Shown here piece by piece: positions 1-64,000 of a stretch of DNA of 64,000 nt. The position numbers were made by a program, and so were the translations under genes. Position 1 is the first letter of the stretch. Every line of letters starts with the position of its first letter. The notes under the pieces were generated by a model. That model ran no database searches. It saw nothing but the letters and a program-made list of their open reading frames with translations, and had not been told where the DNA came from. This DNA is from a virus, in the IMG/VR virus record IMGVR_UViG_3300016471_001132, positions 64,001 through 128,000 of that record; one strand, 5' to 3'.

Positions 1-147
1 TTTAAGAGGTTGCGGATCGGCGAGATTCAAAGGTGTGCGTTCCTGGGCCTTTTTGCGGATCTCGATAGGTTCCACATTGTTCCACCCAAACATAGCACAG
101 CCTTGCAGGCTCACGGCCATGAATGCTAGAGCTAAGATTTTCTTCAT
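1..147 (-). CDS. o-spanin (Rz1-like outer-membrane lipoprotein), runs off the window edge
   Basis: Hand translation MKKILALAFMAVSLQGCAMFGW... shows a lipobox (LQG-C) and a Pro-rich tail; ATGA overlap with the i-spanin stop; not in the ORF track. Confidence 0.8.
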   Translation of the reverse strand, partial: MKKILALAFMAVSLQGCAMFGWNNVEPIEIRKKAQERTPLNLADPQPLK

Positions 148-638
148 TGCGATGCCTTGTAGTTGGGATTGGCTATGGCCGGACATTCTTTGTTGATCTC
201 ACTGGCAGTCTTGGCCGCGAGTTCTGCCTCGGTACGAGGTGCGCCTGATGCTATTTCCAAACAGCGCATGGCATTCTTGGTTCCACGATTGACCAGCCTC
301 TCCACTAACTCGGGTTTTTCCTTGGCGAACTGACCAAAGTCTCTGGGCTGTCCCTTGGCGTCCTGGCTGAACTTTTTGCTCAAGGCATCAACTTCAGCTC
401 GGTGTTTGTTGGAAGTTTCAGTGAGTTCCCTGTTGATGTCTTGGATTTTGGCGATGTCTTCTGTCATCTGTTTCATCAAGGCCTGTTGCTCTTGTATGCC
501 TTCTTGCAAGCGGCGCGAGTTTTCCTGGCTGATGGCCAAATCGGCCTTGAGATTCATCACATACCAACCACCAGCAGCCAAGATCACCACGATGACCAAG
601 GCCACTATGGCTTTGATGGCAGCACCAATGCCAAACAT
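144..638 (-). CDS. i-spanin (Rz-like)
   Basis: N-terminal TM helix plus long coiled coil and C-terminal Cys pair; lies between the endolysin and a lipoprotein. Confidence 0.75.
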   Translation of the reverse strand: MFGIGAAIKAIVALVIVVILAAGGWYVMNLKADLAISQENSRRLQEGIQEQQALMKQMTEDIAKIQDINRELTETSNKHRAEVDALSKKFSQDAKGQPRDFGQFAKEKPELVERLVNRGTKNAMRCLEIASGAPRTEAELAAKTASEINKECPAIANPNYKASQ

Positions 639-1102
639 CAGGCAATGAGTCCTTGCTTGTATACGGTTTTGCCGTTTTCTCTCATGGCGGTCATGACTTG
701 ACGCTTGAGGTTGTTGGGATCATAGCTGACATGAACCCAACCCGAATCGGGGACGCCAGGTGTGTAGAACTCCAGGATCAGCTGGGTGAACTGGAAATAC
801 TCGGCGATATATTTGGCTAGATCAGCATTGGGCACACCAGGGATCTCGATGTCAGCAGCTTGACCTTTGCAATGGTCTGAGGTGCGGCTTCCGCCCACTG
901 CAGCATTGACTTCAGGCGCGCGATAGCCCGAGTTGACTTTGATTCCGCGACCATAAGCGGTGCGCAGGGGTTGCAAGATTTGTTCGCATAATAGGCGTAG
1001 ATTTTCAATCACATCCTCTGGTGGAGTGTTGTCCAGTCCGTGGCGCAGAGCTGTTTCGCTCTTGATCATCTCATTGAGACTGAAGTTTTCTGTGAGTTGC
1101 AT
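638..1102 (-). CDS. Endolysin, peptidase M15A family (Zn D-Ala-D-Ala peptidase fold)
   Basis: SGYR...SDH...AAD...WVHVS motifs; TAAATA box at 1124-1129 and SD upstream. Confidence 0.85.
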   Translation of the reverse strand: MQLTENFSLNEMIKSETALRHGLDNTPPEDVIENLRLLCEQILQPLRTAYGRGIKVNSGYRAPEVNAAVGGSRTSDHCKGQAADIEIPGVPNADLAKYIAEYFQFTQLILEFYTPGVPDSGWVHVSYDPNNLKRQVMTAMRENGKTVYKQGLIA

Positions 1103-1126
1103 AGTTGGCTCCTATTGGAACCGTAT

Positions 1127-1327
1127 TTAGCTTCTGCCCCAATGCACCCGATTCCATGCTCTTTCATGCAAGAAATACAAGATGAAGTTGACCACGAGTT
1201 GTACAGCAGCGATAGTACCGGCTATGGAGATATCTGCTGCTATAATGAAACTGATGATAAAAGTAGCCAAGCTGGCAGTGAAACGCCAGCTGACAGCTTT
1301 GGCCCAACTTCTCTTGGATGAATCCAC
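1127..1327 (-). CDS. DUF2061-like small membrane protein
   Basis: RSWAKAVSWR...YFLHERAWNRV signature. Confidence 0.75.
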   Translation of the reverse strand: MDSSKRSWAKAVSWRFTASLATFIISFIIAADISIAGTIAAVQLVVNFILYFLHERAWNRVHWGRS

Positions 1328-1740
1328 TACAGTTTACCCTCTGCCCTTAGTTGTGCTCGTATCTGTGTAGCACTGATGGCATGTATCTCTTCGCCAAGGT
1401 CATGCTGTGTGAAGGTGTAGCCCACACCACGACCATAGCTGATGTCCACGATGTTGGGCACCTGCATGATGATGTACTCTTCACCGTAGTCAAATCCTTC
1501 AGAGGCCAATGCTGTCTTGATGTTTTCAACCACTGTATCGTAATCAAAGGGATTGTCGGTCTGTGCTGCTGTACGGCCACCACCAGCATCTGCACCAACG
1601 ATACCGCCCACATCACGGATCTGGATGCAGACTTGACCAGTCTCCAACAATGCTTTCTTGAACAAGGCCGTGTGCCCCGGATGCCACGGTTGCCAACGGC
1701 CCAGCATTTGTGTGGTGGGTTTTTTTGGGTCAAAACTCAT
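1327..1740 (-). CDS. HxGH nucleotidyltransferase (cytidylyltransferase/NMNAT-like)
   Basis: GRWQPWHPGH and C-terminal ISATQIR motifs. Confidence 0.8.
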   Translation of the reverse strand: MSFDPKKPTTQMLGRWQPWHPGHTALFKKALLETGQVCIQIRDVGGIVGADAGGGRTAAQTDNPFDYDTVVENIKTALASEGFDYGEEYIIMQVPNIVDISYGRGVGYTFTQHDLGEEIHAISATQIRAQLRAEGKL

Positions 1741-2168
1741 CGGATATCTCCTATGTATTTGGCCACTACTTGGGCTAACTGAGCATGTGTATCATTGAAC
1801 CAGCCTTTAACATGATAGTCACATTTCGCTGGAGGTTCAAACATACGGTTGGTATCTTCGAATCGACCTTCCTTGATGGTGTCCATCCAGATCACATAAT
1901 CAGCGTTAAACTGTTCTCGGGCTTTTTCTGTGGGGCAGACGAAATCTGCTACAGCGATCTTTCCGGCTTTGACCACACCGTCTGCGAGATACTTCATTCG
2001 CATGGCTTGGCGCATACGACCTTCGGGGCTGAAATCCCAATCGCTGTATTCTTCACGGATCTGATCGGCATTGAGCCATACTCCGCCGATCAGTCGGGCA
2101 AACGGTTCGGCTAGTGTTGATTTTCCGGACCCAGGAAGACCCATGATAAGGATGCGTTTTATCGTCAT
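1737..2168 (-). CDS. cysC: Adenylyl-sulfate kinase-like P-loop kinase
   Basis: GLPGSGKST Walker A, NADQIR, DFSPEGR, FVCP, FEPP; lid region is shortened. Confidence 0.65.
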   Translation of the reverse strand: MTIKRILIMGLPGSGKSTLAEPFARLIGGVWLNADQIREEYSDWDFSPEGRMRQAMRMKYLADGVVKAGKIAVADFVCPTEKAREQFNADYVIWMDTIKEGRFEDTNRMFEPPAKCDYHVKGWFNDTHAQLAQVVAKYIGDIR

Positions 2169-2169
2169 G

Positions 2170-3138
2170 TTATTTGCTTTGGTTAAAGTCCATCTTCTGC
2201 GCTATAGGCAACCATACTTGTCGAAGTTCCAACATGCTTTTCTTGTATCCATCTGGAGTCAATTCACGTTCTTCTACAAACATAAGATTTTCGTTGAAAA
2301 ATCGGCGTGCTGTTTCGCTCCGTATCGCTTTTACGAAGTTGTCCGTATACCATTTAGTTATTTCAGGAGGTGTTCCCTTGGGTAATAAAATACCCCATCC
2401 TGCATAGACATTGGCGCCGGGAATCACGGAATTCATTAAAGGCACGTCTGGTATTTTAGACAGCTTCTGATTGCCAAAAATGCCGATATATTTGACTTTA
2501 TCTGCCTTGACCAATCCGTAGGCCACTGCTGCTGGTATGATCCCAAAATCCACGTGTTTGCCTGCCACATCATTACCCGCTGGTGCAGGACCTTTGTAAG
2601 AAACTGCAGTTACCATATTCCGGCGTGCTTTAGTATGATTCATCATATATTCGTAGGCCAACTTGTGGGCGCTGGCACCCACAGCGATACTCACAGGATG
2701 AGAACTTGACTCGATCAATTTTATAAATTCTTGTGGAGTGTTGACAGGGCTATCTGATGGAGCAATCAAGGCCAAGGGACTTTTTGCGATGTTGACAGTG
2801 TATTCAAAACTATCGGGTGTGAATTTGATGACATTTTTGGAGATCACATCGGCCATTACCCAGGTTCCTTGTTGGCTAGCGATATTGATAGTGTGACCAT
2901 CCGGCGGAGACGCTACGAGATTGTTGAGACTGATGGCTGCATCTGCTCCCGGCTGATTGATGACGATAAACTTGGCACCCGTGGTTTTTTCTACTTCCCG
3001 GGCAACTGCACGAAAACTCATTTCATTTCCGGATCCAGGGGCAAATCCTATCAATACATCAATGGGTTTTGTTGGTTGCCAGGCCAGAGAGGTGGTGGTT
3101 GTCAGCGCCAACATCGCTGCTGCAAAAAAATTCTTCAT
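2170..3138 (-). CDS. Bug/TctC tripartite tricarboxylate transporter substrate-binding protein
   Basis: Signal peptide, W-P-x-KPI, GFAPGSG, NQPGA, DGHT, SYKGPAPA, GWG motifs. Confidence 0.85.
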   Translation of the reverse strand: MKNFFAAAMLALTTTTSLAWQPTKPIDVLIGFAPGSGNEMSFRAVAREVEKTTGAKFIVINQPGADAAISLNNLVASPPDGHTINIASQQGTWVMADVISKNVIKFTPDSFEYTVNIAKSPLALIAPSDSPVNTPQEFIKLIESSSHPVSIAVGASAHKLAYEYMMNHTKARRNMVTAVSYKGPAPAGNDVAGKHVDFGIIPAAVAYGLVKADKVKYIGIFGNQKLSKIPDVPLMNSVIPGANVYAGWGILLPKGTPPEITKWYTDNFVKAIRSETARRFFNENLMFVEERELTPDGYKKSMLELRQVWLPIAQKMDFNQSK

Positions 3139-3156
3139 GATTTATCCTTTAAGTGT

Positions 3157-3738
3157 TTATTGTTTTAAACAACACACAAGGGTGTCTGCGAGACTGCTGG
3201 ATGGTGTTATTGCTTGTCCAAATGTGGACTCAAACCAGAGAGATGAAACGTGGTGCCAGGCAAGATTATGCTTTTGGCTGAACTGGAATATTGCAGAGTT
3301 CATCTGCGTTATTTCCGATAACATATTTACACTGTCGCGATAGTAGGGTCGATAATCTGGATGTTTGATCCCAAACCCACCGGCTTCGTGCCACCAAGCA
3401 TAGCAAGCCAGATCGGGTCTATAGACCATGGCGATCCAAGCATCAGGATAGCGTTCACGGATCTCATCGAGATGGTAGCACCATTCATGGCTTTTCAACA
3501 AGCGTGTGCCTTGGGTATGCTGGTAAGGCGCATCAAGGTTATCTTCGTCCAAGCTGATGTCATGTTCCCATCCTGTGCCAAAATACACACCCAGATGCCC
3601 TGTGAAATCGTGATGCTGATAACTGCGATCCGGTGTTCGATCGGTTGTGTTGAAGTTGCCGGCCCTTTCGATATCTTGAGCGATGCCGCTCCACCTGCTA
3701 CCGGGGGCGCCCACTAGGAATACTTTATCGGGCAACAT
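3157..3738 (-). CDS. Sulfotransferase-like / P-loop-like protein
   Basis: N-terminal VFLVGAPGSRWS loop, LKSH motif; close to the APS-kinase-like gene. Confidence 0.45.
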   Translation of the reverse strand: MLPDKVFLVGAPGSRWSGIAQDIERAGNFNTTDRTPDRSYQHHDFTGHLGVYFGTGWEHDISLDEDNLDAPYQHTQGTRLLKSHEWCYHLDEIRERYPDAWIAMVYRPDLACYAWWHEAGGFGIKHPDYRPYYRDSVNMLSEITQMNSAIFQFSQKHNLAWHHVSSLWFESTFGQAITPSSSLADTLVCCLKQ

Positions 3739-3958
3739 AGAGATAGATCAATCCTGGTATGATGATGAAGAACTGTGGTAGGAAATTGAAGACTATGGCC
3801 CGTTCCCGCCATTTGAGGCCGCAGTAGATCCAGCCGGCTGCACCGATCATCTGGAGTATACTATTCCAAGGGGTGATTCCTAACACATGCAGTACCATGG
3901 CACTAAGTATTGTGCTGGCACTAAACCATTTCACAAAGCGAGTTTTATCTGTATGCAT
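3725..3958 (-). CDS. Small 3-TM membrane protein (half-PnuC/SemiSWEET-like)
   Basis: Three hydrophobic segments, W-x-x-x-G-x-x-W-R-E-R-A-I; start placed at MHTDK. Confidence 0.55.
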   Translation of the reverse strand: MHTDKTRFVKWFSASTILSAMVLHVLGITPWNSILQMIGAAGWIYCGLKWRERAIVFNFLPQFFIIIPGLIYLYVAR

Positions 3959-4483
3959 GATCAAGAATATTTGAACGATTATTTTCGGAATCACTGGCGT
4001 CCCAACTTGGACGCTTTCGTATATAGTGGCTATGAACAGGTCGCGTCAAAAATACAAGCTCACGAATGGGTGCTGGATGTGGGATGTGGACGCAATCCTT
4101 TCAAAGCATTGTTACCGAATGTAGTTGGCATAGATCCTGCGTTCGACGACGCCGATTTCCTTGTCACCATCGAAGAATTCCAAGCCACTAAGAAATTTGA
4201 TGTTGCCACTTGCTTAGGCAGTCTCAACTTCGGCGACGATGCTGTGATAAGTCGACAGATATACAAGATGGTCAGTCATCTCAAAGACCACAGCAGAGTC
4301 TACTGGCGTCTCAATCCTGGACGCAGGGACCATGCTAGTGAAAAATGCCAAGGTATTCCATTCTATCCCTGGAGTCACCGGAGGTTGGGAGAATTTGCTG
4401 AGCTGTTTGATTTCCACCAGACCAACGAACAGACAGAAACCAATGGGCGTGTGGTCAGACTATACGCCGAATGGCATCGTTAA
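3953..4483 (+). CDS. Class I SAM-dependent methyltransferase
   Basis: VLDVGCG motif I, GID, FDVATCLGSLNF. Confidence 0.8.
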   Translation: MHDQEYLNDYFRNHWRPNLDAFVYSGYEQVASKIQAHEWVLDVGCGRNPFKALLPNVVGIDPAFDDADFLVTIEEFQATKKFDVATCLGSLNFGDDAVISRQIYKMVSHLKDHSRVYWRLNPGRRDHASEKCQGIPFYPWSHRRLGEFAELFDFHQTNEQTETNGRVVRLYAEWHR

Positions 4484-5166
4484 GACTTGATGTAATCATT
4501 GAGATTATCTAGCACTAACCGCGCCACATCTTCATGTGCGGATTCTAGAGGATGCATGGTTGGGCTTATTTCATGACCACGAGCTTTGCTATATTCAACT
4601 ATATTTTTTCCATCGAACGCAGTCAAGTAGTCTTTGATTTCATTCTGGATAGGAATCATCCCAGGAGAAATATTCCATCGTTGATCTAGCACTAGATCAT
4701 CCATTGAAGTCATGATAAATTTTTGATTTTTTGACTGCAATATGTCTATAGAAGATTTGATAGATTGCAAGGTAGTCAGTTTGTCTCTGTGTTCGCTGTG
4801 CAAATCACGGTAGTAATATTTGGCAACTGTGTCAACATCGACAGGCATAATAGTCGACCAGCGGGCACCACCGCCAGGCCATGGAGCAGAGTCAGCTCGG
4901 ATGTAATCGAATCTATCTATCCAAGTCCATCCAATGACATACAGAGCAGGTTCTGGATCGGCCGATAATGCGTTTATCAACCTTTCCCATATCTGTAAAT
5001 TGCCTGATCCCGGTCGAGCATAGCATTCGTAGGTGTACCCTAGACTTTTAGCTACCAAGGCTGGCCAAGAAAATTTGCTGGGAGTAGCAAATTCAGTCCC
5101 GTGGCCATCATCGTGTAAATCGGTGCCAAATATAAGACTGCACCCAAAACTCTTGAGTTTCATCAA
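4480..5166 (-). CDS. SGNH/GDSL-like hydrolase or acyltransferase
   Basis: FGCS block I, PGSGN block II, terminal MHP catalytic His. Confidence 0.6.
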   Translation of the reverse strand: MMKLKSFGCSLIFGTDLHDDGHGTEFATPSKFSWPALVAKSLGYTYECYARPGSGNLQIWERLINALSADPEPALYVIGWTWIDRFDYIRADSAPWPGGGARWSTIMPVDVDTVAKYYYRDLHSEHRDKLTTLQSIKSSIDILQSKNQKFIMTSMDDLVLDQRWNISPGMIPIQNEIKDYLTAFDGKNIVEYSKARGHEISPTMHPLESAHEDVARLVLDNLNDYIKS

Positions 5167-5188
5167 ATTCTAGATTGTGTTGGTGTGT

Positions 5189-5746
5189 TTATATACCAGA
5201 TGCGGACTGTAGTGCGCGGATATCTTGATCTCGTTCGTAGATCTGCACAGTATCCAACCCAGCTGCGGCACGCATCTCATTGAGATCTTTTTCGTGTTGC
5301 TGGCGATACTCTTTGGGACTCAATGGAATCATGCTGGCAAAATTCGCTTCACTGAAGGGCATGGATTTGTCATCGCTGTGGATGGTCCAGTCTGAGGCTT
5401 GGTATTCTGTCAGCGTGTTGAGATCGTCTAACATACCAGCCACTTGTCGAGCAGCAGCTGATCTGCGGCGCATCTCTACATAGACTAGATAACGACCAGG
5501 GGATATTTCGCCAGGGCTGATATCAGCGTCTAACACCCAATCATACCCTTGCTCAAACCATGTCATGAGATCTCGTGCTGCCATCTTGCTCCGGACGAAA
5601 AAACTCAATACCAAGATATCGTCATCATCACCCATCTTGCTGGCAAACTCATCTACATGAATAGTAGGCTTGAGCATGCCGTCAAGGTCCTGGTATTCTA
5701 GTCCTTCAAGCAGGAGTGGGTGCTGTGATTTCAGGGGCTGATTCAT
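5189..5746 (-). CDS. Conserved phage hypothetical protein (possible head-associated)
   Basis: Intact 185-aa ORF coupled to the upstream gene; N-terminal LLLE/GLE. Confidence 0.6.
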   Translation of the reverse strand: MNQPLKSQHPLLLEGLEYQDLDGMLKPTIHVDEFASKMGDDDDILVLSFFVRSKMAARDLMTWFEQGYDWVLDADISPGEISPGRYLVYVEMRRRSAAARQVAGMLDDLNTLTEYQASDWTIHSDDKSMPFSEANFASMIPLSPKEYRQQHEKDLNEMRAAAGLDTVQIYERDQDIRALQSASGI

Positions 5747-6278
5747 CTTTTTGGTATTCTTGTTGATCTAGATCTTCTTCGTAGGCCGAATCGAGTTCTT
5801 CGAGATCGATCTCTTGATCGGCCAATTCGATACTACCGGTGCGGATGTCACTCATTAGGCTTTTAGGAATCACGATCTCCACCAGCCATACCGGTTTGCG
5901 AACCAGTCGAGCCTTGTGTGTGCCAGCGATGAAATCATCTGGATCGTCGATCTTGATGGGGATCTTGATCGTTGTTTTTTTGAAACGCACAATACAATCA
6001 AAAGGCAACAAACGGCGTGCTCCGCGGGGGTCCGGCATGAGTTTCTCCGGATACATGAATATGCAACCCACAGTGTACCGCCCTACTTCGGGTCCTTGTA
6101 CCAATTCACCCAACTGCCAATTACGGAAAGCATACAAATCCATCTGATCTAGCACACGCTCAAAATCCATCAGGGTCTGTAGGCTTCCTTCACTGAGATA
6201 GATTCCCTTGATCTCATCAGCTACTAACCAATAATCTTCTTGGTTTTTAAAGATATCGCTGTCTAGTTTGCTACGCAT
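5706..6278 (-). CDS. Conserved phage hypothetical protein
   Basis: ATG at 6278 is 5 nt downstream of TAAATA (6284-6289); acidic C-terminus. Confidence 0.65.
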   Translation of the reverse strand: MRSKLDSDIFKNQEDYWLVADEIKGIYLSEGSLQTLMDFERVLDQMDLYAFRNWQLGELVQGPEVGRYTVGCIFMYPEKLMPDPRGARRLLPFDCIVRFKKTTIKIPIKIDDPDDFIAGTHKARLVRKPVWLVEIVIPKSLMSDIRTGSIELADQEIDLEELDSAYEEDLDQQEYQKDESAPEITAPTPA

Positions 6279-6439
6279 GTGATTATTTATGGTGCGGAGT
6301 TGATATGGCTGTGTTTGAATATAATCAACCAAGCCTAATACTTATATCGCAGTTACAAAGATTACACTGGTAGAGAACTTCCCTTGTTCCTTACCTAAAT
6401 ACCGTTGGGTAGCGAATTATGTTCAAAGGAGAACCGCAT

Positions 6440-7189
6440 TTGAGCAGAGCAAGAGGAGCCAAGGCGCAACGCCGTCAGGCACAGCAATTCCAGCACCAAG
6501 TCTTAGAAAATACCATCAATTTCCGCCCACAAGCGGCACCCCGACCCAGACCTGTAGAATTACGCCCTAAGAGCATAGGACAGGAACGATTGATCCTAAG
6601 CTTGCTAGATGATTCTAACGTCATCTCTGTGGCCATAGGTCCAGCGGGCACGGGCAAGAGTTATCTCGCCATGTTGGCTGCTATACGGGCACTCAAACAA
6701 GGCGATTGCGAGCGTATAGTGCTCACTCGCCCGGCCGTGGGGGTAGACGATGAAAAACATGGTTTCTTACCAGGAGATCTCAATGCCAAAATGGAGCCAT
6801 GGACTAGACCTCTATTAGACATTTTGAGAGAGTATTACCACCCTCGAGAAATTGCCAAGATGCTGGAAGATCAGATCATAGAAATCTCTCCCCTGGCATT
6901 CATGAGAGGACGCACCTTTAAAAATGCCTGGATCGTAGCGGATGAAATGCAAAATGCCACGCCCAGCCAGATGAAGATGCTGTTGACACGCATCGGTCAA
7001 GGGAGCCGCATCGCTGTAACAGGTGATGTGGAGCAGGCCGATCGCACCACTGCCAACAACGGATTGCTAGATCTTGCAGTAAGGTTACAACAGCAAGGTA
7101 TCGAGGGTCTGGCGGTGTGTCATTTGGATGCGCGAGACATCCAGCGCCATCCTATGATTGGACCGGTTCTGGCACTGTATCAGGACTAG
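6440..7189 (+). CDS. phoH: PhoH-family ATPase
   Basis: GPAGTGKS, LTRPAV, GFLPG, RGRTF, DEMQN, GDVEQ; TTG start after AAGGAG. Confidence 0.95.
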   Translation: MSRARGAKAQRRQAQQFQHQVLENTINFRPQAAPRPRPVELRPKSIGQERLILSLLDDSNVISVAIGPAGTGKSYLAMLAAIRALKQGDCERIVLTRPAVGVDDEKHGFLPGDLNAKMEPWTRPLLDILREYYHPREIAKMLEDQIIEISPLAFMRGRTFKNAWIVADEMQNATPSQMKMLLTRIGQGSRIAVTGDVEQADRTTANNGLLDLAVRLQQQGIEGLAVCHLDARDIQRHPMIGPVLALYQD

Positions 7190-7460
7190 AAGGAGGTATT
7201 TCAACGATCTTGAGGCCATGGAAAGCCTCAAGATCCTCAATCATCTTTTGATAGTGCTGATGGTAGAAGTCGCGGATCTTCCACCAGTCTTTGGGCACAG
7301 TGACTCCGTCCATGGTACTTTGTAAAACCTGCTGTGTTTTGAAATCCAAGATCACAGCAGCGGTTTGGATGTCTCTGGTTCGAAGATTTTTACTGGCAGT
7401 GACTATTTCGTCTAGTTTACCAGTGGGTTTTCGGATATATTTCACTATAAAGTATCTCAT
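7152..7460 (-). CDS. Hypothetical protein
   Basis: 102-aa ORF coupled (ATGA) to the radical SAM gene. Confidence 0.55.
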   Translation of the reverse strand: MRYFIVKYIRKPTGKLDEIVTASKNLRTRDIQTAAVILDFKTQQVLQSTMDGVTVPKDWWKIRDFYHQHYQKMIEDLEAFHGLKIVEIPPSSPDTVPEPVQS

Positions 7461-8569
7461 TTACGATATTTGACCATGATTGATTGATAGGTATCTAAAT
7501 GTTTTGCTTTGGGGGCGCACAGCCCGCAAAAGCATGCTTGCTTTTGGCACTGGATCACTGGCATGCTGTCTTTTTCAAGATGGTGTTTGGTCCAATCTAA
7601 CAGATCTTGGCTATTGCTCAACGACCCAATCGGTCCCACGTTACCATCAAAGGACATCTTGCAATCTTTATTCACAAAGATTTCTTCAGTGATTTGTTTG
7701 ACATGTAGGAAAAATTCATTCACGCTACAGAACCAATTTGGAAATCTATTCTGCACGAACGATAGTCTAGAGGATCTGTCCTGGTCAAGACATACTTGGC
7801 GGCCGCCGCAGCAGGACCGACCGACAGCGGCCATGTTAACACTGGTTTCTTTGTCAAGTCTTGACAGATCAACTGTAGACTTGTAGCTCCGCTTGTTATA
7901 GAGTTTTTCGAAAAACATGATCTGCCTATTGTCATAGTTGAATCTGGTGGCTGTGATAGGATGGTCTATCTGCTTGGGGAGACATGCAATACCATGGTCA
8001 GCACACCATTGGACCATGGCTACAGAGAGATCAAATAACTCTCCTTTGTTGTGCATCATGGCTATACACTTCAATCTTGATCCATATTTTTGTATAGCCA
8101 ACAGATTTTTTTTAAACTGATCATGCTGTTTCTTACTATTTTGTGGATGAAAACTGACAGTGAATTCATCAACCAAAGGAATTATCTGTTCAAATTTTTT
8201 CGATGATACAATGGCGTTGGTAGTACAAGTCACAGTCAAGGGCCAACTTGTCTGGTAATCGGCATGGCGCTCTTTGATATATTGTAATATAGTGACTATA
8301 TCTGGATGATGCAGACTTTCTCCACCATACACGTTTATCACCACATCTCTTATGCCTTTGGCTTTTTTGCTCATATACAGATCAGTATAGGCCAACATAA
8401 AATCCACCGACTTTTTGCAACGATCCAGAGGCGGGTGTTTCGTGGAATTATCGTGGCCTGCGCAATAATCGCAATCCAGATTACATTTGAATGTCAATTC
8501 CCAATCTAATAGGAATGTCATCCTATTATTCGGATTTATTGCAGGTTCTAATACCAAAAAATCAGACAT
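7457..8569 (-). CDS. Radical SAM protein
   Basis: CNLDCDYC, YGGE, extra Cys clusters at the C-terminus; AT-rich. Confidence 0.9.
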   Translation of the reverse strand: MSDFLVLEPAINPNNRMTFLLDWELTFKCNLDCDYCAGHDNSTKHPPLDRCKKSVDFMLAYTDLYMSKKAKGIRDVVINVYGGESLHHPDIVTILQYIKERHADYQTSWPLTVTCTTNAIVSSKKFEQIIPLVDEFTVSFHPQNSKKQHDQFKKNLLAIQKYGSRLKCIAMMHNKGELFDLSVAMVQWCADHGIACLPKQIDHPITATRFNYDNRQIMFFEKLYNKRSYKSTVDLSRLDKETSVNMAAVGRSCCGGRQVCLDQDRSSRLSFVQNRFPNWFCSVNEFFLHVKQITEEIFVNKDCKMSFDGNVGPIGSLSNSQDLLDWTKHHLEKDSMPVIQCQKQACFCGLCAPKAKHLDTYQSIMVKYRK

Positions 8570-9488
8570 CTCTCAGAGAGCCCAGTTCGATCATGGTCGC
8601 CGCGAGATTGATCTCTTGATCGGCCACCATGGGTATGTTTGCGATGCCGTTGCGTATGATCACGATGGCCTGGTCTTGCTTTTCAGGATCAGTGCTCCAT
8701 AATTCAAGATTGTCATACATCCAACGGAACACTTCTTCCATCTCCTCGGGTCGCACCGCTGAACACATCAATTTCCTTGCCTCTAATACACGACCTTGTT
8801 TGAAGAGATCTACCACATCCAGTTTCCATTCCCGTACACCACCTTCGTCGCCGTGTGGTTTGTCAAGACGGCCTGCAGTTGAGTTCATCTGGCAAGTATT
8901 CAAGCATTTGCGCAGATCTGGGTAAGTGGCTTTGACATAAGTGTCTAGTGTGTCGAGATCAAACTCCACAGACTCAGTGACGAGAACAGTAGCGATACGA
9001 GCAGTAAACTCAGTGACATCGACTTTTTCAATATGGAATCCCTGGCATCTCGAATGTAGAGCAGGAATAACACGGTTAGGATAGTTACAGGTAAGGATAA
9101 ATCTAGCACTGGCATGATAAGTCTCCATGACGCCGCGGAGGGCTGCTTGTCCATTGGGACTGATATAATCAGCCTCGTCGAGTAACACAACCTTGAATGA
9201 TCCAAACGGCATTGTTTGTACGAATCCAGTGATCTTGTCTCTGATGGTATCTACAGAGTTTTCACGGCTGGCGTTTATCTCCAACACATCATAGTCGTCG
9301 ATCTCTAACTCGTTGATCAGGATCTTGGCTAGTGTGGTCTTGCCCACGCCCGGCGCACCTGAAAACAACAGATGCGGAATCGCCTTGGCATCGATCCAGG
9401 ATTGTACCTGTTTGCGTTGGGCATCATCGCGGAACACATAGTCGGCTACTGTGCGTGGTCGATACTTTTCTGTCCAGAGTTCTTTCAC
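8562..9488 (-). CDS. Sliding-clamp loader small subunit (RFC / T4 gp44-like AAA+)
   Basis: WTEKYRP, GAPGVGKT, INAS, LLDEAD, SRC motif, DLRK. Confidence 0.95.
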   Translation of the reverse strand: MKELWTEKYRPRTVADYVFRDDAQRKQVQSWIDAKAIPHLLFSGAPGVGKTTLAKILINELEIDDYDVLEINASRENSVDTIRDKITGFVQTMPFGSFKVVLLDEADYISPNGQAALRGVMETYHASARFILTCNYPNRVIPALHSRCQGFHIEKVDVTEFTARIATVLVTESVEFDLDTLDTYVKATYPDLRKCLNTCQMNSTAGRLDKPHGDEGGVREWKLDVVDLFKQGRVLEARKLMCSAVRPEEMEEVFRWMYDNLELWSTDPEKQDQAIVIIRNGIANIPMVADQEINLAATMIELGSLRDV

Positions 9489-9489
9489 A

Positions 9490-9714
9490 CTATTCCTTTT
9501 TCAAAATCTTGATCAAGCGTTGTTTTTCCCATTGGTCTTCTTCCGAAAATGTAGGGAGTTTTTTATATTCATCATCTAACCAACATTTTAACAGATAAAG
9601 TTCATGCTTGCAAGAGCGACTTGTCCAACCGTCGTTGTAAGGGGATTTGATTTCACCCAAGCTGGCCGAGATAGCTCTAGCAGCCTCGGTGAGATCAGGT
9701 TTTTGGAAACCCAT
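9490..9714 (-). CDS. Hypothetical protein
   Basis: 74-aa ORF in operon spacing. Confidence 0.5.
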   Translation of the reverse strand: MGFQKPDLTEAARAISASLGEIKSPYNDGWTSRSCKHELYLLKCWLDDEYKKLPTFSEEDQWEKQRLIKILKKE

Positions 9715-10079
9715 CAGCCAGTGACGGCGTCAGATATGGTGTCGTCGGAGCCAGGATGCTCGTCCGACACGAGCAGGATATCTTTGGGATCGATGCGGCG
9801 TATGGTCTTGGTGCCTGTGTCGTCTTGTATGTCAAGTCCGCGAGTCCACCGGCCGTGTGCTACACAGATCCATTGCCCAACCTGCACATCTTTCTGCTCT
9901 GGGCCCACTGCATAGACTTGTCCCCACCGTGGACGGATGCCATCGCTTTTGCCGTTGTCGCTGGGCAGTATGATGCCTGAACTCAGTTGTCGACCTTTGA
10001 ATTCCATGTCTTTGACTATGACTGAATCATTGAGGGGGCGGATTTCCCTTATCACTGTGGGGCTGAATGCTGGTTTCAT
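9714..10079 (-). CDS. groES: Co-chaperonin GroES (Cpn10), phage type
   Basis: IRPLNDSVIV, SSGIILP, GQVYAVGP. Confidence 0.85.
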   Translation of the reverse strand: MKPAFSPTVIREIRPLNDSVIVKDMEFKGRQLSSGIILPSDNGKSDGIRPRWGQVYAVGPEQKDVQVGQWICVAHGRWTRGLDIQDDTGTKTIRRIDPKDILLVSDEHPGSDDTISDAVTG

Positions 10080-10534
10080 ATTTTCCTTACACCAGGAGTT
10101 TGTTGGGCCACTTCGCGTGGAGTTTTCAGTGGTTCTTGTTTTACCTGCCGGGCTCTAGCGATGGCAGCAGCCAGGCCTTGACCCGGTGCTTCGGGCGCAG
10201 TAGATCCCTGTGCGACAGGTTTAGACGCCGCAGTCACTGGTTTATCTTGAATAGGCCTTTGGAAATCGTCATCGAAATCCTCGGGTGGTGTTGGGATTTC
10301 AATATCAGCGGCGCTGGTTGGTACCCGGGAGTCGCTGGTATTGGTTGTCTGGCGACGATACTGACGCGCTACTTGTTGATTGCGGGTGGCCACTGGACGA
10401 TTATTGCTGTCGATAAGATCACCACGAGCGTTGACTTTTTGGTTGCCCACAGCCCGGACATTTTCGTTCCGTAATTGCAGGGCACCGATGTCAACGGTTT
10501 TGCCCTGGGCGGTGCGATATATTCTGCGTGTCAT
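10076..10534 (-). CDS. Hypothetical late protein
   Basis: TAAATA 10558-10563 and GAGG SD upstream; low-complexity C-terminal half. Confidence 0.6.
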   Translation of the reverse strand: MTRRIYRTAQGKTVDIGALQLRNENVRAVGNQKVNARGDLIDSNNRPVATRNQQVARQYRRQTTNTSDSRVPTSAADIEIPTPPEDFDDDFQRPIQDKPVTAASKPVAQGSTAPEAPGQGLAAAIARARQVKQEPLKTPREVAQQTPGVRKI

Positions 10535-10560
10535 TGGATTCCCTCTTGTTGTGATGATAT

Positions 10561-11073
10561 TTAACGCAAAAATTCTCTAGGGTCTAAATCATAGTACATG
10601 CTATCGATCTTGTGAACGCCCAAGAGATATAAGACATAACTGGCCACAGAACTCCCACGGCCCACTCCCCAGATGATGGAATTTTGTTGCATGACATCCA
10701 CGAGATACTTCATGTATCTCAAGAGATCAAACATTCCATGCTCTTGATAAAGCAGCAATTCCTGTCCTACACGCTGTAATTGTTCCTGAGAACTGCACAG
10801 AGACAGCACATGTTCGGCGATATCCATGTTTCTATAATCATCCGGCATGTACCAGTTTTCCTGTTGTTGCCGATGGAATTCTGGCACAGAACACGCATGG
10901 AATCTCTGCTGTCTGAGATCTGGTACAGGGTCTATGTCATCTGGAAATCTAGACAGATCCACTGATTGATCCACGATCATGTTTTGGATGCTGCCTATGT
11001 CTCGACCTTGCATGATCAGGTCGATCACATCATCCTCTGAGAAAATCATTTCTCCGAATTTATTTGTTTGCAT
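10561..11073 (-). CDS. dnaE: DNA polymerase III alpha (DnaE) fragment, ending just before the catalytic Asp motif
   Basis: WGVGRGSSVASYVLYLLGVHKID...REFLR matches DnaE GxGRGSxxGSLVAYxLGITxxDP...FERFL; stop TAA. Confidence 0.8.
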   Translation of the reverse strand: MQTNKFGEMIFSEDDVIDLIMQGRDIGSIQNMIVDQSVDLSRFPDDIDPVPDLRQQRFHACSVPEFHRQQQENWYMPDDYRNMDIAEHVLSLCSSQEQLQRVGQELLLYQEHGMFDLLRYMKYLVDVMQQNSIIWGVGRGSSVASYVLYLLGVHKIDSMYYDLDPREFLR

Positions 11074-11656
11074 CGTCATCAAATCTGCCAAAAACCACTG
11101 TGTCAGTATTGGAAGATTTATCATCGTTCCAGTCGAGATCATGATCTTTCCATTCAGGAAGCCGTCCCAGATTGACTACCTTGTCTGTGACATTGTATCG
11201 AGTCATGCTCCAGACAGGTCGTGGATCTTGCCACCATCCAGATTGTGCCAAAGGTCCGATGGATTCTTTCCAGTTGTGTAGATAACTCATTGAATCACCT
11301 GCACGGCTCCAGATTTCTACATCAGTGATCATGATGCGATCTTCCATCACAGCATTGAGTTTGGAGCATAACATGATTCCCACGATCTGGTCTACGGGTT
11401 CCACAGGAAAGGCCATGATTCTGGCGCCAGTGTCCTTCCATTGTTTAATGTTTCCTTGTGCTTCATCGATGAAGATGGCACCGTCTAGTATTTCGTTGAA
11501 CCAGAATTTCATCCGTTCGTAGGCTAGATTTTGCTCCACGGGATCTTCCGTTGCTGTGAGCATTTCTAATTGTGCTGTGTAATGGTTGATCAAGAACTGG
11601 CCGTTGTACACCACGCCCGAATACCAACTAAAAGTTTTCTTTAATCTAACATTCAT
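11060..11656 (-). CDS. Conserved phage hypothetical protein
   Basis: 198-aa ORF in an operon with the DnaE fragment. Confidence 0.6.
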   Translation of the reverse strand: MNVRLKKTFSWYSGVVYNGQFLINHYTAQLEMLTATEDPVEQNLAYERMKFWFNEILDGAIFIDEAQGNIKQWKDTGARIMAFPVEPVDQIVGIMLCSKLNAVMEDRIMITDVEIWSRAGDSMSYLHNWKESIGPLAQSGWWQDPRPVWSMTRYNVTDKVVNLGRLPEWKDHDLDWNDDKSSNTDTVVFGRFDDDANK

Positions 11657-11892
11657 GAAATATCGATCTTGTCACCAAAATCAGGATTGTTCTTTGAACT
11701 CTTTTCCCACTCTTCTTGCTGCAGTTGGCGTAATTTATTCTGATAGGTTTCCAGAGCCATGCGGACTTGTTGTGTGAGAAAATCATTGCCAGAACGATGC
11801 GCCCAACCCAATTTCTTGGTGAGATCAGAGACCTTGGCCTGGAGTTGTTCCATGCTCAATGAGTCGGCATCGGTTATCAGTGGATGTTCCAT
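11653..11892 (-). CDS. Small coiled-coil hypothetical protein
   Basis: First gene after the sigma70 promoter at 11914-11942. Confidence 0.55.
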   Translation of the reverse strand: MEHPLITDADSLSMEQLQAKVSDLTKKLGWAHRSGNDFLTQQVRMALETYQNKLRQLQQEEWEKSSKNNPDFGDKIDIS

Positions 11893-11930
11893 AAATGAAA
11901 AGCCCTTGATACTATTTTAGCATCAAGGGC
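11893..11930 (-). terminator. Intrinsic terminator after the structural gene block
   Basis: GCCCTTGAT-N11-ATCAAGGGC hairpin (11902-11930) followed by TTTTCATTT on the minus strand. Confidence 0.75.
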
Positions 11931-11942
11931 CACGATTGTCAA
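11914..11942 (-). promoter_or_regulatory. sigma70 promoter with extended -10, overlapping the terminator
   Basis: TTGACA-N17-TAAAAT preceded by TGC. Confidence 0.8.
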
Positions 11943-11952
11943 ACTATTTTGG

Positions 11953-12861
11953 TTAACCGAACACGCATCCGTTGTTGCCCACACAGCACCATTTGGCATT
12001 GGTGTACAGCAGTGTGCAGCCGTCCCCAACGTCACCAAAAGTGATGGTACCGGATCCGCCCCAAGCAGGGTTGGTCACTGTGATCACCATGTCGCCGCCA
12101 CCGTCCGTGGTCATGGCAAACATCTTGACCTGTCCGTCGGTACCAGCTGCCAAGGTAGCAGTTTCTCCTGTGGCACCAGTGGCGATGTAGGTCACTGGTA
12201 ATGTGGTGCTTACTGCGGCAGCGTTGGCTAGATCTTCGCTGCCAGTCAAGAACAATGGGTTGGTAAACACGTTCAGCGGCCGGTTGAGATCAAATATGGA
12301 TATGTTGCTGCCGCCGTTGTTGGTCTCAAACTCAAACTCGTAAACTCCAGTGGCGCCGAAAGTGATCACATTGCCTGACAGTCCCTGGATGCCAGTGTTG
12401 TTGACATTGACTGCTGTGGGCAAGGTCAAGGTATGTAGCACATTGGCGACGTTGGCCTGAACACGAGCACGGCTAGTGGTGCCCGAGGCGCTGAAGTTTG
12501 TGAATGCCAAGGATATCGTACCAGCACTGCCTGAAGTTGAGAAAGTGTAATACGGTCCCGCGGAGTAGTCTATAGTGGCAGTATTACCAGTGGTCAGTGT
12601 GCCCAGGGCCACCCTTGTCTCGCTCATGTCCTGCAGTTGCGCATCAATCAGCAGAGATCCGCCCATGTTGTTGTTTAATGTGGTTCCGGTCAGAGCAGAT
12701 TTCAGTACAGCTTTGGTCTGCAGATCCGTGATCTCAGATGCAGCGTAGGTAAAATTGGTCTTGGTAGCCGTGAAATTATCCCGGAAACCTTGGCTGTTGT
12801 TGTCCTGGCCCGCTACTGGATAGGTGCCATCTATGTTGTTTGGGTTGATCGACGAAGTCAT
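11953..12861 (-). CDS. Virion structural protein (tail/baseplate associated)
   Basis: Gly/Thr/Asn-rich beta protein; TAAATA 12884-12889; in the structural block. Confidence 0.6.
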   Translation of the reverse strand: MTSSINPNNIDGTYPVAGQDNNSQGFRDNFTATKTNFTYAASEITDLQTKAVLKSALTGTTLNNNMGGSLLIDAQLQDMSETRVALGTLTTGNTATIDYSAGPYYTFSTSGSAGTISLAFTNFSASGTTSRARVQANVANVLHTLTLPTAVNVNNTGIQGLSGNVITFGATGVYEFEFETNNGGSNISIFDLNRPLNVFTNPLFLTGSEDLANAAAVSTTLPVTYIATGATGETATLAAGTDGQVKMFAMTTDGGGDMVITVTNPAWGGSGTITFGDVGDGCTLLYTNAKWCCVGNNGCVFG

Positions 12862-12891
12862 CTTTGCATCCTAAATTATGGTGTATTTAGC

Positions 12892-14112
12892 CTAGGATCG
12901 GAGCCAGTGCCCTTGAAAATAAGTAGAAGTGCCCGACCCAGATGTTGCAAAAACAGACAGTGCGGCAGTAGTAAATAAGTCACAGTAAATATAGTCAGTG
13001 GTTCCATTTAAGTAAATTAGACAATTCAGTGTTGAAATTGGTTGAAACCCGTTGATCCCAGGATATGATCCTAGTTTAGTTACAATGCCATTTTTTGCCA
13101 GCCTGATGAGTATTGCAATATTTGATAACGAATCTGTTGGAAAAACTTGAACAGATGCATTAATTTGATACCAGCCGGCTACAGTTGGAGTGAATCTACC
13201 ATTAGATGTATTGAAACAATTTGCAGAATCTAATTCTTTGTTTTGAAACAATAATGTTAAATTAGTCGGCGCGACAGGAATAACCTGCGGCGAAGTTTGT
13301 ATAGCACTAAACGAAGGGCCGCTAATACCAGTCAACTGCGTGCCGCTACCTATAAATGCATTTGCCGTAACATCGCCAGTAACTGAAAGATTAGTTCCTA
13401 TAGAAGCACTAGTGGCAATGGATAGATTGCCGCTTGATACTATATAAGCACCTCTCACAGGCCCAGTAGAATACAGATCGCTGCCTTGGACTGCGCCTGC
13501 AGTGAGAAATGCGCTGCCCTGCACACGCTGTGTGGCCACAACATTGCCTGTGGTGGTGATGTTTCCACCCACGATATTGCCAAAAGCTGTGACGCCGCCC
13601 ACAGTGGCTTCTAATGTATAACCAGTGACTGCACCATTGGCTGTTAAGTTACCGCCTGTGATAGTACGACTGGAATTGATGACACCATTGGTGACAATGT
13701 TCCCGCCCTGGATGTTTCCGGAGACAGTGACCGGTCCAGAAAAAATACCATTGGCTCCTATGATTGACGCAGTGGTGGTGACATTGCCGGTTAAGCTGGT
13801 CAATGCTCCTGTGTATGTCGGCAAGTAAGAGGCCACATTGGAATTACCGTAATTGTTGCTATCGATGCTGCTCAATATAGAAACACCGTTGGCCCAATAA
13901 TAACCCGGCGCATACATGCCGCCTGATAATGTGCGTATATTTCCAGATACTATTAACGATGTCAGCTGACCCACGGAGGTGATCACAGGCTGTGCCGATG
14001 CAGTCACAGTGCCGGCAGTGTCGGCCGCTGCTTTGACATTGGCGAAGTTGGCATCCAGTTCGCTGAGGGCTATATTGCCAGTTTGATTGGCAAAGATGTA
14101 AGGTACTGTCAT
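12892..14112 (-). CDS. Tail fibre / receptor-binding protein with C-terminal C1q-like head
   Basis: G-N-I-x-G-G-N shaft repeats; FSA...FNTSNGRFTPTVAGWYQINASV is a C1q-type signature. Confidence 0.7.
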   Translation of the reverse strand: MTVPYIFANQTGNIALSELDANFANVKAAADTAGTVTASAQPVITSVGQLTSLIVSGNIRTLSGGMYAPGYYWANGVSILSSIDSNNYGNSNVASYLPTYTGALTSLTGNVTTTASIIGANGIFSGPVTVSGNIQGGNIVTNGVINSSRTITGGNLTANGAVTGYTLEATVGGVTAFGNIVGGNITTTGNVVATQRVQGSAFLTAGAVQGSDLYSTGPVRGAYIVSSGNLSIATSASIGTNLSVTGDVTANAFIGSGTQLTGISGPSFSAIQTSPQVIPVAPTNLTLLFQNKELDSANCFNTSNGRFTPTVAGWYQINASVQVFPTDSLSNIAILIRLAKNGIVTKLGSYPGINGFQPISTLNCLIYLNGTTDYIYCDLFTTAALSVFATSGSGTSTYFQGHWLRS

Positions 14113-14130
14113 TTTAATCTCTCAGCATAT

Positions 14131-17100
14131 TTATGCGTAATTGTTTAGCCAGACCACGGCGTTGCCTGAATCGTTGTTCCAGGTGACACTGCTCAATCTA
14201 ACGTTGCGCCATATGATCACAGGATTGGGCGTGGGTGGCGGCGGCCCAGGTATGGTTGGGGTGGGATCGATGATATTGATCTTGGGGAACAACAGGTATC
14301 GATCAAAATCATCTGTGCCGGTGTATTGATCAGCAGGACTGACGAAGGCTGTGCTGCCACCATCAAACACCGTGGGTGTCCTTGCTGTGCTATTAGTGTC
14401 CAGTTGGTAAGTGCTGGAGATCTGATTGATAGCCACTGTGGCATTGGCAGGCAAAGCAGCACCTGCAAAAATAGCTGGATTGGCACCCGAAGCCGTGCGG
14501 ATAATCACACTGTTTGGCGGGTCGATCTGCTGCCAATAATATCCGTCGGAGATAGCTGTTCCGGCCGGCACATCTCTCAAGCTGCGATAGTAAAGTCCCC
14601 CGGTGGTCACTGTGGCATAGGTGCCATAAGAATCCAAAGAGTTCCAATCTCTGATATTGGTTTCTGGAATACCTCGGCTGTAACTCAGTTGCCAACTGTT
14701 GCCAGTTGTGCCGGACTTCCAGTAAGGGATCACAGTGCCATTGACAGTGACCACCAACTTGCCCGTGCCTGACTGGGCTTGGAATCCCCAGGCTTCGGTG
14801 ATACCGTCGGCAGTGTAAGAATTGACCTGCACCACTTGCCCAGTGGTATTCAAAGAAAAAATATTGTCTCTGTACTGGAATTGAGTGTGTAAATCAAAAG
14901 TAGTGGCAGCAGGCGCTGAGCCATCGGGCGATAGCCAAGTACCAATGGCAGGATCCCAAAGATAAGTCTGACTGCGATCCAGTTCATAACGATCGGCTTT
15001 GAAGTCAATCTTATTGAGTTGATCACCAAATCTCGTGCGGATGTTGTATGCAACCCTGTCACCTTGCCCGGGCTGCAGATAAGCTATGACCCAGGCCGGA
15101 GTGAATCCCAATGTGCGGCCGTCACTCTGCTGGCTGGTCATCCACAGAGGCAGCGCAGGTGTAAGGGGTGGAGATATCTGTCCCACGACCGAAACCACTT
15201 GATCTCGCATGTTTATGAGACTGTTGGGATAGACAACACTTATCTCTGTGCTGTCTCCTTGGTTGATGGGATAAGGCAGCGTGACCTCTTTGCCCACGCT
15301 CTCGCCTTCGTTGTTGACGAGATCGTCGATGATAGATGAATACACCACATCATAGATGTAGTTGCCTGCACTGTCAATGGCTCGAGCTGTGCGTATCTCT
15401 CCCAGGGTTAGATTCTTCCAGTAATGATTTAGCTCCAGGCTTTCAACATACTCTTCCAGTGCCACAGCATTCAGTCCATAGGCATGATCATAGACCACGT
15501 CCGCTGCCACACCAAAATTGGGGTCATCAGATCGGTAAACCAAGGCATTGGGTATGATCTCTTGATTCTGTACCAACTGTTCGATCAGAGCACGATCATC
15601 CTCAGGCGGCATTGCCTTGATGTAGAGTTTCTGATAGGGTTCATTGAAATACCGCACGACTTTTATGCTGAACCTGCGGAACACACTGATGGCGTTGTTC
15701 ACCGACCTAGTGGTTATGGTTGCGGTAGCTGTGACTCCTGCGCCACCTCCCCCGCTGAAACTCACTGTGGGCGGTGTGGTGTATCCATTGCCAGGATTGC
15801 CCACAGTGATGGCAGTGACCACTCCGTTTTCTATCACTGGCGTACCGGCTACTGCACCCGATCCTCCCCCGCCGGTGATGGATATAAACGGAGATCCGCT
15901 GTAACCAGATCCACCAGAGGATAAGTTTATTGCCGTTATAGCTCCTGAAACTATCGTGGCGCTGCTGACAGCTACACCTGTTCCACCACCGCCTATGATG
16001 ACCACTGAGGGTTGGCTGGTGTAACCAGAGCCGCCCGACGACACAGGTATGCTGGTAATGACCCCGTTGCTGATGGTAGCAGTGGCAGTGGCCTGCAAAG
16101 CACCATCCACTGCTGAAGGAGCAGACAGCGTGACTGTGGGCGCAGTGGTATAACCTGATCCACCAGAGACGATATTGATGCCACTGACTTCATAGTTGAC
16201 CTGCTCGGTCTGGGCCGCAAATGCGTTCACTGTGAAATGATATTCGCTGTCAAAGGTAGTGTCTCCTGCATCTATGGTCGTTTCACCTTGATCCAGCGCG
16301 AAAGTTATAAAACTCACACGGCCGGTGATGTGCCCCGACGGTTGCAGAGTAAGTCCCTGCGGCAATCTGCTGTCGCTGCCGCTCTGCAGCTGATAAGTCA
16401 GCGCTCGTCCACCTCGGTTGACTGCGGCCACTGCCAAGGTAGAGATGCTGCCATTGAGGATGCTGCCGAGGTCGGGGTCAGTCAACCAGGTTACCTCGGT
16501 ATTGATATTACCAGTGATGGTCAGTGTGTAATAGTAGAAGTCGGAGATCACAGTGGGATCACCGGCTTTGTAAACGCGAATGGCAAATTGATAAGTGAAT
16601 TCTGTGGCGCCTTGGTCAGGGATGTAACCTGTGAGCCATCCTGTGGTTTGATTTAGCGTCAGCCCCGGGGGCAAGCTCTGGCTGCCACGGTCGAATCCTT
16701 CTCCGTCTCTATCAAAACTGCCCGGACCTCCAGTCACTGTACCAGCATCAAAGCCAATGGCGGCACCAGTGGTGATAGTGTATTCTATGGTATCGCCATC
16801 AAAATCAATGGCTTCGAACTGGAAGGCGAAAAATCCACCCGATCTGACTGTGCCCAGACTGCCTGCTGGCGTGATGATCACTGGTGTGCGGGTGGGTATG
16901 GCATCAGCAGTGATGAATGTGTTGTCGGCGGTAAAGTCAGTGGTATCAGCTGTGAGACTATCTGAACTGTAGACAAAGATCTCATAGGTCCGTATGGCAC
17001 CAGGATCTTCTACCGTGGTCAGGCTGCCGCCTATCTTCAAAGTAAATTGATAGTTCTTGCTGGCAGATCGTGTGGAGAAATCCCAAGGGTACACATCCCA

Positions 17101-17673
17101 GTTGGTAGCATCCCAGCCCGCTGGAGCAGTCCCGGGCGGACCCACCAAGGGTTCAATCACGCCGGAAATCAAACCGGTGCGGCTTACAGTGAGTCCAGGC
17201 GGTAACTCACCATACAGCAATTCTATGTTAGGACTCTCGTTCTCGTCCAGTCCGGTGTACTCTATTTGGACTTCAGCGGCCCGCCCATCGAAAAAAGTAC
17301 CTACATTTCCCGCAGGTGTGACGAATTCAGGATCATTGCGATCTATGACTGTGAGTTCAAAAGTGCGGTCATTGATGCGATCTACAAGGATCCGACCGTT
17401 GACCGTTCGTGTGGTGTAGGCACGGATGGCGAATCTGCTGGTGACATCGCGTGCCACATCTGCTGGTACACCTTGTACGCGGGCCACAGTGCTGGGCACA
17501 CCTTCGATCACACCATTGGTGTTGATTTGTACACCTGCGGGCAGTTCGCCGGCGATGAGTCGGAAATATACTATTTCACCCTCGGCTTCGGCGGTCACAG
17601 GAGTGCTGTAAAATTGCCCTTCGGGTATGCTACCCAGGCTGCCGGCAGGAGTGATCCATTGTGGCTGGGCCAT
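14131..17673 (-). CDS. Baseplate wedge-type structural protein with Ig-like (putative Ig) domains
   Basis: Repeated W-x-T-P-A-G-x-L-G and LPxGLxLxxxG motifs; internal GGSGYT-x-x-P repeats; 1180 aa. Confidence 0.7.
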   Translation of the reverse strand: MAQPQWITPAGSLGSIPEGQFYSTPVTAEAEGEIVYFRLIAGELPAGVQINTNGVIEGVPSTVARVQGVPADVARDVTSRFAIRAYTTRTVNGRILVDRINDRTFELTVIDRNDPEFVTPAGNVGTFFDGRAAEVQIEYTGLDENESPNIELLYGELPPGLTVSRTGLISGVIEPLVGPPGTAPAGWDATNWDVYPWDFSTRSASKNYQFTLKIGGSLTTVEDPGAIRTYEIFVYSSDSLTADTTDFTADNTFITADAIPTRTPVIITPAGSLGTVRSGGFFAFQFEAIDFDGDTIEYTITTGAAIGFDAGTVTGGPGSFDRDGEGFDRGSQSLPPGLTLNQTTGWLTGYIPDQGATEFTYQFAIRVYKAGDPTVISDFYYYTLTITGNINTEVTWLTDPDLGSILNGSISTLAVAAVNRGGRALTYQLQSGSDSRLPQGLTLQPSGHITGRVSFITFALDQGETTIDAGDTTFDSEYHFTVNAFAAQTEQVNYEVSGINIVSGGSGYTTAPTVTLSAPSAVDGALQATATATISNGVITSIPVSSGGSGYTSQPSVVIIGGGGTGVAVSSATIVSGAITAINLSSGGSGYSGSPFISITGGGGSGAVAGTPVIENGVVTAITVGNPGNGYTTPPTVSFSGGGGAGVTATATITTRSVNNAISVFRRFSIKVVRYFNEPYQKLYIKAMPPEDDRALIEQLVQNQEIIPNALVYRSDDPNFGVAADVVYDHAYGLNAVALEEYVESLELNHYWKNLTLGEIRTARAIDSAGNYIYDVVYSSIIDDLVNNEGESVGKEVTLPYPINQGDSTEISVVYPNSLINMRDQVVSVVGQISPPLTPALPLWMTSQQSDGRTLGFTPAWVIAYLQPGQGDRVAYNIRTRFGDQLNKIDFKADRYELDRSQTYLWDPAIGTWLSPDGSAPAATTFDLHTQFQYRDNIFSLNTTGQVVQVNSYTADGITEAWGFQAQSGTGKLVVTVNGTVIPYWKSGTTGNSWQLSYSRGIPETNIRDWNSLDSYGTYATVTTGGLYYRSLRDVPAGTAISDGYYWQQIDPPNSVIIRTASGANPAIFAGAALPANATVAINQISSTYQLDTNSTARTPTVFDGGSTAFVSPADQYTGTDDFDRYLLFPKINIIDPTPTIPGPPPPTPNPVIIWRNVRLSSVTWNNDSGNAVVWLNNYA

Positions 17674-17937
17674 TTACCATGCCGATCCTGCGATGCGCTT
17701 CCAGATTATGGTGCTGTCGCCCACATAATCCTGGAAACAGTAGTAGAAATAATCTTCATCTACTGCGTACATGCCTTTGACATCAGTGGCCACACCATCG
17801 GGATTGTCCGGTGGTGTGGTCTTGAATCTCAAGAAAAGTTCGTCAAAATTGCTGTTACATTTGCCAAATGCTGTGCGCAGAGGATCGCCCAGGCCATCGT
17901 TGGGTGCTGTTCCTATGTTTATGGTCTGCTGTGCCAT
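17674..17937 (-). CDS. Short protein with T4 gp9/gp10-like N-terminal baseplate-docking motif
   Basis: INIGTAPNDGLGDPLRTAFGKCNSNFDELF. Confidence 0.7.
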   Translation of the reverse strand: MAQQTINIGTAPNDGLGDPLRTAFGKCNSNFDELFLRFKTTPPDNPDGVATDVKGMYAVDEDYFYYCFQDYVGDSTIIWKRIAGSAW

Positions 17938-17979
17938 CTTTTACCTCGCTTTGAGTGTATTTAGCGGATTTCCACAGGG

Positions 17980-18708
17980 TTAAACGCCGTATCTTCCTCG
18001 CATGGCATTGAAGTTTTGTTTGACCTGTGTGGCAGTGAGTGCTGTGTTGTAGATCAAACTCTGCCCAATGTTGCCATTCACTGGATAACTACCCACAGGA
18101 TTTTCTCCAGTAAATGCACTGAGCCCGATCCAGACATTTTGATCATTGGTCACGGATCCTATGGTGGTTGCCGCTGTAGCCACTTGTGTTCCGTCGGCAT
18201 ACAGATAAAGATTTCCTCCAGTGGCATCTCTCACAAACACAGCATTGTGCCACGCTCCGTCGCAATATCCGGCGGTGCTCTGCAGGTTTTCCGAAGAGAC
18301 AGCAGCATCCGCTGTATCTCCGCGTAATTTTCCAGTGGTAATCTCTAGCCAGAGTCTATAGTTCCAAGGTCTTCCAACTGTGGTTTCTTTGCTGAACAAC
18401 ATTTGATATGTGGTTGTGATACTACTTTTGAACCACGAACTTAGCGTAAATGTATTGTAACTCAGATATTGCCCAACATCGATGTATTTCCTACCAGTGG
18501 CACCATCAAATGTAAAACTTGGAGCACGAGCGGAAGAATATCCTACACTTCTTTGTAGCGTGGTGGTATAGCGATTTGGACTCAAATCATAGCTGCTGGT
18601 GCCCGATCCTGGATAACTCGCATAGAGATCGGGCTCCAACCAAAGTTGCAGTCCATCTGTGATGATCTGCCCGGGCAAGGCAGACACTGCCGCGAGAGCA
18701 CCGGCCAT
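17980..18708 (-). CDS. Concanavalin A-like lectin/LamG domain protein
   Basis: SYPGSGT...DLS, FTLSSWFK, WHNAVF, GNIGQSLIYNTALTA. Confidence 0.8.
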   Translation of the reverse strand: MAGALAAVSALPGQIITDGLQLWLEPDLYASYPGSGTSSYDLSPNRYTTTLQRSVGYSSARAPSFTFDGATGRKYIDVGQYLSYNTFTLSSWFKSSITTTYQMLFSKETTVGRPWNYRLWLEITTGKLRGDTADAAVSSENLQSTAGYCDGAWHNAVFVRDATGGNLYLYADGTQVATAATTIGSVTNDQNVWIGLSAFTGENPVGSYPVNGNIGQSLIYNTALTATQVKQNFNAMRGRYGV

Positions 18709-21700
18709 CAGTACACTCCTGTGCCGCTGATCACCCAGGTATCGGTCGCCACTTTCATCACTGACGCCAACCCATATGCACCTACCACGCGATTGCCTGT
18801 GGTTGAACTACCTGCCATGTATAATGACACACCTGTATCAGCGTTGACCAACACATTACCGGCGGCATTTACTACTACGGTCAGGGTAGCACCAGTGGGG
18901 AAGGCCACGTTGGTGTTGGTGGGTATCAGTAGACTGAGATTGCCCGCAGTGGTAGAGTAAAAGTGCTTGCCAGCATCTGAGATGGCAGCCGTGGCGTTGG
19001 CACTAAATGCGACCTGTGGAATATCTCTGTAGCCGATGGCAGCGCCCACTCCAGCAGGCGAATTGGCCAAGTCCATGTACAACCCGCGGGTGCTGCCGCC
19101 ACCTTCAAAGAATCTCAGCCGATCACCATAGCTGTCGATCACTACGATGTTGCCGCTCAGTGTGGTGTTGGCAGCAGCCGGCAATGACAGGTTGATCTCG
19201 CCACCTTCGATACCGCTTTGATTGGAACTGATCAGCACATCACCGGTGATGGTGCCGGAAATGTTGGCACCCACTGCATTCAAATATCCACCAAGGCCAG
19301 TTATCTGATTGATATCAATATTGCCAGCATTGGCAGTGATGCCGCTGACTGTGTCTACCAACAAACCGTCTACAGTAAGTTGATTTTCTATATTGACATT
19401 GCCTAAAATCTCCACTTCACCATCGGCATAGAGATTGCTGATGATGTTGCCAGTGACATTGATATCAACGATATTCAGGCTGTCAGCGTTGACATTACCC
19501 GAGAGATTGGCGCCGACAGCGTTGAGCCAGCCACCCAATCCAGTGATTTGGTTGATATTCACATTGCCTGCGTTGGCAGTGATCCCTGTGACGGTATCTA
19601 TCAAAAGGCCGCTGGCTTTGACATTGCCAGAAAACCAGCCATCTCTAAAATTATTTGTACTGTTACCCAGGTCCACAGCGGTGTAACCTGTGACAGGATA
19701 GATCATTCCTTGCACAGAGATCGTACCATCGGCCAGGAATCTTGTTTCTCTGGTGGCACCCGCGTTGTTAGCGAAGATTGTTACCATGCTGGCAGCATAG
19801 ATATCTACACCATCGTTGCCAGCACCATCTCCATAGAACAGGATACCGTTGAGCTCGGCCGCGTCGCTGTACATGGTTATGGTATTGGCTGCAGAACTGA
19901 TATATCCTGTGCCGCCAGGAACCCATAGTTCACCGTTGACATCAAATGTCCAATTGTAAGCACCTGAACTAGTAGTTACAGTGACATTGTCTCTTGTGAC
20001 AGTGACGTTACTACGCTTGATGTCACTGTTGTCTTGTGTCATCATTTCAACAAAACTTGAATCACTGACGCTTCTCGCTATGATACTGATATTGCTCGAT
20101 GCGTCAGTCCACACAGCGGCATTGGCGGGTAATACTAAAGTTCCATTGTCGTTGAATTGATAATAAACCGATGACGCTGGAAATCCCAGTTCAAACTGAT
20201 CTCGTTGCTGTTGGTATTGTGACAATACTGTGCCGGAACCATCGTCGACGTTTAGGTAGACAGAAAAACCATCATCGTCGCCATCTTGAACTAGAATGGT
20301 AAAATCTTCATCAACGGTTTGAGCTATGCCACCGGCGACGAAGTTGAGATCACCTCCTGCAGGCAAGATGAGATTACCAGTGGTGTCAAATGTCCAGTTC
20401 TGTCCTGTGTTGTCACTGTCGGTGTATAAGGATATATTGCTGTTGGCATAAATCTCGGCATCACCGGTGTTGTTCAACAACACACCTGTTAGGTCTCCGG
20501 TACCAGCACTGACTCTTATGGTGTTGGCTGAAGCACTGATCGCACTGTTGCCGGGCAGGGTGACTGCACCTTCAGTGTCAAACACCCAACTCTGAGTGTT
20601 GGCAGTGACAGTAAGATTGCCGTTTCCTGTTCCTACTATATCATCGGTATAGACGTTGCCCGACACGTTGAGATTCACAGGAACGGATAGGTCTCCAAAC
20701 TGACCAAAAGTAAAGGTATACGTTGCTCCATTGGCGTTGGCAGTGTCGATGGTAAAATCGTTGTCCATGCCACCAAATACGGAAGTCTGGCTGGCAGGAA
20801 ATGTCAAGGTGCCACTATTAGTAAAATCCCATTCATAAGTGGGATTGCCGTTGGTGGTGTCTCCAGCACCGATCTCCACATTGCCGGCATCGTTGTGCAG
20901 GCGTGTGTTGGTGACGTTGGCTGTGTCGTTGGTGGGCACTTGCAAGAACGCATAACTTTCGCCCGACGGACTGATGTAGACATCTGTGTCCGGGGCACCG
21001 GGCTTGATAGTGATGGTGGCTGACAGGATCTCAAGGTTGGCGATGTTGGCCTCGTTATCAGAGGTCGTGACCACTTCAGCACCGTTGACTGTGAGTATGT
21101 TACCTGCAGCCATACCCAAAGGCACACCACCGATGTATATGGTGTTGTTGGCCACCCAGAGGTTTGACCAGTAGTTGGTAGCGTTGCCCAGGCTGTAGAC
21201 TGCATTGGCAGCGGGTATGATGTTGCCGGCCCAGCCTGCCTGCCCATAGGCCACTGCATTGGCGTTGGCGTAACTAGTGATACCAGTAAGCAGGCTACCA
21301 TTACCAAAGAAATAATTGGCCGTGATGTTGCCCGAAACATTAGCACCAATATTGGTAATCCAAGTATTGCTGGTGCTGTTGAAAAGGAAAGTGGCTATGG
21401 CATCGTTAGCGCCCACAGTTACACCAGCGCCATTGGCAGAGGAAGCATTGGCTGCTGTGTTAGCCAACTGCACAGTGAGCGTATCCGTGGTGATGTTACC
21501 GATCTGTATAGTATCACCTTCCACAGTGAGATTGCCGCCTATGGTAGCATCTCCAGTCACTGTCAGCGTTTCGGGCAGCAATTCATCGATGTAGGCTCGG
21601 CGCCAGCTCTGAGCTGAACTGCCCAGATCTCTGGTACTGGTAGAATTGGGCAGGACGGAAGCATTGGCCTGGATAATCCCCGTACCGTTGGGCTTGAGTA

Positions 21701-21896
21701 TGAGGTTGCCGTTGGTGTTGTTGGTCTGGATGGTGTTGTTGCTGATGGTTATGTTGCTGCCCACAGGGCCTGCTAACCAGACGTTGTCGAAGTTCTCATC
21801 GGTTTTGATAAACGCGGTGCGTAACGGGTCGCCGGTGCCATCGTTGGCAGTGGCGCCGTAGTTTATGATCTGTTGGGTGTTTCCGGTATTAGCCAT
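18708..21896 (-). CDS. Long tail fibre protein
   Basis: gp9/10-like N-terminus (ANDGTGDPLRTAF); repeated (W/Y)xFxxxGxLxLP modules; 1062 aa; TAAATA 21920-21925. Confidence 0.75.
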   Translation of the reverse strand: MANTGNTQQIINYGATANDGTGDPLRTAFIKTDENFDNVWLAGPVGSNITISNNTIQTNNTNGNLILKPNGTGIIQANASVLPNSTSTRDLGSSAQSWRRAYIDELLPETLTVTGDATIGGNLTVEGDTIQIGNITTDTLTVQLANTAANASSANGAGVTVGANDAIATFLFNSTSNTWITNIGANVSGNITANYFFGNGSLLTGITSYANANAVAYGQAGWAGNIIPAANAVYSLGNATNYWSNLWVANNTIYIGGVPLGMAAGNILTVNGAEVVTTSDNEANIANLEILSATITIKPGAPDTDVYISPSGESYAFLQVPTNDTANVTNTRLHNDAGNVEIGAGDTTNGNPTYEWDFTNSGTLTFPASQTSVFGGMDNDFTIDTANANGATYTFTFGQFGDLSVPVNLNVSGNVYTDDIVGTGNGNLTVTANTQSWVFDTEGAVTLPGNSAISASANTIRVSAGTGDLTGVLLNNTGDAEIYANSNISLYTDSDNTGQNWTFDTTGNLILPAGGDLNFVAGGIAQTVDEDFTILVQDGDDDGFSVYLNVDDGSGTVLSQYQQQRDQFELGFPASSVYYQFNDNGTLVLPANAAVWTDASSNISIIARSVSDSSFVEMMTQDNSDIKRSNVTVTRDNVTVTTSSGAYNWTFDVNGELWVPGGTGYISSAANTITMYSDAAELNGILFYGDGAGNDGVDIYAASMVTIFANNAGATRETRFLADGTISVQGMIYPVTGYTAVDLGNSTNNFRDGWFSGNVKASGLLIDTVTGITANAGNVNINQITGLGGWLNAVGANLSGNVNADSLNIVDINVTGNIISNLYADGEVEILGNVNIENQLTVDGLLVDTVSGITANAGNIDINQITGLGGYLNAVGANISGTITGDVLISSNQSGIEGGEINLSLPAAANTTLSGNIVVIDSYGDRLRFFEGGGSTRGLYMDLANSPAGVGAAIGYRDIPQVAFSANATAAISDAGKHFYSTTAGNLSLLIPTNTNVAFPTGATLTVVVNAAGNVLVNADTGVSLYMAGSSTTGNRVVGAYGLASVMKVATDTWVISGTGVY

Positions 21897-21940
21897 CTAC
21901 TGTGTCCTTGGGGTCACAGTATTTACCGGATTGTGTGCTA

Positions 21941-22255
21941 TCAGTAGGGGCTGAAACTTGATCCGCAACCACAGGAAGTCTGTGCGTTGGGATTGTCTAT
22001 GACGAAATTGGCACCCATGGCATCTTCTCGATAGTCTATTTTGGCACCGGTCATGTATTGCATGCTCATAGAGTCCACCAAGATTCCATCCACCTCGAAA
22101 TCGTCTTCGTTAGTGATTTCATCCAGTGTAAACCCATACTGCATGCCCGAACATCCGCCACCTTGCACAAATGCTCGAATTCGTAATGTAGGGTTATTTT
22201 CTTCTGCCAATATGTCGGCGATTTTGAGTTTGGCCGATTCAGTGATGGTAATCAT
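21941..22255 (-). CDS. erpA: A-type Fe-S carrier protein (ErpA/IscA/HesB)
   Basis: [11 protein letters not shown] and CGCGSSF motifs; ATGA overlap with the SOD stop. Confidence 0.9.
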
Positions 22256-22794
22256 AGTCTTTCGTTGCACACATCCCAGTCGATGATGCGCCAGATATTA
22301 TCAAGATACTTTTCTTTGTCCCATTGGTAGTCAGTGGCCCAAACGTGCTCCCACCAATCAATAAGCACGCAGATATCTGTCCTGACTGCATGATTTTTTA
22401 TGGTCTTGATCTCGCCCCCTGTGGATAGATATACCCACCCTGATCCTTGTATCTTCATGGCTACCTCTTTGACAGCATCTTTGAAATCATCAAAGTTACC
22501 AAACTTGTCTTCGATCAAGGCAAGCACAGCGCCGCGGGGCAGATTACGGCCTTTGGGTGGTCTAAGTTGTGGGAAGAACTTGTTGTGCAGGAAACTGCCG
22601 GCGCGGTTGAAGTCGGCATCTCCTTCGCCGGCATTGTAGCGTTTGGCATAACCTTTGGCCAAGTGCTCATAATGATAGTTGATGCTGTCTCGGCTGAGCA
22701 CAGGATCTAACGCATCCTCGGCATAGGGCAAGGGGGTAGTTTCCAGTTTCTTTTCTCGAGTAGTAGCCTCGATGAGATCTATATGTTCGCGCAT
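22252..22794 (-). CDS. sod: Fe/Mn superoxide dismutase with an extra N-terminal leader
   Basis: LPY..DAL.P, metal ligands H (YH), H (FLHN), DWWEH; TAAATA 22800-22805. Confidence 0.9.
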
Positions 22795-22802
22795 AAACAT
22801 AT

Positions 22803-23021
22803 TTATTTCCGGCGGGTGATACGCCCACGAGTGACATCATAAGGAGAGAATTCTATCTCTACCCTATCGCCCAGCAATATCTTGATGTTGTGCTGTCGCA
22901 TCTTGCCCGAGATCACTCCCAGCACCACATTTTCAGTATCGTCTATCCGTACACGGAATGTTGCGTTGGGCAGTATCTCTACTACCTCGCCTTCCATCTT
23001 AAAACCTTCTTCTTTAGCCAA
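22803..23021 (-). CDS. infA: Translation initiation factor IF-1
   Basis: [17 protein letters not shown]...ISGKMR...I.IL.GDRV.IEFSPYD..RGRI. Confidence 0.95.
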
Positions 23022-23358
23022 GTTCGAAATGGACCTTTTTCAGTCGATCCCAGCGGAAGCTGCGCCAGGCGTTTTGATTCATGTCCCAGACCACGCATAC
23101 ATCAGGGTTGGGTTTTTTGGCAGTTTTATCTTTGTTTTCGTTCACGGTGTACTTAGCACCCAACGACTCATTCAGTGTGCATTTCATGCTACGGAAATCA
23201 CCGTCGGCTTTGACAAAATCTATTGTGACTTCACGCTCGCGCAACAGACCTTGCACCCACTCTTTGAACACCTGCCGTTCTGATTCAGAGGCCTGGCAGT
23301 AATAATTTCCAGGATCTCCACTGATAGATCTCCACACTTGATCTCGTTCAAAACTCAT
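23014..23358 (-). CDS. WYL/SH3-like phage protein
   Basis: FVKADG..R.M.CTL...VWD....WRSFR. Confidence 0.65.
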
Positions 23359-23609
23359 ATATTTTCCCTTAAGCTCAATTCATTGGGTATGAAAGAGGGC
23401 CAGCCCGTGAGGAACAGCAGGCGGTCCTGTTCGTTGAAAAATTCAAAGTCCATCCAGTCAGCATCCACGTGTGTGCGATATCTGTCACCGGGCAAGCCAA
23501 ACACTTCGACCACAGACGCCAGCTGGAGATTCCAGGTGGTAATGGTATCCCCATGCCGCCAATCGATCCTAGCGCGATAAGTCATAGTTCTATCAGTTTG
23601 GGTTGCCAT
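23355..23609 (-). CDS. Small hypothetical protein (F-x-x-E-x-D-x-x-x-F-L-x-x-W family)
   Basis: C-terminal FEFFNEQDRLLFLTGW. Confidence 0.5.
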   Translation of the reverse strand: MATQTDRTMTYRARIDWRHGDTITTWNLQLASVVEVFGLPGDRYRTHVDADWMDFEFFNEQDRLLFLTGWPSFIPNELSLRENI

Positions 23610-24400
23610 GATTCTGCTCGCGCTTCATATCCGATATAGCCTCGGGGATTGCACACCACGCGAGTGCTTTCGATCTGATAGTCAAAGTCTTCATGGGTGT
23701 GCCCGTGCGTCCAGAGTACGATCTCAGGTCTGTCCAGGATGAATTCTTCGAGATTGCTACGATAGCAACCGTTCATGATCACATCGTTGCGATATTTTGG
23801 GTGTACGCTTTGATCGCTGGGACTATGGTGCCCCACCACGATCACTCGATCACTGCGATCGCCCTGTGCCCTGCGATTGTCGATCACAGTAGATATGTAT
23901 TGCTTCATCTTGTAATGATCTTCCAAAGCATCCTGGGGGATGAACTTCCAGATCCCGCCACTTTTGCCTTTAGCTCGGTAGCCCACGCCTTTGAAGTCGT
24001 TCATCATCGAGCTGGCAGCATGTATAGTGATGGGATCACCACGATTGAAGTCGGTCCACAATGTGCCACCAATGAAAAGATAGTCCCCGATGGTGACAGA
24101 TTCTTTGTCTAGGAGATGGAAATGAGAGTATTCTTTGACAGCGTCGCGGATGAGATTGGCGCTTTCACCGAAGTCACCGTGATAGTGTTCGTGATTGCCC
24201 ATGCACATCACTATGTGGGGAAATTCGTTGGCGATTCTCTTGAAGAAACCATGCACCCTGTCGCCACGCTCATCGGGCCGATCTAGATCTTTAGCTACAA
24301 GGATATCGCCCGACAGGATCAATACATCCACATCGTCTTGATTGCGTAAGTCAAGATCCCCAAACTCCAAGTGAAGATCGCTGGTTACATATAACTTCAT
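23582..24400 (-). CDS. Calcineurin-like metallophosphoesterase
   Basis: SDLH, GD, GNHE, GHH, HGHTH motifs. Confidence 0.9.
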   Translation of the reverse strand: MKLYVTSDLHLEFGDLDLRNQDDVDVLILSGDILVAKDLDRPDERGDRVHGFFKRIANEFPHIVMCMGNHEHYHGDFGESANLIRDAVKEYSHFHLLDKESVTIGDYLFIGGTLWTDFNRGDPITIHAASSMMNDFKGVGYRAKGKSGGIWKFIPQDALEDHYKMKQYISTVIDNRRAQGDRSDRVIVVGHHSPSDQSVHPKYRNDVIMNGCYRSNLEEFILDRPEIVLWTHGHTHEDFDYQIESTRVVCNPRGYIGYEARAESWQPKLIEL

Positions 24401-24666
24401 AATTCCTTTTTTTGATGTTTCATGGCCCGATCCATACGATCCATGAAGTGCTCCATCATAGTCATAGCTTGGTCAAAATCCTGTCGTATATCAGCTTTGG
24501 ATTGGGTATTCTCAGGAACACAGGCAGCACGACCGAATCCTTTATTGGCCGCATTGTATGTCTGCGCGAAACTTTCACACTGCTCCATGGTCTCAAAAAC
24601 AGCAAAACGCTGGGCTGTTCCATTTTGAGCCAGTATCACCAGGACAAATACCATTTGCGCTAACAT
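24397..24666 (-). CDS. Hypothetical protein with a Cys pair
   Basis: F.TMEQC...C pattern; hydrophobic N-terminus. Confidence 0.5.
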   Translation of the reverse strand: MLAQMVFVLVILAQNGTAQRFAVFETMEQCESFAQTYNAANKGFGRAACVPENTQSKADIRQDFDQAMTMMEHFMDRMDRAMKHQKKEL

Positions 24667-24667
24667 A

Positions 24668-25081
24668 TTACCTCCTCATGGTAGCGATGTCTCTGGCTTC
24701 GTCATCGCTGAAGATGGGCACGGCGTTGCTCTTGTGCATGGTGCCGATTCCTTTGATCTTGGTGCCGGTATAGACCTTGGGTGCAGGTGCTGCCGCCACG
24801 CCCACAGTATCGGGCTTGCTGGGTATGTTGGCTGGCTCACGACCCGGCGGATAGAAGGATGCTGTCTGTAAGGGCCGGAAAGCACCACGCGGCATGGGCT
24901 GGCTCTCGACTTTCTTCGTGGAGAATCTAGGAGCCAATTTGTTCCACTGCTGTTGCAATTCTTCCCACTCACGAGCCTCACGCTCAGCCTTTTGCTTGGC
25001 CTCGCTTGACGCCCACTTCTTGTGCGCCTTCTTTGAATACTTGGTAGTGGTCATCCAAGGACCTTCTAGATGCATGGTCAT
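24668..25081 (-). CDS. Conserved phage hypothetical protein
   Basis: C-terminal GIGTMHKSNAVPIF, typical of T4-like phages. Confidence 0.6.
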   Translation of the reverse strand: MTMHLEGPWMTTTKYSKKAHKKWASSEAKQKAEREAREWEELQQQWNKLAPRFSTKKVESQPMPRGAFRPLQTASFYPPGREPANIPSKPDTVGVAAAPAPKVYTGTKIKGIGTMHKSNAVPIFSDDEARDIATMRR

Positions 25082-25154
25082 CGTGGATCCTTCAGTGCGT
25101 CAATTATGACCAGACCGGCGATGAACGTCAGTCCACCTACAATAATCAATTCGG

Positions 25155-25400
25155 TCATCGCAGTTCCTTTTCGTAAGTCATCATCATGCGGGTCAAGGGT
25201 TCCATCTCTTTTATTATCACATCAGGTGATTTTTCGGCCAACTGGTCCAGAGTATAGTCACCGGGATAATGCCGCATCAGACTGTGGGCTCGCTGGCGGA
25301 CTTCGCGTGGCACGCGGGGAGTCTTCTTGGGATCCAATAGATCCAGCAAGAATTGCCGAGTCTGTTGAATAGCGCGATAGCGTTCGTCGGGTAATGTCAT
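25155..25400 (-). CDS. BPSL0761-like phage protein
   Basis: MTLPDER.RA...TP.VP..VR..A..L.RHYP. Confidence 0.6.
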   Translation of the reverse strand: MTLPDERYRAIQQTRQFLLDLLDPKKTPRVPREVRQRAHSLMRHYPGDYTLDQLAEKSPDVIIKEMEPLTRMMMTYEKELR

Positions 25401-25409
25401 TATGCTACT

Positions 25410-25438
25410 ATTATAGCATCGGGCGATTTATTGGTCAA
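25410..25438 (-). promoter_or_regulatory. sigma70 early promoter
   Basis: TTGACC-N17-TATAAT with TG extension. Confidence 0.85.
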
Positions 25439-25875
25439 TCGGAGGGTTTGCCTTCGATCGCATAGGGCCCTTTGCGCGGTGGCGGAGGTTCTGGACGCGG
25501 ACCTTGGATCACTGGCTGATCCAATCTCTGTGCTTTGATCTCAGATTTGGATTTGCCCTTTTTGGGCAGAGGTTTAGGAGGATTTACAAGATTTTCTAAC
25601 CGACCACTGTTCTCTATCACATTGGCGTTGATCTGCACAGTCAAGGTAGTGAGATCTCGTAGATCGCTGTTGATCTTGGTGAAATTTTCTCCCAAGCTGT
25701 CCAGGCGCTTGTCTTGCTGGTTGATGCGGTCTTCCAAGGATGCTATGCGACCCTTGAAATACTGGTTGTCGCTCTTGCGATTTTCTGCCACAGCATACAA
25801 CACCATGCTGGTGCAGAACAAGGCCACTACGCAAGTGACCAGGATAGGGATCCAGTCAGTTTTAGGCTTGTCCAT
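25435..25875 (-). CDS. Membrane-anchored coiled-coil protein with Pro-rich tail
   Basis: N-terminal TM, heptad repeats. Confidence 0.55.
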   Translation of the reverse strand: MDKPKTDWIPILVTCVVALFCTSMVLYAVAENRKSDNQYFKGRIASLEDRINQQDKRLDSLGENFTKINSDLRDLTTLTVQINANVIENSGRLENLVNPPKPLPKKGKSKSEIKAQRLDQPVIQGPRPEPPPPRKGPYAIEGKPSD

Positions 25876-26647
25876 CTCGTGGCATTTGGCACACCGGTAT
25901 TGGCAGCATCTTGTGTAGGTTACGGGCTCTGAGTTGTTGATAGCGTTTCAATTTGGCTCGCTGTTGACGATCCATGCTCATGCGTTCGATATTGTCATCC
26001 ATCAAGGTATCAAGATGCATCATGGTCTCCAGTTCGGGGTAAGTCATGCCCAATTGATCTTCATCGGTGCGGCCGTCGGCCCATAGTCCGTCAGTGGGTG
26101 CCGCATCAATGATTTCTGGGAGTATGCCCAGTTCGCGGCCCATGTCCCACACCTCAGTCTTCATGCAGTCGCCAATGGGCGAAATGTCCACGCCACCGTC
26201 GCCATACTTGGTGAAGAATCCCACACCAAAGTCTTCCACACGGTTACCTGTACCTACCACGATGCCGCCTTCATCCTGTGCGATCTGGTACAGGCACATC
26301 ATCCTCAATCGGCTGCGACTGTTGGCCAGACCCAGTTCCGATGCACCATCCCAGATGCGTTCAAACTGCCGGAATGTTGGCGTGAGATCTACCATGCGGT
26401 GTCGCACATTTTCGAAATTTTCCACCAGCCACTGACCTTGTGCCACGCTGAGGCTGTGTGTCTTTTTGCTCTGGTGTATGGGCATGCTCACGGCGATGGT
26501 AGGCAATCCGGTGCGAGCACACAGGGCCGATACCACTGCGGAATCTATTCCACCGCTGATTCCCACCACAAGAGTCTTGATTTTATTTTTAGTGGCGTAA
26601 CTCCGGATCCACTTTGTTATGTGATTGATTCGTTGCTTTGGTGTCAT
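25862..26647 (-). CDS. nadE: NH3-dependent NAD+ synthetase
   Basis: GISGGIDSAV, N..SRLRM, VGTGN..E...GFFTKYGDGG.D, PTDGLW...TDEDQLG. Confidence 0.92.
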   Translation of the reverse strand: MTPKQRINHITKWIRSYATKNKIKTLVVGISGGIDSAVVSALCARTGLPTIAVSMPIHQSKKTHSLSVAQGQWLVENFENVRHRMVDLTPTFRQFERIWDGASELGLANSRSRLRMMCLYQIAQDEGGIVVGTGNRVEDFGVGFFTKYGDGGVDISPIGDCMKTEVWDMGRELGILPEIIDAAPTDGLWADGRTDEDQLGMTYPELETMMHLDTLMDDNIERMSMDRQQRAKLKRYQQLRARNLHKMLPIPVCQMPRDGQA

Positions 26648-27087
26648 CGTTTCAGTGTGTCCCACATTTTGACTTTGTTTTCGATCTCGGCCAACTTGGC
26701 TCGATACTGATCGCCGATGGCGCGTAGTTCTGCCCACTCGGCTTCCATGCTTTCGTGGGTCTTGAGCAAGCCCAGTCGTTGCTCGATACCGTCTAGGATC
26801 TGCATGAGACTGCGACCGTTGATCTCGATGTCAGCATCTTCGCCTTGGAGCGTGAGTTTACCCGACGGTCTTGTTTCGGTCAATGTGGTATCATCAAGGA
26901 TCCAAGATCCCGATGTACCTGTCGTGGTCCAAGTTGGCCCTGTACCCGACGTGGACCACACTGGCCCATTAATGAAGAGACCGGGATCGACAGTGATAAG
27001 GGGAGGAGTGGGGCCATAGAGAGGGTCATAGCCACCCCCAATCCCACTGACGTTGATGGATACAGAATCGAAATCGTCTTGGCTCAT
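26644..27087 (-). CDS. Conserved phage hypothetical protein
   Basis: ATGA-coupled; C-terminal coiled coil. Confidence 0.55.
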   Translation of the reverse strand: MSQDDFDSVSINVSGIGGGYDPLYGPTPPLITVDPGLFINGPVWSTSGTGPTWTTTGTSGSWILDDTTLTETRPSGKLTLQGEDADIEINGRSLMQILDGIEQRLGLLKTHESMEAEWAELRAIGDQYRAKLAEIENKVKMWDTLKR

Positions 27088-27518
27088 CTTGCGGTCACTG
27101 TGACAGACACCCATTGCCCCGGGTCTCGATCCATGTGCTGCCGGAACTCAGTCTCTCCGATGCGATAATGCACCATGAATCCGTCAGAACGCTGTTCAGT
27201 GACCGCTTCGGGTGTGCATCGTTGTACCTGTACTGGTTGACGACCTACTTGATCACCGATCACAGCACCGGCGATGGCCCCCACACCTGCACCCAGGGTC
27301 CGATCACCGCCTTTGGCCACTTGGCTACCGATCACTCCACCGATGATGGCTCCTGTGATAGGGTTGCCAGATTGTGGTGTCTGTGTCTCATTCACGCATA
27401 CTGACCGCGTGACAATGACTTCTCTATATTGAGGCACGACCTTGGTCACTGGAGCAGTTATCACACCGGCCCAGGTCACAGCAGGCAACAACACAGCACC
27501 AATCAAAAACTGTTTCAT
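27084..27518 (-). CDS. Glycine-zipper 2TM protein (YcfJ-like)
   Basis: Signal peptide, GAIIGGVIGSQV.KG.....GAGVGAIAGAVIG, MDRDPG. Confidence 0.8.
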   Translation of the reverse strand: MKQFLIGAVLLPAVTWAGVITAPVTKVVPQYREVIVTRSVCVNETQTPQSGNPITGAIIGGVIGSQVAKGGDRTLGAGVGAIAGAVIGDQVGRQPVQVQRCTPEAVTEQRSDGFMVHYRIGETEFRQHMDRDPGQWVSVTVTAR

Positions 27519-28186
27519 TTACGGTCTCCAAAGAGTTGTAGCAGGCTCACAAAGATATTGATAAAGTTGATGTACAGGCTGAGGGCGCCAAACCACTGCC
27601 AACGACCGATGTCCGATTCACTGGCATTCCAGAACATGTCTCTGATGCGATTCATGTCATAGGCTGTCAGTCCCAAGAAGATCAGTATGGCTATTACATT
27701 GATGGTCATCTGCAGGGCAGTGCTTTGCACAAACATGCCTACCACGCTGGCCACGATCAAACCGATCACACCCGCAAACAAGAATGGACCGAATCCACTC
27801 AAGTCTCTTTTGGTGAAGTAGCCATAAAAGGCCAAAGCACCAAACGACACAGTGGTACCGACCAAGGCCAACACTATGCTGGCCGAAGTGTACACGGCAA
27901 AAATAAGACTGAGGCTGATGCCCATGACGGAGGCAAAGGCCCAGAACCAGCCCTTGATCGCACTTTCCGACATCGACTCTCCGCGGAAGCCGATATAGAG
28001 ACTCATCAGCAACGGAGCGAAGATCAAGATCCAACCCACCACGCCCGAAAACAGGACTGGAACCAATCCTAGAACATTTACTAGTGCGGCTGCCACTAGG
28101 GTGGCTAGCACGCCACCAAACATACGACCCAGCACTCCGGCCACTGCTGTGTTAAGACTTTCGGCTGCTGAAACATTAAGATTCAT
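27515..28186 (-). CDS. yccA: Bax inhibitor-1 / YccA family membrane protein
   Basis: 7 TMs, YG.FTKRDLS..G, LTAYD, ALSLY.NFIN.F; true start at 28186 after a GAGGAG SD. Confidence 0.9.
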   Translation of the reverse strand: MNLNVSAAESLNTAVAGVLGRMFGGVLATLVAAALVNVLGLVPVLFSGVVGWILIFAPLLMSLYIGFRGESMSESAIKGWFWAFASVMGISLSLIFAVYTSASIVLALVGTTVSFGALAFYGYFTKRDLSGFGPFLFAGVIGLIVASVVGMFVQSTALQMTINVIAILIFLGLTAYDMNRIRDMFWNASESDIGRWQWFGALSLYINFINIFVSLLQLFGDRK

Positions 28187-28358
28187 CTTTTTTCTCCTCT
28201 TTGGGTTCTTCGCCGGGATAGACCAGCCCTTCCATGATCTTTTGATTGAATTCTTCTTCGCTGAGGGCATGCCATCCACAGCAAAATCCAGTGGGACTGC
28301 GGCCACAGCCGCATGGTACTCCACCGTCACGAAACTGATCAGCTCGTACTTGCATCAC
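28176..28358 (-). CDS. CDGSH-type [2Fe-2S] small protein (variant)
   Basis: CGCGRSPTGFCCGWH resembles C-x-C-x2-S-x3-P-x-C-D-G-S-H. Confidence 0.6.
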   Translation of the reverse strand: MMQVRADQFRDGGVPCGCGRSPTGFCCGWHALSEEEFNQKIMEGLVYPGEEPKEEKKDES

Positions 28359-28546
28359 TTCTTCTCTGCCATGGCTTCTTTTTCGGCCGTGATCTCTTTG
28401 CGGCGCTCTTTGATGGCTTTGCTCATTTCTTGTAGAGCTTTGCGAGCACGGGCGGCTGCGGCTTTTACGCCTTTGGCTGTGAACTTCTCGTTTTCCGAGA
28501 TGTAGGTTTCAAATGCTGCTTTGATTGCGTCATGGTTTGCGGACAT
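28355..28546 (-). CDS. Histone H1-like (Hc1-type) small basic protein
   Basis: FETYISENEKF..KGVKAAAARARKAL.E..K..KERRKEI. Confidence 0.7.
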   Translation of the reverse strand: MSANHDAIKAAFETYISENEKFTAKGVKAAAARARKALQEMSKAIKERRKEITAEKEAMAEKK

Positions 28547-28778
28547 AGTCGTTTCCTTTGATGATTAGTAATTCGATACCATCGGCTGCTGCCTTTGGTT
28601 GTTGGGTTTCATAATCTTTCGCATCGATGATGCGAAACTTCTGCTTTCCGAACCAGTTTGTGAACTTCATATCTCGTTCCATCTCTGTATCGGTTTCGTC
28701 GGTACCAGCGGCCAACAAGGCTTCGTGCCAACTCATTTCGACCATCTTGTGCCCAGAAGACACATCAGTGATTTTCAT
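28530..28778 (-). CDS. Hypothetical late protein
   Basis: TAAATA 28784-28789, 5 nt before the ATG. Confidence 0.55.
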   Translation of the reverse strand: MKITDVSSGHKMVEMSWHEALLAAGTDETDTEMERDMKFTNWFGKQKFRIIDAKDYETQQPKAAADGIELLIIKGNDYVRKP

Positions 28779-28818
28779 ATAGTTATTTTATGCTACTTAT
28801 GCAGGTCAGTCAAGGCTT

Positions 28819-29100
28819 TTACCACCACAACATGGCTCTACCAAAGCCAAAAATATTGATTATGGCAAAGTACACGGTGAGTAGCATGATCCAGGCACTG
28901 CCGCGACGGTAGCTGGCATACACTTGGCAAATGGCACCCACAAAAAATCCCGGGTACACCAATCGCATGTCTGGATCATCTGCATGCATAGCAAGGTAAA
29001 GGCTAGCGGCCACAGTAAACAAGAAGCTAACCATCTCAAACACAAAGGCTATGCGATCGGAATGGAAACTGGCACTCCAGAAATCTCTTATCTTTTGCAT
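28819..29100 (-). CDS. Small 3-TM membrane protein (half-PnuC-like)
   Basis: Three TMs; alignable by eye with 59571..59867. Confidence 0.6.
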   Translation of the reverse strand: MQKIRDFWSASFHSDRIAFVFEMVSFLFTVAASLYLAMHADDPDMRLVYPGFFVGAICQVYASYRRGSAWIMLLTVYFAIINIFGFGRAMLWW

Positions 29101-29342
29101 CAGTCAGCGTGTATGTGTCGCTTGTTCCAGCAATCCCAGATGGTGACTTGCTGCCAATCTCCGGACCAATTCATCTGGAAATGGCTTAGTGTACGATGTT
29201 CAAATATCTTCATGCGGTTGGTCTCGATGGTCACTTGCACATTGGCTGTCTTAGCCCAGGCACGCAAGTTTTGTTCCGCGTTGCGTTCTCGTACGATCAC
29301 GATGTAAAGGGGCTCGGCGGCCCGAAAATTGCTGATGGTCAT
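29100..29342 (-). CDS. Hypothetical protein
   Basis: 80-aa coupled ORF. Confidence 0.5.
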   Translation of the reverse strand: MTISNFRAAEPLYIVIVRERNAEQNLRAWAKTANVQVTIETNRMKIFEHRTLSHFQMNWSGDWQQVTIWDCWNKRHIHAD

Positions 29343-29623
29343 TAATGTAAGGTGACACCATCGGGCGTGTGCCGTGGTGATTTCTTTTCCTGTTTGGCAG
29401 TGTGCTGTTTAGTGGTTTTGTCTCTTTGTGCCAGCATGGCACGGAATTCCTCATCCAAGGCAAAGAATTCTTGATCGTGTGTACGAGCTCGCACTTCGGT
29501 GACCCCGACCAGGCGCATGATATGGCCGATGCACACCTGCTGATAGCCTCGGCGATACATGATCTCGCAGATGTCTATGATTAGGTCCTGCACCGCGGCT
29601 TCAAGGTCTTTGTCGTCCAGCAT
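29342..29623 (-). CDS. Hypothetical protein
   Basis: TAAATA 29628-29633, 4 nt before the ATG. Confidence 0.55.
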   Translation of the reverse strand: MLDDKDLEAAVQDLIIDICEIMYRRGYQQVCIGHIMRLVGVTEVRARTHDQEFFALDEEFRAMLAQRDKTTKQHTAKQEKKSPRHTPDGVTLH

Positions 29624-29650
29624 TTGGTATTTAAGCCAATTGGCACGGCC

Positions 29651-29680
29651 AACAAAAAAGGCTACCCGGAGGTAGCCTTT
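29651..29680 (-). terminator. Intrinsic terminator
   Basis: AAAGGCTACC-CGGA-GGTAGCCTTT 10-bp stem with a U6 tail on the minus strand. Confidence 0.9.
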
Positions 29681-29734
29681 GACTTGAGAGACTTACAGTC
29701 TGGGCCTACACCCAGCGTCCTGCTCTCTGCGGGT

Positions 29735-30058
29735 TTACGCCTCGACCCGGGCCTTGGCAGCGACCTTGGCGGGCTTGACAGCCACCTTGATCTCGGCCTT
29801 TTTAGCGACCTTGGTCTTCTCGGCCAGTTTATTGGCCACCGCATATCCTGCGTCGCCCTCGGTGATGCCCAGAGTCTGCAGATGCTGCAAGGCCTCGAGT
29901 TTGGTCATCGGACGGGGTAGTTCTACCAAGTTAATGTTGGTGCAACCTGACTTGGTCAGGATCTTGACGCGAGCGACCATGTCGTTGGCGAAACGAGCTT
30001 TGGTCACGCCGTTCTGGGTTGCGGTGCCTGCTACGGTAAAGAGTTTTTCAGTTGCCAT
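29735..30058 (-). CDS. Small basic protein with Lys/Ala-rich tail (probably abundant, nucleic-acid binding)
   Basis: Own sigma70 promoter, GAAAGG SD, terminator; strongly biased codons; KVAKKAEIK..KPAKVAAKA tail. Confidence 0.65.
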   Translation of the reverse strand: MATEKLFTVAGTATQNGVTKARFANDMVARVKILTKSGCTNINLVELPRPMTKLEALQHLQTLGITEGDAGYAVANKLAEKTKVAKKAEIKVAVKPAKVAAKARVEA

Positions 30059-30139
30059 GATGTAGTTGCCTTTCAAATTGCCTAAAGTTGAAGTTAAGAA
30101 CTGCTATTTCGAAATATGCCAATTTCTTAGCATACTCAT

Positions 30140-30168
30140 ATTATAGCAAAAAGGGATTTAATGGTCAA
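30140..30168 (-). promoter_or_regulatory. sigma70 early promoter
   Basis: TTGACC-N17-TATAAT with TG extension. Confidence 0.85.
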
Positions 30169-30478
30169 CCTCTTTTTGCTGTTTGGATTTGCCCTTTTTA
30201 CCCCCCATGCTTGCAGGGGCTTGGAACCTACCCAAATTCTGTTGGAGTTCCTGTACCTGCTTCCGCGCGGCCCAGGCTTCTTTGTTGTACTCTTCAAATC
30301 GTTCGAAACAGCGTTCAAACCGTCGCTGGTACACCTTTTGGTAAGCCCGCAGTGCCTCTACTGCCTCGTGGATTTCCATGCGACCATTTTCCAAGTCGTC
30401 TAAGATCTCATCGATGTCTTCTACAACATTCCAGCATCGCAGGATGTGCTGTTCAAGATCGAATGCCAGTTCACTCAT
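30158..30478 (-). CDS. Coiled-coil hypothetical protein
   Basis: FDLEQ.IL.CW.VVED, a typical T4-like small gene. Confidence 0.55.
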   Translation of the reverse strand: MSELAFDLEQHILRCWNVVEDIDEILDDLENGRMEIHEAVEALRAYQKVYQRRFERCFERFEEYNKEAWAARKQVQELQQNLGRFQAPASMGGKKGKSKQQKEVDH

Positions 30479-30603
30479 CGCGCTAACTCCTGAGATTTCT
30501 CTTTAACCACAGTGACACCGCTGTCTAACAAGCGGGCTACCCCAGAGAATCCAATGGTGGCAACCACGATACCCAAAACAAAACCCAAGATAAACTTACT
30601 CAT
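30475..30603 (-). CDS. 42-aa single-TM micro-protein
   Basis: Hand translation MSKFILGFVLGIVVATIGFSGVARLLDSGV...; SD GGAG; ATGA coupling. Confidence 0.6.
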   Translation of the reverse strand: MSKFILGFVLGIVVATIGFSGVARLLDSGVTVVKEKSQELAR

Positions 30604-30708
30604 TGTTGCTCTCCTTCATCAGTCGTTTTAACAAGTCAGCGATCTCATGCCGTTCATAGATGTTGAGATGATCCTTTTTCAACACAGCCCAGATCAGATA
30701 TTCTATGG

Positions 30709-31044
30709 TCATACTATGGCCCGGTCTTGATAAACGAATCTATCGCTGTAGAACCGGAGTCCCAATCTGCGTACGGTATCGGCCATCTGTTGTGGAGCAG
30801 ATTCAAACGCCGATCTGAGATCATCCTTGGTGATGCCTTCCTCGGCCTGCAAGATGTAGATCTCGTAATGCCGTTGTGGATTGGCCTGGGCCCGCATCCT
30901 CCAATGCTGGAGATTGGTCAATTTGTAGGGAGGATTTTGGATGCCTTTGAGCATGGCCCAAGCTCGTTCCTGTTCACACTCAGTGACATCGATCACGGCT
31001 TCGAGTCCATCGCAGTCCCACATCAAGGCAAAGGTATGGCTCAT
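30709..31044 (-). CDS. Hypothetical protein
   Basis: ATGA overlap with the upstream stop. Confidence 0.55.
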   Translation of the reverse strand: MSHTFALMWDCDGLEAVIDVTECEQERAWAMLKGIQNPPYKLTNLQHWRMRAQANPQRHYEIYILQAEEGITKDDLRSAFESAPQQMADTVRRLGLRFYSDRFVYQDRAIV

Positions 31045-31769
31045 GCCACTCTCACTCGATTGAGTTGCGTGGAGTTTTCGCGATGTGCTTTCACGGTGCC
31101 ACGGATGCGGCACTGGTGGCCGTTTGACAATCTCTCGCGAAAACTGAAGAACACAGCCTGTTTGGAGGGAGTGACTGCGGTGATGAAGTACACACCATAG
31201 TTCTGGCTGTACACAGATTTCACAACGGTGATCTCTAGGTCCACTTTGTCGCCGACGGGAGCCACGGGCTCGTTGCGGATGCCCTCCATGGCTGCCTCTA
31301 GTTGCACAGCCTCTTCGTAACTCTTGATCTGGCTGGGCACCAGGGCCAACTCATAACGGGTGTTCCACTCGTCAAAGTCTTCCAGGGTGACCATGCGCTG
31401 GCAGGCAGTTTCGAATTCGCTCATGGGCGTGCCTTTGAGTGTGCTCATCAGGAGTTTTTTGCCCAGCCAGTCTCGGGCTCGAGCACCCAAGTCACGATCT
31501 TGCTCGGTGATCATGCTGGCATCGTCCAAGGCCTGCTTCATGACATCGCGATTCCTGCGTCGCAGGACGGTTTCGGTCCAGAGACCTTGATCGTCTCGGG
31601 CATACTCATGATCTTTGAGATACTCTCCACCATTGACCCTATAGGCCGTGGCGGCCGCGGCCCAAACGGTATCCGCAGTCCAGGCCACTGGACGCTCGGG
31701 TGCCCGTGGTTTTCGAGAGTTATTCACCTGAGCCGAAATGCTGTATTTGGATCGGTATCTGCTGTACAT
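31041..31769 (-). CDS. Early protein with C-terminal OB-fold-like domain
   Basis: GDKVDLEITV...GTVKAH...TQLNRV; promoter 31800-31828. Confidence 0.6.
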   Translation of the reverse strand: MYSRYRSKYSISAQVNNSRKPRAPERPVAWTADTVWAAAATAYRVNGGEYLKDHEYARDDQGLWTETVLRRRNRDVMKQALDDASMITEQDRDLGARARDWLGKKLLMSTLKGTPMSEFETACQRMVTLEDFDEWNTRYELALVPSQIKSYEEAVQLEAAMEGIRNEPVAPVGDKVDLEITVVKSVYSQNYGVYFITAVTPSKQAVFFSFRERLSNGHQCRIRGTVKAHRENSTQLNRVRVA

Positions 31770-31799
31770 ATCTGCTCCAATATTTCACTGTATGCCTAA

Positions 31800-31828
31800 A
31801 TTATAGCAAATGGGCAAATATTGGTCAA
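31800..31828 (-). promoter_or_regulatory. sigma70 early promoter
   Basis: TTGACC-N17-TATAAT. Confidence 0.85.
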
Positions 31829-31847
31829 CCTGCTTGAATCGCTGTGG

Positions 31848-32405
31848 TTAGCGACCACTGACCAAATGTTGGAAATATGCATAATGATCTTGCAGGGTCC
31901 AAGCATCTGGATCCACTACACGACCGTCGTAAGTCTCAAACTGGGCATCAAACACCTGCATATATCTCCGGAATGGCCGCCACACATCAGGAGTATGGCT
32001 GGCCCACCCTGCTTCTTTGAGAGCATGATGTTTGACACGGCTCAGTGTAACGGTAGGGCAATTCAATGCCTCGTCGATGGTGAGAACCCCCGCGATCATC
32101 ATGTCTCGGATCCTGGCTGCCGGGATCAAATGCTCAAAATCGGCACTGGCATCCACGCCCACTTCTCTATAATGTGCGCCTATATTCTCTTTGATAGCAT
32201 AGCCGTGATAGCGGCGTAAAAGATTGTCCATGTCATCACGCACCAGTCGCAGGGTCTGCTGGTCGTTGGTGCTGTTGCGATAGATCTTCAAGATCTCGGC
32301 CAACCTACCCGAACAGTAGCGGTAAGTGGCACGATAACTTTCTGAGTTCCTGGGTGTGCGACCATACACCGGCGGCACGAAGTTTTCGATCAATGTCCGA
32401 TCCAT
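31848..32405 (-). CDS. Putative HNH-like nuclease (EHxxP motif)
   Basis: DFEHLIP motif; overlaps the stop codon of the ParB/DGQHR gene. Confidence 0.45.
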   Translation of the reverse strand: MDRTLIENFVPPVYGRTPRNSESYRATYRYCSGRLAEILKIYRNSTNDQQTLRLVRDDMDNLLRRYHGYAIKENIGAHYREVGVDASADFEHLIPAARIRDMMIAGVLTIDEALNCPTVTLSRVKHHALKEAGWASHTPDVWRPFRRYMQVFDAQFETYDGRVVDPDAWTLQDHYAYFQHLVSGR

Positions 32406-33442
32406 TAAAACAGTCCCAGGGCGATCACGCCCTCTTCGATGCCCATCTTGGATCCGTCGCCGTGATAAGGCAAGTTCAATTTACCACCTTTGACTTTGTG
32501 TACTTCACGCAAGAAATTCGCCATGGCTGTGGGCGCGGTCCAAGTAGCACCGTCTCCTTTGTAGAACGCCCATTGTGCTCGGCCCTTGGCATGTACTATG
32601 GCACTGTCTGACCATACACCGCTGATGCTTTTGAGCAGAGTGTCCATCCAATCTTCAGGAAGGATCAACCCAGCTGTTCCAGCTAGGCGTCGTAGCTCAT
32701 ACAGTCCGATGAACACACCTTGATCGATTTCTTCGTTCTTGGGAAAGTTGTTGCGGATGGCTTGCAGGATGCGATATAGCACCTTGCCCGATACATCAGC
32801 ATCGATGGCTTTCTGCGCATACTTGAAATGACTGAAGAAATACGGGTTGTCGCCTCGCAGTGCCTCACTCTTGCGGGTGTTTTTGTCTTCGAGATCTATG
32901 CCCAAGGCGTCAAATTGTTCCTGCATGTTCCATGCTTTGACATTTTTGATTTCTCGGCTACCATTGCGATAGCGCACCAGAGCGTTGCGATGCAAATCGC
33001 CAGGACCCAGGCGTTTGACGCCAGTGTCATTCAGCATCTCAAATGCGTAGGAAGGAAAATTGGGATCGTCGGTTTCTACCACAGCACAGGGTATGTCGGT
33101 GTAGCCCAGAATGGTGGCGGCCAGGGTACGATGCTGTCCGTCGTAGGTGTCAATGGTATCACGGCCAGTGACTTGGCAGGCCGACACTGGCGAGCAGATG
33201 CGTGGGTCCCACTTTTTCATGATCCGCATGACATGTTTGTGGATGACATCTCGCTGTACTTCGTAATCGATCCACAATGCATCGATCCGAGCCATGGTGC
33301 TTTCGGGAAAACTCTGTGGGAGGTTATGAGCTCGATGCCGCCATGAATCCAGTTCGCGATCTGTGACTTCGAATTCTCGTTTGATAGTGGCTTCTACTTC
33401 TTGTGCCACATCCGTGAGTTTGCGTGTTAGGCGTTTAGCCAT
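32405..33442 (-). CDS. ParB/Srx-like DGQHR-domain protein
   Basis: IDTYDGQHRTLAA...IPCAVV; GAAAGG SD; promoter 33494-33522. Confidence 0.75.
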   Translation of the reverse strand: MAKRLTRKLTDVAQEVEATIKREFEVTDRELDSWRHRAHNLPQSFPESTMARIDALWIDYEVQRDVIHKHVMRIMKKWDPRICSPVSACQVTGRDTIDTYDGQHRTLAATILGYTDIPCAVVETDDPNFPSYAFEMLNDTGVKRLGPGDLHRNALVRYRNGSREIKNVKAWNMQEQFDALGIDLEDKNTRKSEALRGDNPYFFSHFKYAQKAIDADVSGKVLYRILQAIRNNFPKNEEIDQGVFIGLYELRRLAGTAGLILPEDWMDTLLKSISGVWSDSAIVHAKGRAQWAFYKGDGATWTAPTAMANFLREVHKVKGGKLNLPYHGDGSKMGIEEGVIALGLF

Positions 33443-33493
33443 GATTTTCCTTTCGTTGCCCGACACAATGCGGGATCTAGTTACTAGGCTTTT

Positions 33494-33522
33494 ATTGTAT
33501 TACAATTTGAGTTTCTGGTCAA
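33494..33522 (-). promoter_or_regulatory. sigma70 early promoter
   Basis: TTGACC-N17-TACAAT. Confidence 0.8.
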
Positions 33523-33545
33523 CCTCGTGGTTAGTGCCCACTAAC

Positions 33546-34796
33546 TTAGGATTTTTGGAAAATCCATAGATCTTCAAAGTTGCCACCGCGGGTTTTTTTG
33601 GCTTGGCGACTGCCTCCCATGGCGCTCCATTGCACCCTGTAATGATCTGTTGGTGTGAGATATAGTGCGGCACGATCTCGCATGTCTTGACTGATGGTGG
33701 TCATGACTTTGTGCTTGTTGACATAGTTGCTGATGACGAAGCCAAACTTGGCCCCAGGGCGCATGACTTCTCTGCACAATTTCACAGTCTCTTCCCAGTA
33801 GCCCGTGAGCCAGTGTTGATAATCAGGAAAGTTGGTAAAGCTCTGATCTTCACTGTCGTAGATCTCAAGATCATAGTAGGGAGGACTGAACAGCACAGCG
33901 TCAACTTGATCTTTGTACCGATCAATGAATTGATGCCGTTGTTGCAGTTGCTCGCTGGGACATAGATAGAGATCTATCTGCTTGTCTTGGATCTCAAATA
34001 GATTACCGCTTCGCCACTGCTGAAATTCTTGGTGCAACAAGTGACCATTGTCTACCACAGACGGTATGACATCAGTGGCTATGAACCGCTGGAAATCACT
34101 GCTGTAGAATGCAGTCTGATAACTGTTCCATCCCATGACCGGCGCGAACAAAGTCTCACCGGTGAATACTTCTCTCAGGATCTCCCGATAAGTGGCCGGA
34201 TTGAAAGTGCTGGGGCGATTGGCTCCCATCATGAATGCACGCCAAAAATCTCCGCTGTCCCCATCATAACGACAGATCTGATCGAAGAACGCTGGCCCTA
34301 CCAAGCTGTTGCGTATCTTGAATTCTTCCAACATCACGCGGAGCAAGCCAAACACATACTCGCTGTCAGTGCTCCAGAGCTTTTTTGTGTTGTAATAGTT
34401 TTCAAAGTTGATGTTCTTACAGATGCGACCATATTTGGCGTTGGCACGGCCACCGAACACACCATCCTGCAGGATGTCTGTGTCAGGAATGTCGAAATAA
34501 AAAGGCACTGGATTGGGCAATGCGCCCTGCGAACTGAACCACTGCCGCAATGATTTGTCTCGATCGGTGACTAGGATCTCATAGAGTTTCTGTTTGAACA
34601 ATGGCAGTTTTTGTCCGCGTTGGTCTTTCTTGGCCACTCGCGCGATAAAGCTGTCAAGATCCTGCCTGACCTTGAATGTGCCTGACCTATCTGTGACATC
34701 TAGGATCTGTATGCTGTCGCAGAACTCTTGGAAGGTGGGGTTGGGGAGATTAAACAATGACAAAAAGTCTTGTTCAGTGAACACCAGGGATTTCAT
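33546..34796 (-). CDS. Amino-DNA methyltransferase (N4-C / N6-A type)
   Basis: Motif I variant FAPVMGWNS, motif IV FSPPYYDLEIY, MRPGAKFG; TAAATA 34801-34806. Confidence 0.8.
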   Translation of the reverse strand: MKSLVFTEQDFLSLFNLPNPTFQEFCDSIQILDVTDRSGTFKVRQDLDSFIARVAKKDQRGQKLPLFKQKLYEILVTDRDKSLRQWFSSQGALPNPVPFYFDIPDTDILQDGVFGGRANAKYGRICKNINFENYYNTKKLWSTDSEYVFGLLRVMLEEFKIRNSLVGPAFFDQICRYDGDSGDFWRAFMMGANRPSTFNPATYREILREVFTGETLFAPVMGWNSYQTAFYSSDFQRFIATDVIPSVVDNGHLLHQEFQQWRSGNLFEIQDKQIDLYLCPSEQLQQRHQFIDRYKDQVDAVLFSPPYYDLEIYDSEDQSFTNFPDYQHWLTGYWEETVKLCREVMRPGAKFGFVISNYVNKHKVMTTISQDMRDRAALYLTPTDHYRVQWSAMGGSRQAKKTRGGNFEDLWIFQKS

Positions 34797-34803
34797 CACG
34801 TAT

Positions 34804-35358
34804 TTATACCCGGTATACTTGGCAACCGTTGATTATCAAGTGTTCGTGTGCCGGCAGTGTGGCCAGATCTTTTTCTTCGACCAGGATGGCATCATGATTG
34901 GGCTTGCCTCGATCGATCCAACGCTGCCTACGGGCCATCAAACAGCCTTGTACCAGTTGGATGCCTGCATTAGAAGTCACATCCCACAATCTCACTAGGT
35001 GCAAGTTGTCTTTTCGACGAACAGCGAAGATGTATCTGTCATACTGCAGTTTGCCCTGGGCATGGAATTGGAAACCAGCGCGGCCCACAGTGCCTTTTTT
35101 GGCTGGTTTGACCGTGGCGCATTTCTGCTCAATCGCCACGCCGCCGCTCATGGCATCCTCTCCATTGCGATGGAAGTTGGTATTGTAGTCAGGGTCGTAT
35201 TGGCTGACTATTTCCCAGATGCTCAACGAACTCAGTGTGTCATTGGCCAGGATGTCAATTTCATGAGCAGTCCAAACCGAGTTGTGCTCGGCGAAGATAC
35301 GGTCCCGGGTCTGGATGAGGTCTTGTATGGCTTGTTTAGATAGGTATTTTCCTGACAT
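34804..35358 (-). CDS. Putative PD-(D/E)XK restriction-endonuclease-like protein
   Basis: G-E-D-A...I-E-Q-K core; adjacent to the methyltransferase; promoter 35365-35393. Confidence 0.55.
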   Translation of the reverse strand: MSGKYLSKQAIQDLIQTRDRIFAEHNSVWTAHEIDILANDTLSSLSIWEIVSQYDPDYNTNFHRNGEDAMSGGVAIEQKCATVKPAKKGTVGRAGFQFHAQGKLQYDRYIFAVRRKDNLHLVRLWDVTSNAGIQLVQGCLMARRQRWIDRGKPNHDAILVEEKDLATLPAHEHLIINGCQVYRV

Positions 35359-35364
35359 TCTACG

Positions 35365-35393
35365 ATTATATCACAATTGCATTATTGTGTCAA
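35365..35393 (-). promoter_or_regulatory. sigma70 promoter, leaderless geometry
   Basis: TTGACA-N17-TATAAT; ATG 7 nt past the -10 box. Confidence 0.85.
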
Positions 35394-35395
35394 GA

Positions 35396-35710
35396 TCACC
35401 TAAAGAATATCAGGGCCATAAGGCTGCTTTGCAAGATAAATCCGCCGGCTATGGTCACTATCTGGAGGAAGTTCCTCTGCACACAGGCCTGTGCGAATAA
35501 GGCAGTGAGGCCGGCCCAGACCAGCAGCACCAGATCCACTGTAGGCATGCGATCGCTGAGCCCTGTCAGCACAGCCAACAAAGTGGGTATGGTAGCCGAG
35601 TGTATCAACAGCACTGCCAACCATCCCAGTGTCTCGGAAGAGACCGGTGCCATGTGGGCCTGCAACCAATCTAGGATTTTCTTGACATCCATATCTTTGA
35701 TCTGCATCAT
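35396..35710 (-). CDS. Small multi-TM membrane protein
   Basis: 3 hydrophobic helices; ATGA-coupled to the SleB-like gene. Confidence 0.55.
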   Translation of the reverse strand: MMQIKDMDVKKILDWLQAHMAPVSSETLGWLAVLLIHSATIPTLLAVLTGLSDRMPTVDLVLLVWAGLTALFAQACVQRNFLQIVTIAGGFILQSSLMALIFFR

Positions 35711-36252
35711 GCGTCCTTGTAAAAAATGTGTCGACCGATTTTGGCCACTCGGACCTTTTTCCACTGAGGTGGATTGATGTAATCGGCATGGAAGTACATG
35801 GCCTCTTTGAGAGCGGGCAGTCGGAAGCCTTCTAACAACACCATCTTGGCTGCTTCGTAACTTTCATCCCAGAGTTTTTGATGTACAGGCCTGGTTTTAT
35901 GGATGTCTTCACACAACCAGGAAAACTGGCATATGACCTTGTTGTAAACGATGTTTTTCTGATAGATGACCTTGCAAGGATCGTCAGCGAACTGCCCGCT
36001 TTCCACCCGATTCAACACTACCTGTGCCACAGCCAGTTTGCCTTCGGCAGGCTCACCACCGGCTTCATAGTAGATATTTTTGGTCATGCAGTACAACTGC
36101 CGCTCACGATCTTTGACCGTGACAAATTGATACGGTACTGCGTCTTTTTTGATCCTGAGATCACGGAGCTTGTCATTGGTGACCAAGCTCACAGTGGCCA
36201 AGCCAGTCAAGGCAGCCAATGCGAAAATAATATGTCGCATATATTTTACCAT
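35707..36252 (-). CDS. Cell wall hydrolase, SleB / Hydrolase_2 family
   Basis: CMTKNIYYEAGGE...AVAQVVLNRV...CQFSW...YFHADY...IGRHIFY; AAGGAGG SD. Confidence 0.9.
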   Translation of the reverse strand: MVKYMRHIIFALAALTGLATVSLVTNDKLRDLRIKKDAVPYQFVTVKDRERQLYCMTKNIYYEAGGEPAEGKLAVAQVVLNRVESGQFADDPCKVIYQKNIVYNKVICQFSWLCEDIHKTRPVHQKLWDESYEAAKMVLLEGFRLPALKEAMYFHADYINPPQWKKVRVAKIGRHIFYKDA

Positions 36253-36407
36253 GGTAAATCCTCCTTTGGTGTAATGCACGATACTCTGTGCACCAACGGC
36301 CCGAAAATATAGCAAAAGCCGCTGTGATCTCTTTCGAGATGTAGTTTTATATAGTCTGTCTTGGAAGTATAATAAACTGAGTTTATGTAGTCGACCACTA
36401 AGGATAA

Positions 36408-36647
36408 CTAGCCCCACTTGAGAGAGAAGGCACAACAATCTTTCTCGCTGTCGAAGTAGAATATGTATCGCCCAGGACGCTGATCATTTGACATTTCTAT
36501 CATCTGCCAGCGCCAGTCTTGTTCCAGTTCAGATTTGCACCAGTCGAGGATTGGCTCTAAACCGCCCCAGGGCTTGGATATCTCTCGGGCACAGGCAAAA
36601 CTGTCTTTGTTCCTGGCGTGCGTTGTTTGAACCCCATCAAACAGCAT
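36408..36647 (-). CDS. Small hypothetical protein (same family as 23355, 43144)
   Basis: W-C...YIFYFDSEKDCCAFSLKWG. Confidence 0.55.
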   Translation of the reverse strand: MLFDGVQTTHARNKDSFACAREISKPWGGLEPILDWCKSELEQDWRWQMIEMSNDQRPGRYIFYFDSEKDCCAFSLKWG

Positions 36648-36659
36648 GATCGGATATGA

Positions 36660-38327
36660 TCAAAAGGGTATATCCCAAAAAGGATGCAATGTTCGGGTGT
36701 TGGTGTCAAAATGCCCCATTATCAAAAGATCGTATTGTTCCACCAGGGGCTGGATTTCTGCATACAGTTGCTGAGCCTTATCTTGTGCTCGTTGTTTGAG
36801 TTTATTCCAGTAGAGATCAAAATTTTTGATTTTGTCTTTACCAAACTTTTCTTCGCTGATGCGCATCCACTGATTCAAAATTCTACAGGCCAACATGTCC
36901 CCATAGTCCATCTGGTTAGTTCTCCAGATCGGAGTGATGCCATAGAAATGTTGCATGACCTTGGCATCTGACTGGCTATGCACAGATTCATACAATTGTG
37001 CCCAATTGTCTATGTTTGGAAAAGATTTTGACATCCTAGATAACTCGTATCCGGACTTGAAAGACAAGCCATGTAACTTTTGATACAGTTTATCTGCACC
37101 CGGGCTATTGGGGAGGAGAACCCAGTGGCTAAAGGAAACGGTCGTGATCCCTGTCTCAGTCCAAATACGGTACATGGACTCGGCCACTGATTCAAAACTC
37201 TGGCCGGGCATACCCAACATGAATTGCATCTGCAGTTGAGACCGATAGCTGTAACCTATGTCGTCAAGTAATCTGAAGATCAATTTTTTCTGATCATCCC
37301 AGGATAATGAAGGACGATCCATCTTTTGTAAAACATCGGTATTGATATCTTGCATCGTTATCATCAGTTTTTGCTTGCCTACTTTGGCATTGCGCTTCAA
37401 CCAGCGATATACAGCATCTGCCTTGAGTTTGGGTGTATTCCATACATAAAATTTGAAATTACCACCAGGTTTCGTGATGGAATCGGCATATTCTACTATT
37501 TCAAAATCTTCTTCCCATTGGCCAAAGTTTGCATCAGCTTCTCGGATAGACACATCAAGATCGCAAAAAAAATCCAATTCCTTGCGCCAGTCGGCCTTGC
37601 GACGTTTGACCTTGTGATGCAATCCACTGCTCCAATCGCAAAAGGTACATTTATACATGCAGCCCCGGGCGAATTCCACGGCGATCCTTAAGTCATTGCG
37701 AGGTACGCCTTTGTCTACGATAGCTTGAACGTGCTGCCTGATCAAATCCTGTTGCGCTAGATAGGGACTGCTGGCCCAAAAATCTTCATCAGTGAATCTT
37801 TCCCATGGGTACAGTTTGTACACCCCTTTATTGTTGCGTACAATATTGACGAATTGCGAGTCGTCTGGTAAAAAGCCACCGTGATAATCCACGATCTGTT
37901 GAAAGGCTTTCTCACCATCACCATAGACCACATAATCCACATAGGGATGCCGTTGGAAAAATTCAGGGTCTTTGTGAGTTGCCAACTGTGGTCCACCCAT
38001 GACGATCAGAGTTTCGGGATATTTTTCTTTCACCGCCTTGGCTATTTGGTGTTGTTCGTCTTCATTCCAGATGAACACACTAAGAGCCAGAATATCTGGT
38101 TTGTCTCGAATGACACTTTCAATGATCTCTGGCAAAGGATCTACACTGATCAGATCCGCTGGTAACCAAGTTAGATTTTTATTATGTCCTTTGAGATCAT
38201 AATAGTGTTTGATCAAAAAGAACGACATGTTGACATAAGTGGCTATCTCAATATCTTCTTCGTCATAGATCAGTTGTTCACTGTCCTGTTTATAGACTTT
38301 TTGATGTAGAACGAACTTTATACGCAT
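36660..38327 (-). CDS. Cobalamin-binding radical SAM protein
   Basis: N-terminal B12-binding Rossmann (PDILALSV.IWN, MGGP, GDGE), RGCMYKCTFCD; AT-rich. Confidence 0.85.
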   Translation of the reverse strand: MRIKFVLHQKVYKQDSEQLIYDEEDIEIATYVNMSFFLIKHYYDLKGHNKNLTWLPADLISVDPLPEIIESVIRDKPDILALSVFIWNEDEQHQIAKAVKEKYPETLIVMGGPQLATHKDPEFFQRHPYVDYVVYGDGEKAFQQIVDYHGGFLPDDSQFVNIVRNNKGVYKLYPWERFTDEDFWASSPYLAQQDLIRQHVQAIVDKGVPRNDLRIAVEFARGCMYKCTFCDWSSGLHHKVKRRKADWRKELDFFCDLDVSIREADANFGQWEEDFEIVEYADSITKPGGNFKFYVWNTPKLKADAVYRWLKRNAKVGKQKLMITMQDINTDVLQKMDRPSLSWDDQKKLIFRLLDDIGYSYRSQLQMQFMLGMPGQSFESVAESMYRIWTETGITTVSFSHWVLLPNSPGADKLYQKLHGLSFKSGYELSRMSKSFPNIDNWAQLYESVHSQSDAKVMQHFYGITPIWRTNQMDYGDMLACRILNQWMRISEEKFGKDKIKNFDLYWNKLKQRAQDKAQQLYAEIQPLVEQYDLLIMGHFDTNTRTLHPFWDIPF

Positions 38328-38330
38328 GTA

Positions 38331-38525
38331 TTATATATCTTTGGGCTTGCTCAATTTTGGACCTGTTTCCAAATGATCATTCCATGCGTCCGGAACTAGT
38401 GTCGGTACACCATAGATCGCGCAACCAGCATACATCATTGCCAGGTTCCAGCTATACACCGTGCGACACCAGTCCAGGTATCTGGTCAGTTCCGGAGTGA
38501 GGGCAGGCGCACCGTTACAGATCAT
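38331..38525 (-). CDS. Hypothetical protein
   Basis: 64-aa coupled ORF. Confidence 0.4.
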   Translation of the reverse strand: MICNGAPALTPELTRYLDWCRTVYSWNLAMMYAGCAIYGVPTLVPDAWNDHLETGPKLSKPKDI

Positions 38526-38922
38526 ATTGGGCCTTTAGGTTTAGGGTTCGATACAAGTTGTCCGGAGGTAGATTCCAATCTTCATAACCTTCAAACAAGA
38601 GATCCACATAAGCAGGACTGGGATCACCACCAGATCCGTTCATCACATACACCATGAATCTTACACCGTCCTGTTCCAACTCTTGTTTCTGATAGTAGTA
38701 GGGATAACCTTCGAAAGTGTCTAGGTACTGTTCGCATTCTTCCGTGATTGACCAAAGTGCTCCTGGTACTGAGTGTCCTGATGCTGGTTCTATGGTGGCA
38801 TGATTATGTAGCCGCAGCCGCCAGTCACGCAGGAAGAAACTCTGCACGGGTCGAGCATCTGGGCAACGATGCGCCATGCTGTCCAGGCTCATGTTGGCAC
38901 CGTAGGCGAAGTAGAGTTTCAT
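38515..38922 (-). CDS. Gamma-glutamylcyclotransferase (AIG2-like)
   Basis: YFAYGANM, ATIEP...VPGALW, LDTFEGYP..Y. Confidence 0.88.
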   Translation of the reverse strand: MKLYFAYGANMSLDSMAHRCPDARPVQSFFLRDWRLRLHNHATIEPASGHSVPGALWSITEECEQYLDTFEGYPYYYQKQELEQDGVRFMVYVMNGSGGDPSPAYVDLLFEGYEDWNLPPDNLYRTLNLKAQYDL

Positions 38923-39167
38923 CGTATGTAGTGCTTTTTTATATATTCATCGGCTTGTGCTACGGTACTAGCGAAAAACAAAATATTGTCCTTGATATCA
39001 AATCTATTACAAAAACTCTGACCGTAACGTTGATTCCGCAGACTTTCAAACACGAATCCCCGGGCCCACTGTTCATAATCTTGCTGGCTAACTGTATGAC
39101 TTGGCAGTCGCTCAGCAGGTTTACTGTGCTGGATCAGATGTTCCACTATATGAGACATCACCGTCAT
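38919..39167 (-). CDS. Hypothetical protein
   Basis: RYGQSFCN.F motif; coupled. Confidence 0.5.
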   Translation of the reverse strand: MTVMSHIVEHLIQHSKPAERLPSHTVSQQDYEQWARGFVFESLRNQRYGQSFCNRFDIKDNILFFASTVAQADEYIKKHYIR

Positions 39168-39654
39168 TTATGGGTTCTCCTTTGTCGTTGACTTCGATCC
39201 AAGTGTAATCTCCTAGCCATTTTACCCTGGCTATGTATTGATACCAATCCGGTGCACCCGTGGTCCAGTCTGTGGGGCCCAGTGATACCAAAACAGTTTC
39301 TTTTTTCCAGCTATTGTATGCAAGCCAATAGATTTGCCCGTGATATACCTGGAATTTATACTTGGCAGCATGTACCAGATCCGTGATTTCTAATCTACGC
39401 CTGATGCTGTTGGCTTGTTTCTGCAACACCGCTACCAAAGACATTATCCTATCATACTCTTGTTGGGCATGCATGCGTGCCACGTTGAGCATGATATCTT
39501 TTTGTTTTTCAACCGGAACCAGATCAAAAGCGGGTCCGCCCACTTCCACTGGATAGGGCGTAGAAGTGCGATTGATGAATTCAACCAAGCTATTGCCCAT
39601 GGTAGCATCAAAAGATTCTCGACCTTTGGCACGATTGTTAGACTGATCACTCAA
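39121..39654 (-). CDS. DUF2452-like phage protein
   Basis: PYP.EVGGP.F..V, A.Y.F....GQ.YWL, P..W. Confidence 0.65.
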   Translation of the reverse strand: MSDQSNNRAKGRESFDATMGNSLVEFINRTSTPYPVEVGGPAFDLVPVEKQKDIMLNVARMHAQQEYDRIMSLVAVLQKQANSIRRRLEITDLVHAAKYKFQVYHGQIYWLAYNSWKKETVLVSLGPTDWTTGAPDWYQYIARVKWLGDYTWIEVNDKGEPINDGDVSYSGTSDPAQ

Positions 39655-39699
39655 ATCTTGACCTCGGTGATAAAACCTCCACGAAACATATAGCTCATA

Positions 39700-40371
39700 T
39701 CAGTCCCAGAGTGCCTCATAGTATCGACCAAACAGTCGGAAGCCATTGGTCATCCGGGCTTGATGTGCTGCCATGCCTTCTGTGTTGATCTCAAAGGTGT
39801 GGTTGGGACCTGGCACCATCTCGTATGTGGCTTCTTCCTCACCAGTGTCAAAGTTGGGATAGGTCCGGTCGCTCTTGCGCCAGGAGAGGTCATGCTCGCC
39901 CGAATAGTAATCTTCTTCCCAATGGTCTCGGCATTTCTGTTCGAACGCCCAGATCATCTCACCCAGCACCCAATCCCAGCGATCGTGATGGAAGGCATCT
40001 ATGTCCCACTCATCTTCTTTTTTGGGTGCGGCTGTGCTACGCAGATGTTCGGGCACATCCTCGTCCGCCACATTGGGAGAACCGTGCTTGGTAGCCTTGA
40101 GTTGCCGGAGCATGGGCAACACGATGTCGGCCAGGGTGTGATCCATTGACCATGTGTCCCACGGGTCGATCTTGATGTACTGGATCCGGGGATGGATAAG
40201 GTCTAACACTGTCTGGATGAACTTGCACACAGGCTCAAGGCGATCGCTCCAGCGCTCGACCCAAGGTGTATCATAGTCGATTTTCTCCCAGTCCAGCCAG
40301 AACAAGGTTCGTTCCAGGATGGTATAGGGCGATATCCAGTGATCTCGATAACGACTGATGTAAACTTTCAT
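39700..40371 (-). CDS. Conserved T4-like phage hypothetical protein
   Basis: IKIDPWDTWSMDHTLA.IVLPML.QLK..KHG.P...W.WVL.EMIWAF...NGFRLFG.YY.ALWD. Confidence 0.7.
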   Translation of the reverse strand: MKVYISRYRDHWISPYTILERTLFWLDWEKIDYDTPWVERWSDRLEPVCKFIQTVLDLIHPRIQYIKIDPWDTWSMDHTLADIVLPMLRQLKATKHGSPNVADEDVPEHLRSTAAPKKEDEWDIDAFHHDRWDWVLGEMIWAFEQKCRDHWEEDYYSGEHDLSWRKSDRTYPNFDTGEEEATYEMVPGPNHTFEINTEGMAAHQARMTNGFRLFGRYYEALWD

Positions 40372-41278
40372 AAAGGACTACTCCATAATTCTGTGCCATG
40401 CGATTTTAACAGGATTACTATTTCTTGTCTATCATCCAGGAACTCTATGGCCCAGTTGTCGTTGCGCCAGGCCCAACGGAAATCTCTACCGATTTGGAGC
40501 CCTTGGCTCTCCAACCAAAGATACCATTCCCGGATGTTCCAATCCCCGCGCAGTTGGATCATTTACCATGCCTCCACATCTGTGATGTCGATCTCGTGAT
40601 AGCTCTGTGTGCCTTTGCGGTAAAACCGAGCGAACATGTCGGGGCCAATACCGCTTTCCCATTTCTGCAGGATGACCACGCTCTCTACATTTTCATGCAA
40701 TCGCATGTAGATCAAGATCTGCTCCATCTGCTTTCGAGATAACACAGCAGATTTTACTGCATTACCACGACCCATCATCGATCCAGAGTCTCACTGTCAA
40801 AAACAGCACAGAAACATTGATGGTATGCTCGTTGGGCCCGGCCCAATCACCGCGAGGTTCATAGCTGATCCTGGGAGTCCAGAACCAGTGATAGGGATTC
40901 AGTGTCACGCTGACGCTGGCACCCGAATATTTAACCCATTTAAGCATTCGATGCAACAGTGGCATTGAATCGTTGGATGACATCAGGATCTCCTGTTGTA
41001 ACATGCACATGCATGGACTTTTTCATCTTGGCCGCCACTTCTGTGGCGGTATAACCCTGGGCCAAGAACACATCGGTATTGGCGTCAAACAAGTAGAACT
41101 GCCCGTGATGTTCCTCCACCTTGGCTTCAATAATGGCTGCCTCCAAGGCCTTTTTCAGTTCGCCGATGCGTGTTTCCAATCTACGGATCAACCAAGGCTT
41201 GATCGCCAGGTGGAATAAGGCCCAGGCAATGACATACCACATCAGCACGGTCAATGCCATTTCAACGAGTCCATTCAT
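40368..41278 (-). other. Run of four small coupled hypothetical genes (40368-40562, 40563-40778, 40762-40947, 40940-41278)
   Basis: Contiguous minus-strand ORFs with stop/start overlaps. Confidence 0.5.
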
Positions 41279-41802
41279 TCCATCAGTCCTTTCTCTCGGG
41301 CACCTTGGGTGTACCATTCTGTGAGTGGCTCGGGATCTTCGTCGGGCTCCCATCCCCACTCGTCGGCGGCCAGCTCTTCAAATCTAGCCGGATCGTTTTC
41401 ATACTGTACACAATCATCATCGTAGGTGTCGCCATCATAACTGGCTTCGCCCACGAATCCCATGCCGGGCTCATAATACTTGAGGCTGTAGCTCACTCGG
41501 CCATCTTGCTGGGCCCAGTAGAGAAACGCTTCAGTGGGCGGTGCCCAGGCCGAGTTGAAACTGAACTCGATGCTGTCTTCTTCCTCATCGTTGACCACAT
41601 AAACATCGCAGATGTCCCATTTGGTACCCCAGTTTGTGACGCACCAGTCATACCAGTTTTCTTCCTGATCCGGGGGCAAGGGCCGCATCCATTTAAGCAA
41701 GCGGCTGTCCTGATCTCGATCTTCCAGTATGCTCCGGATCTCATCAATCACAGGCCGGGGGGCGTTGATCACTGCACGATTTTCACACCAATTGGGCATC
41801 AT
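41275..41802 (-). CDS. DUF1281/Api92-like ferredoxin-fold protein
   Basis: MPNWCEN...WYDWC..NWGTKWD...F.SAW.PP...YYEPG..F.G. Confidence 0.8.
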   Translation of the reverse strand: MMPNWCENRAVINAPRPVIDEIRSILEDRDQDSRLLKWMRPLPPDQEENWYDWCVTNWGTKWDICDVYVVNDEEEDSIEFSFNSAWAPPTEAFLYWAQQDGRVSYSLKYYEPGMGFVGEASYDGDTYDDDCVQYENDPARFEELAADEWGWEPDEDPEPLTEWYTQGAREKGLME

Positions 41803-42237
41803 CTACTCCTGGTTGTGTTTCAAATACTTATAATGAGGACGCCAGCTCATGTCCGGATGATCCAGATCCAGCACGAATCCCCACTCACGAACCTTGCGTC
41901 CGGGTACAAACAGGGTCCATGCTGTCACCCCGGGTTCCAGTTCGATCCTGTGCAGGCTGGTGGGTTGACAAAAACGAAAATGGCCTGGACCACGCCAGAA
42001 TCTTCCCTCGGGAGTGACCTCCCAGTATCCGCCCCGCAAGATCAAGGTGAAGTAGGGCCAGGGATGATCATGCAGATGATCTGGATCGCCCTTGAGGAAC
42101 CGGTGGACGAAGACATTGAACGGGAACCGTTGTCTATCCCGCAAGAACACATAGTAGCGTTCCAGATAGGGTTCGTTGTCCTGGCGATCCATGATGATGC
42201 GGTGTCGTCCCAGCCGCTGGAAGAGAGATTTTAGCAT
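41803..42237 (-). CDS. Cupin-like protein
   Basis: HRF...D.D.LHDHPW....IL.GGY.E ... HRIEL...WTLF. Confidence 0.7.
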   Translation of the reverse strand: MLKSLFQRLGRHRIIMDRQDNEPYLERYYVFLRDRQRFPFNVFVHRFLKGDPDHLHDHPWPYFTLILRGGYWEVTPEGRFWRGPGHFRFCQPTSLHRIELEPGVTAWTLFVPGRKVREWGFVLDLDHPDMSWRPHYKYLKHNQE

Positions 42238-42272
42238 ACTATTATATTAGCAGAAAATCTATTGTCAGTCAA

Positions 42273-42304
42273 ACAAAAAGGCCACCGAGCGATGACCTTT
42301 TTGT
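42273..42304. terminator. Intrinsic terminator, potentially bidirectional
   Basis: ACAAAAAGG(C/T)CA-loop-TG(A/G)CCTTTTTGT. Confidence 0.8.
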
Positions 42305-42344
42305 GATGTGGGCAGTCTGAATTGCCCAGCGAGTCAAAAAAAAC

Positions 42345-42614
42345 TTAGACCAAGCCCATAGCGATGGCTTTGTAGCCAGCAGCGATCAGCTTGCGGCTGG
42401 GTTTGCCCATCACGTACTCAGTGACTTGCACGCCGTTGCCAGCTTTGCGGCTGTTGGTGTAGACAGCATGACCGGCTTGACGCACACGGCTCACTTCAGC
42501 GGCCAGGTTGCCGATGCCCATTTTCTTGGCTTTGGCTGCGGTCAGTGCTTCACCATTACGCAGAGCGGTAAAAACACGGAAGGTCTTGGTTTCGGGGTTG
42601 ATAAACAGTTTCAC
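42345..42614 (-). CDS. Small winged-helix DNA-binding protein
   Basis: LRNGEALTA...GIGNLAAEVSRVRQAGHAVY..; GTG start after GAAAGG; promoter TTGATA-N17-TAATAT upstream. Confidence 0.65.
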   Translation of the reverse strand: MKLFINPETKTFRVFTALRNGEALTAAKAKKMGIGNLAAEVSRVRQAGHAVYTNSRKAGNGVQVTEYVMGKPSRKLIAAGYKAIAMGLV

Positions 42615-42734
42615 AGTTTCGCTACCTTTCTTGAGTTGAGAAAAACAGATGTCACTTGACATCATGTGTGTAATATTACACGGAGTATACATGGATATCA
42701 ACTGCTTTTGGTAAGACATCTTGCCTTTTTGCAA

Positions 42735-43112
42735 TTATTTGGTAGATTTAATGTTTCCGATATGCTTACAAGAGCCGCGGAAGGTGGCACCCGGACAGGT
42801 ACAACTCCAGCGACCATCCAAGAGACTCACGGTGTAGGTGTTGCCTTTTGATCCCTGCACCTCCCAGGTCTCACCTCGGGGCTTCTCGTCAGCGATGACC
42901 TTGACCTTCATGTCAAAGCCCCACCGATTCTTCTTAACCTCTATGAACTTGCGGCCTCGCCGGTCAATGCGACTCTGGCTGGCAAAGTATTCGGGTGGTT
43001 CCTTGCCCCAACGGCTCATGGCCACCACACGGTCCCCGTTCATGAGATACACATGGTTGGGTTGGCGATAGGGCACTTTCCATTCGGTGACTTCTTCGAG
43101 GATTTTTAGCAT
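42735..43112 (-). CDS. SWIM zinc-finger protein
   Basis: GSKGNTYTV....WSCTCPG..FRGSCKHI. Confidence 0.8.
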   Translation of the reverse strand: MLKILEEVTEWKVPYRQPNHVYLMNGDRVVAMSRWGKEPPEYFASQSRIDRRGRKFIEVKKNRWGFDMKVKVIADEKPRGETWEVQGSKGNTYTVSLLDGRWSCTCPGATFRGSCKHIGNIKSTK

Positions 43113-43118
43113 ACCCAT

Positions 43119-43147
43119 ATTATAGCATTTTGGGCATTATTGGTCAA
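43119..43147 (-). promoter_or_regulatory. sigma70 promoter, leaderless geometry
   Basis: TTGACC-N17-TATAAT; ATG at 43112. Confidence 0.85.
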
Positions 43148-43389
43148 CCGCCCCAACGCAACTGGAACAGCATGGCATCTCGCTCATCCCGGAAACGATA
43201 GTACTCATACAAGGGCCTGTGACTCCAGACGCCCTGGGCTATGTCCGTACCATATCTATACCAGCGATCATCAAACTCGCCAAACTGTTCTTGGCACCAA
43301 GGCTCCACCTCCCAGTGTCGGGCCAGAGTCCGGCACTCCCAGGGGAATCGATTCTCGATGAGTTTGGACTCTAAGGAAACCCGTGTCAT
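43144..43389 (-). CDS. Small hypothetical protein (same family as 23355, 36408)
   Basis: WC.EQFG...YRFRDERDAMLFQLRWG. Confidence 0.55.
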   Translation of the reverse strand: MTRVSLESKLIENRFPWECRTLARHWEVEPWCQEQFGEFDDRWYRYGTDIAQGVWSHRPLYEYYRFRDERDAMLFQLRWGG

Positions 43390-43604
43390 CGCGAGAAGAA
43401 CAAGCCCAGGATATAGATGGCCAACAATCCTGAGTTCACAGTGATCATGGCCCGATCACGGATCCGGATGGCCCACCACAAGAAAATGGCACTGCCCACA
43501 TTGAGTAGATACACATTGAGTGGGTCGATACGCAGGCTGGTCATTAGGGCACCCAACAAAGTGAGCCCGGTGGCCGTCCAAGCAAGGGCCCGGGTGAAGG
43601 TCAT
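43386..43604 (-). CDS. Small 3-TM membrane protein (half-PnuC/SemiSWEET-like)
   Basis: W..T..TL.GA..T....P.N......G....LWW....RDRAMITVN. Confidence 0.6.
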   Translation of the reverse strand: MTFTRALAWTATGLTLLGALMTSLRIDPLNVYLLNVGSAIFLWWAIRIRDRAMITVNSGLLAIYILGLFFSR

Positions 43605-43755
43605 TCTCGGTGCCATACCCGCTCTTTCGTATCTAAGTTGATGCTCCAAGACATCAGCCTGCTGTAGATGGGATGGAGCCAAGCCCAGTCATAGTAGCAC
43701 ATGACCCTGCTGACCCAATCGCCCGTCCAATACAGGACATAGGCCAGTGTAATCT

Positions 43756-44025
43756 TCACGAAAACTCCAGCATGTTGATGGGCACATTGTAGCGATAGGG
43801 ACCGGTGTTGACGATGGCTTTCTTGATCTTCACCGACTCCACTGTGCCTGTGACCCTGCTGCCATAGCGATCTTTGAAGTAGACCCTGACGCCAGGGCGC
43901 AGGTCTCGCTTGACTTCGTGTGCCAGTTGGGCACGGGCGAACTGGATGGCTTGCCCCATGCGGTTGAGTTCTTCGTTGGTGAACTGTCCCACTTTGATCT
44001 CGCGGATGATATCTTCGGATGTCAT
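43756..44025 (-). CDS. Small protein with C-terminal SH3-like barrel
   Basis: LRPGVRVYF...G.V.....KKAIV.....YNVP; AAGGAG SD; promoter 44056-44084. Confidence 0.55.
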   Translation of the reverse strand: MTSEDIIREIKVGQFTNEELNRMGQAIQFARAQLAHEVKRDLRPGVRVYFKDRYGSRVTGTVESVKIKKAIVNTGPYRYNVPINMLEFS

Positions 44026-44138
44026 ATCTGCTCCTTTTTTAAACAATATACCTACATGATACAGAAATGGTAATTATTGGTCAATCTTGCTAGATTAGTG
44101 CTTACTAACCAAAAATCAGTAGAAACCACGAGTGATGT

Positions 44139-44156
44139 TGCATTGCATGGTAAATA
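44139..44156 (+). promoter_or_regulatory. PhaR-type palindrome plus late promoter box
   Basis: TGCATTGCA (44139-44147), 3 nt, then TAAATA (44151-44156). Confidence 0.6.
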
Positions 44157-44180
44157 CTGCTGATGACAAAGGAAAACAAT

Positions 44181-44321
44181 ATGAAACAAACCTGTAAAAA
44201 AATCTGGACATATCTCGTTTGCTTGGCTGAGAGTTTTGGTCACGCTCGTGCGGCCAGCGTTTTTGCCCGGCAAGGTCGCTACAAGATGGCCCAGCAAATC
44301 ATGAATCAAAAATGTTCATGA
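44181..44321 (+). CDS. 46-aa basic micro-protein
   Basis: Hand translation MKQTCKKIWTYLVCLAESFGHARAASVFARQGRYKMAQQIMNQKCS; AAGGAA SD. Confidence 0.65.
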   Translation: MKQTCKKIWTYLVCLAESFGHARAASVFARQGRYKMAQQIMNQKCS

Positions 44322-44449
44322 TGTTGAAATGGTTGGATGATTTACTGGGTCGTTGGACTCAGCATGAAATGGATCGTTGGTTTGATGGGATCAATCCTGA
44401 CTCTATCAAAGACATCGACAAATTTCTACGCTCAAAAGGATGGCAATGA
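44318..44449 (+). CDS. 43-aa micro-protein
   Basis: MMLKWLDDLLGRWTQHEMDRWFDGINPDSIKDIDKFLRSKGWQ; ATGA coupling. Confidence 0.55.
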   Translation: MMLKWLDDLLGRWTQHEMDRWFDGINPDSIKDIDKFLRSKGWQ

Positions 44450-44517
44450 TGTATTGGTGGCCCGTAACAGACGAAGAGTGGGAACAGTTGAACTATCCCA
44501 ATCGCAAACCCAATTGA
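44446..44517 (+). CDS. 23-aa Trp-rich peptide
   Basis: MMYWWPVTDEEWEQLNYPNRKPN; ATGA coupling. Confidence 0.5.
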   Translation: MMYWWPVTDEEWEQLNYPNRKPN

Positions 44518-44563
44518 TCTTCCGTTTGATTGACCACCCAGCCAGTGGCCAATAAATATCCAC

Positions 44564-45751
44564 ATGGATTGTAAGTTCAGCACCAATGGACTGGCTATTG
44601 ATTATTTTGGCACAGTCAAGCCCTGTTGTCTATTCCAATACGATAAAAATTTCCAGGACCAAAACAACATCAAAGATCTGGATGTATCTGGCTGGCATAA
44701 ATCTGAAAAAATCATCAGCATTACAAATTCTCTCGCCCAGAACCAGTGGCCAAAGGAATGCGGATTCTGCCAGCATACCGAGGCCAACGGCCGCGGCGAC
44801 AGCATGCGATTAAACGGTCTCTCTTCGTATGGGCATTATTCATCTCAAGACATAACCTTGGAAATCCGGGGAGGATCCACATGCAACTTTGCATGCCAGA
44901 CATGTTGGCCGCAGGCAAGTTCGCGCGTGGCAAAATTTTATCAGCAAGCCAAAATCCAGTTTACTCCCCCAGATAACATGGATTGGGATTTCCACCAACT
45001 GGATTCGGTCAAGCACAGGTTGAGGAATATAGTTTTACTCGGTGGAGAACCTTTCTATGACAAAAGATGTCTTGCGTTTCTAAAATGGTTGCTGACAAAT
45101 GATGTCCGTGCAGACATCACTGTCTTCACCAATGGATCAATGATCGATTGGCAATTTTTAGAAAGATTCAAAGGAAGAATCACATTGGTATTCAGCATTG
45201 ATGCCATTGGCAAACCTGCAGAGTATATTAGATTTGGAAGTGATTGGAGCACAGTTAAAAAAAATTACGATTTGTGTCGCTCGCGGACCGAGGTCGCCAC
45301 CAGGATAAACATAACTACCTCTCCTTACAATTACTTGTATCTCGAAGAGTTATTGAATTGGATCAGTCGAGATTGGCCGGAAGTGGTGTCATTTGGTCGT
45401 GCAGCAGAATCCAGAAACTCCATATACATGGACGAATCAATTTTCCGCGTCGAACAAAGAAGCGAAATCATCGAGAGTCTAATCCGGGCACAATATTTGT
45501 TGAAAGATAGCAAGATCGAAAGCATGCAAAAAATCAACGCTGCCAATGCGATTGGCAGTATCATCAAAAATCTGCGTCAGATGCCTTACAATGACGCTAA
45601 TCGTTTACAATTTGAAAAATTTATCGCTGACATGGACCTGATCAAAAAAATCAACATCAATGATTACTGTCCGGAGTTGGCCAGATATTTCGACATCAAT
45701 CCAACCATATTGGACAAGGTCTCTTCTGAATTTTTTGAATCTGATATATAG
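44564..45751 (+). CDS. Radical SAM protein with N-terminal SPASM/twitch-like Cys cluster
   Basis: C...G.VKPCC...C..C then CNFACQTC, GGEPF, FSID; TAAATA 44553-44558. Confidence 0.88.
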   Translation: MDCKFSTNGLAIDYFGTVKPCCLFQYDKNFQDQNNIKDLDVSGWHKSEKIISITNSLAQNQWPKECGFCQHTEANGRGDSMRLNGLSSYGHYSSQDITLEIRGGSTCNFACQTCWPQASSRVAKFYQQAKIQFTPPDNMDWDFHQLDSVKHRLRNIVLLGGEPFYDKRCLAFLKWLLTNDVRADITVFTNGSMIDWQFLERFKGRITLVFSIDAIGKPAEYIRFGSDWSTVKKNYDLCRSRTEVATRINITTSPYNYLYLEELLNWISRDWPEVVSFGRAAESRNSIYMDESIFRVEQRSEIIESLIRAQYLLKDSKIESMQKINAANAIGSIIKNLRQMPYNDANRLQFEKFIADMDLIKKININDYCPELARYFDINPTILDKVSSEFFESDI

Positions 45752-46848
45752 TTCAAAAGATTTGGGTCGTTCTTTGATATGAGTTTTTTGCTGATGTCGC
45801 TGTCTAAGATTTGCTTGATCCCATCAGACTTGGACAATCTCAGAAATAACTTGAAAATTTCAATATCTCTCAAAGGCGTAAATGTCAACGTGTTGCCAAG
45901 ATGCCAGTGTTGACAATCATTGGCGACAATATTGCACAAATAAGTCGCGAACTTCTCAAAACACATGCTATTCAATTCATCGTCTTTTTCTTGTTGCTCG
46001 AAAAGATTGATGTGTTTGTGCTGCAGGAAATAATCTCTGTGCAAGGTATTCGGATTTTTTTGTAGTTCATCTAGTATATTGGTGCCGTGATACTTTAACC
46101 ATAGATTTGCTGTCACTGGACTTCTTAACATGAATTCATCTCCAGGAGCTCCGCTGGACAAGACACAGGGATCTGTCCAATGATGAATCTGACTGTATCC
46201 CCAAAAATTTTGTTTCAAGCGGCATTGGTTACGACACCAAAATTCATCCCACTCCACATGCTGTTGAAAAATCATTTGATATCGATCAGTGCTGGCCTTG
46301 ATGTAACTGAAAACCAACATGCTATCAATGCCTCCAGAGCAAAAAACTTTTAGAGGTAATTGATTATGTTGCAGAAATGCTCGAGTGCGGCGCGTGAGAA
46401 TATTATGTACTGTGTCAATGAGCTGATCGACTTGCAAAGTTTCTGTTTCGACCTTGCCAATGATGTCTATCTTACGCTCGGACATCTGTAAATCTTGATC
46501 TACACTTATGGTGCTGTCTGCCCATATTGTATATCCTTCTGGGAATAAATTAGACAATGACTTCTGGTCATGCCAAATTGTAAACCCTCTATAGAGATTG
46601 GTCTTGATCTCTATGTTTTTTGATACAATGTCATAATCAAAGATACAAAAATTTCCTGTATGTTCTTGATCCTTTATATAAGACAAACTGTCTTTGATGT
46701 ACGAGTCATCTATGTAACCTTTATACACAAAGACATGCCCATCCTGTTCCAGTCTGTGCCAACCTGCATCGGTATTAAGGATGAGATTGCCCAATGGATG
46801 ATGATATGGGAATAACAGATTGGTCGACTTGGACAACGAAAAAAACAT
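45664..46848 (-). CDS. Asparagine-synthase-like PP-loop ATPase (degenerate Ntn domain)
   Basis: VFCSGGIDS, SGAPGDE, FTPL motifs; no N-terminal Cys. Confidence 0.7.
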   Translation of the reverse strand: MFFSLSKSTNLLFPYHHPLGNLILNTDAGWHRLEQDGHVFVYKGYIDDSYIKDSLSYIKDQEHTGNFCIFDYDIVSKNIEIKTNLYRGFTIWHDQKSLSNLFPEGYTIWADSTISVDQDLQMSERKIDIIGKVETETLQVDQLIDTVHNILTRRTRAFLQHNQLPLKVFCSGGIDSMLVFSYIKASTDRYQMIFQQHVEWDEFWCRNQCRLKQNFWGYSQIHHWTDPCVLSSGAPGDEFMLRSPVTANLWLKYHGTNILDELQKNPNTLHRDYFLQHKHINLFEQQEKDDELNSMCFEKFATYLCNIVANDCQHWHLGNTLTFTPLRDIEIFKLFLRLSKSDGIKQILDSDISKKLISKNDPNLLNYISDSKNSEETLSNMVGLMSKYLANSGQ

Positions 46849-47438
46849 TATTTGTCTCTTGACGATATTACCTGATCAGCCAGTCCATACTCCACAGACT
46901 GTTGGGCAGTCATGAAGTTGTCTCGTTCCATGTCCGCTTTCAATTCTTCGTGTGTTTTGCCCGTGTGCCGCACATAGATATCAGTGAGCACTTGTTTCCA
47001 CCGTAGCAATTCACGAGCTTGAATCTCAACATCAGTGGCCTGGCCTGACGCACCGCCTAGGGGTTGATGGATCATGTGCCTGGCATTGGGAAGTATTTGA
47101 CGATGCCCTTTTTCTCCTGCTGCCGCCAACAATGAGCCCATACTTGCTGCCTGGCCCATGACTATGGTATGCACTGGGCACTTGATGAATTGCATGGTGT
47201 CGTAGATGCTCATACCAGCTGTGACGCTTCCACCTGGGCTGTTGATGTAAAAATGGATGGCTCGATCAGGATCTTCTGATTCTAAAAACAGCATCTGCGC
47301 CACGACCAAACTGGCTGTGTGTTGATTGACTTCACCGTCCAGCATGATGATCCTGTCGCGTAGCAAACGACTGTAGATATCATAACTGCGTTCGCCCTTG
47401 GAAGTGTGTTCTAAAACGATTGGCACTAGATTTGGCAT
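46848..47438 (-). CDS. clpP: ATP-dependent Clp protease proteolytic subunit
   Basis: [42 protein letters not shown]. Confidence 0.97.
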
Positions 47439-48427
47439 TGTATTCCTTGTTGTACTTTGGTTTGTATTTGTTGCACATATCGATCAAACTGCTGTCTATT
47501 GTATTGTATCTTGGGTTGCAAGTCAACTAATTTCTTTTGGAAATAACTCACTGGTTGCCGGCATAAGATCTGCAAAAACGGAACCATGTTGTGATAGGAT
47601 GCGAGATCCAAATCTGTGATGTCTTGGAAGTCCAGCACATAAGTCTCGAATCCTCTCTGGGTCAACCAAGGTACAGCACCGTCTCGGGCATAGACCAAGA
47701 ATGGTCTCAAGCCCAAGATGGGCTTGTAGATCTTTTCGCTGACAAATCTAGTTTTGCGTAAATTGAACTGTGTTTCTGTGATCACGTCCAAGAAAATCCT
47801 GCGCCAGTTGTCAGGGTGGCCCAGACTCATGATGTCGTTGACGATACCAGTTTGCTCAATGCCGGGGTTGGGATTGAGATTGAGATCCGATACACCTGTG
47901 TCCTGCGGTAACAATCTCTGCGCCGGTTCTCCGTCTTGTCTGGAACCCATGCTGACCAAACCTTGGTCCACGACTCCAGCTGCGACCATGGCATCGTACA
48001 ACTGTTGGCGATGGTGGTGAGGTTTTCTATTTAGGCACATAAACGGCGTATCTATGGCTGTGGCATCCGACAGATCGCCATGAGGTACCCTTAGCCATCG
48101 ATCCACGGCCAAGGCCCAGAAATCTATTTCGTCCGGGCCAGCATAGTACCCCACGGATCTGATATCATCAGCAAATGGCTGGAATCGGTCGGCGTGGCAA
48201 TTGGCTGCATCTATCATAGCCACGAGCACTATGCGATCAGGTCTGCTTGCTTCCAGGGCTTGCACAGTCTGTGCATGTGCCCAATCGCTGTACCAGGTGT
48301 TATTGACGATGACCGTAGAGGATGAATCCTCTGCGAAAGGGCGCAAATAAGCGGCCAGTATTTCGGCTTCGAACTTTTTTGTCTCTAATTCAGGACCCCA
48401 CCCATAATCATAAGTTTTTGTTATCAT
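47426..48427 (-). CDS. Glycosyltransferase-like protein (GT10/exostosin-type C-terminus)
   Basis: [14 protein letters not shown]...SEKIYKPI....PFLV. Confidence 0.55.
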
Positions 48428-49395
48428 CTGCGCCACTCTTTTATTTCTTCTAATATATTTCTATTGTATCGTGCGATTTCACTGGCTCTTTCCGACATCG
48501 CTGGTTGTATGTCCTGCATGGTCTGCCACATGGCTCGCCAGCGATCTGGCCCTTCCAGGTTATCATAACTTTCGTCCCAATGATCACTGTAAGTTTTGAA
48601 ACCATGGAGATCGCGCAATCTACTCAGGAAATTTTTTGGCCCATAGACCAATATGGGTTTTTCAGCCATGATGGGCCTGGCAGTTTTTTCGGTGGGGAAG
48701 AAAGAGTCCCCACGGGTGTAAGTTTCAGGAACTATCTCTATGCGGAACCGGGGATAGAAATCCAGTATGGTCTTGTTTGTCTCGGGCCGTTCAACGAACC
48801 TACGATATTGGTCAGTGATCTTTTTGCCGTCCAAGCTGGCCAATCGTATATCGTGCCGCCACTGTAGGAAGCCCTGGATTTGATTTGGCGTGACCCATTC
48901 ACTGACTTCTTCTTGATCATATCGCTGGATACCCATGGAATTGTTCATCATACTGAATAAAAACCGGTGTGGTTGTTCCAAGCAATCCCGCAATATCATG
49001 TCTCGTGCCACTGTGCGACGACCGATAAACAGCCCAAATAGCCGAGCATCTGGGTGTAATGCTGGAGTATCGCGCCAGTAATCTCGCAGCAAATCGCCCG
49101 ACAAAAAATGGCTGCGAAATGGCTGATTGTGTTGTCTGGTGGCGTTGATGTTTTCAAATGGTGTGTGTTCTACCACATTGGGATTGTTGACCAGTTTTAT
49201 GGAGCCTACTGACCTGCCTGTTTGATCACAGATGGCCAGTAATCTCTCAACGATGCCCGCAGCAGTGACACTGACACCCTCGGCTTGGAAATCAAGATAA
49301 ATGTCTTCTGATATGTCTGCGCTCCGTACGAGATCTTCGACTTCCTGGGGGTTGGTCCAATAATCGCCAAATAGGGTTATGGGTATAGTCAACAT
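48424..49395 (-). CDS. Glycosyltransferase-like protein, paralogue of the adjacent gene
   Basis: FIGRRT..R, IVPET...FFPTEKTARPI....PILV, FKTY...WDESYD. Confidence 0.55.
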   Translation of the reverse strand: MLTIPITLFGDYWTNPQEVEDLVRSADISEDIYLDFQAEGVSVTAAGIVERLLAICDQTGRSVGSIKLVNNPNVVEHTPFENINATRQHNQPFRSHFLSGDLLRDYWRDTPALHPDARLFGLFIGRRTVARDMILRDCLEQPHRFLFSMMNNSMGIQRYDQEEVSEWVTPNQIQGFLQWRHDIRLASLDGKKITDQYRRFVERPETNKTILDFYPRFRIEIVPETYTRGDSFFPTEKTARPIMAEKPILVYGPKNFLSRLRDLHGFKTYSDHWDESYDNLEGPDRWRAMWQTMQDIQPAMSERASEIARYNRNILEEIKEWRR

Positions 49396-49423
49396 ACCTT
49401 CTACTTACCGCGGTAAATACAGG

Positions 49424-50956
49424 ATGCGTGACATATTAGACAAACTCGACGGCATCACAGAAGCCACTCTGGAACCCAGCCAGATCATCAAATACCCTGA
49501 ACGATTTGATGCATTCATTTCACACATACAAGACCGACGCCCTTTTTACACTGACAAAGAAGGCACCGAAGTGATACTGGATCCCAGAGAAGCAGCACGA
49601 TTCTTAGATCTCCGTGAAAAAGGTCTTTTCCGGGGCGGTCTCAAAGGTCGAGATCTCCAGGGGAACGAATGGCCACTTAGCAGTTTCCGCAAAACAGCTG
49701 AATTCGGTGGTGCCAGCGCCAAGCCCGGTGAAGAAACTGATCCCACTAAAGTCAAAAAAGAAGGAGCTGCTCTCAAGCCGAGCCAGATAGCTATCACTGA
49801 TAAAAACATACCTATCAAAAGCCTGGGCAAACTCATAGTGCAAAATCCTGTATTAGAAAGCACCGATTACGGTCGTGCTGTGATTGAGATGGCACAGCAG
49901 ATCATGGCCGGGCAGGCTGCAGTGATCCCTGAAGAATTCCGCAAGAACGAGCAAATCAAAAAAGCCATCGTGGACTATGCAGGTGAATATCTAGGAGTGA
50001 TGAGTCTGTACTATGACACTTCTGAGTGGTTAGGCAGTGGAGATAAAAAAGCTGGATTTACTCAGTGGTTGGGAGGCGACATTGGTAGTTTAATAGTAAA
50101 CTTTCCCAGCGAGTCTAATACTGCGCTGGCCGATAGCTTCGCTGAAATCAAAAATGCCAAAACTGGCCATACCGTGTCGATCTCAAGTAAAGGTACCGGA
50201 GGAGGTGCACCACCAAGCATATCAAGCCTAAAAGTTCCAGAACATCTCAAAAGCAAACCCGAATACGAAACTGCCATCGACATCATAGAGCTTTGTAGCA
50301 ACAAGTCGATCCCCAATCCTAAGACCATAAGCCAAGTATTTCTAATGATGAACCTGCTGCATGAACGCATCCCTAATAAGATACCCAAACAATTCAATAA
50401 ATTCTTGCCATGGTCGCGCGATATCGTAGATCAGGTACAAAACAGTCTCAAGAACGGTACGGCCATGCCCAAATACCAAAGCCTCTTTGCTGACCTTGAC
50501 AGCAAAGGCAGCGACGGTGGCAAACTCACTTATGTGACCAAGACCGCAGTGATGAACATGGTCAACGGTGGTGAAGTTCCTGGATTCGAAGCAGTGGTCT
50601 TAGAGATACTAGATTATAACTTCATACAACAGTATGCCACTTATCAAGGCAACAAGACCGGAATAGTGGCTTTCAGCACACAGTGGCCAGCCAAGCTCGA
50701 TGGTCGTGTGACCATGGAAAGCAAGAGCGGTGGCACCGATCCTACCAAAGGCGGGTTCAGTTTCAAGCTCAGCCCCAAGAATGCACCTATGCCCACAGCG
50801 GACGAACTCATGGGCGACGATGAGAAACTAGACTTGCCCACTGCTAGTGCCGGGCCCGAAGGTGATCTGTCTGATTACGAGGCACCGAGACCAACAATAA
50901 AAGCTCGTAGAGAGCCTCGGGGTGATGTTAGTGCCCTAGGACGCAAACGTCGTTAA
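49424..50956 (+). CDS. Large late protein, possible PD-(D/E)XK-like nuclease / head-internal protein
   Basis: TAAATA 49414-49419; leader MRDILDKLDGITE; P-S-E..N..LADS...ISISSKG. Confidence 0.55.
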   Translation: MRDILDKLDGITEATLEPSQIIKYPERFDAFISHIQDRRPFYTDKEGTEVILDPREAARFLDLREKGLFRGGLKGRDLQGNEWPLSSFRKTAEFGGASAKPGEETDPTKVKKEGAALKPSQIAITDKNIPIKSLGKLIVQNPVLESTDYGRAVIEMAQQIMAGQAAVIPEEFRKNEQIKKAIVDYAGEYLGVMSLYYDTSEWLGSGDKKAGFTQWLGGDIGSLIVNFPSESNTALADSFAEIKNAKTGHTVSISSKGTGGGAPPSISSLKVPEHLKSKPEYETAIDIIELCSNKSIPNPKTISQVFLMMNLLHERIPNKIPKQFNKFLPWSRDIVDQVQNSLKNGTAMPKYQSLFADLDSKGSDGGKLTYVTKTAVMNMVNGGEVPGFEAVVLEILDYNFIQQYATYQGNKTGIVAFSTQWPAKLDGRVTMESKSGGTDPTKGGFSFKLSPKNAPMPTADELMGDDEKLDLPTASAGPEGDLSDYEAPRPTIKARREPRGDVSALGRKRR

Positions 50957-51528
50957 GCAAGGTCGGCCACTGCGTCGCAGATATTATACTGCAACGCTTC
51001 ATCTGCTGACAGATAAACATCCTGTGGTGGCAGCAATACCTTCTTGATAGTATCATCATCTAGCCCAGTAGTGATGCGATAGTGCTCGACCATGCGTTTT
51101 TCAATCAACTGGAACTCTTTAACAGTGGCAAATAATTCATGCGATTTGCCTTTGCTGCCCCACGAAAACTGGTGGCTTAGGATAGAAGTGTTGGGAGTGA
51201 GTATTCTACGACCCTGGGAACCTGTCAGGAAGATCAACAGTCCAGAACTGGCAATAGATCCCAATCCCACAGTCTTGATGGGTATCTTGCTGGATCGCAT
51301 GACATCAATCAGGGCAAACGCATCTTCAAGACTGCCGCCGTCACTGCAGATCATCAGCAGGAGTTCTTTGTATTTTTTCTTGCGTACATGATTTTCGTGC
51401 AGGATCCATTCGATCACGGGTTTCACAGAATCAGAATCAATGTCGTTCATGAGCACATAGATGCCATGGTCCAGCAGGGCCTCGCCTGGGGTAGCATATT
51501 CTATTGAGCTTTTGTCAGGTGTGTTCAT
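50953..51528 (-). CDS. Second, divergent ClpP-like serine protease
   Basis: ICSDGG, GSIASSG (Ser), ILSHQ (His), D.YLSADEAL.Y.ICD. Confidence 0.8.
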   Translation of the reverse strand: MNTPDKSSIEYATPGEALLDHGIYVLMNDIDSDSVKPVIEWILHENHVRKKKYKELLLMICSDGGSLEDAFALIDVMRSSKIPIKTVGLGSIASSGLLIFLTGSQGRRILTPNTSILSHQFSWGSKGKSHELFATVKEFQLIEKRMVEHYRITTGLDDDTIKKVLLPPQDVYLSADEALQYNICDAVADLA

Positions 51529-51604
51529 AGGGCGATGAAGTGTTCGAGTAAAGTATGTAGATTATAAAGCACTTTTTGAAATGCTTCTACTACTTATCAT
51601 GCCA

Positions 51605-52654
51605 TTATCTAGGGCATTGATTACCCGGAACCGCAGTGACTTCTGCCCGATCGATGTTTTGTATGGCCAGATTCTGTGTATTGACCAGCAAATTATAGGT
51701 TTTCCTGTGACCAGGCAGCAATTTCACACGTCCACCGCCCACTTCTACATAGTACCAAGGAGCGTAGGAACTCTGGCTTATTTCTGGTAGATCAAAACAG
51801 TCGCGATACACAGCCCGACCCGCAGAATCCATCAAACTCATCATCAGCATGGGACGCACAGAGACCATGGCTTTGTCAAAAATCCAATAGGTAGTCTCGT
51901 CATCGAAATAGGCTTTTTCACTGCCTATCATGACTTCTAGCCTGGCACGGCAATTGGACAGCCAGCTGTTGCAATCCGGGCGTGGATTCACCGTCTTGAC
52001 TGCTTCAGCCAAGCTGGCGGTAAACTTGGAATTCCATGCCACATGTACCGGGACCTGCAGGAAGACCACTCTGTTGTCGGCCAAGACCCGAGTCTGCCCC
52101 ACCGAGATGTCAAACGCTCGAGCAGGAAAATCAGCCAACACCGCTGACAGCACACGATCTGCACCTTGTTTCTCTCTGTGGAAACTGTCGATCTGTGCGG
52201 ATATCCTGCCACCTTCCACACGTCCAGCGTCACGACTCTCGCTTAACAGCCGATCTGCTATGCCAGATTTTCGCACCCACACATCGATGTCGATTGAGAC
52301 CCGCTGCCCATCATACTGGCGATCCACGATCTTGAAATCGTGTATGTGACCGGAACTGTAGTTGATGATCTCGTTACGGCGCACTTCACCATCTCTGACA
52401 TTGGTATGGCTCAGTAGTAGGCTACCCACAGCCTGTTCCACTGCCAATCGGAAGGCTTGATCTCTGGCATCTTGCTCGTCTCGCCCCACTGCACGGACCC
52501 GGACATGATAGACTTCTTCTCTGTCCATCATGACCCATTGGCCGATCTGCAAAACTATGGTCAACGGGCTGGGAGCCCAGAAGGACGGAGCAGCCTGCAC
52601 AGGTGATGCCAGAAGACCAGCTATCACCAAGGCACACAAACCACGCTTCATCAC
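51605..52654 (-). CDS. Exported protein with LPP20/FlgT-N-like domain
   Basis: Signal peptide (VQA); G...ARDQAFRLAVEQAVG...EII..SSG.I..F. Confidence 0.6.
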   Translation of the reverse strand: MMKRGLCALVIAGLLASPVQAAPSFWAPSPLTIVLQIGQWVMMDREEVYHVRVRAVGRDEQDARDQAFRLAVEQAVGSLLLSHTNVRDGEVRRNEIINYSSGHIHDFKIVDRQYDGQRVSIDIDVWVRKSGIADRLLSESRDAGRVEGGRISAQIDSFHREKQGADRVLSAVLADFPARAFDISVGQTRVLADNRVVFLQVPVHVAWNSKFTASLAEAVKTVNPRPDCNSWLSNCRARLEVMIGSEKAYFDDETTYWIFDKAMVSVRPMLMMSLMDSAGRAVYRDCFDLPEISQSSYAPWYYVEVGGGRVKLLPGHRKTYNLLVNTQNLAIQNIDRAEVTAVPGNQCPR

Positions 52655-53289
52655 TTCATCCGGTTGCGGATGAATTCAGCGGTGGCCTGGTCTTTCTCGC
52701 TCCATTGATACACTGCTACATACAACTTGCCGTCATCTCTGGTACCCTCACGGATTTTGCGTACACCAATGAGCCGACCCTGTGAAGTGATTGACGTGAT
52801 AGTGGTGATCACGGTATTGTCTACACGCTCTGCGATGCGCCTGCTGGTGTTGTCAGATGAGCCGCTGGCATCTTGGCTAAGTTCAGCTTCTGTGAAACTG
52901 ATGGTACCATCGGCGGTCTTGAACTTGTTGAGAGTGTTGTCTTGGGCTTTTTCCAGGGCCTTGCCGATGATCTTGATCCGTCGTTCGGTCTTGGTATTGT
53001 CGCCATACAAGAACTGTGTGAGCTTGGCTTTGGCATCTAGTTCAGCCACCACAGCAAACTGCCCTTTCCAGGCCGGTGCCACGCCCGTGACTTCGATCCG
53101 ATCCAGATTACCCATGAGGGTGTAATAGATTTTGACGCCGGCATCTTCAAATTCCGTGGCCACTCGCTGATCCTTGACGGGTGTGGTGGTGTCACTAGGT
53201 GGTGTCATCCCAGTCTGGGTATTTTTATTGAACACACCACAACCCGTCAAGGCAGTGGTCAGAGCCAAACATACCAATGTCTTCTTCAT
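52651..53289 (-). CDS. Lipoprotein (LPP20-like)
   Basis: Lipobox LTG-C; A...A...L.QFL and L.GVR motifs. Confidence 0.7.
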   Translation of the reverse strand: MKKTLVCLALTTALTGCGVFNKNTQTGMTPPSDTTTPVKDQRVATEFEDAGVKIYYTLMGNLDRIEVTGVAPAWKGQFAVVAELDAKAKLTQFLYGDNTKTERRIKIIGKALEKAQDNTLNKFKTADGTISFTEAELSQDASGSSDNTSRRIAERVDNTVITTITSITSQGRLIGVRKIREGTRDDGKLYVAVYQWSEKDQATAEFIRNRMK

Positions 53290-53417
53290 TGTCTTCCCTT
53301 TCCGGCTATCATGCCGCCTACACTTTTGAGATCATCACCGGCACCCGATAGAGCACCGCCCAAGGTACCACAAGCCGTCAAGGCCATGGTGACCAGCAAT
53401 ACAGATAGATACTTCAT
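53286..53417 (-). CDS. Entericidin EcnA/B-like 43-aa lipoprotein
   Basis: Hand translation MKYLSVLLVTMALTACGTLGGALSGAGDDLKSVGG; GGAGG SD; ATGA coupling. Confidence 0.65.
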   Translation of the reverse strand: MKYLSVLLVTMALTACGTLGGALSGAGDDLKSVGGMIAGKGRQ

Positions 53418-53446
53418 CGGGTCCTCCGACTTTTGAACATAGTGTA

Positions 53447-53475
53447 ATATTAAAGGAAATGACTTTATTGGTCAA
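53447..53475 (-). promoter_or_regulatory. sigma70 promoter of the lipoprotein operon
   Basis: TTGACC-N17-TAATAT. Confidence 0.75.
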
Positions 53476-53480
53476 CCAGC

Positions 53481-53891
53481 CTATCGCTGGGCATTTTGGG
53501 CAGCATCGCCTATAGGATCAAATTGGACACCTTGTGCTACCAAATTCACAGCAGTGGAACCTATCACTTCGGCCGCTATTCGTCGGTCGCTTTTGGCTTC
53601 TCCACCACAGTTTTGGGCGATTCGTCTAGCGTCAAGATGATCTTTGGTTTCCATTCCGGCATTTCCAACCAAAACAGGAATTAGTAGTGTGCCGCCGCTG
53701 GCTATCACTGCCAATGGACTGGCGATCATACGCATCATTTTATAGTCGTCGTTGGGTTTGGCTTCCTTCACCGGAAGCTGACATTTCAGAGTGCGATAGT
53801 CATCATTGTGTTGCAGGCTTTGCGCGGTACGAGTGCTATGGCTAGCACAGCCGGTTAGAATCAAAAGAGGTAAAAGAAAAATCCCACGCAT
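53481..53891 (-). CDS. Lipoprotein
   Basis: Lipobox LTG-C; promoter TTGACA-N18-TATAAT (53898-53927), ATG 7 nt downstream. Confidence 0.7.
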   Translation of the reverse strand: MRGIFLLPLLILTGCASHSTRTAQSLQHNDDYRTLKCQLPVKEAKPNDDYKMMRMIASPLAVIASGGTLLIPVLVGNAGMETKDHLDARRIAQNCGGEAKSDRRIAAEVIGSTAVNLVAQGVQFDPIGDAAQNAQR

Positions 53892-53934
53892 ACTGTAATT
53901 ATAGTATGGGTGGGATTGGATTGTCAACCGCTAT

Positions 53935-54168
53935 TTAGATAGCGATGGCTTTGCGAACAGCTTCAGCGTAGGCCTTGACAGCGGCGTTTTGTGCCCGGGC
54001 GAACTCCATCGAAGCTTCAGCAACGGCTTCAGCAGCAGCTTTGGCTTTGGCATCGGTAATGTAACCGATGGCTGTTTTGGTGTTCTTTTCTACTTCGGCC
54101 AGCATTTTGTCGGCGTCGAAGAGTTTGGCAGCGTCAAATTTAGAAAAATCGATTTTGGTGAAGTCCAT
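53935..54168 (-). CDS. Phasin-like (PHA granule-associated) small helical protein
   Basis: 77 aa, Ala/Lys/Glu-rich amphipathic helices with Phe-rich N-terminus; AAGGAAA SD; TGC-N3-GCA box upstream. Confidence 0.5.
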   Translation of the reverse strand: MDFTKIDFSKFDAAKLFDADKMLAEVEKNTKTAIGYITDAKAKAAAEAVAEASMEFARAQNAAVKAYAEAVRKAIAI

Positions 54169-54243
54169 TTTAGTTTCCTTAGTTAAGCGAACTACAGAAT
54201 TGGATGCCCGCCCCATGCGGCACATCATGTTCTGATTGTAACA

Positions 54244-54260
54244 TATATATTGCGTTGCAA
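54244..54260 (-). promoter_or_regulatory. PhaR-type palindrome plus late-like TATATA box
   Basis: Minus strand TTGCAACGCAA followed directly by TATATA. Confidence 0.55.
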
Positions 54261-54337
54261 CAATAGTTATCTACGCATATTATTACCAAACCATTGGATT
54301 TTGGCTAAGTAGTTTTACCAAAAACGGAGGAATCAAA

Positions 54338-54718
54338 ATGGCCTGGACCGCTACCCTAAACATCGTCAACGATACAGCATACAATCTCACAGTAAACCAC
54401 AACACCGTGGGCGATCTCACTACCATCGCTCCCGGCGGCAACTGGAGCTACACCACATCTGATCCCAACAACACCAACGCTCTGCGTTTTTGGTCTGTGC
54501 CCAATCAGTGGTACATGCAGGGTTCAGTGGCCTATGGTCCATTGGCCGGTGTGTACATGGATCGTGGCTGGATGGCCCCAAACGATCAGACCATCCGCTT
54601 GGATGCTGATGTCAACGGGACCACTTTCACTCAGACGGAGAACGGTGGTGCAACGGTGGTGCCTTGGAACGGATTCGAATCCGGTGGCACCATCGACATG
54701 AAGTTTTCCAAGATTTGA
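54338..54718 (+). CDS. All-beta protein of unknown function (aegerolysin/lectin-like pattern)
   Basis: GGAGG SD; alternating beta pattern, Trp/Asn/Thr-rich; N-terminal LNIVNDTAYNL. Confidence 0.55.
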   Translation: MAWTATLNIVNDTAYNLTVNHNTVGDLTTIAPGGNWSYTTSDPNNTNALRFWSVPNQWYMQGSVAYGPLAGVYMDRGWMAPNDQTIRLDADVNGTTFTQTENGGATVVPWNGFESGGTIDMKFSKI

Positions 54719-54734
54719 CGGTAAATACTAGACT

Positions 54735-55082
54735 ATGAACATCCGCGAAGTCTTAGACAAGTTGGACGAAATTAGCCGTAGAGATTTCCTCAAAGGTGCT
54801 GGTGCGGCAGCAGCTGGTGCTGCTCTATCTTCGATGCCGAAAAGAGCTCAAGCCATGACTTCGGCAAATTGTCAACCTCCCAGTATCCAGGACCAGATAC
54901 GCAATGCCGTGCGATCGGGTGCAGTACCTCAAGGTAATCGTTATTCGGCTCAGGTCAGAGCCGGATGGGTTTATGTTGTCTATGTCGACAATAAAACCTA
55001 TGACATCAGTCACCAGATTCCTCAATGCGGCAAACAAACCATGAAGGCCGCGGAGGAAATAGGCAGACTGATGGGTAATTAA
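54735..55082 (+). CDS. Late protein with N-terminal leader plus twin-arginine (Tat) signal
   Basis: TAAATA 54722-54727; SRRDFLK, Gly/Ala h-region, AQA cleavage site. Confidence 0.7.
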   Translation: MNIREVLDKLDEISRRDFLKGAGAAAAGAALSSMPKRAQAMTSANCQPPSIQDQIRNAVRSGAVPQGNRYSAQVRAGWVYVVYVDNKTYDISHQIPQCGKQTMKAAEEIGRLMGN

Positions 55083-55786
55083 ACCGTCCGGACCTGGGCC
55101 AAGCCTAGTTCTTCCAGCCTGCGAATGTAGAAGTAGCCTAGATCAAACTCCCACCACTTTTGACTGAGTTTCGCACTGGCTGGATCGTCGTGATGGTTGT
55201 TGTGTAATTCTTCACCACCGATGATGATGCCCCAAGGAAAAATGTTGCGGCTACAATCCTTGGTGTTGGTGTTGCGATAGCCCCACCAGTGTCCCACACC
55301 ATTGACCACACCTGCGGCCCAGAATGGAATCCAAGCCATCTGCACCAACCACATGACCAGTCCCCAGCCATTGAACAGAGCCACTTGGATGATCAACAAA
55401 GACAAGTATCCCATGTTGGGATAACGGCTATAGACATTACGCTCTATCCAGTCATCGGGCGTGCCTTTGCCGTACTGCTCGATCATCTTCTTATTGCGTG
55501 TAGCGTTGGCATATAACCAAGCACCAGCGAACAACACTTTGAGGATACCATGCACCTGTGGGCTGTGTGGATCTTGTCGTGTTTCGCAGGCCTGATGATG
55601 CTTGCGATGTATGGCCACCCATTCTTTGGTGACCATTCCAGTAGTGAGCCATAACCAGAAACGCATAAAGTGACTGATTGCAGGATGAAGTTCCACTGCT
55701 CGGTGTGCTTGGCTCCTGTGTAGGAAAATGGTTACACTTGCGATAGTGATGTGTGTCATCACTAATACGATTACTAATTCTAACAT
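55079..55786 (-). CDS. Acyl-CoA (delta-9-type) fatty acid desaturase
   Basis: His boxes LHRSQAH, HRKHH, ELHNNHH; WWEFD.G. Confidence 0.92.
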
Positions 55787-55926
55787 GTTTTACTCCTTTG
55801 GCAGCGTTGGCTGCAGTATTTCACTTGAGGCCAGTCTCTCGACCACTTACGCCTCCAAGTGAATGGTCTCCCGCACGTTTCACATGTTTTGGTAGGGAGA
55901 CTCTTTTTATTCCCTGGCCAGGTCAT
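55780..55926 (-). CDS. DUF2256-family Zn-finger protein
   Basis: [18 protein letters not shown]...W..VKYCS.RC. Confidence 0.85.
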
Positions 55927-56555
55927 ACTCCTGCGGCCAACACTATTTTGCAGATATGTTCCAATCGCTCGATGTGTTCGAATGCACGCCAAGGCGACGT
56001 GTCTATGGCCACTACTCCGTGGCCTTTGATGCCGATGATGTCGGCAGCGGTGAATCCGTGTGAGTTTAACCCAAAACTCTCAAAGCTCCTGTCAGCTAAC
56101 TCTTGGCTTATGGGAGGTACCTCTCCTACGTTGGGGCCTACTCGGGTATACCTACTGAGTTCAGGAAAATCGTGGGCCAGTTCGGCTAACTCAATACCAC
56201 GATGCATGGCAGCTACACAGTATGTGGGATGCAGGTGAACCACCACACGCACATCTTCAGCATGTTGTCCCATACGGCGTTGCAGTCCAAAGTGCAAAGG
56301 TATTTCGCCCGAGGGCCGAAGTTCTGCACTGATTGCGGTATAGCTCATCTCCTGCCATAAGGGTACAGGACCATCAATAATTTTTATCTTCTTGAACTGA
56401 TCGGGTTGCAGAGTCTGTTTGCGTACCCCTGATGGTGTGATGTAGAAGTGATCGCGATCGTGATGACGGATCGAAACATTACCATCGCGGCTGGTGATCC
56501 AGTTTCGACGATAGCCTTCTATCAAGGTTTCACAAATGGTCTCAAGCACGGCCAA
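55923..56555 (-). CDS. Class II aldolase/adducin family protein
   Basis: DGNVS, ITPSG, PSGE...H, VHLHP, GHGV. Confidence 0.9.
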
Positions 56556-57759
56556 TCTCCTCTGCTATGATCTCTGCGGTACCAGCGCCCAAGGTCCAGC
56601 CCAAGTGTCCATGGCCAGTGTTGAGCCAAACACCATCTCTGCGGCCTGGCTTGATAAGGGGCATCATGCTGGGTGTCATGGGACGGAGTCCTGCCCAGGG
56701 ACGGCAATCTTCAGTGCTGACACCAGGAAGATTCCGTTCCGTCCAACGCAAGAGTGGATCAATCCTGTCTCGGCGTATGTCCAAGTTCCAGTCATCCAGT
56801 TCTGCTGTGCCTGCTACTCGCAGTCTGTTGCCCAGGGTCGATGTCACAATCTTAGCAGCATCGTCTAACAGGCTTGTCACAGGTAAGCAAGAGGGATCCT
56901 GTACCTGTAGTGTGATAGAGTAGCCCTTGACTGGGTATACAGGGATGCTCTCACCAAACATCTTTCCAGTTTCCGCAGCACGGCTGCCGGCACATATCAC
57001 CACATCTGTGTACTCATACCAGTCAGTGATGTAATCACTTTGGATATGCACGCTCCACTTGTTGGGCAAGCGCCGGGCTTCTTTCACACTGGCACGGTAG
57101 CGGAATCGGACTCCGCGGTCTCCTAACCAGCGTGCCAGATTGGCTGTGAACTTGTGTATGTCACCCATGCCATCTGTGGCAGTATAGGTTCCGCCGATGA
57201 TGGTGGAGTCTTGTTTCAGTGCTGGTTCGGCATCAAACACACCATCTCGATCCAGGATCTCTCGATGCACACCGGCCATCTCGTACAAATAGCAGGATCG
57301 TTTGGCTGATTCAAAATAGTTGGCATCACGATAGATGTGCAGGATGCCAGTTTGGCTGTGATCAAACTTGATGCCAGTGGCCTTCATGATGTCAGCATAT
57401 GCTTCGCGACTCCCTAGTCCCAGTTCGATGGTTTTAAGTGTGTTGGTTTCATATCGACCCATCACGGTGTTGGCCATGAATCCGGCTATCCATTTCAACT
57501 TGGGCAGGCTGGGATAAGGACGGAACAACAGTGGGGCATCTTTCTGCCACATCCATCGGAAACCTTTTTTGACATTCGCCCAAGTGGTCCAAACTTCGCT
57601 GTTTGAAACACTAAGTTGTCCACCATTGGCATAACTGGTCATCATGCCAGCATAGCGTTCGGCTTCTATCACTGTGACATCATAGCCTCGCTTGTAGAGA
57701 CTGTAGGCTGTGGTTACGCCGGTGATGCCGGCTCCAATTACTAGTATCTTTTTAGTCAT
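56542..57759 (-). CDS. dadA: D-amino acid dehydrogenase (FAD)
   Basis: GAGITG, SYANGGQLS, YPVKGYSIT, LRVAGTAE, GLRPMTP, NTGHGHLGWT. Confidence 0.9.
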   Translation of the reverse strand: MTKKILVIGAGITGVTTAYSLYKRGYDVTVIEAERYAGMMTSYANGGQLSVSNSEVWTTWANVKKGFRWMWQKDAPLLFRPYPSLPKLKWIAGFMANTVMGRYETNTLKTIELGLGSREAYADIMKATGIKFDHSQTGILHIYRDANYFESAKRSCYLYEMAGVHREILDRDGVFDAEPALKQDSTIIGGTYTATDGMGDIHKFTANLARWLGDRGVRFRYRASVKEARRLPNKWSVHIQSDYITDWYEYTDVVICAGSRAAETGKMFGESIPVYPVKGYSITLQVQDPSCLPVTSLLDDAAKIVTSTLGNRLRVAGTAELDDWNLDIRRDRIDPLLRWTERNLPGVSTEDCRPWAGLRPMTPSMMPLIKPGRRDGVWLNTGHGHLGWTLGAGTAEIIAEEIGRA

Positions 57760-57924
57760 AATCAGATGATAGCATGACTGCGATCAACCCGCAACCTATG
57801 GCTATTGCTCCAAGATTAGTATATATGGGATTGTAGTTTAAACATCTCATAGCCGTTTCCACGCAGAGATATTCGCCTGCCAGCAGCAGGATTCCAAACA
57901 ATATGGTCAGGAACCCTGCGTACC

Positions 57925-59208
57925 TCAATGGAACTGTTCTTCTTCGGTGCTACCTTTGAGAGCCTGTGTGGAGGCGTTGGCTTCGATGGTAGTTGTGACA
58001 GCATCAAAGTAGCCGGTACCAACTTCACGCTGGTGCTTGACTGCTTCAAAACCTCTGCTGGCGTCTGCGAATTCACGCTGTTGCAGATTCACGAATGCTG
58101 TCATGCCTTCTCTGGCGTATCCGTGTGCGAGGTCGAACATGCCGTGATTGAGTTGATGGAAACCAGCTAGAGTGATGAACTGGAACCGGTAGCCCATGGC
58201 ACCCAGTTCTCTTTGGAAGCGGGCGATTTCATCATCGTTGAGATTCTTCTTCCAGTTGAAGCTGGGGCTGCAATTGTAGGCCAGCATCTTGCCCGGGAAC
58301 TGTTGATGGATGCCTTCGGCAAACTTGCGAGCAAACTCCATGTCAGGCACACCAGTCTCGCACCAGAGTAGGTCGGCATAGGGTGCGTAGGCCAAGCCAC
58401 GTGCTAGGGCTTGGTCGAAGCCTTTGCGGGTGCGGTAGAATCCTTCAACAGTGCGTTCGCCTGTGAGGAAGGGTCGGTCGCGATCATCAATGTCTGATGT
58501 AACCAGGTCGGCTGCTTCTGCATCAGTTCTAGCAAGCAATACAGTAGGAACGCCAAGCACGTCAGCAGCAAGACGAGCAGCAGTGAGTTTGTTGATGGCT
58601 TCTTGAGTTGGTACAAGTACTTTTCCTCCCATGTGTCCGCATTTTTTCACGGACGCTAATTGATCTTCGAAGTGTACGCCCGATGCGCCGGCTTCGATCA
58701 TGGCCTTCATGAGTTCAAATGCATTGAGCACTCCACCAAATCCGGCTTCGGCATCGGCCACGATGGGCGCGAAGAAGTCGGTGTCACCGTGGCCTTCCAT
58801 CCACTGGATCTGGTCCGCACGTGTGAAGGTGTTGTTGATTTTTTTCACCACTGCCGGCACCGAGTCCACGGGATACAGGCTTTGGTCGGGATACATCTCG
58901 CCGGCTGAATTGGCATCACCGGCCACTTGCCAACCGCTCATGTATATGGCCTTGAGTCCGGCCTTGACCTGTTGCAGAGCCTGCATGCCAGTCATGGCAC
59001 CCAATGTATTCACATAGTCTTCAGTCTGCAGCAGTTTCCACAGTTTCTCAGCCCCACGGCGAGCCAGGCTGTGTTCCACAGGATTGCTGCCTTGCAGTCT
59101 GACCACCTGGTCGGCTGTGTATTCTCGTTTGATGCCATTCCACCGGGGATTGGTGCTCCAGTCCTGCTGGATCTGATAGGCTTTCCAACTGCGGGTTTTT
59201 TCACTCAT
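57925..59208 (-). CDS. aceA: Isocitrate lyase
   Basis: [65 protein letters not shown]. Confidence 0.97.
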
Positions 59209-59230
59209 CTTGCTCTCCATGTTTGTCAGG

Positions 59231-59250
59231 TATTTATTGCGATGCAATAA
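59231..59250 (-). promoter_or_regulatory. PhaR-type palindrome plus late promoter box of aceA
   Basis: TTATTGC-ATC-GCAATAA (59234-59250; 7-bp arms) overlapping TAAATA (59231-59236). Confidence 0.65.
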
Positions 59251-59311
59251 TCACAAAATCTATCATTATTTACAGCCAGATTAAATACACCTACATTTTA
59301 AGGAGATCCAG

Positions 59312-59581
59312 ATGGAACTGTATATCGCTATTGCTGTTGTCTTAGTCGTTGGTGGCTATTTTATCTATAAGCGTGCTGACAAAAATAAAGACGGCAAGGT
59401 CGACGCTGTAGAAGCCAAGGCTGCTGTAGAAGAAGTCAAAGTAGTGGTTCAGGAAGCCAAGACACAGGTCAAGAAAGCCGCTGTCAAAGCCAAGGCCAAC
59501 ATGGGCGCCAAGACTCGCGCCGCTGTCAACAAAGCCACTACCAAAAAGCCGACTGCTAAGAAACCTGCCGCTAAGAAGTAA
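59312..59581 (+). CDS. Membrane-anchored protein with EF-hand loop and histone-H1-like Lys/Ala tail
   Basis: N-terminal TM; DKNKDGKVDAVE; KKPTAKKPAAKK; TAAATA 59282-59287 and AAGGAG. Confidence 0.65.
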   Translation: MELYIAIAVVLVVGGYFIYKRADKNKDGKVDAVEAKAAVEEVKVVVQEAKTQVKKAAVKAKANMGAKTRAAVNKATTKKPTAKKPAAKK

Positions 59582-59867
59582 GCAATCTAGCGAAGCCAAC
59601 TGTGTCAATGGCAGTCAATGCCATGTAGTTGGCCAGCATGCCAAAACTGCCTCGGGTCCAAGCGGCCCAGGCATAGATGGCACTACCTGTGATAGTCATG
59701 CTTAAGAACAGGAAAAAAGGTACATCGGGCACAGTCAATGCAAAAAGTACCGCTGCGCCGATACTGAGTGCCCAAGCCACTACCTCCAACCAAAATCTCA
59801 ACTGCCAGCTTTGATAGTCACGCTGGATGAACTGCCATGTGGCCTGTATGTTGTCTCGGGTGATCAT
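59571..59867 (-). CDS. Small 3-TM membrane protein (half-PnuC-like)
   Basis: Paralogue of 28819..29100 (F..E......I.A....A...P...RGS..ML..Y...I...GF.R). Confidence 0.6.
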   Translation of the reverse strand: MITRDNIQATWQFIQRDYQSWQLRFWLEVVAWALSIGAAVLFALTVPDVPFFLFLSMTITGSAIYAWAAWTRGSFGMLANYMALTAIDTVGFARLLTS

Positions 59868-60886
59868 AGCACATGCTGTGCTGCGAAAGCATGGCTGGCC
59901 AAGTTCTTGCCTTTGCTTTCACACTGGATGTCCCAGTCTGTACTGAATCCAGCTGCCCAGTCGTTTACTGCAGAATTCCAGTAGAAGTCCGAATGAGCCC
60001 GTAGTTGCTGTTTACGATAGCCGCGTCTAAGTAGGTCTGCAAGATCTGGACGATCTCCGGTAGGATGATCCACAAGAATATCTTCGCGGCTAACACTAAA
60101 ATGGCAAGTAGGACGCACACCACGCCAAGACTCAATAACCCGCTGCGCACGATGGTCCGTCGGGTCAATATATTCTCCGGTGTTGATCCAGTGGTGATGT
60201 ATGTCCAACACAAGAGCCACGTGATCAGCCACAGCAAGAGTAACATCCAAACCATTTGATATCTCGTCGTTTTCTATAGAAATTAGGTTGCGTGCTTCAG
60301 GAGATAATCTTCCAAGGGTATTTATAAACTTGGAAGGCCCACCTTTGCCAGAAAGATGGACATTGATCTTGAATCCGTGATCATGCCAAGATGCACCATA
60401 TCCCATCCACCGTGCCATGTCAGCATGATACTCAAATTCCAATATCGACCGTTCGACAATTTCATCACTGGCGCTGGCCAGCACACAGAACTGCCCAGGG
60501 TGGAAGCTCAATCGCACATCTAATTCTCTAGCACGCTGACCGATGGGTGCGAAAATCGTCTCCAAGTGCCGTTGCACATCGGCTTGTTGCCACCAGTCGA
60601 TCCAGTTGGGTTCGGTATAGCCTTGGAGCATTTCACTGCCCAGGCGCACCATGCGTAGTTCGGGACGCAGGCTGCCCACACGCTCGACCATGCGCAAGGC
60701 AGCGGCAGCATTGTGGTTCATGATGTCCCACTGACGCTGTTCGGCTTCTTCGGGATGTTCTCTCAGCCAGCGCATGGTGGTGCTACGGCCGTTGAGATCA
60801 CGGCTTTCAGCAGTGGGCTTGCGCCCAGCGCACTCGTTAGGATGGTCAATCCATTTGCAGCAAAAACCAATGCGGGGTGTAGTCAT
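59864..60886 (-). CDS. uvsE: UV-damage endonuclease UvsE/UVDE
   Basis: IGFCCK, RLSFHPGQF.VLAS, IN.H, IEND, LDIHHH, H.S.S, AHSDF, E.KGKNLA. Confidence 0.9.
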   Translation of the reverse strand: MTTPRIGFCCKWIDHPNECAGRKPTAESRDLNGRSTTMRWLREHPEEAEQRQWDIMNHNAAAALRMVERVGSLRPELRMVRLGSEMLQGYTEPNWIDWWQQADVQRHLETIFAPIGQRARELDVRLSFHPGQFCVLASASDEIVERSILEFEYHADMARWMGYGASWHDHGFKINVHLSGKGGPSKFINTLGRLSPEARNLISIENDEISNGLDVTLAVADHVALVLDIHHHWINTGEYIDPTDHRAQRVIESWRGVRPTCHFSVSREDILVDHPTGDRPDLADLLRRGYRKQQLRAHSDFYWNSAVNDWAAGFSTDWDIQCESKGKNLASHAFAAQHVL

Positions 60887-61437
60887 GACAACAATTGTAT
60901 GACATTACTGAATTGATCGCAAGTGAGATTGGGAAGATTTTGGAAACCTTTGTCGAGTTCCCCAGGGTGATCGACCAAGACCCATTGTACATCGGGATAT
61001 TTTTGGGTCACGCTCCGGATCATACCAAGTCGATTTTGGATTTTATGCTGCTCAAATCGGTCATTGGTTGGCACGGGTTTGCGGAGATCGAATCCGGCCA
61101 GCAACACTATATCCGAAATACCAGCTACCAAATGCAGAGATATGATGTCTTCGATGTCGTCGACTTGTTCGGCAAATTGGCCATCGTATAGTTTGAGGCC
61201 CACAGGCCGGCCTAGGCCTTCATAGTAACGACGGGGAACATGGAAGTTGCAAACAGCCTGGAATGCTCTTTTGAGCAACTCCTTGGCTTTGGAAAGATCA
61301 TCACAGACCACATTATCAGTTTCACAAGATCTCCAGGATCTCCAACTGCCCCAAGTGGCGCCTATGTTTTTGATCTGCGAAATATCAACTGCAGCATCCA
61401 GTCGATGACTGGCAGAGAATACCCAATTGATCCTCAT
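60883..61437 (-). CDS. Conserved phage hypothetical protein
   Basis: ATGA-coupled; WGSWRSWR..TDNVVC. Confidence 0.55.
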   Translation of the reverse strand: MRINWVFSASHRLDAAVDISQIKNIGATWGSWRSWRSCETDNVVCDDLSKAKELLKRAFQAVCNFHVPRRYYEGLGRPVGLKLYDGQFAEQVDDIEDIISLHLVAGISDIVLLAGFDLRKPVPTNDRFEQHKIQNRLGMIRSVTQKYPDVQWVLVDHPGELDKGFQNLPNLTCDQFSNVIQLLS

Positions 61438-62678
61438 GACGCGCCCTTTATGGTCTGCCAATTGAATGCGCCAAGGCATTGCCATGCAAATGGAGCGCCG
61501 GGTGCAGGAGCACTGTTGAACACGATGTCTCCACGCTGGCCTCGATATCCTGGGACCTGCGCGGCAAACCCCACACGCAGATCTCCTATCTTCAATTGAT
61601 TGATAGCAGTGACTCCGTCGACATCCATGGTGATCTGCGGTTGTTCGGCTGTGCCCAGGACCAGAGGTTTAGTGCTGCTACCGATCCAAGCGACTCCATC
61701 CTTTGGTCCAATGACCACTGGTGCAGCATCACCGCCGACTGAAATGGCAGTGGCCACTGATAATTCTTTTAATGTGCCCACGGTCTGCAAATTACTGTGT
61801 TGTATCGCAGGGTTCAAGCCGCCATCTGTTACCAGCGGCTGATCATTGATCAAGACTTGATTTAGATTTATGCCGCGAGATTTGATCTGGTTCGCGATGT
61901 CATTGACTAGATTTTGCCGCCATTCCTCAGTGAGATTATCCAAGGCCATATCGGCAGCGCGAGCACTAATCTGATTCCAGGCCGGCTCGGTTACCTTTAT
62001 GCCACCTGTGATATCGAGATCTCCAACAGTGAGGTTGCCTTGTATCACAGCATCGTTGACGATAGATACACGGCTGGCAGCTAATTCACCTTCAACGACC
62101 ACTGTGCCATCCATGACTGTGAGTTCAGTTTGTTGTGCCTGATCGTCGATTCCATTGGTCCGGATGCCAGGATTGCGTTCCAACCAACGATCTAGCGCCC
62201 CATCAAAGGCGTCTGCGACGGTTTGTTCTATGCGAATCTCAGAGATATACTTGTTGACCTTGACATGCATCTGTTGATTGACCATGGTTTCTACTCGGGT
62301 CAACCACACAGGATCTAGACTGAGATTGGCAATCACATCTGTGACTGCTATTTGGACTCCTGAATCCACTGATTGTTGGAATTTTTTTGAATCCACGTAT
62401 CGCGATATATCAGGCACGAATCCATGTTCAAACAGAGATCGTATACCACTGTGTACGGCTTGACTCAATTCTGGGTCTTCGTTGAGTCGCGCAAATCGCG
62501 CCTCGATCTTGTTGGCCAACACATCAACTGCACGCTTTTCCATGCGATCGACCCAAGTAGGGTCAGCCAGCAACAAAGAAATCTGAGCTTTGACTGCTTC
62601 TGTGATCTGCTGTTGCACCAAGGCTGCGATGGCATTTTGATCGATCAAGGTTCTCTCCAGGTATCTAGAGTCACGCAA
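61434..62678 (-). CDS. Probable virion/tail-associated protein
   Basis: Coiled N-terminal half; beta-rich C-terminal half ending GDIVFNS.P...AWQC. Confidence 0.5.
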   Translation of the reverse strand: MRDSRYLERTLIDQNAIAALVQQQITEAVKAQISLLLADPTWVDRMEKRAVDVLANKIEARFARLNEDPELSQAVHSGIRSLFEHGFVPDISRYVDSKKFQQSVDSGVQIAVTDVIANLSLDPVWLTRVETMVNQQMHVKVNKYISEIRIEQTVADAFDGALDRWLERNPGIRTNGIDDQAQQTELTVMDGTVVVEGELAASRVSIVNDAVIQGNLTVGDLDITGGIKVTEPAWNQISARAADMALDNLTEEWRQNLVNDIANQIKSRGINLNQVLINDQPLVTDGGLNPAIQHSNLQTVGTLKELSVATAISVGGDAAPVVIGPKDGVAWIGSSTKPLVLGTAEQPQITMDVDGVTAINQLKIGDLRVGFAAQVPGYRGQRGDIVFNSAPAPGAPFAWQCLGAFNWQTIKGAS

Positions 62679-63562
62679 TGGAAACCGCCCCCCAAAGTCC
62701 GACTGTGACGCAGTCTATGCGGGATCACAGTGAACCCGCGACTCTCTAGTGTAGTAATTAGCGCGATCTGATCAGCATCAACTATTACTGTGTTGGGATC
62801 GATGCTGAGCACATTCATGGCTATCCATTTGGAAGCATAGGGATATTGATAAAATGCCTGTGAGACCACATCGTTGACCCAGATCTTATCCCAGCCATCG
62901 AATACCCGAGGACAGTTGCCCGGAGTCACACGGCTGGCATTCAACATGACCACGCCTTCTCTCAAAGGTACCACTGTGCTGTCTATGTGTACCCCTGCAT
63001 AGAAGTTACATAGTTCTATCTTCTGCTTTGGAAATTGCTCGCACAACCACTGATAAGCGGCATGATTGCCGGATGCGCTTTCTAGGAACAACCAAGTATC
63101 GCCTAATCTACACACATTGGCTGCATCCAGCGTCATGCCTTCGTTCCTGGGCATGTGCAGATACTCTCTGGCATTGTCTACCACCGGATGGAGGCAATCC
63201 AATTCCATGGTGCGACATGGATACATCATGGCAGGATCTACCACGATGTCGCCGGCTATCAACAATCTGTCTCGGGGGCAATAGTTGTACATACCACCAA
63301 GATCCTGGAAATCCAAGTCCAGTGGTCTATGCACTTGAACTCCAGCAGATTCTAATATTTGCACCAGTCCTTGTAGATCTTCGTTGCTTTGGTCGATTAT
63401 CCATTGTGGAACTGGACCCGACGGTACTGGAGTTTCTTTCCAGGTGGTCTTGAGGCTTTCTTGAGCGAATACCAGATCGTTGGTTGGCCAATTGGCATGA
63501 CTGGCAGAGCCCACTACGATTTCTTTCAGAGTATCCCATTCATTATACGAGTGGATTTTCAT
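62645..63562 (-). CDS. Amidinotransferase (glycine/inosamine-phosphate amidinotransferase family)
   Basis: SYNEWDTLKEIVVG, YCPRD, HIDST, terminal GGGFHCVTLD catalytic Cys. Confidence 0.9.
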   Translation of the reverse strand: MKIHSYNEWDTLKEIVVGSASHANWPTNDLVFAQESLKTTWKETPVPSGPVPQWIIDQSNEDLQGLVQILESAGVQVHRPLDLDFQDLGGMYNYCPRDRLLIAGDIVVDPAMMYPCRTMELDCLHPVVDNAREYLHMPRNEGMTLDAANVCRLGDTWLFLESASGNHAAYQWLCEQFPKQKIELCNFYAGVHIDSTVVPLREGVVMLNASRVTPGNCPRVFDGWDKIWVNDVVSQAFYQYPYASKWIAMNVLSIDPNTVIVDADQIALITTLESRGFTVIPHRLRHSRTLGGGFHCVTLDTWREP

Positions 63563-64000
63563 CGGGGATGCCTGTTATTTGTAGAGTATATCGATCAGTC
63601 TTTCCAACATTGGCCGCCAGATGAGGAGTGGAGCCTTGCCAGATCACGCAATCTCCGGCTTGCCACTTGATAACGGGCGATCTATCGATCTCAAAATAGT
63701 GCCCGCTTTGCCAATCCTCGAGGAATACCACTGCACGATAGATGGACTCTATGTCAGTGACCTGATGGAGTTCTGCGAATTTAGAATAGGTGTCACGATG
63801 TTCTGGCAAGACTCTGCCCGGAGCCATGCGATAAACAGACCAGGAAAAATGCCGCCAAGGAAAATGATCACGGAACGGTTCGATCCATGGCGGTCGAGTG
63901 TTTCTCATATCGTACATGTCGCCGGTGAACTTGGTTTGTGTGTAACCCAAATCTCGCCATTCTTTCAGCGCCAGTTCATCATTGAACGGTTCATTGACAT
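63543..64000 (-). CDS. 2OG-Fe(II) oxygenase, 5' end beyond the window
   Basis: HxD (EHRDTY), PHLAAN, R-x-T-L-Q-I-T; frame stays open to the window edge. Confidence 0.8.
   Translation of the reverse strand, partial: VNEPFNDELALKEWRDLGYTQTKFTGDMYDMRNTRPPWIEPFRDHFPWRHFSWSVYRMAPGRVLPEHRDTYSKFAELHQVTDIESIYRAVVFLEDWQSGHYFEIDRSPVIKWQAGDCVIWQGSTPHLAANVGKTDRYTLQITGIPDENPLV

Follow-up and report, generated by a model that had tools for sequence, protein, structure and literature searches.

Candidate operators of the host carbon-storage regulator PhaR at three promoters of a freshwater jumbo phage

Boxes for host regulators are known on auxiliary genes of phages, including those of PhoB on pstS and phoA of cyanophages, of NtcA in T4-like cyanophages and of LexA in temperate phages. 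For PhaR, the repressor through which Burkholderiales respond to PHB granules and sense stored carbon, no such use by a phage is described in the literature searched. The operators of PhaR have been defined in cellular genomes, with the consensus YTKNTGCRNYGCANMAR at phaP1/phaP3 of R. eutropha (PMC12849132) and TGCRNYGCASMA in B. diazoefficiens (PMC6201568).

Analysing a 64,000-nt stretch of viral DNA (the window; positions 64,001 to 128,000 of IMG/VR record IMGVR_UViG_3300016471_001132), we examined three palindromes that we regard, with a probability of about 0.65, as operators of host PhaR carried by a jumbo phage. By placing on its own genes the same operator with which its likely hosts sense PHB, the phage probably couples their expression to the host's carbon store. 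It is a jumbo phage of ~350 kb related to PA5oct: its nearest isolates by clamp loader are PA5oct-like phages (57% identity), and PA5oct relies on the host RNA polymerase (PMC7318152). The sequence in hand represents 39% of the genome, with most genes lacking a family, and its G+C content (49%) is well under that of most candidate hosts, a point against this reading. The stretch was found in freshwater metagenome DNA runs only.

Three palindromic boxes and their conservation

The earlier note had reported three palindromes beside promoter boxes, and all three TGC-N3-GCA palindromes were confirmed in position, each with the core TGC-R-N-Y-GCA and each adjoining TAAATA or TATATA. The box of the micro-ORF operon (44134..44152, + strand; core TGCATTGCA at 44139-44147) has a perfect left half-site and a degenerate right flank. 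A second box (54246..54264, no strand assigned; core TGCGTTGCA at 54251-54259) is common to the divergent 77-aa and 126-aa genes, and a third (59233..59251, likewise unstranded; core TGCGATGCA at 59238-59246), with perfect 7-bp arms (TTATTGC/GCAATAA), lies between aceA and a divergent 89-aa gene, so that the box faces a divergent small gene at 2 of the 3 sites. Each overlaps or adjoins a core promoter, standing 1-3 nt from TAAATA or over a predicted -35, and the spacing between box and TAAATA is variable (1 to 7 nt). The window sites agree with the host operator consensus at 13-14 of its 15 inner positions, and the likeness of the phage boxes to the host operator covers 13-15 of 15, unselected flanks included.

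The genome-wide count of TGCRNYGCA proposed in the earlier note gave a divided answer. With 11 copies observed against ~8 expected in 136,094 bp, the core alone is not enriched, whereas its coupling to TAWATA, which adjoins 3 of the 11 copies, is: the composite pattern TTGC-N3-GCA-N0-7-TAWATA, defined post hoc, is matched 3 times in the window where 0.04 matches would be expected, a count that none of 100 shuffles reached.

TAAATA is itself a real upstream signal, since 20 of its 57 copies (35%) lie just 5' of a start with SD and ATG, against 0-20% for permuted hexamers. The promoters that it marks have no -35 element and no conservation upstream; in their enrichment just upstream of genes and their lack of a -35, they resemble the T4-type late promoter (TATAAATA, gp55-dependent). 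The term "late" is nevertheless the earlier reader's label and is unproven, and no late-promoter motif comparable with TAAATA was found in the PA5oct literature. What stands of the claim of late promoters is a gene-upstream signal without -35, while the 77-aa gene has a conserved sigma-70-like promoter instead. The statement that the box is absent from other TAAATA promoters held well: it is carried by 2 of the 27 that precede SD and ATG, and the 25 others are without it.

Likeness to host operators was scored with a 19-mer weight matrix derived from 67 boxes of 33 Burkholderiaceae phasin promoters only. In 32 of these 33 promoters, box1, a -35 TTGCAA, a -10 and box2 follow one another in that order, the same arrangement as that of the PhaR sites mapped by footprinting at phaP1 of R. 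eutropha (PMC12849132). PhaR (PF07879) is encoded in all five Burkholderiaceae genomes whose phasin promoters show this arrangement. The phasin-like site (18.6 bits) and the aceA site (14.1 bits) rank first and second in 136 kb, the micro-ORF site (5.0 bits) only 16th. Markov shuffles of the 136-kb genome reached 18.6 bits in 24 of 300 cases and a second-best score of at least 14.1 bits in 47 of 300; the score alone is thus not significant, and it is position and conservation that carry the case.

The flanks were compared at 16 sites picked by core and TAAATA only. At these unselected positions, T at -7 is present in 16/16 sites (against 27% of controls), G at -6 in 10/16, R at -1 in 16/16 and Y at +1 in 13/16, all of them bases of the host consensus; T occupies -5 in 15/16 phage sites, where hosts prefer C. 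The host flank has T at -7 and K at -6 on the left, and A at +7 and M at +6 on the right, where the comparison is confounded by the adjoining TAAATA. As a sequence match, the likeness to the Burkholderiales phasin-promoter operator extends beyond the core, in agreement with the PhaR-type operator that had been proposed.

Four contigs of related giant phages bear the box too, again at promoters of these three classes and with its position kept at the orthologous promoters. In one of them (G004), the micro-ORF, 77-aa and aceA promoters account for all 3 matches that reach 10 bits over 90 kb, and the pattern is alike in G005, G002 (91% complete) and G001. The micro-ORF sites of the relatives reach 13-20 bits with the host-derived matrix, against the 5.0 bits found here. 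Of 54 distinct regions upstream of phage aceA genes, 9 have a match of 10 bits or more, while 13 of the 4709 windows used as controls do so (p = 7e-13, odds ratio 72). All 9 matches adjoin TAAATA although their flanks have diverged. Because related loci share ancestry, Fisher p-values are more favourable than the evidence warrants. Anchoring on the leader hairpin described below, the box was found 25-37 nt upstream in 10 of 11 phasin-like cassettes, but in only 1 of the 54 further loci that have this hairpin. A possible fourth site, before an NAD-dependent epimerase gene (G000:13009), has non-canonical spacing and is doubtful. The presence of the boxes, their conservation and their likeness to the host operator are thus established.

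Genes behind the boxes

In the micro-ORF operon, a TAAATA promoter-like box (44151..44156, + strand) follows the box core by 3 nt and precedes three small frames on the same strand. Micro-ORF1 (44181..44321, 46 aa) belongs to an "...ARAAS..ARQG.Y" family without Pfam match that is kept in four relatives (G002, G004, G005 and L086). Its end is overlapped by the start of micro-ORF2 (44312..44449, 45 aa), and micro-ORF3 (44440..44517, 23-25 aa, WWPxTDEEWEQLNYPxRKPN) has a near-identical peptide in G002. That these frames form a RiPP system together with a neighbouring radical SAM gene (N_Twi_rSAM) was considered and rejected, the linkage being present here and in L086/L087 only and absent in G002, G004 and G005. 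A link to DUF3563 was likewise set aside, with no Pfam match and the box in just 1 of 9 host DUF3563 genes.

The second box serves two divergent genes. On the - strand, the 77-aa helical "phasin-like" protein (53935..54168), of a family known from viral or metagenome contigs only, is preceded by a conserved 5'-UTR hairpin (54207..54226, GAUGUGCCGCAUGGGGCGGG) with a 9-bp stem, found in all cassette relatives, in which 3 pairs are kept via two-sided changes. TATATA had been taken for the promoter box of this gene; the conserved -10-like element is instead the sigma-70-like TACAAT (54235..54240, - strand). In 7 of 8 cassette loci, TTGCAN or TTGTGC stands 17-18 nt upstream of TAYAAT, the pairing in this genome being TTGTTG-17-TACAAT, with the -35 covered by the box. 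On the other strand, the box contains the -35 (TTGCAA) of a TTGCAA-17-TATTAT promoter.

The 126-aa all-beta protein encoded there (54338..54718, + strand) was modelled with confidence (AF2 pLDDT 93.7) and has no Pfam family. Its model aligns with Cry34Ab1, IP-1A and ostreolysin A over ~100 residues (Z 9.3-9.6, 2.5-2.8 A) and with RahU (Z 8.4); Foldseek gives E = 3e-4, yet a TM of 0.43, which leaves an aegerolysin-like fold as a candidate. The gene also adjoins the box in G002 and L009. No match was found to the 77-aa and 126-aa proteins by tblastn against phage isolates, nor to the region by megablast against phage records.

Homology of the 77-aa protein to phasins was not borne out by HMM or profile-profile comparison. 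No phasin HMM of Pfam or NCBIfam matched it or 3 relatives at E up to 10, and hhalign against host PhaP returned probabilities of 0.1% (A1 vs A3) and 3% (A2 vs A3). Two of 26 distant family members match Phasin_2 at E = 0.038, well below significance. A profile search of 1.8 billion proteins yielded 45 matches, mostly small unnamed proteins and no named phasin family; BLASTP did not align one phasin-like family with the other, and Pfam and NCBIfam gave nothing above noise for both families and all micro-ORFs. The AF2 model of the 77-aa protein is a helical hairpin (helices 19-35 and 40-76, pLDDT 82), a feature not specific to phasins, and Foldseek against the PDB found generic helical hairpins only (E > 2). 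As a lead only, the nearest named clusters of the ESM atlas are Phasin_2 (0.85), PHB_acc (0.82) and PHA_synth_III_E (0.79), and language-model features also place two phage families closest to these three. Like phasins (Phasin_2 PF09361 etc.), the phage proteins are small, Ala-rich and helical, and their genes follow a PhaR-type box and a strong leader; they reach, however, only about half the length of host PhaP, and their relatives are known from viral or metagenome contigs only.

At the third box, aceA (57925..59211, - strand) encodes an isocitrate lyase (NF011645, 791 bits against a 562-bit cut-off, residues 5-427; PF00463, 2e-108), with its TAAATA (59231..59236, - strand) 1 nt after the box core. 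Downstream on the same strand lie genes for a DadA-like FAD dehydrogenase (56542-57759), a class II aldolase family protein (55923-56555) and a DesA-family desaturase (55079-55786), which may be co-transcribed with aceA. The divergent 89-aa protein (59312..59581, + strand) carries a hydrophobic helix at its N-terminus, the motif DKNKDGKVD and a tail rich in Lys, Ala and Pro (KKPTAKKPAAKK), and its homologues are divergent to box-bearing promoters in G001, G002, G004 and G005. The closest cellular aceA genes are those of Burkholderiales (79% identity). Of 78 such loci, 20 have a match of 14 bits or more within the 300 bp upstream of aceA, a score attained by a single one of 1526 controls. Isocitrate lyase without adjacent malate synthase is also a trait of freshwater huge phages in a study of 98 huge phages (bioRxiv 10.1101/2025.02.27.640493), which merely lists aceA and does not describe its regulation, PhaR boxes or phasin-like genes.

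A proposed PHB-responsive switch and its alternatives

We infer PhaR binding, repression, relief by PHB, granule coating, carbon routing and the roles of the products. In a cell offering no free PHB granule surface, PhaR on the boxes would block the host RNA polymerase; PHB granules would titrate it off, turning the phage genes on. De-repression would then deliver isocitrate lyase, small, putatively amphipathic helical proteins, micro-proteins, the aegerolysin-like protein and the Lys/Ala-rich-tail protein, and phage genes of carbon metabolism, together with possibly granule-directed ones, would track the carbon-storage state of the host. A bolder version, which we hold only tentatively and find rather doubtful, would see here a PHB-granule toolkit wired, together with isocitrate lyase, to host PhaR: two interchangeable phasin-analogue families, an aegerolysin-like surface binder, a PhaM/PhaF-like Lys/Ala-tail protein and micro-proteins might sense and remodel granules and pass their carbon into progeny, mirroring a host PhaR regulon that includes aceA. 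PHB depolymerases (PF06850, PF10503) were not found in the phage contigs searched, which counts against the PhaR reading.

The palindrome could instead be recognised by a phage-encoded DNA-binding protein of another family, its likeness to the host operator being convergence or deliberate mimicry. Most genes in the 39% of the genome in hand have no family, phage repressors usually have operators that are palindromes overlapping promoters, and T at -5 departs from the host C; we nonetheless consider this unlikely, as host positions are matched in the unselected flanks and the same box stands on host aceA and phasin genes. PhaR (PF07879) was found neither in the phage nor in 4 relatives, the 91%-complete one included, in which no PhaR-type domain was found, and the related contigs show no regulator gene that regularly accompanies the boxes. 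Slightly less probable still is that PhaR acts here with another sign or effect, either as an activator or through replicating phage copies that would serve as a sponge de-repressing host phasin and PHB genes. PhaR does activate phaP3 of R. eutropha (PMC12849132) and pdhA and pckA of B. diazoefficiens (PMC6201568), so that control could have either sign, and a bound factor could recruit polymerase to TAAATA promoters that have no -35. Yet the boxes cover the -35/spacer or touch a -10-like box, like the repressing sites at phaP1, their 1-7 nt spacing is unusual for a polymerase-contacting activator, and 3 sites per genome would make a weak sponge.

It is very improbable that the palindromes arose by chance, represent -35-like hexamers (TTGCAA) of two divergent promoters set back to back or are inert host DNA captured with aceA. 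The core count at expectation, the matrix scores attained by shuffles and the coincidence of TTGCAA halves with predicted -35 hexamers would fit such an origin; nevertheless, diverged phages keep the box at promoters of three unlinked classes, and conservation extends to flank positions that no -35 hexamer would include. At aceA and the micro-ORFs, moreover, the half-site is too near TAAATA for a -35, and the box also stands before genes known from viral contigs only.

Comparison with host and phage regulatory systems

If the PhaR reading is true, widespread uncultured freshwater giant phages would read the PHB state of their hosts, timing a glyoxylate-shunt enzyme and granule-type proteins, and stored polymer would be a resource that viruses exploit. 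The boxes would also give a sequence-based clue to the host (PhaR-bearing Burkholderiales) for phages without a cultured one, aceA is predicted to belong to the PhaR regulon of many Burkholderiales, and the two new small protein families are candidates for phasin analogues.

With the PhaR operators of Burkholderiales and B. diazoefficiens, the phage boxes share the TGC-R-N-Y-GCA core, T/A at position 7 and G at -6, as well as the overlap with core promoters and the link to genes of small, putatively amphipathic granule-type proteins and of central carbon metabolism. They differ in having one box per promoter instead of the two-box host layout, often a TAAATA partner and T at -5 instead of C, and in being known from sequence only, on a virulent-type jumbo phage genome. 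As in the PhoB, NtcA and LexA boxes, a site for a host factor would stand on a phage promoter so that auxiliary genes follow host physiology; here, by contrast, the signal would be carbon storage via PhaR, and the regulon would include small proteins found in phages only.

The PhaR-type operator in the phage record

An earlier note on this DNA had proposed that the late promoters of aceA, of a phasin-like 77-aa gene and of a group of micro-ORFs are controlled by PhaR, the PHB-granule-responsive repressor of the host, through a TGCRNYGCA box adjacent to the late promoter element TAAATA (TATATA at the phasin-like gene). The three box-promoter sequences that it quoted were all found exactly as given. 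TGCRNYGCA is the footprint-based PhaR core of B. diazoefficiens, TGCRNYGCASMA (PMC6201568), and the PhaR palindrome of R. eutropha is YTKNTGCRNYGCANMAR, with positions 1–4 and 7 conserved; phaP1 of the latter species has two PhaR sites, one immediately before the -35 and the other around the start (PMC12849132). Genome-wide, the core was not enriched (11 copies against ~8 expected); 3 of the 11 copies adjoin TAWATA. The composite of box and TAWATA, a pattern set post hoc, had 3 matches in the window for 0.04 expected, a number reached in none of 100 shuffles. TAAATA is a genuine upstream signal; 35% of its copies stand directly upstream of a Shine-Dalgarno (SD) and ATG start, against 0–20% for permuted hexamers, and the operons behind it include that of the virion structural protein. 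No conserved -35 was found upstream of the TAAATA promoters, and only 2 of the 27 that precede an SD and ATG have the box, in agreement with its reported absence from the other TAAATA promoters inspected. Outside the window, at G000:C1:12990-13009, the left half-site in ATGTTGCAggaTTGCAA is perfect but the next TTGCA is not at the proper distance; this sequence stands 11 nt upstream of the TAAATA that precedes an NAD-dependent epimerase/dehydratase gene.

Among cellular proteins, the phage isocitrate lyase has its closest homologues in Burkholderiales (79% identity; for example Aquabacterium, Rubrivivax, Inhella and Caldimonas), and phasin loci were therefore gathered from 33 genomes of that group, nearly all of one family. 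Their promoters displayed, in 32 of 33 cases, a first box, cTTGCAAt, a TATACT-like element and a second box, the same layout as in R. eutropha. A 19-mer weight matrix was built from these 67 host boxes and no phage sequence. Over the 136,076 positions scored, this host matrix gave its highest score, 18.6 bits, to the phasin-like site and its second-highest, 14.1 bits, to the aceA site, the third-ranked position reaching 9.7 bits and the micro-ORF site standing at rank 16 (5.0 bits). As 18.6 bits was attained in 24 of 300 Markov shuffles, the matrix score by itself is not significant at this genome size, and our argument is therefore based on position and conservation.

The window spans bases 64001-128000 of an IMG/VR virus record. 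This 136,094-bp record (48.8% G+C, ~39% complete according to CheckV) encodes the virion structural protein, in which tail-fibre and baseplate domains were recognised, a T4-type clamp loader, two ClpP-like proteases and many unknowns, and relatives with the same genes are 315–340 kb long. PA5oct-like Pseudomonas jumbo phages are the closest isolates (57% identity in the clamp loader comparison), and PA5oct requires the host RNA polymerase (PMC7318152). Near-identical DNA is contained in freshwater metagenome runs from several studies. The two ClpP-family genes (46848-47438 and 50953-51528, both on the minus strand) lie less than 4 kb apart, one being near cellular ClpP (NF001368, 313 bits). 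The window also holds two radical SAM genes, at 7457-8569 (-) and 44564-45751 (+), the latter of the twitch-domain type (N_Twi_rSAM, 192 bits for a 170-bit cut-off) with a TAAATA 5 nt upstream of its ATG.

Conservation of the boxes in related phages

In related phages, the box is kept at orthologous promoters of the aceA, 77-aa and micro-ORF classes. Four related giant-phage contigs were scanned whole with the host matrix. On the 90-kb contig G004, the only three matches of at least 10 bits were the promoters of the micro-ORF (13.2), 77-aa (20.8) and aceA (18.4) genes; the corresponding scores were 14.5, 25.2 and 16.1 bits on G005, whereas G002 (316 kb, 91% complete) gave 14.3, 16.3 and 10.9 bits and G001 gave 22.0 and 15.0 bits. 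Among 80 IMG/VR loci encoding relatives of the phage isocitrate lyase, each aceA with its own TAAATA promoter has a TGC-N3-GCA box 1–7 nt upstream of TAAATA, amid diverged surroundings. Scores of at least 10 bits occurred in 9 of 54 distinct aceA upstream regions against 13 of 4709 same-locus control windows (odds ratio 72, p = 7e-13, a generous value given the kinship of the compared loci). A hairpin-anchored search of IMG/VR recovered the box 25–37 nt upstream in 10 of 11 phasin-like cassettes, against 1 of 54 other loci sharing the 17-mer. Finally, 16 distinct phage sites were picked by the core and the adjacent TAAATA alone, and their left flank, not used in selection, reproduces the host consensus: all 16 have T at -7 (compared with 27% of 333 control cores), 10 have G at -6 and 11 have A at -8. 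In the core, R at -1 was present in 16/16 and Y at +1 in 13/16.

Genes behind the operators

The phasin-like cassette has a conserved order of box, TAAATA-like stretch, TACAAT or TATAAT, 9-bp 5′ hairpin with compensatory changes, TCGCTTAAC and strong SD. It drives the 77-aa family in this genome (53935-54168 (-)), in G004 and G005 and at two further loci (L084, L009), and an unrelated 91–97-aa family in G001, G002 and L006. In seven of eight cassettes, a TTGCAN or TTGTGC in the left box half is separated by 17–18 nt from TAYAAT, which makes the cassette promoter a putative sigma-70-like one with its -35 within the operator. In this genome the elements fit TTGTTG-17-TACAAT, and a host-type promoter therefore suits the phasin-like site better than the late TATATA promoter first assigned to it. 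Both small-protein families lacked any Pfam or NCBIfam match, profile comparison with host PhaP gave 0.1–3% probability, and among 1.8 billion proteins searched by profile, small and unnamed relatives alone came up; these small proteins, of which the 77-aa one had been called phasin-like, are therefore not assignable to a known phasin family. The 77-aa protein is predicted to form a helical hairpin. A few distant family members match Phasin_2, ApoLp-III or Perilipin at E 0.02–0.04, and the nearest annotated clusters of both families in a language-model atlas are Phasin_2, PHB_acc and PHA_synth_III_E (0.79–0.86), which we regard as leads and not as homology.

Divergent from the phasin-like box, a 126-aa protein (54338-54718 (+)) yielded a confident beta-sandwich model (pLDDT 93.7) resembling the aegerolysins IP-1A, Cry34Ab1 and ostreolysin A at Z 9.3–9.6. 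It is strongly conserved, with 114 relatives at 53–94% identity, all unnamed, and directly downstream a 115-aa protein (54735-55082 (+)) carries a clear twin-arginine (Tat) signal (PF10518, 3e-9). The leader hairpin ATGCCGCAYGGKGCGGG (54207-54226 (-)) recurs in 91 IMG/VR stretches, L268–L347 being among the matches listed, on many unrelated phage contigs; on these a TATAAAT box, with no PhaR box, stands ahead of the hairpin, and 85–91-aa proteins (MSEEVNN...QLSLQDIATMVQIIDICSKRGGFEGPEL) follow it. The hairpin may represent a 5′-UTR module widespread in aquatic phages; chance could account for part of the 91 matches. Just downstream of the 77-aa stop, a perfect sigma-70 consensus (12/12), TTGACA-18-TATAAT (53898-53927 (-)), with TAAATA directly upstream, points into a stretch with a single doubtful 148-aa TTG-start ORF.

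The product of aceA is a full-length isocitrate lyase equivalog, followed downstream by a DadA-like FAD dehydrogenase, a class II aldolase-family protein and a DesA-family desaturase. The 235-aa desaturase (55079-55786 (-)) covers only positions 11–242 of a 385-position model; it is a short form, or else it has been truncated. Divergent from the aceA box, an 89-aa protein (59312-59581 (+)) combines an N-terminal hydrophobic helix with a KKPTAKKPAAKK tail, which we take to be reminiscent of PhaM and PhaF. The micro-ORFs are real genes; the ARAAS-type micro-peptide is present again in G002, G004, G005 and L086, the 24-aa peptide WWPxTDEEWEQLNYPxRKPN recurs in G002, and a second family of 35–37 aa stands behind strong boxes at five loci (L043, L048, L051, L110, L111).

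Candidate control by host PhaR

Binding of these operators by host PhaR is the best-supported reading. PhaR is encoded by all five candidate host-type genomes examined, and neither this record nor G001–G005, the 91%-complete G002 among them, yielded a PhaR-type domain; recognition of the boxes by a phage-encoded binder of another family is, in our estimate, improbable. Conservation at three promoter classes, together with the match to the host flank, makes it very unlikely that the boxes arose by chance or serve purely as -35 elements. Of 78 Burkholderiales aceA loci (L117–L196), 20 score at least 14 bits within the 300 bp upstream, as does 1 of 1526 control windows (at least 10 bits, 47% against 1.25%), the boxes standing 60–220 nt upstream. 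Burkholderiales aceA genes thus carry the box themselves, and the phage would therefore reproduce an apparent aceA–PhaR link of the host lineage; these boxes predict isocitrate lyase in the host PhaR regulon.

Beyond the presence and conservation of the operator, which are observed, we infer that bound PhaR would block the promoter sterically and that titration of PhaR by the PHB granule surface would relieve this repression. PhaR can alternatively act as an activator, as known for some promoters (PMC6201568, PMC12849132); however, because the box overlies the -35 and the spacer or adjoins the -10-like element, at a variable distance from TAAATA (1–7 nt), repression by steric hindrance seems more likely, by analogy with phaP1. 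Searches of the phage contigs for PHB depolymerase families gave no match, and any PHB mobilisation would use host enzymes.

Phages are known to carry the sites of host regulators on their auxiliary genes. No report of PhaR operators or of a PHB-linked regulon in phages was found in the literature searched. Isocitrate lyase is already known in huge phages, where it has been described from 98 genomes (bioRxiv 10.1101/2025.02.27.640493).

Follow-up and report, generated by a model that had tools for sequence, protein, structure and literature searches.

A small late-type gene of an uncultured giant T4-like phage places a putative capsid-targeting leader in front of a predicted Tat signal

The target gene and its predicted protein

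The window, the whole stretch of DNA analyzed here, is 64,000 nucleotides long and corresponds to bases 64001-128000 of an IMG/VR record that is 136 kb long and bears the label provirus. Read from the sequence, the target gene is a short ORF encoding a protein with three consecutive parts, preceded by a promoter-like box. The features of the locus are as follows:

54722..54727, + strand: TAAATA box, T4-late-promoter-like, 7 nt before the ATG with no Shine-Dalgarno sequence between
54735..55082, + strand: whole ORF, 115 aa plus stop; identical protein on record from 6 contigs
54735..54770, + strand: putative capsid-targeting propeptide, leader M1-E12 (MNIREVLDKLDE), ending in L-D-E; family consensus MKTLREYIDQLDE
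54771..54854, + strand: predicted Tat signal peptide, I13-A40 (SRRDFLK, Gly/Ala h-region, basic c-region, AQA), matching Pfam PF10518
54774-54794, + strand: SRRDFLK motif, S14-K20, located in the sequence
54855..55079, + strand: mature 75-aa domain, predicted alpha-beta3-alpha, pLDDT ~90 over residues 50-110; relatives P0028, P0031, P0063, and P0029

We regard the gene as real because the identical protein is carried by 6 contigs on record, full-length relatives exist, and the mature domain is predicted with a pLDDT of ~90. An earlier note on this DNA had placed the start of the feature at 54722, but that base is non-coding, being the first of the TAAATA box, and the ATG lies at 54735.

The leader of the target is 12 residues long and acidic, with LDE at its end. 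Behind it, the h-region (G21-S33, GAGAAAAGAALSS) is composed of Gly and Ala and is weakly hydrophobic, and the c-region MPKRAQA provides 2 basic residues and the A38-Q-A40 site, which is followed by M41; the peptide GAGAAAAGAALSSMPK is part of this signal region. The Pfam TAT_signal profile (PF10518) aligns to residues 12-31 with 36.8 bits against a cut-off of 22.7, and its E value of 3e-9 puts the match far beyond chance. The S-R-R-x-F-L-K motif, Gly/Ala h-region, and A-x-A site described in the earlier note are therefore borne out by SRRDFLK, AQA, and the Pfam match, as is its domain of roughly 75 aa with two Cys, which corresponds to M41-N115 with Cys47 and Cys98. On these grounds we predict, with high confidence, that the target contains a functional Tat signal. 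Within the record itself, no TatC was found, and the only TatA-like match was below threshold.

Tat n-regions as long as the stretch ahead of this RR pair do occur in nature, TorA and DmsA being examples. The target resembles these bacterial Tat substrates in its S/T-R-R-x-F-L-K motif, Gly/Ala h-region, basic c-region, and AxA site (PMC13673990), and in having about a dozen residues ahead of the RR. It differs from them in that the stretch before the RR is acidic and is a separate tag common to proteins with no signal, in that the cargo lacks a cofactor-type domain, and in that the gene is viral. The uncut n-region, M1-R16, contains 4 basic and 4 acidic residues for a net charge of ~0, whereas after a putative cut at E12 it would be reduced to I-S-R-R with a net charge of +2. 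Tat n-regions carry a net positive charge (PMC13673990), so the shift from ~0 to +2 that such a cut would bring fits this requirement.

A late-promoter-like box close to the start codon

The T4 late promoter has the sequence TATAAATA, which TAAATA resembles. With the box 7 nt before the ATG and no Shine-Dalgarno sequence between them, the target would be read from a near-leaderless late transcript. TAAATA also lies 4-7 nt before the ATG of the family members on metagenome contigs L004 and L009. Across the record, an ORF of at least 60 aa starts within 60 nt after TAAATA at 42 of 57 sites, and the ATG of such an ORF falls within 8 nt at 14 of the 57; for non-overlapping control hexamers, an ATG lies within 8 nt at only 0-9% of sites. 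Among the genes with such close spacing are the target, the MKTLREYINLIE gene, a superoxide dismutase (SOD), and one for a polyprotein of 1608 aa. In large structural genes, tail-fibre-like ones included, TAAATA lies 15-23 nt upstream and is accompanied by a Shine-Dalgarno sequence. Examples of close TAAATA-ATG pairs are found at 54722-54737, 22794-22805 (-), 49414-49426, and 44553-44566. A spacing of 4-7 nt between TAAATA and the start codon, with no ribosome-binding site, is shared by many late-type genes and implies leaderless or near-leaderless late mRNAs in this phage. The target, like the structural genes, stands under a late-promoter-like box.

The gene lies in a giant phage genome

The CheckV completeness of the record, 39%, implies a genome of ~350 kb. 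The neighbors of the target look cellular, comprising a fatty-acid desaturase, a class II aldolase, an FAD oxidoreductase, an isocitrate lyase, ClpP twice, and three radical-SAM genes. A host flank beside a provirus was considered and rejected: relatives of the desaturase occur on at least 596 viral contigs, the longest of which has 349,369 bp, and L004 and L009 have the same neighborhood with a family member beside the desaturase. These two contigs keep the desaturase, a phasin-like gene, the lipoproteins, and ClpP, and each has a different leader-plus-Tat protein next to the desaturase. On another contig, L007, a family member adjoins a major capsid gene of T4 type, which has 65% identity to its counterparts in PA5oct-like jumbo phages, and in the window positions 14134-17673 match T4-like baseplate and virion families. 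In tblastn searches of 50,697 phage records, the desaturase returned nothing and a 1062-aa protein returned short tail-end matches only. The target gene thus lies inside an uncultured giant T4-like phage and not in a host flank.

The immediate surroundings show that the slot occupied by the target is variable. On contig L014, whose desaturase is 75% identical, the 126-aa gene that lies upstream of the target abuts the desaturase directly and the target gene is absent. The target is therefore a small insertion-or-deletion cassette that has a promoter box of its own and may or may not occupy the fixed slot. The 126-aa gene itself (54338-54718, +), conserved in L014, has no leader and no Pfam or PHROG match.

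Two other gene groups nearby deserve description. At 51605-53927 (-) four exported proteins are encoded. One, of 349 aa, weakly resembles FlgT_N and has a signal-peptidase I signal; the other three, of 212, 43, and 148 aa, are lipoproteins whose lipoboxes read L-T-[GA]-C. This cluster is conserved next to the phasin-like gene and ClpP in L009, L056, and L092, which makes it a phage-encoded envelope module. At 55079-59247 (-) lie the desaturase, the class II aldolase, the FAD oxidoreductase, which is DadA-like, and the isocitrate lyase with its own TAAATA; these metabolic genes probably caused the 'provirus' label of the record.

A family with one leader, one Tat module and many cargoes

A HMMER scan of 1.84 billion representatives returned 73 clusters at E 0.001 or better, nearly all of which match residues 1-45 of the query only. 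Together with two word-based searches, this gave a set of 96 proteins, 89 of which have the order leader, LDE or IDE, and ISRRDFLKGAGA (I-S-R-R-D-F-L-K-G-A-G-A). The joint before ISRR is LDE in 88 of the 89 and IDE in the remaining one, and in 85 it begins at residue 10-11, so that the Tat module is near the N-terminus. Positions M1, R4, L10, D11, E12, I13, R15, R16, and D17 are invariant in an alignment of 43 sequences. The target fits this frame, with MNIREVLDKLDE followed by ISRRDFLKGAGA, and its MNIREVLD leader variant is also found in P0002, P0003, and P0030. Between L004 and L009 the first 25 residues are identical despite ~13 synonymous codon differences, indicating that selection acts on the peptide. 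The possibility that the leader is a nucleotide-level start signal is unlikely for the same reason, many synonymous differences under an identical peptide.

DNA pattern scans recovered few members, 1 in IMG/VR and 3 true ones in JGI metagenomes; the remaining loci from these scans were ordinary bacterial Tat proteins and were set aside. A tblastn search with P0008 against 50,697 phage records returned nothing, so that no cultured relative with the family was found there, and the Tat module is patchy even among related phages, with 0 matches in 4 of 5 related records.

Once signal and tail are trimmed, the cargo cores of the 89 proteins fall into ~35 groups unrelated by blastp. Three members (P0021, P0039, and P0092) have TonB_2/TonB_C/TolA-like cargo above the Pfam cut-off, which is a domain type of the periplasm. 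The largest cargo group is a beta-rich domain (P0008; pLDDT ~88), the best match of which, Bartonella IalB (E 0.11, TM 0.38-0.49), is weak and serves as a lead only. Exposure to a head protease might have left [LI]xE motifs depleted inside the cargo cores; the difference, 70 observed against 80.9 in shuffles (z -1.3), is too small to be informative.

Around 58 of the 89 members also have a conserved C-terminal tail of ~16 aa behind a second [LIVM]xE joint, which reads LEE, VDE, LDE, or VAE. The tail takes the forms ..PDAVKRIEQLVQYK, ..DPISKIDRLFRDA, ..SPDAVKRIEQLVQYK, ..EDPISKIDRLFRDA, and ..DPI[AS]KIDRLFRDA, and it could act as a second propeptide, anchor the protein to a scaffold, or mark it for degradation. 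The target is without a tail, as are 31 of the 89 members, and the tail is thus a frequent feature of the family, not a defining one.

The breadth of the cargo bears on a suggestion of the earlier note, that the protein might jam the Tat translocon. In that case it would engage the host translocon without being released and so shut down host Tat export. A strong Tat signal is the sole point in favor of such jamming. The AQA cleavage site is a normal one, a small, soluble domain that is predicted to fold well would be an easy Tat substrate, and dozens of unrelated cargo domains, including ordinary periplasmic ones, argue for delivery and not blockage. The suggestion finds no support in these observations, and we consider it highly improbable.

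The mature domain and its relatives

AlphaFold, supplied with five sequences, gave the target a pLDDT of ~90 over residues 50-110, arranged as a helix, three strands, and a helix. Searches with the mature domain yielded nothing at E 0.001 or better with Foldseek against the PDB, a best Z of only 2.9 in a wide VIA-align comparison, and no usable match in the ESM Atlas. The target had no match among PHROGs profiles, and a word search with its residues 41-115 matched the protein itself alone. According to these models, the 75-aa domain would fold confidently yet resembles no known fold.

Four proteins, P0028, P0031, P0063, and P0029, are true relatives of the mature domain. They keep a leader of the MKTLREY- or MRAAEFITE-type and have no RR; where the target has its RR, they have EG[LIW]K-SALAGAALAG..AxA, a segment that looks Sec-like or SAR-like. 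At the other end, the target stops at ..GRLMGN, where P0028, P0031, and P0063 run on with an [LV]xE joint and a tail. Cys47 and Cys98 are not conserved in these relatives, and a conserved disulfide in the target was rejected for this reason. The earlier note had proposed a survey of homologs for joint conservation of the leader and the RR motif, and the outcome is divided: the two are conserved together throughout the leader family, but the RR motif itself is not conserved among the mature-domain homologs, all four of which lack it. Judging by these sequences, the cargo type of the target always sits behind a leader and an export-type hydrophobic segment, and the same cargo type appears to occur behind either a Tat or a Sec-like segment.

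The RR-less segment, [DE]EG[LIW]KSALAGAALAGAMA..AxA, recurs behind [L]xE joints in L097 (G002:C1:179035-182097) and L002 (5707-6588, -). It precedes a GH19 lysozyme and the cargo relatives of the target and is also found inside a polyprotein.

The leader as a tag separate from the signal

The earlier note had cautioned that long Tat n-regions also occur naturally. That the leader is no more than such an n-region is not borne out, because the leader type also heads proteins in the record that have no Tat signal. A strict leader pattern opens 8 ORFs in the record, among them those of the SOD and of a 125-aa protein, compared with ~0.7 in codon shuffles. Two comparators lie within the window:

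22768..22794, - strand: leader MREHIDLIE on a phage Fe/Mn superoxide dismutase, from the Sod_Fe_N alignment; TAAATA 5 nt upstream
49424..49462, + strand: leader MRDILDKLDGITE on a 510-aa protein, sharing LDKLD with the target; TAAATA 4 nt upstream

In the first of these, position 5 of the Sod_Fe_N profile aligns to residue 20 of the SOD, from which an N-terminal extension of ~15 aa follows; the 510-aa protein has no Pfam family. The 125-aa protein, encoded outside the window (G000 45425-45802, -), combines a MKTLREYINLIE/MKTLREYI-leader start with the family tail at its end and has no signal, so the frame of leader and tail exists without any signal. Conversely, the four conventional envelope proteins at 51605-53927 have plain N-terminal signals and no leader. 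Leaderless phage Sec lipoproteins in the same locus indicate that the leader is not needed for export as such, and its occurrence on proteins without a Tat signal makes it a separate, general tag. In one family member, P0096, a generic MRIDEILTE leader is joined to QELDE-ISRRDFLK.

The closest parallel to this tag is found in the internal proteins of T4, whose propeptides are 10-19 aa long, begin MKT..E[FY]I.., and end in (L/I)-x-Glu (PMC3012670, PMC9026906, PMC8442874). The T4 capsid-targeting sequence (CTS) is MKTYQEFIAE (PMC8442874). In IPIII, residues 4 and 7 govern targeting and residues 8 and 10 processing, with a Glu needed at position 10, where an Asp blocks the cut; T4 Alt is processed at both ends and so also has a C-terminal propeptide (PMC9026906). 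The family consensus MKTLREYIDQLDE has M, K, T, E, and I in common with the CTS and stays hydrophobic at the two targeting positions, with L4 and Y7 for the Y4 and F7 of the CTS; in the target these are I3 and V6 after a one-residue deletion. The family leader likewise ends in [L]xE with a Glu at the CTS cut position, and L10-D11-E12 is invariant.

The family therefore resembles T4 IPI, IPII, IPIII, and Alt in its short N-terminal propeptide ending in (L/I)-x-Glu, in the pairing of a conserved tag with highly diverse cargo, and in the late character of the genes; the second, C-terminal [LIVM]xE joint parallels the two-ended processing of Alt. It differs in that a complete Tat signal follows the cut site, often with a C-terminal tail in addition, and in that the leader is 12-13 aa long, with the putative cut three residues further along than in T4. 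Packaging has been shown for the T4 internal proteins, whereas for the family we infer it. To our knowledge, no T4 internal protein has an export signal, and they act in the cytoplasm. On balance, these sequence comparisons make it fairly probable that the leader is a cleaved propeptide.

Tat modules buried inside polyproteins

The strongest argument for a cut comes, as far as the sequences can tell, from relatives in which the Tat module is not at the N-terminus. A 405-aa protein on L002 has the order MRSNEFITE leader, Cys-rich module, ESEELDE, ISRRDFLKGAGA.., cargo, and DUF6321, and Pfam TAT_signal matches it at residues 119-139, directly after ESEELDE. Genome G002, which is 342,865 bp long, 99% complete, and has the desaturase in common with the target's record, contains two further cases. 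In a 523-aa frame, ..GGELDED is followed by LSRRGFLRG.. at ~residue 215. A 644-aa frame first has a Sec-like module, ..TDLTE then GWKSALGSAALAG.., and ~130 residues after this module has ..EGVAEGSLEE followed by IDRRGFLKG..; the cargo behind this second module is homologous to standalone family members. In all, polyproteins that embed a Tat module were found on L002, L096, and L097, with the modules lying 119-345 residues deep, right after LDE, LEE, or ELDED joints. A Tat signal buried this deep would become an N-terminal signal only after proteolysis at the joint.

Two related observations were made alongside. On L057, which belongs to another desaturase-bearing phage, a 1070-aa protein (217-3429, +) has a buried Tat-like motif at residue 604 with a different junction, ..GVSEDM-TRRGFLRGVGAAALAGAAGAASA.. 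On L012 (1098-1379, -; G000 35098-35379), a 94-aa Cys-rich protein, ..KWSEKYKRSINC..GFSQRAHC.., has an MRAKEFVSE leader; its relatives occur in the T4-like cyanophages S-CAM9, S-PRM1, Bellamy, and P-TIM68, and it is fused ahead of the Tat module in L002 and stands at the end of the L096 polyprotein.

Multi-module proteins of this kind recall the polyvalent proteins of phages and conjugative elements, in which unrelated effector domains are strung together in one long chain and for which Iyer et al. in 2017 proposed processing by a Zn peptidase (PMC5512222), since the relatives of the target place the Tat module in long proteins whose units, bound for different places in the cell, must first be released by processing. 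The target differs in being a single-module gene with one 75-aa domain. The joints of the family are [LIV]xE and QGVAE words, which are not necessarily sites for the Zn peptidase of the polyvalent-protein paper, and that paper does not mention signal peptide, periplasm, or twin-arginine (PMC5512222).

A candidate for the cutting enzyme is the T4 gp21 family of head proteases. Peptidase_S77 is above cut-off in three related records (G001, G003, and G005), all of which share the desaturase and one of which has the most similar desaturase (82%). No Peptidase_S77 was found at E 0.01 or better in G002, the polyprotein carrier, or in G004. Neither Peptidase_S77 nor the Gp23 capsid was found in the 136-kb record, where the controls were silent as well and completeness is 39%.

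If no cut occurs, the leader could instead be a functional extension that stays in place, as a chaperone docking site of the kind recognized by TorD and DmsD or as a mask that delays export, with the C-tail acting as a partner helix or as a degradation tag for a phage ClpXP. Leader and tail are both amphipathic helices, the former acidic and the latter basic, ClpP is encoded twice in the window, and the net charge of ~0, atypical for a Tat n-region (PMC13673990), could damp export. Such an extension is hard to reconcile with the presence of the leader on proteins without any signal, with the internal polyprotein modules, which are preceded by a joint only and no leader helix, and with the target itself, which has no tail; in the AlphaFold model of P0008, moreover, leader and tail do not pack confidently (pLDDT 40-59 for both). 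We consider a retained extension of this kind unlikely.

A proposed path to the periplasm and its main alternative

The target is a clean standalone example of the leader-plus-Tat layout, and it can be viewed as a self-contained late cassette that would combine a T4-type capsid-targeting propeptide, a Tat signal, and a 75-aa soluble periplasmic domain. The precursor would be made late and captured into the prohead by way of its leader. There, a head protease of the T4 gp21 type would cut after Glu12, so that the packaged form would start with I-S-R-R, a minimal and positively charged Tat n-region. The protein would then leave the head with the DNA and refold in the cytoplasm of the new host, the Tat system of which would export it, with signal peptidase trimming at AQA. 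Tat would suit an injected protein because it is strictly post-translational and accepts folded substrates. We infer each of these steps from sequence, from packaging and the cut through ejection into the cytoplasm and export by Tat to an effect in the periplasm, and to the whole chain from packaging to Tat export we would give nearly, though not quite, an even chance.

The main alternative is that export takes place in the producing cell only. The protein would be made late, would not be packaged, and would pass through the Tat system of the same cell, with the leader either kept or removed by a cytoplasmic protease. Its role would then be a late periplasmic one, such as lysis timing, envelope remodelling, or the shielding of progeny from re-adsorption, and the leader and C-tail would serve other ends, for instance in assembly, in regulation, or in keeping the protein stable. 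The Tat signal lacks no part and follows only 12 residues after the N-terminus, and an extension of 12 aa need not prevent Tat export. Four envelope proteins exported in the conventional way are encoded in the same locus, so the phage remodels the envelope from within; the GH19 lysozyme on L002, behind a leader and hydrophobic segment, reads as an endolysin, which is needed in the producing cell; and the head protease was not found in the 39%-complete record. On the other hand, the presence of the leader on cytoplasmic enzymes, the invariance of LDE directly before ISRR, and the function of Tat modules 119-345 residues deep would all be left unexplained, and the cytoplasm would have to contain a protease that cuts with head-protease specificity. 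Confinement of export to the producing cell, with the roles just given, is a serious rival toward which we do not lean, and it is not exclusive with packaging and delivery: even with delivery to a new host, the producing cell probably exports part of the precursor uncut.

Phage proteins that use host export to reach the envelope are familiar, and the target is like the signal-peptide and SAR endolysins and T4 RI, Imm, and Sp in this respect. Unlike the target, these proteins begin directly with a Sec-type signal and are synthesized in the cell in which they act. We know of no protein of the endolysin, RI, Imm, or Sp type that combines a head-targeting tag with a Tat signal.

Extended from the target to its family, the packaging and delivery reading would describe a changeable set of head-borne effectors for the periplasm, in which one cut removes the tag and exposes a Tat or Sec-like signal, and the host exports the ready-made protein in the first moments of infection, before phage genes are expressed. 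We put this forward tentatively, as close to evenly balanced but on the doubtful side. Under such a head-borne effector set, the standalone cassettes and the polyprotein modules would be one device in two forms. A head can carry a few tens to hundreds of copies, which may not suffice for a stoichiometric effect in the periplasm, and superinfection exclusion as the role of the target is a guess.

Implications for phage biology

Proteins that phages inject are known either to work in the cytoplasm or to build the entry channel. In the literature, we found no paper that combines a capsid targeting sequence with twin-arginine, and none of the ten papers listed on jumbo, huge, or giant phages mentions twin-arginine; the terms signal peptide and periplasm are absent from a jumbo-phage overview. 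If true, the onward transport of injected proteins into the periplasm by the host's Tat system would be a new route. It would let a phage alter the envelope before any phage gene is expressed, with shutting of receptors, blocking of TonB- or Tol-dependent uptake, and exclusion of competing phages among the possible effects, and it would offer a natural example of an export signal that is silent until a protease cuts. The family is a ready set of ~35 cargo types to test, and T4-style protein packaging vectors could be made to reach the periplasm of laboratory strains by fitting them with the leader-plus-Tat tag. If export in the producing cell is the right explanation instead, the family would still be a large and so far undescribed group of phage proteins exported by Tat, in which tags at both termini are conserved.
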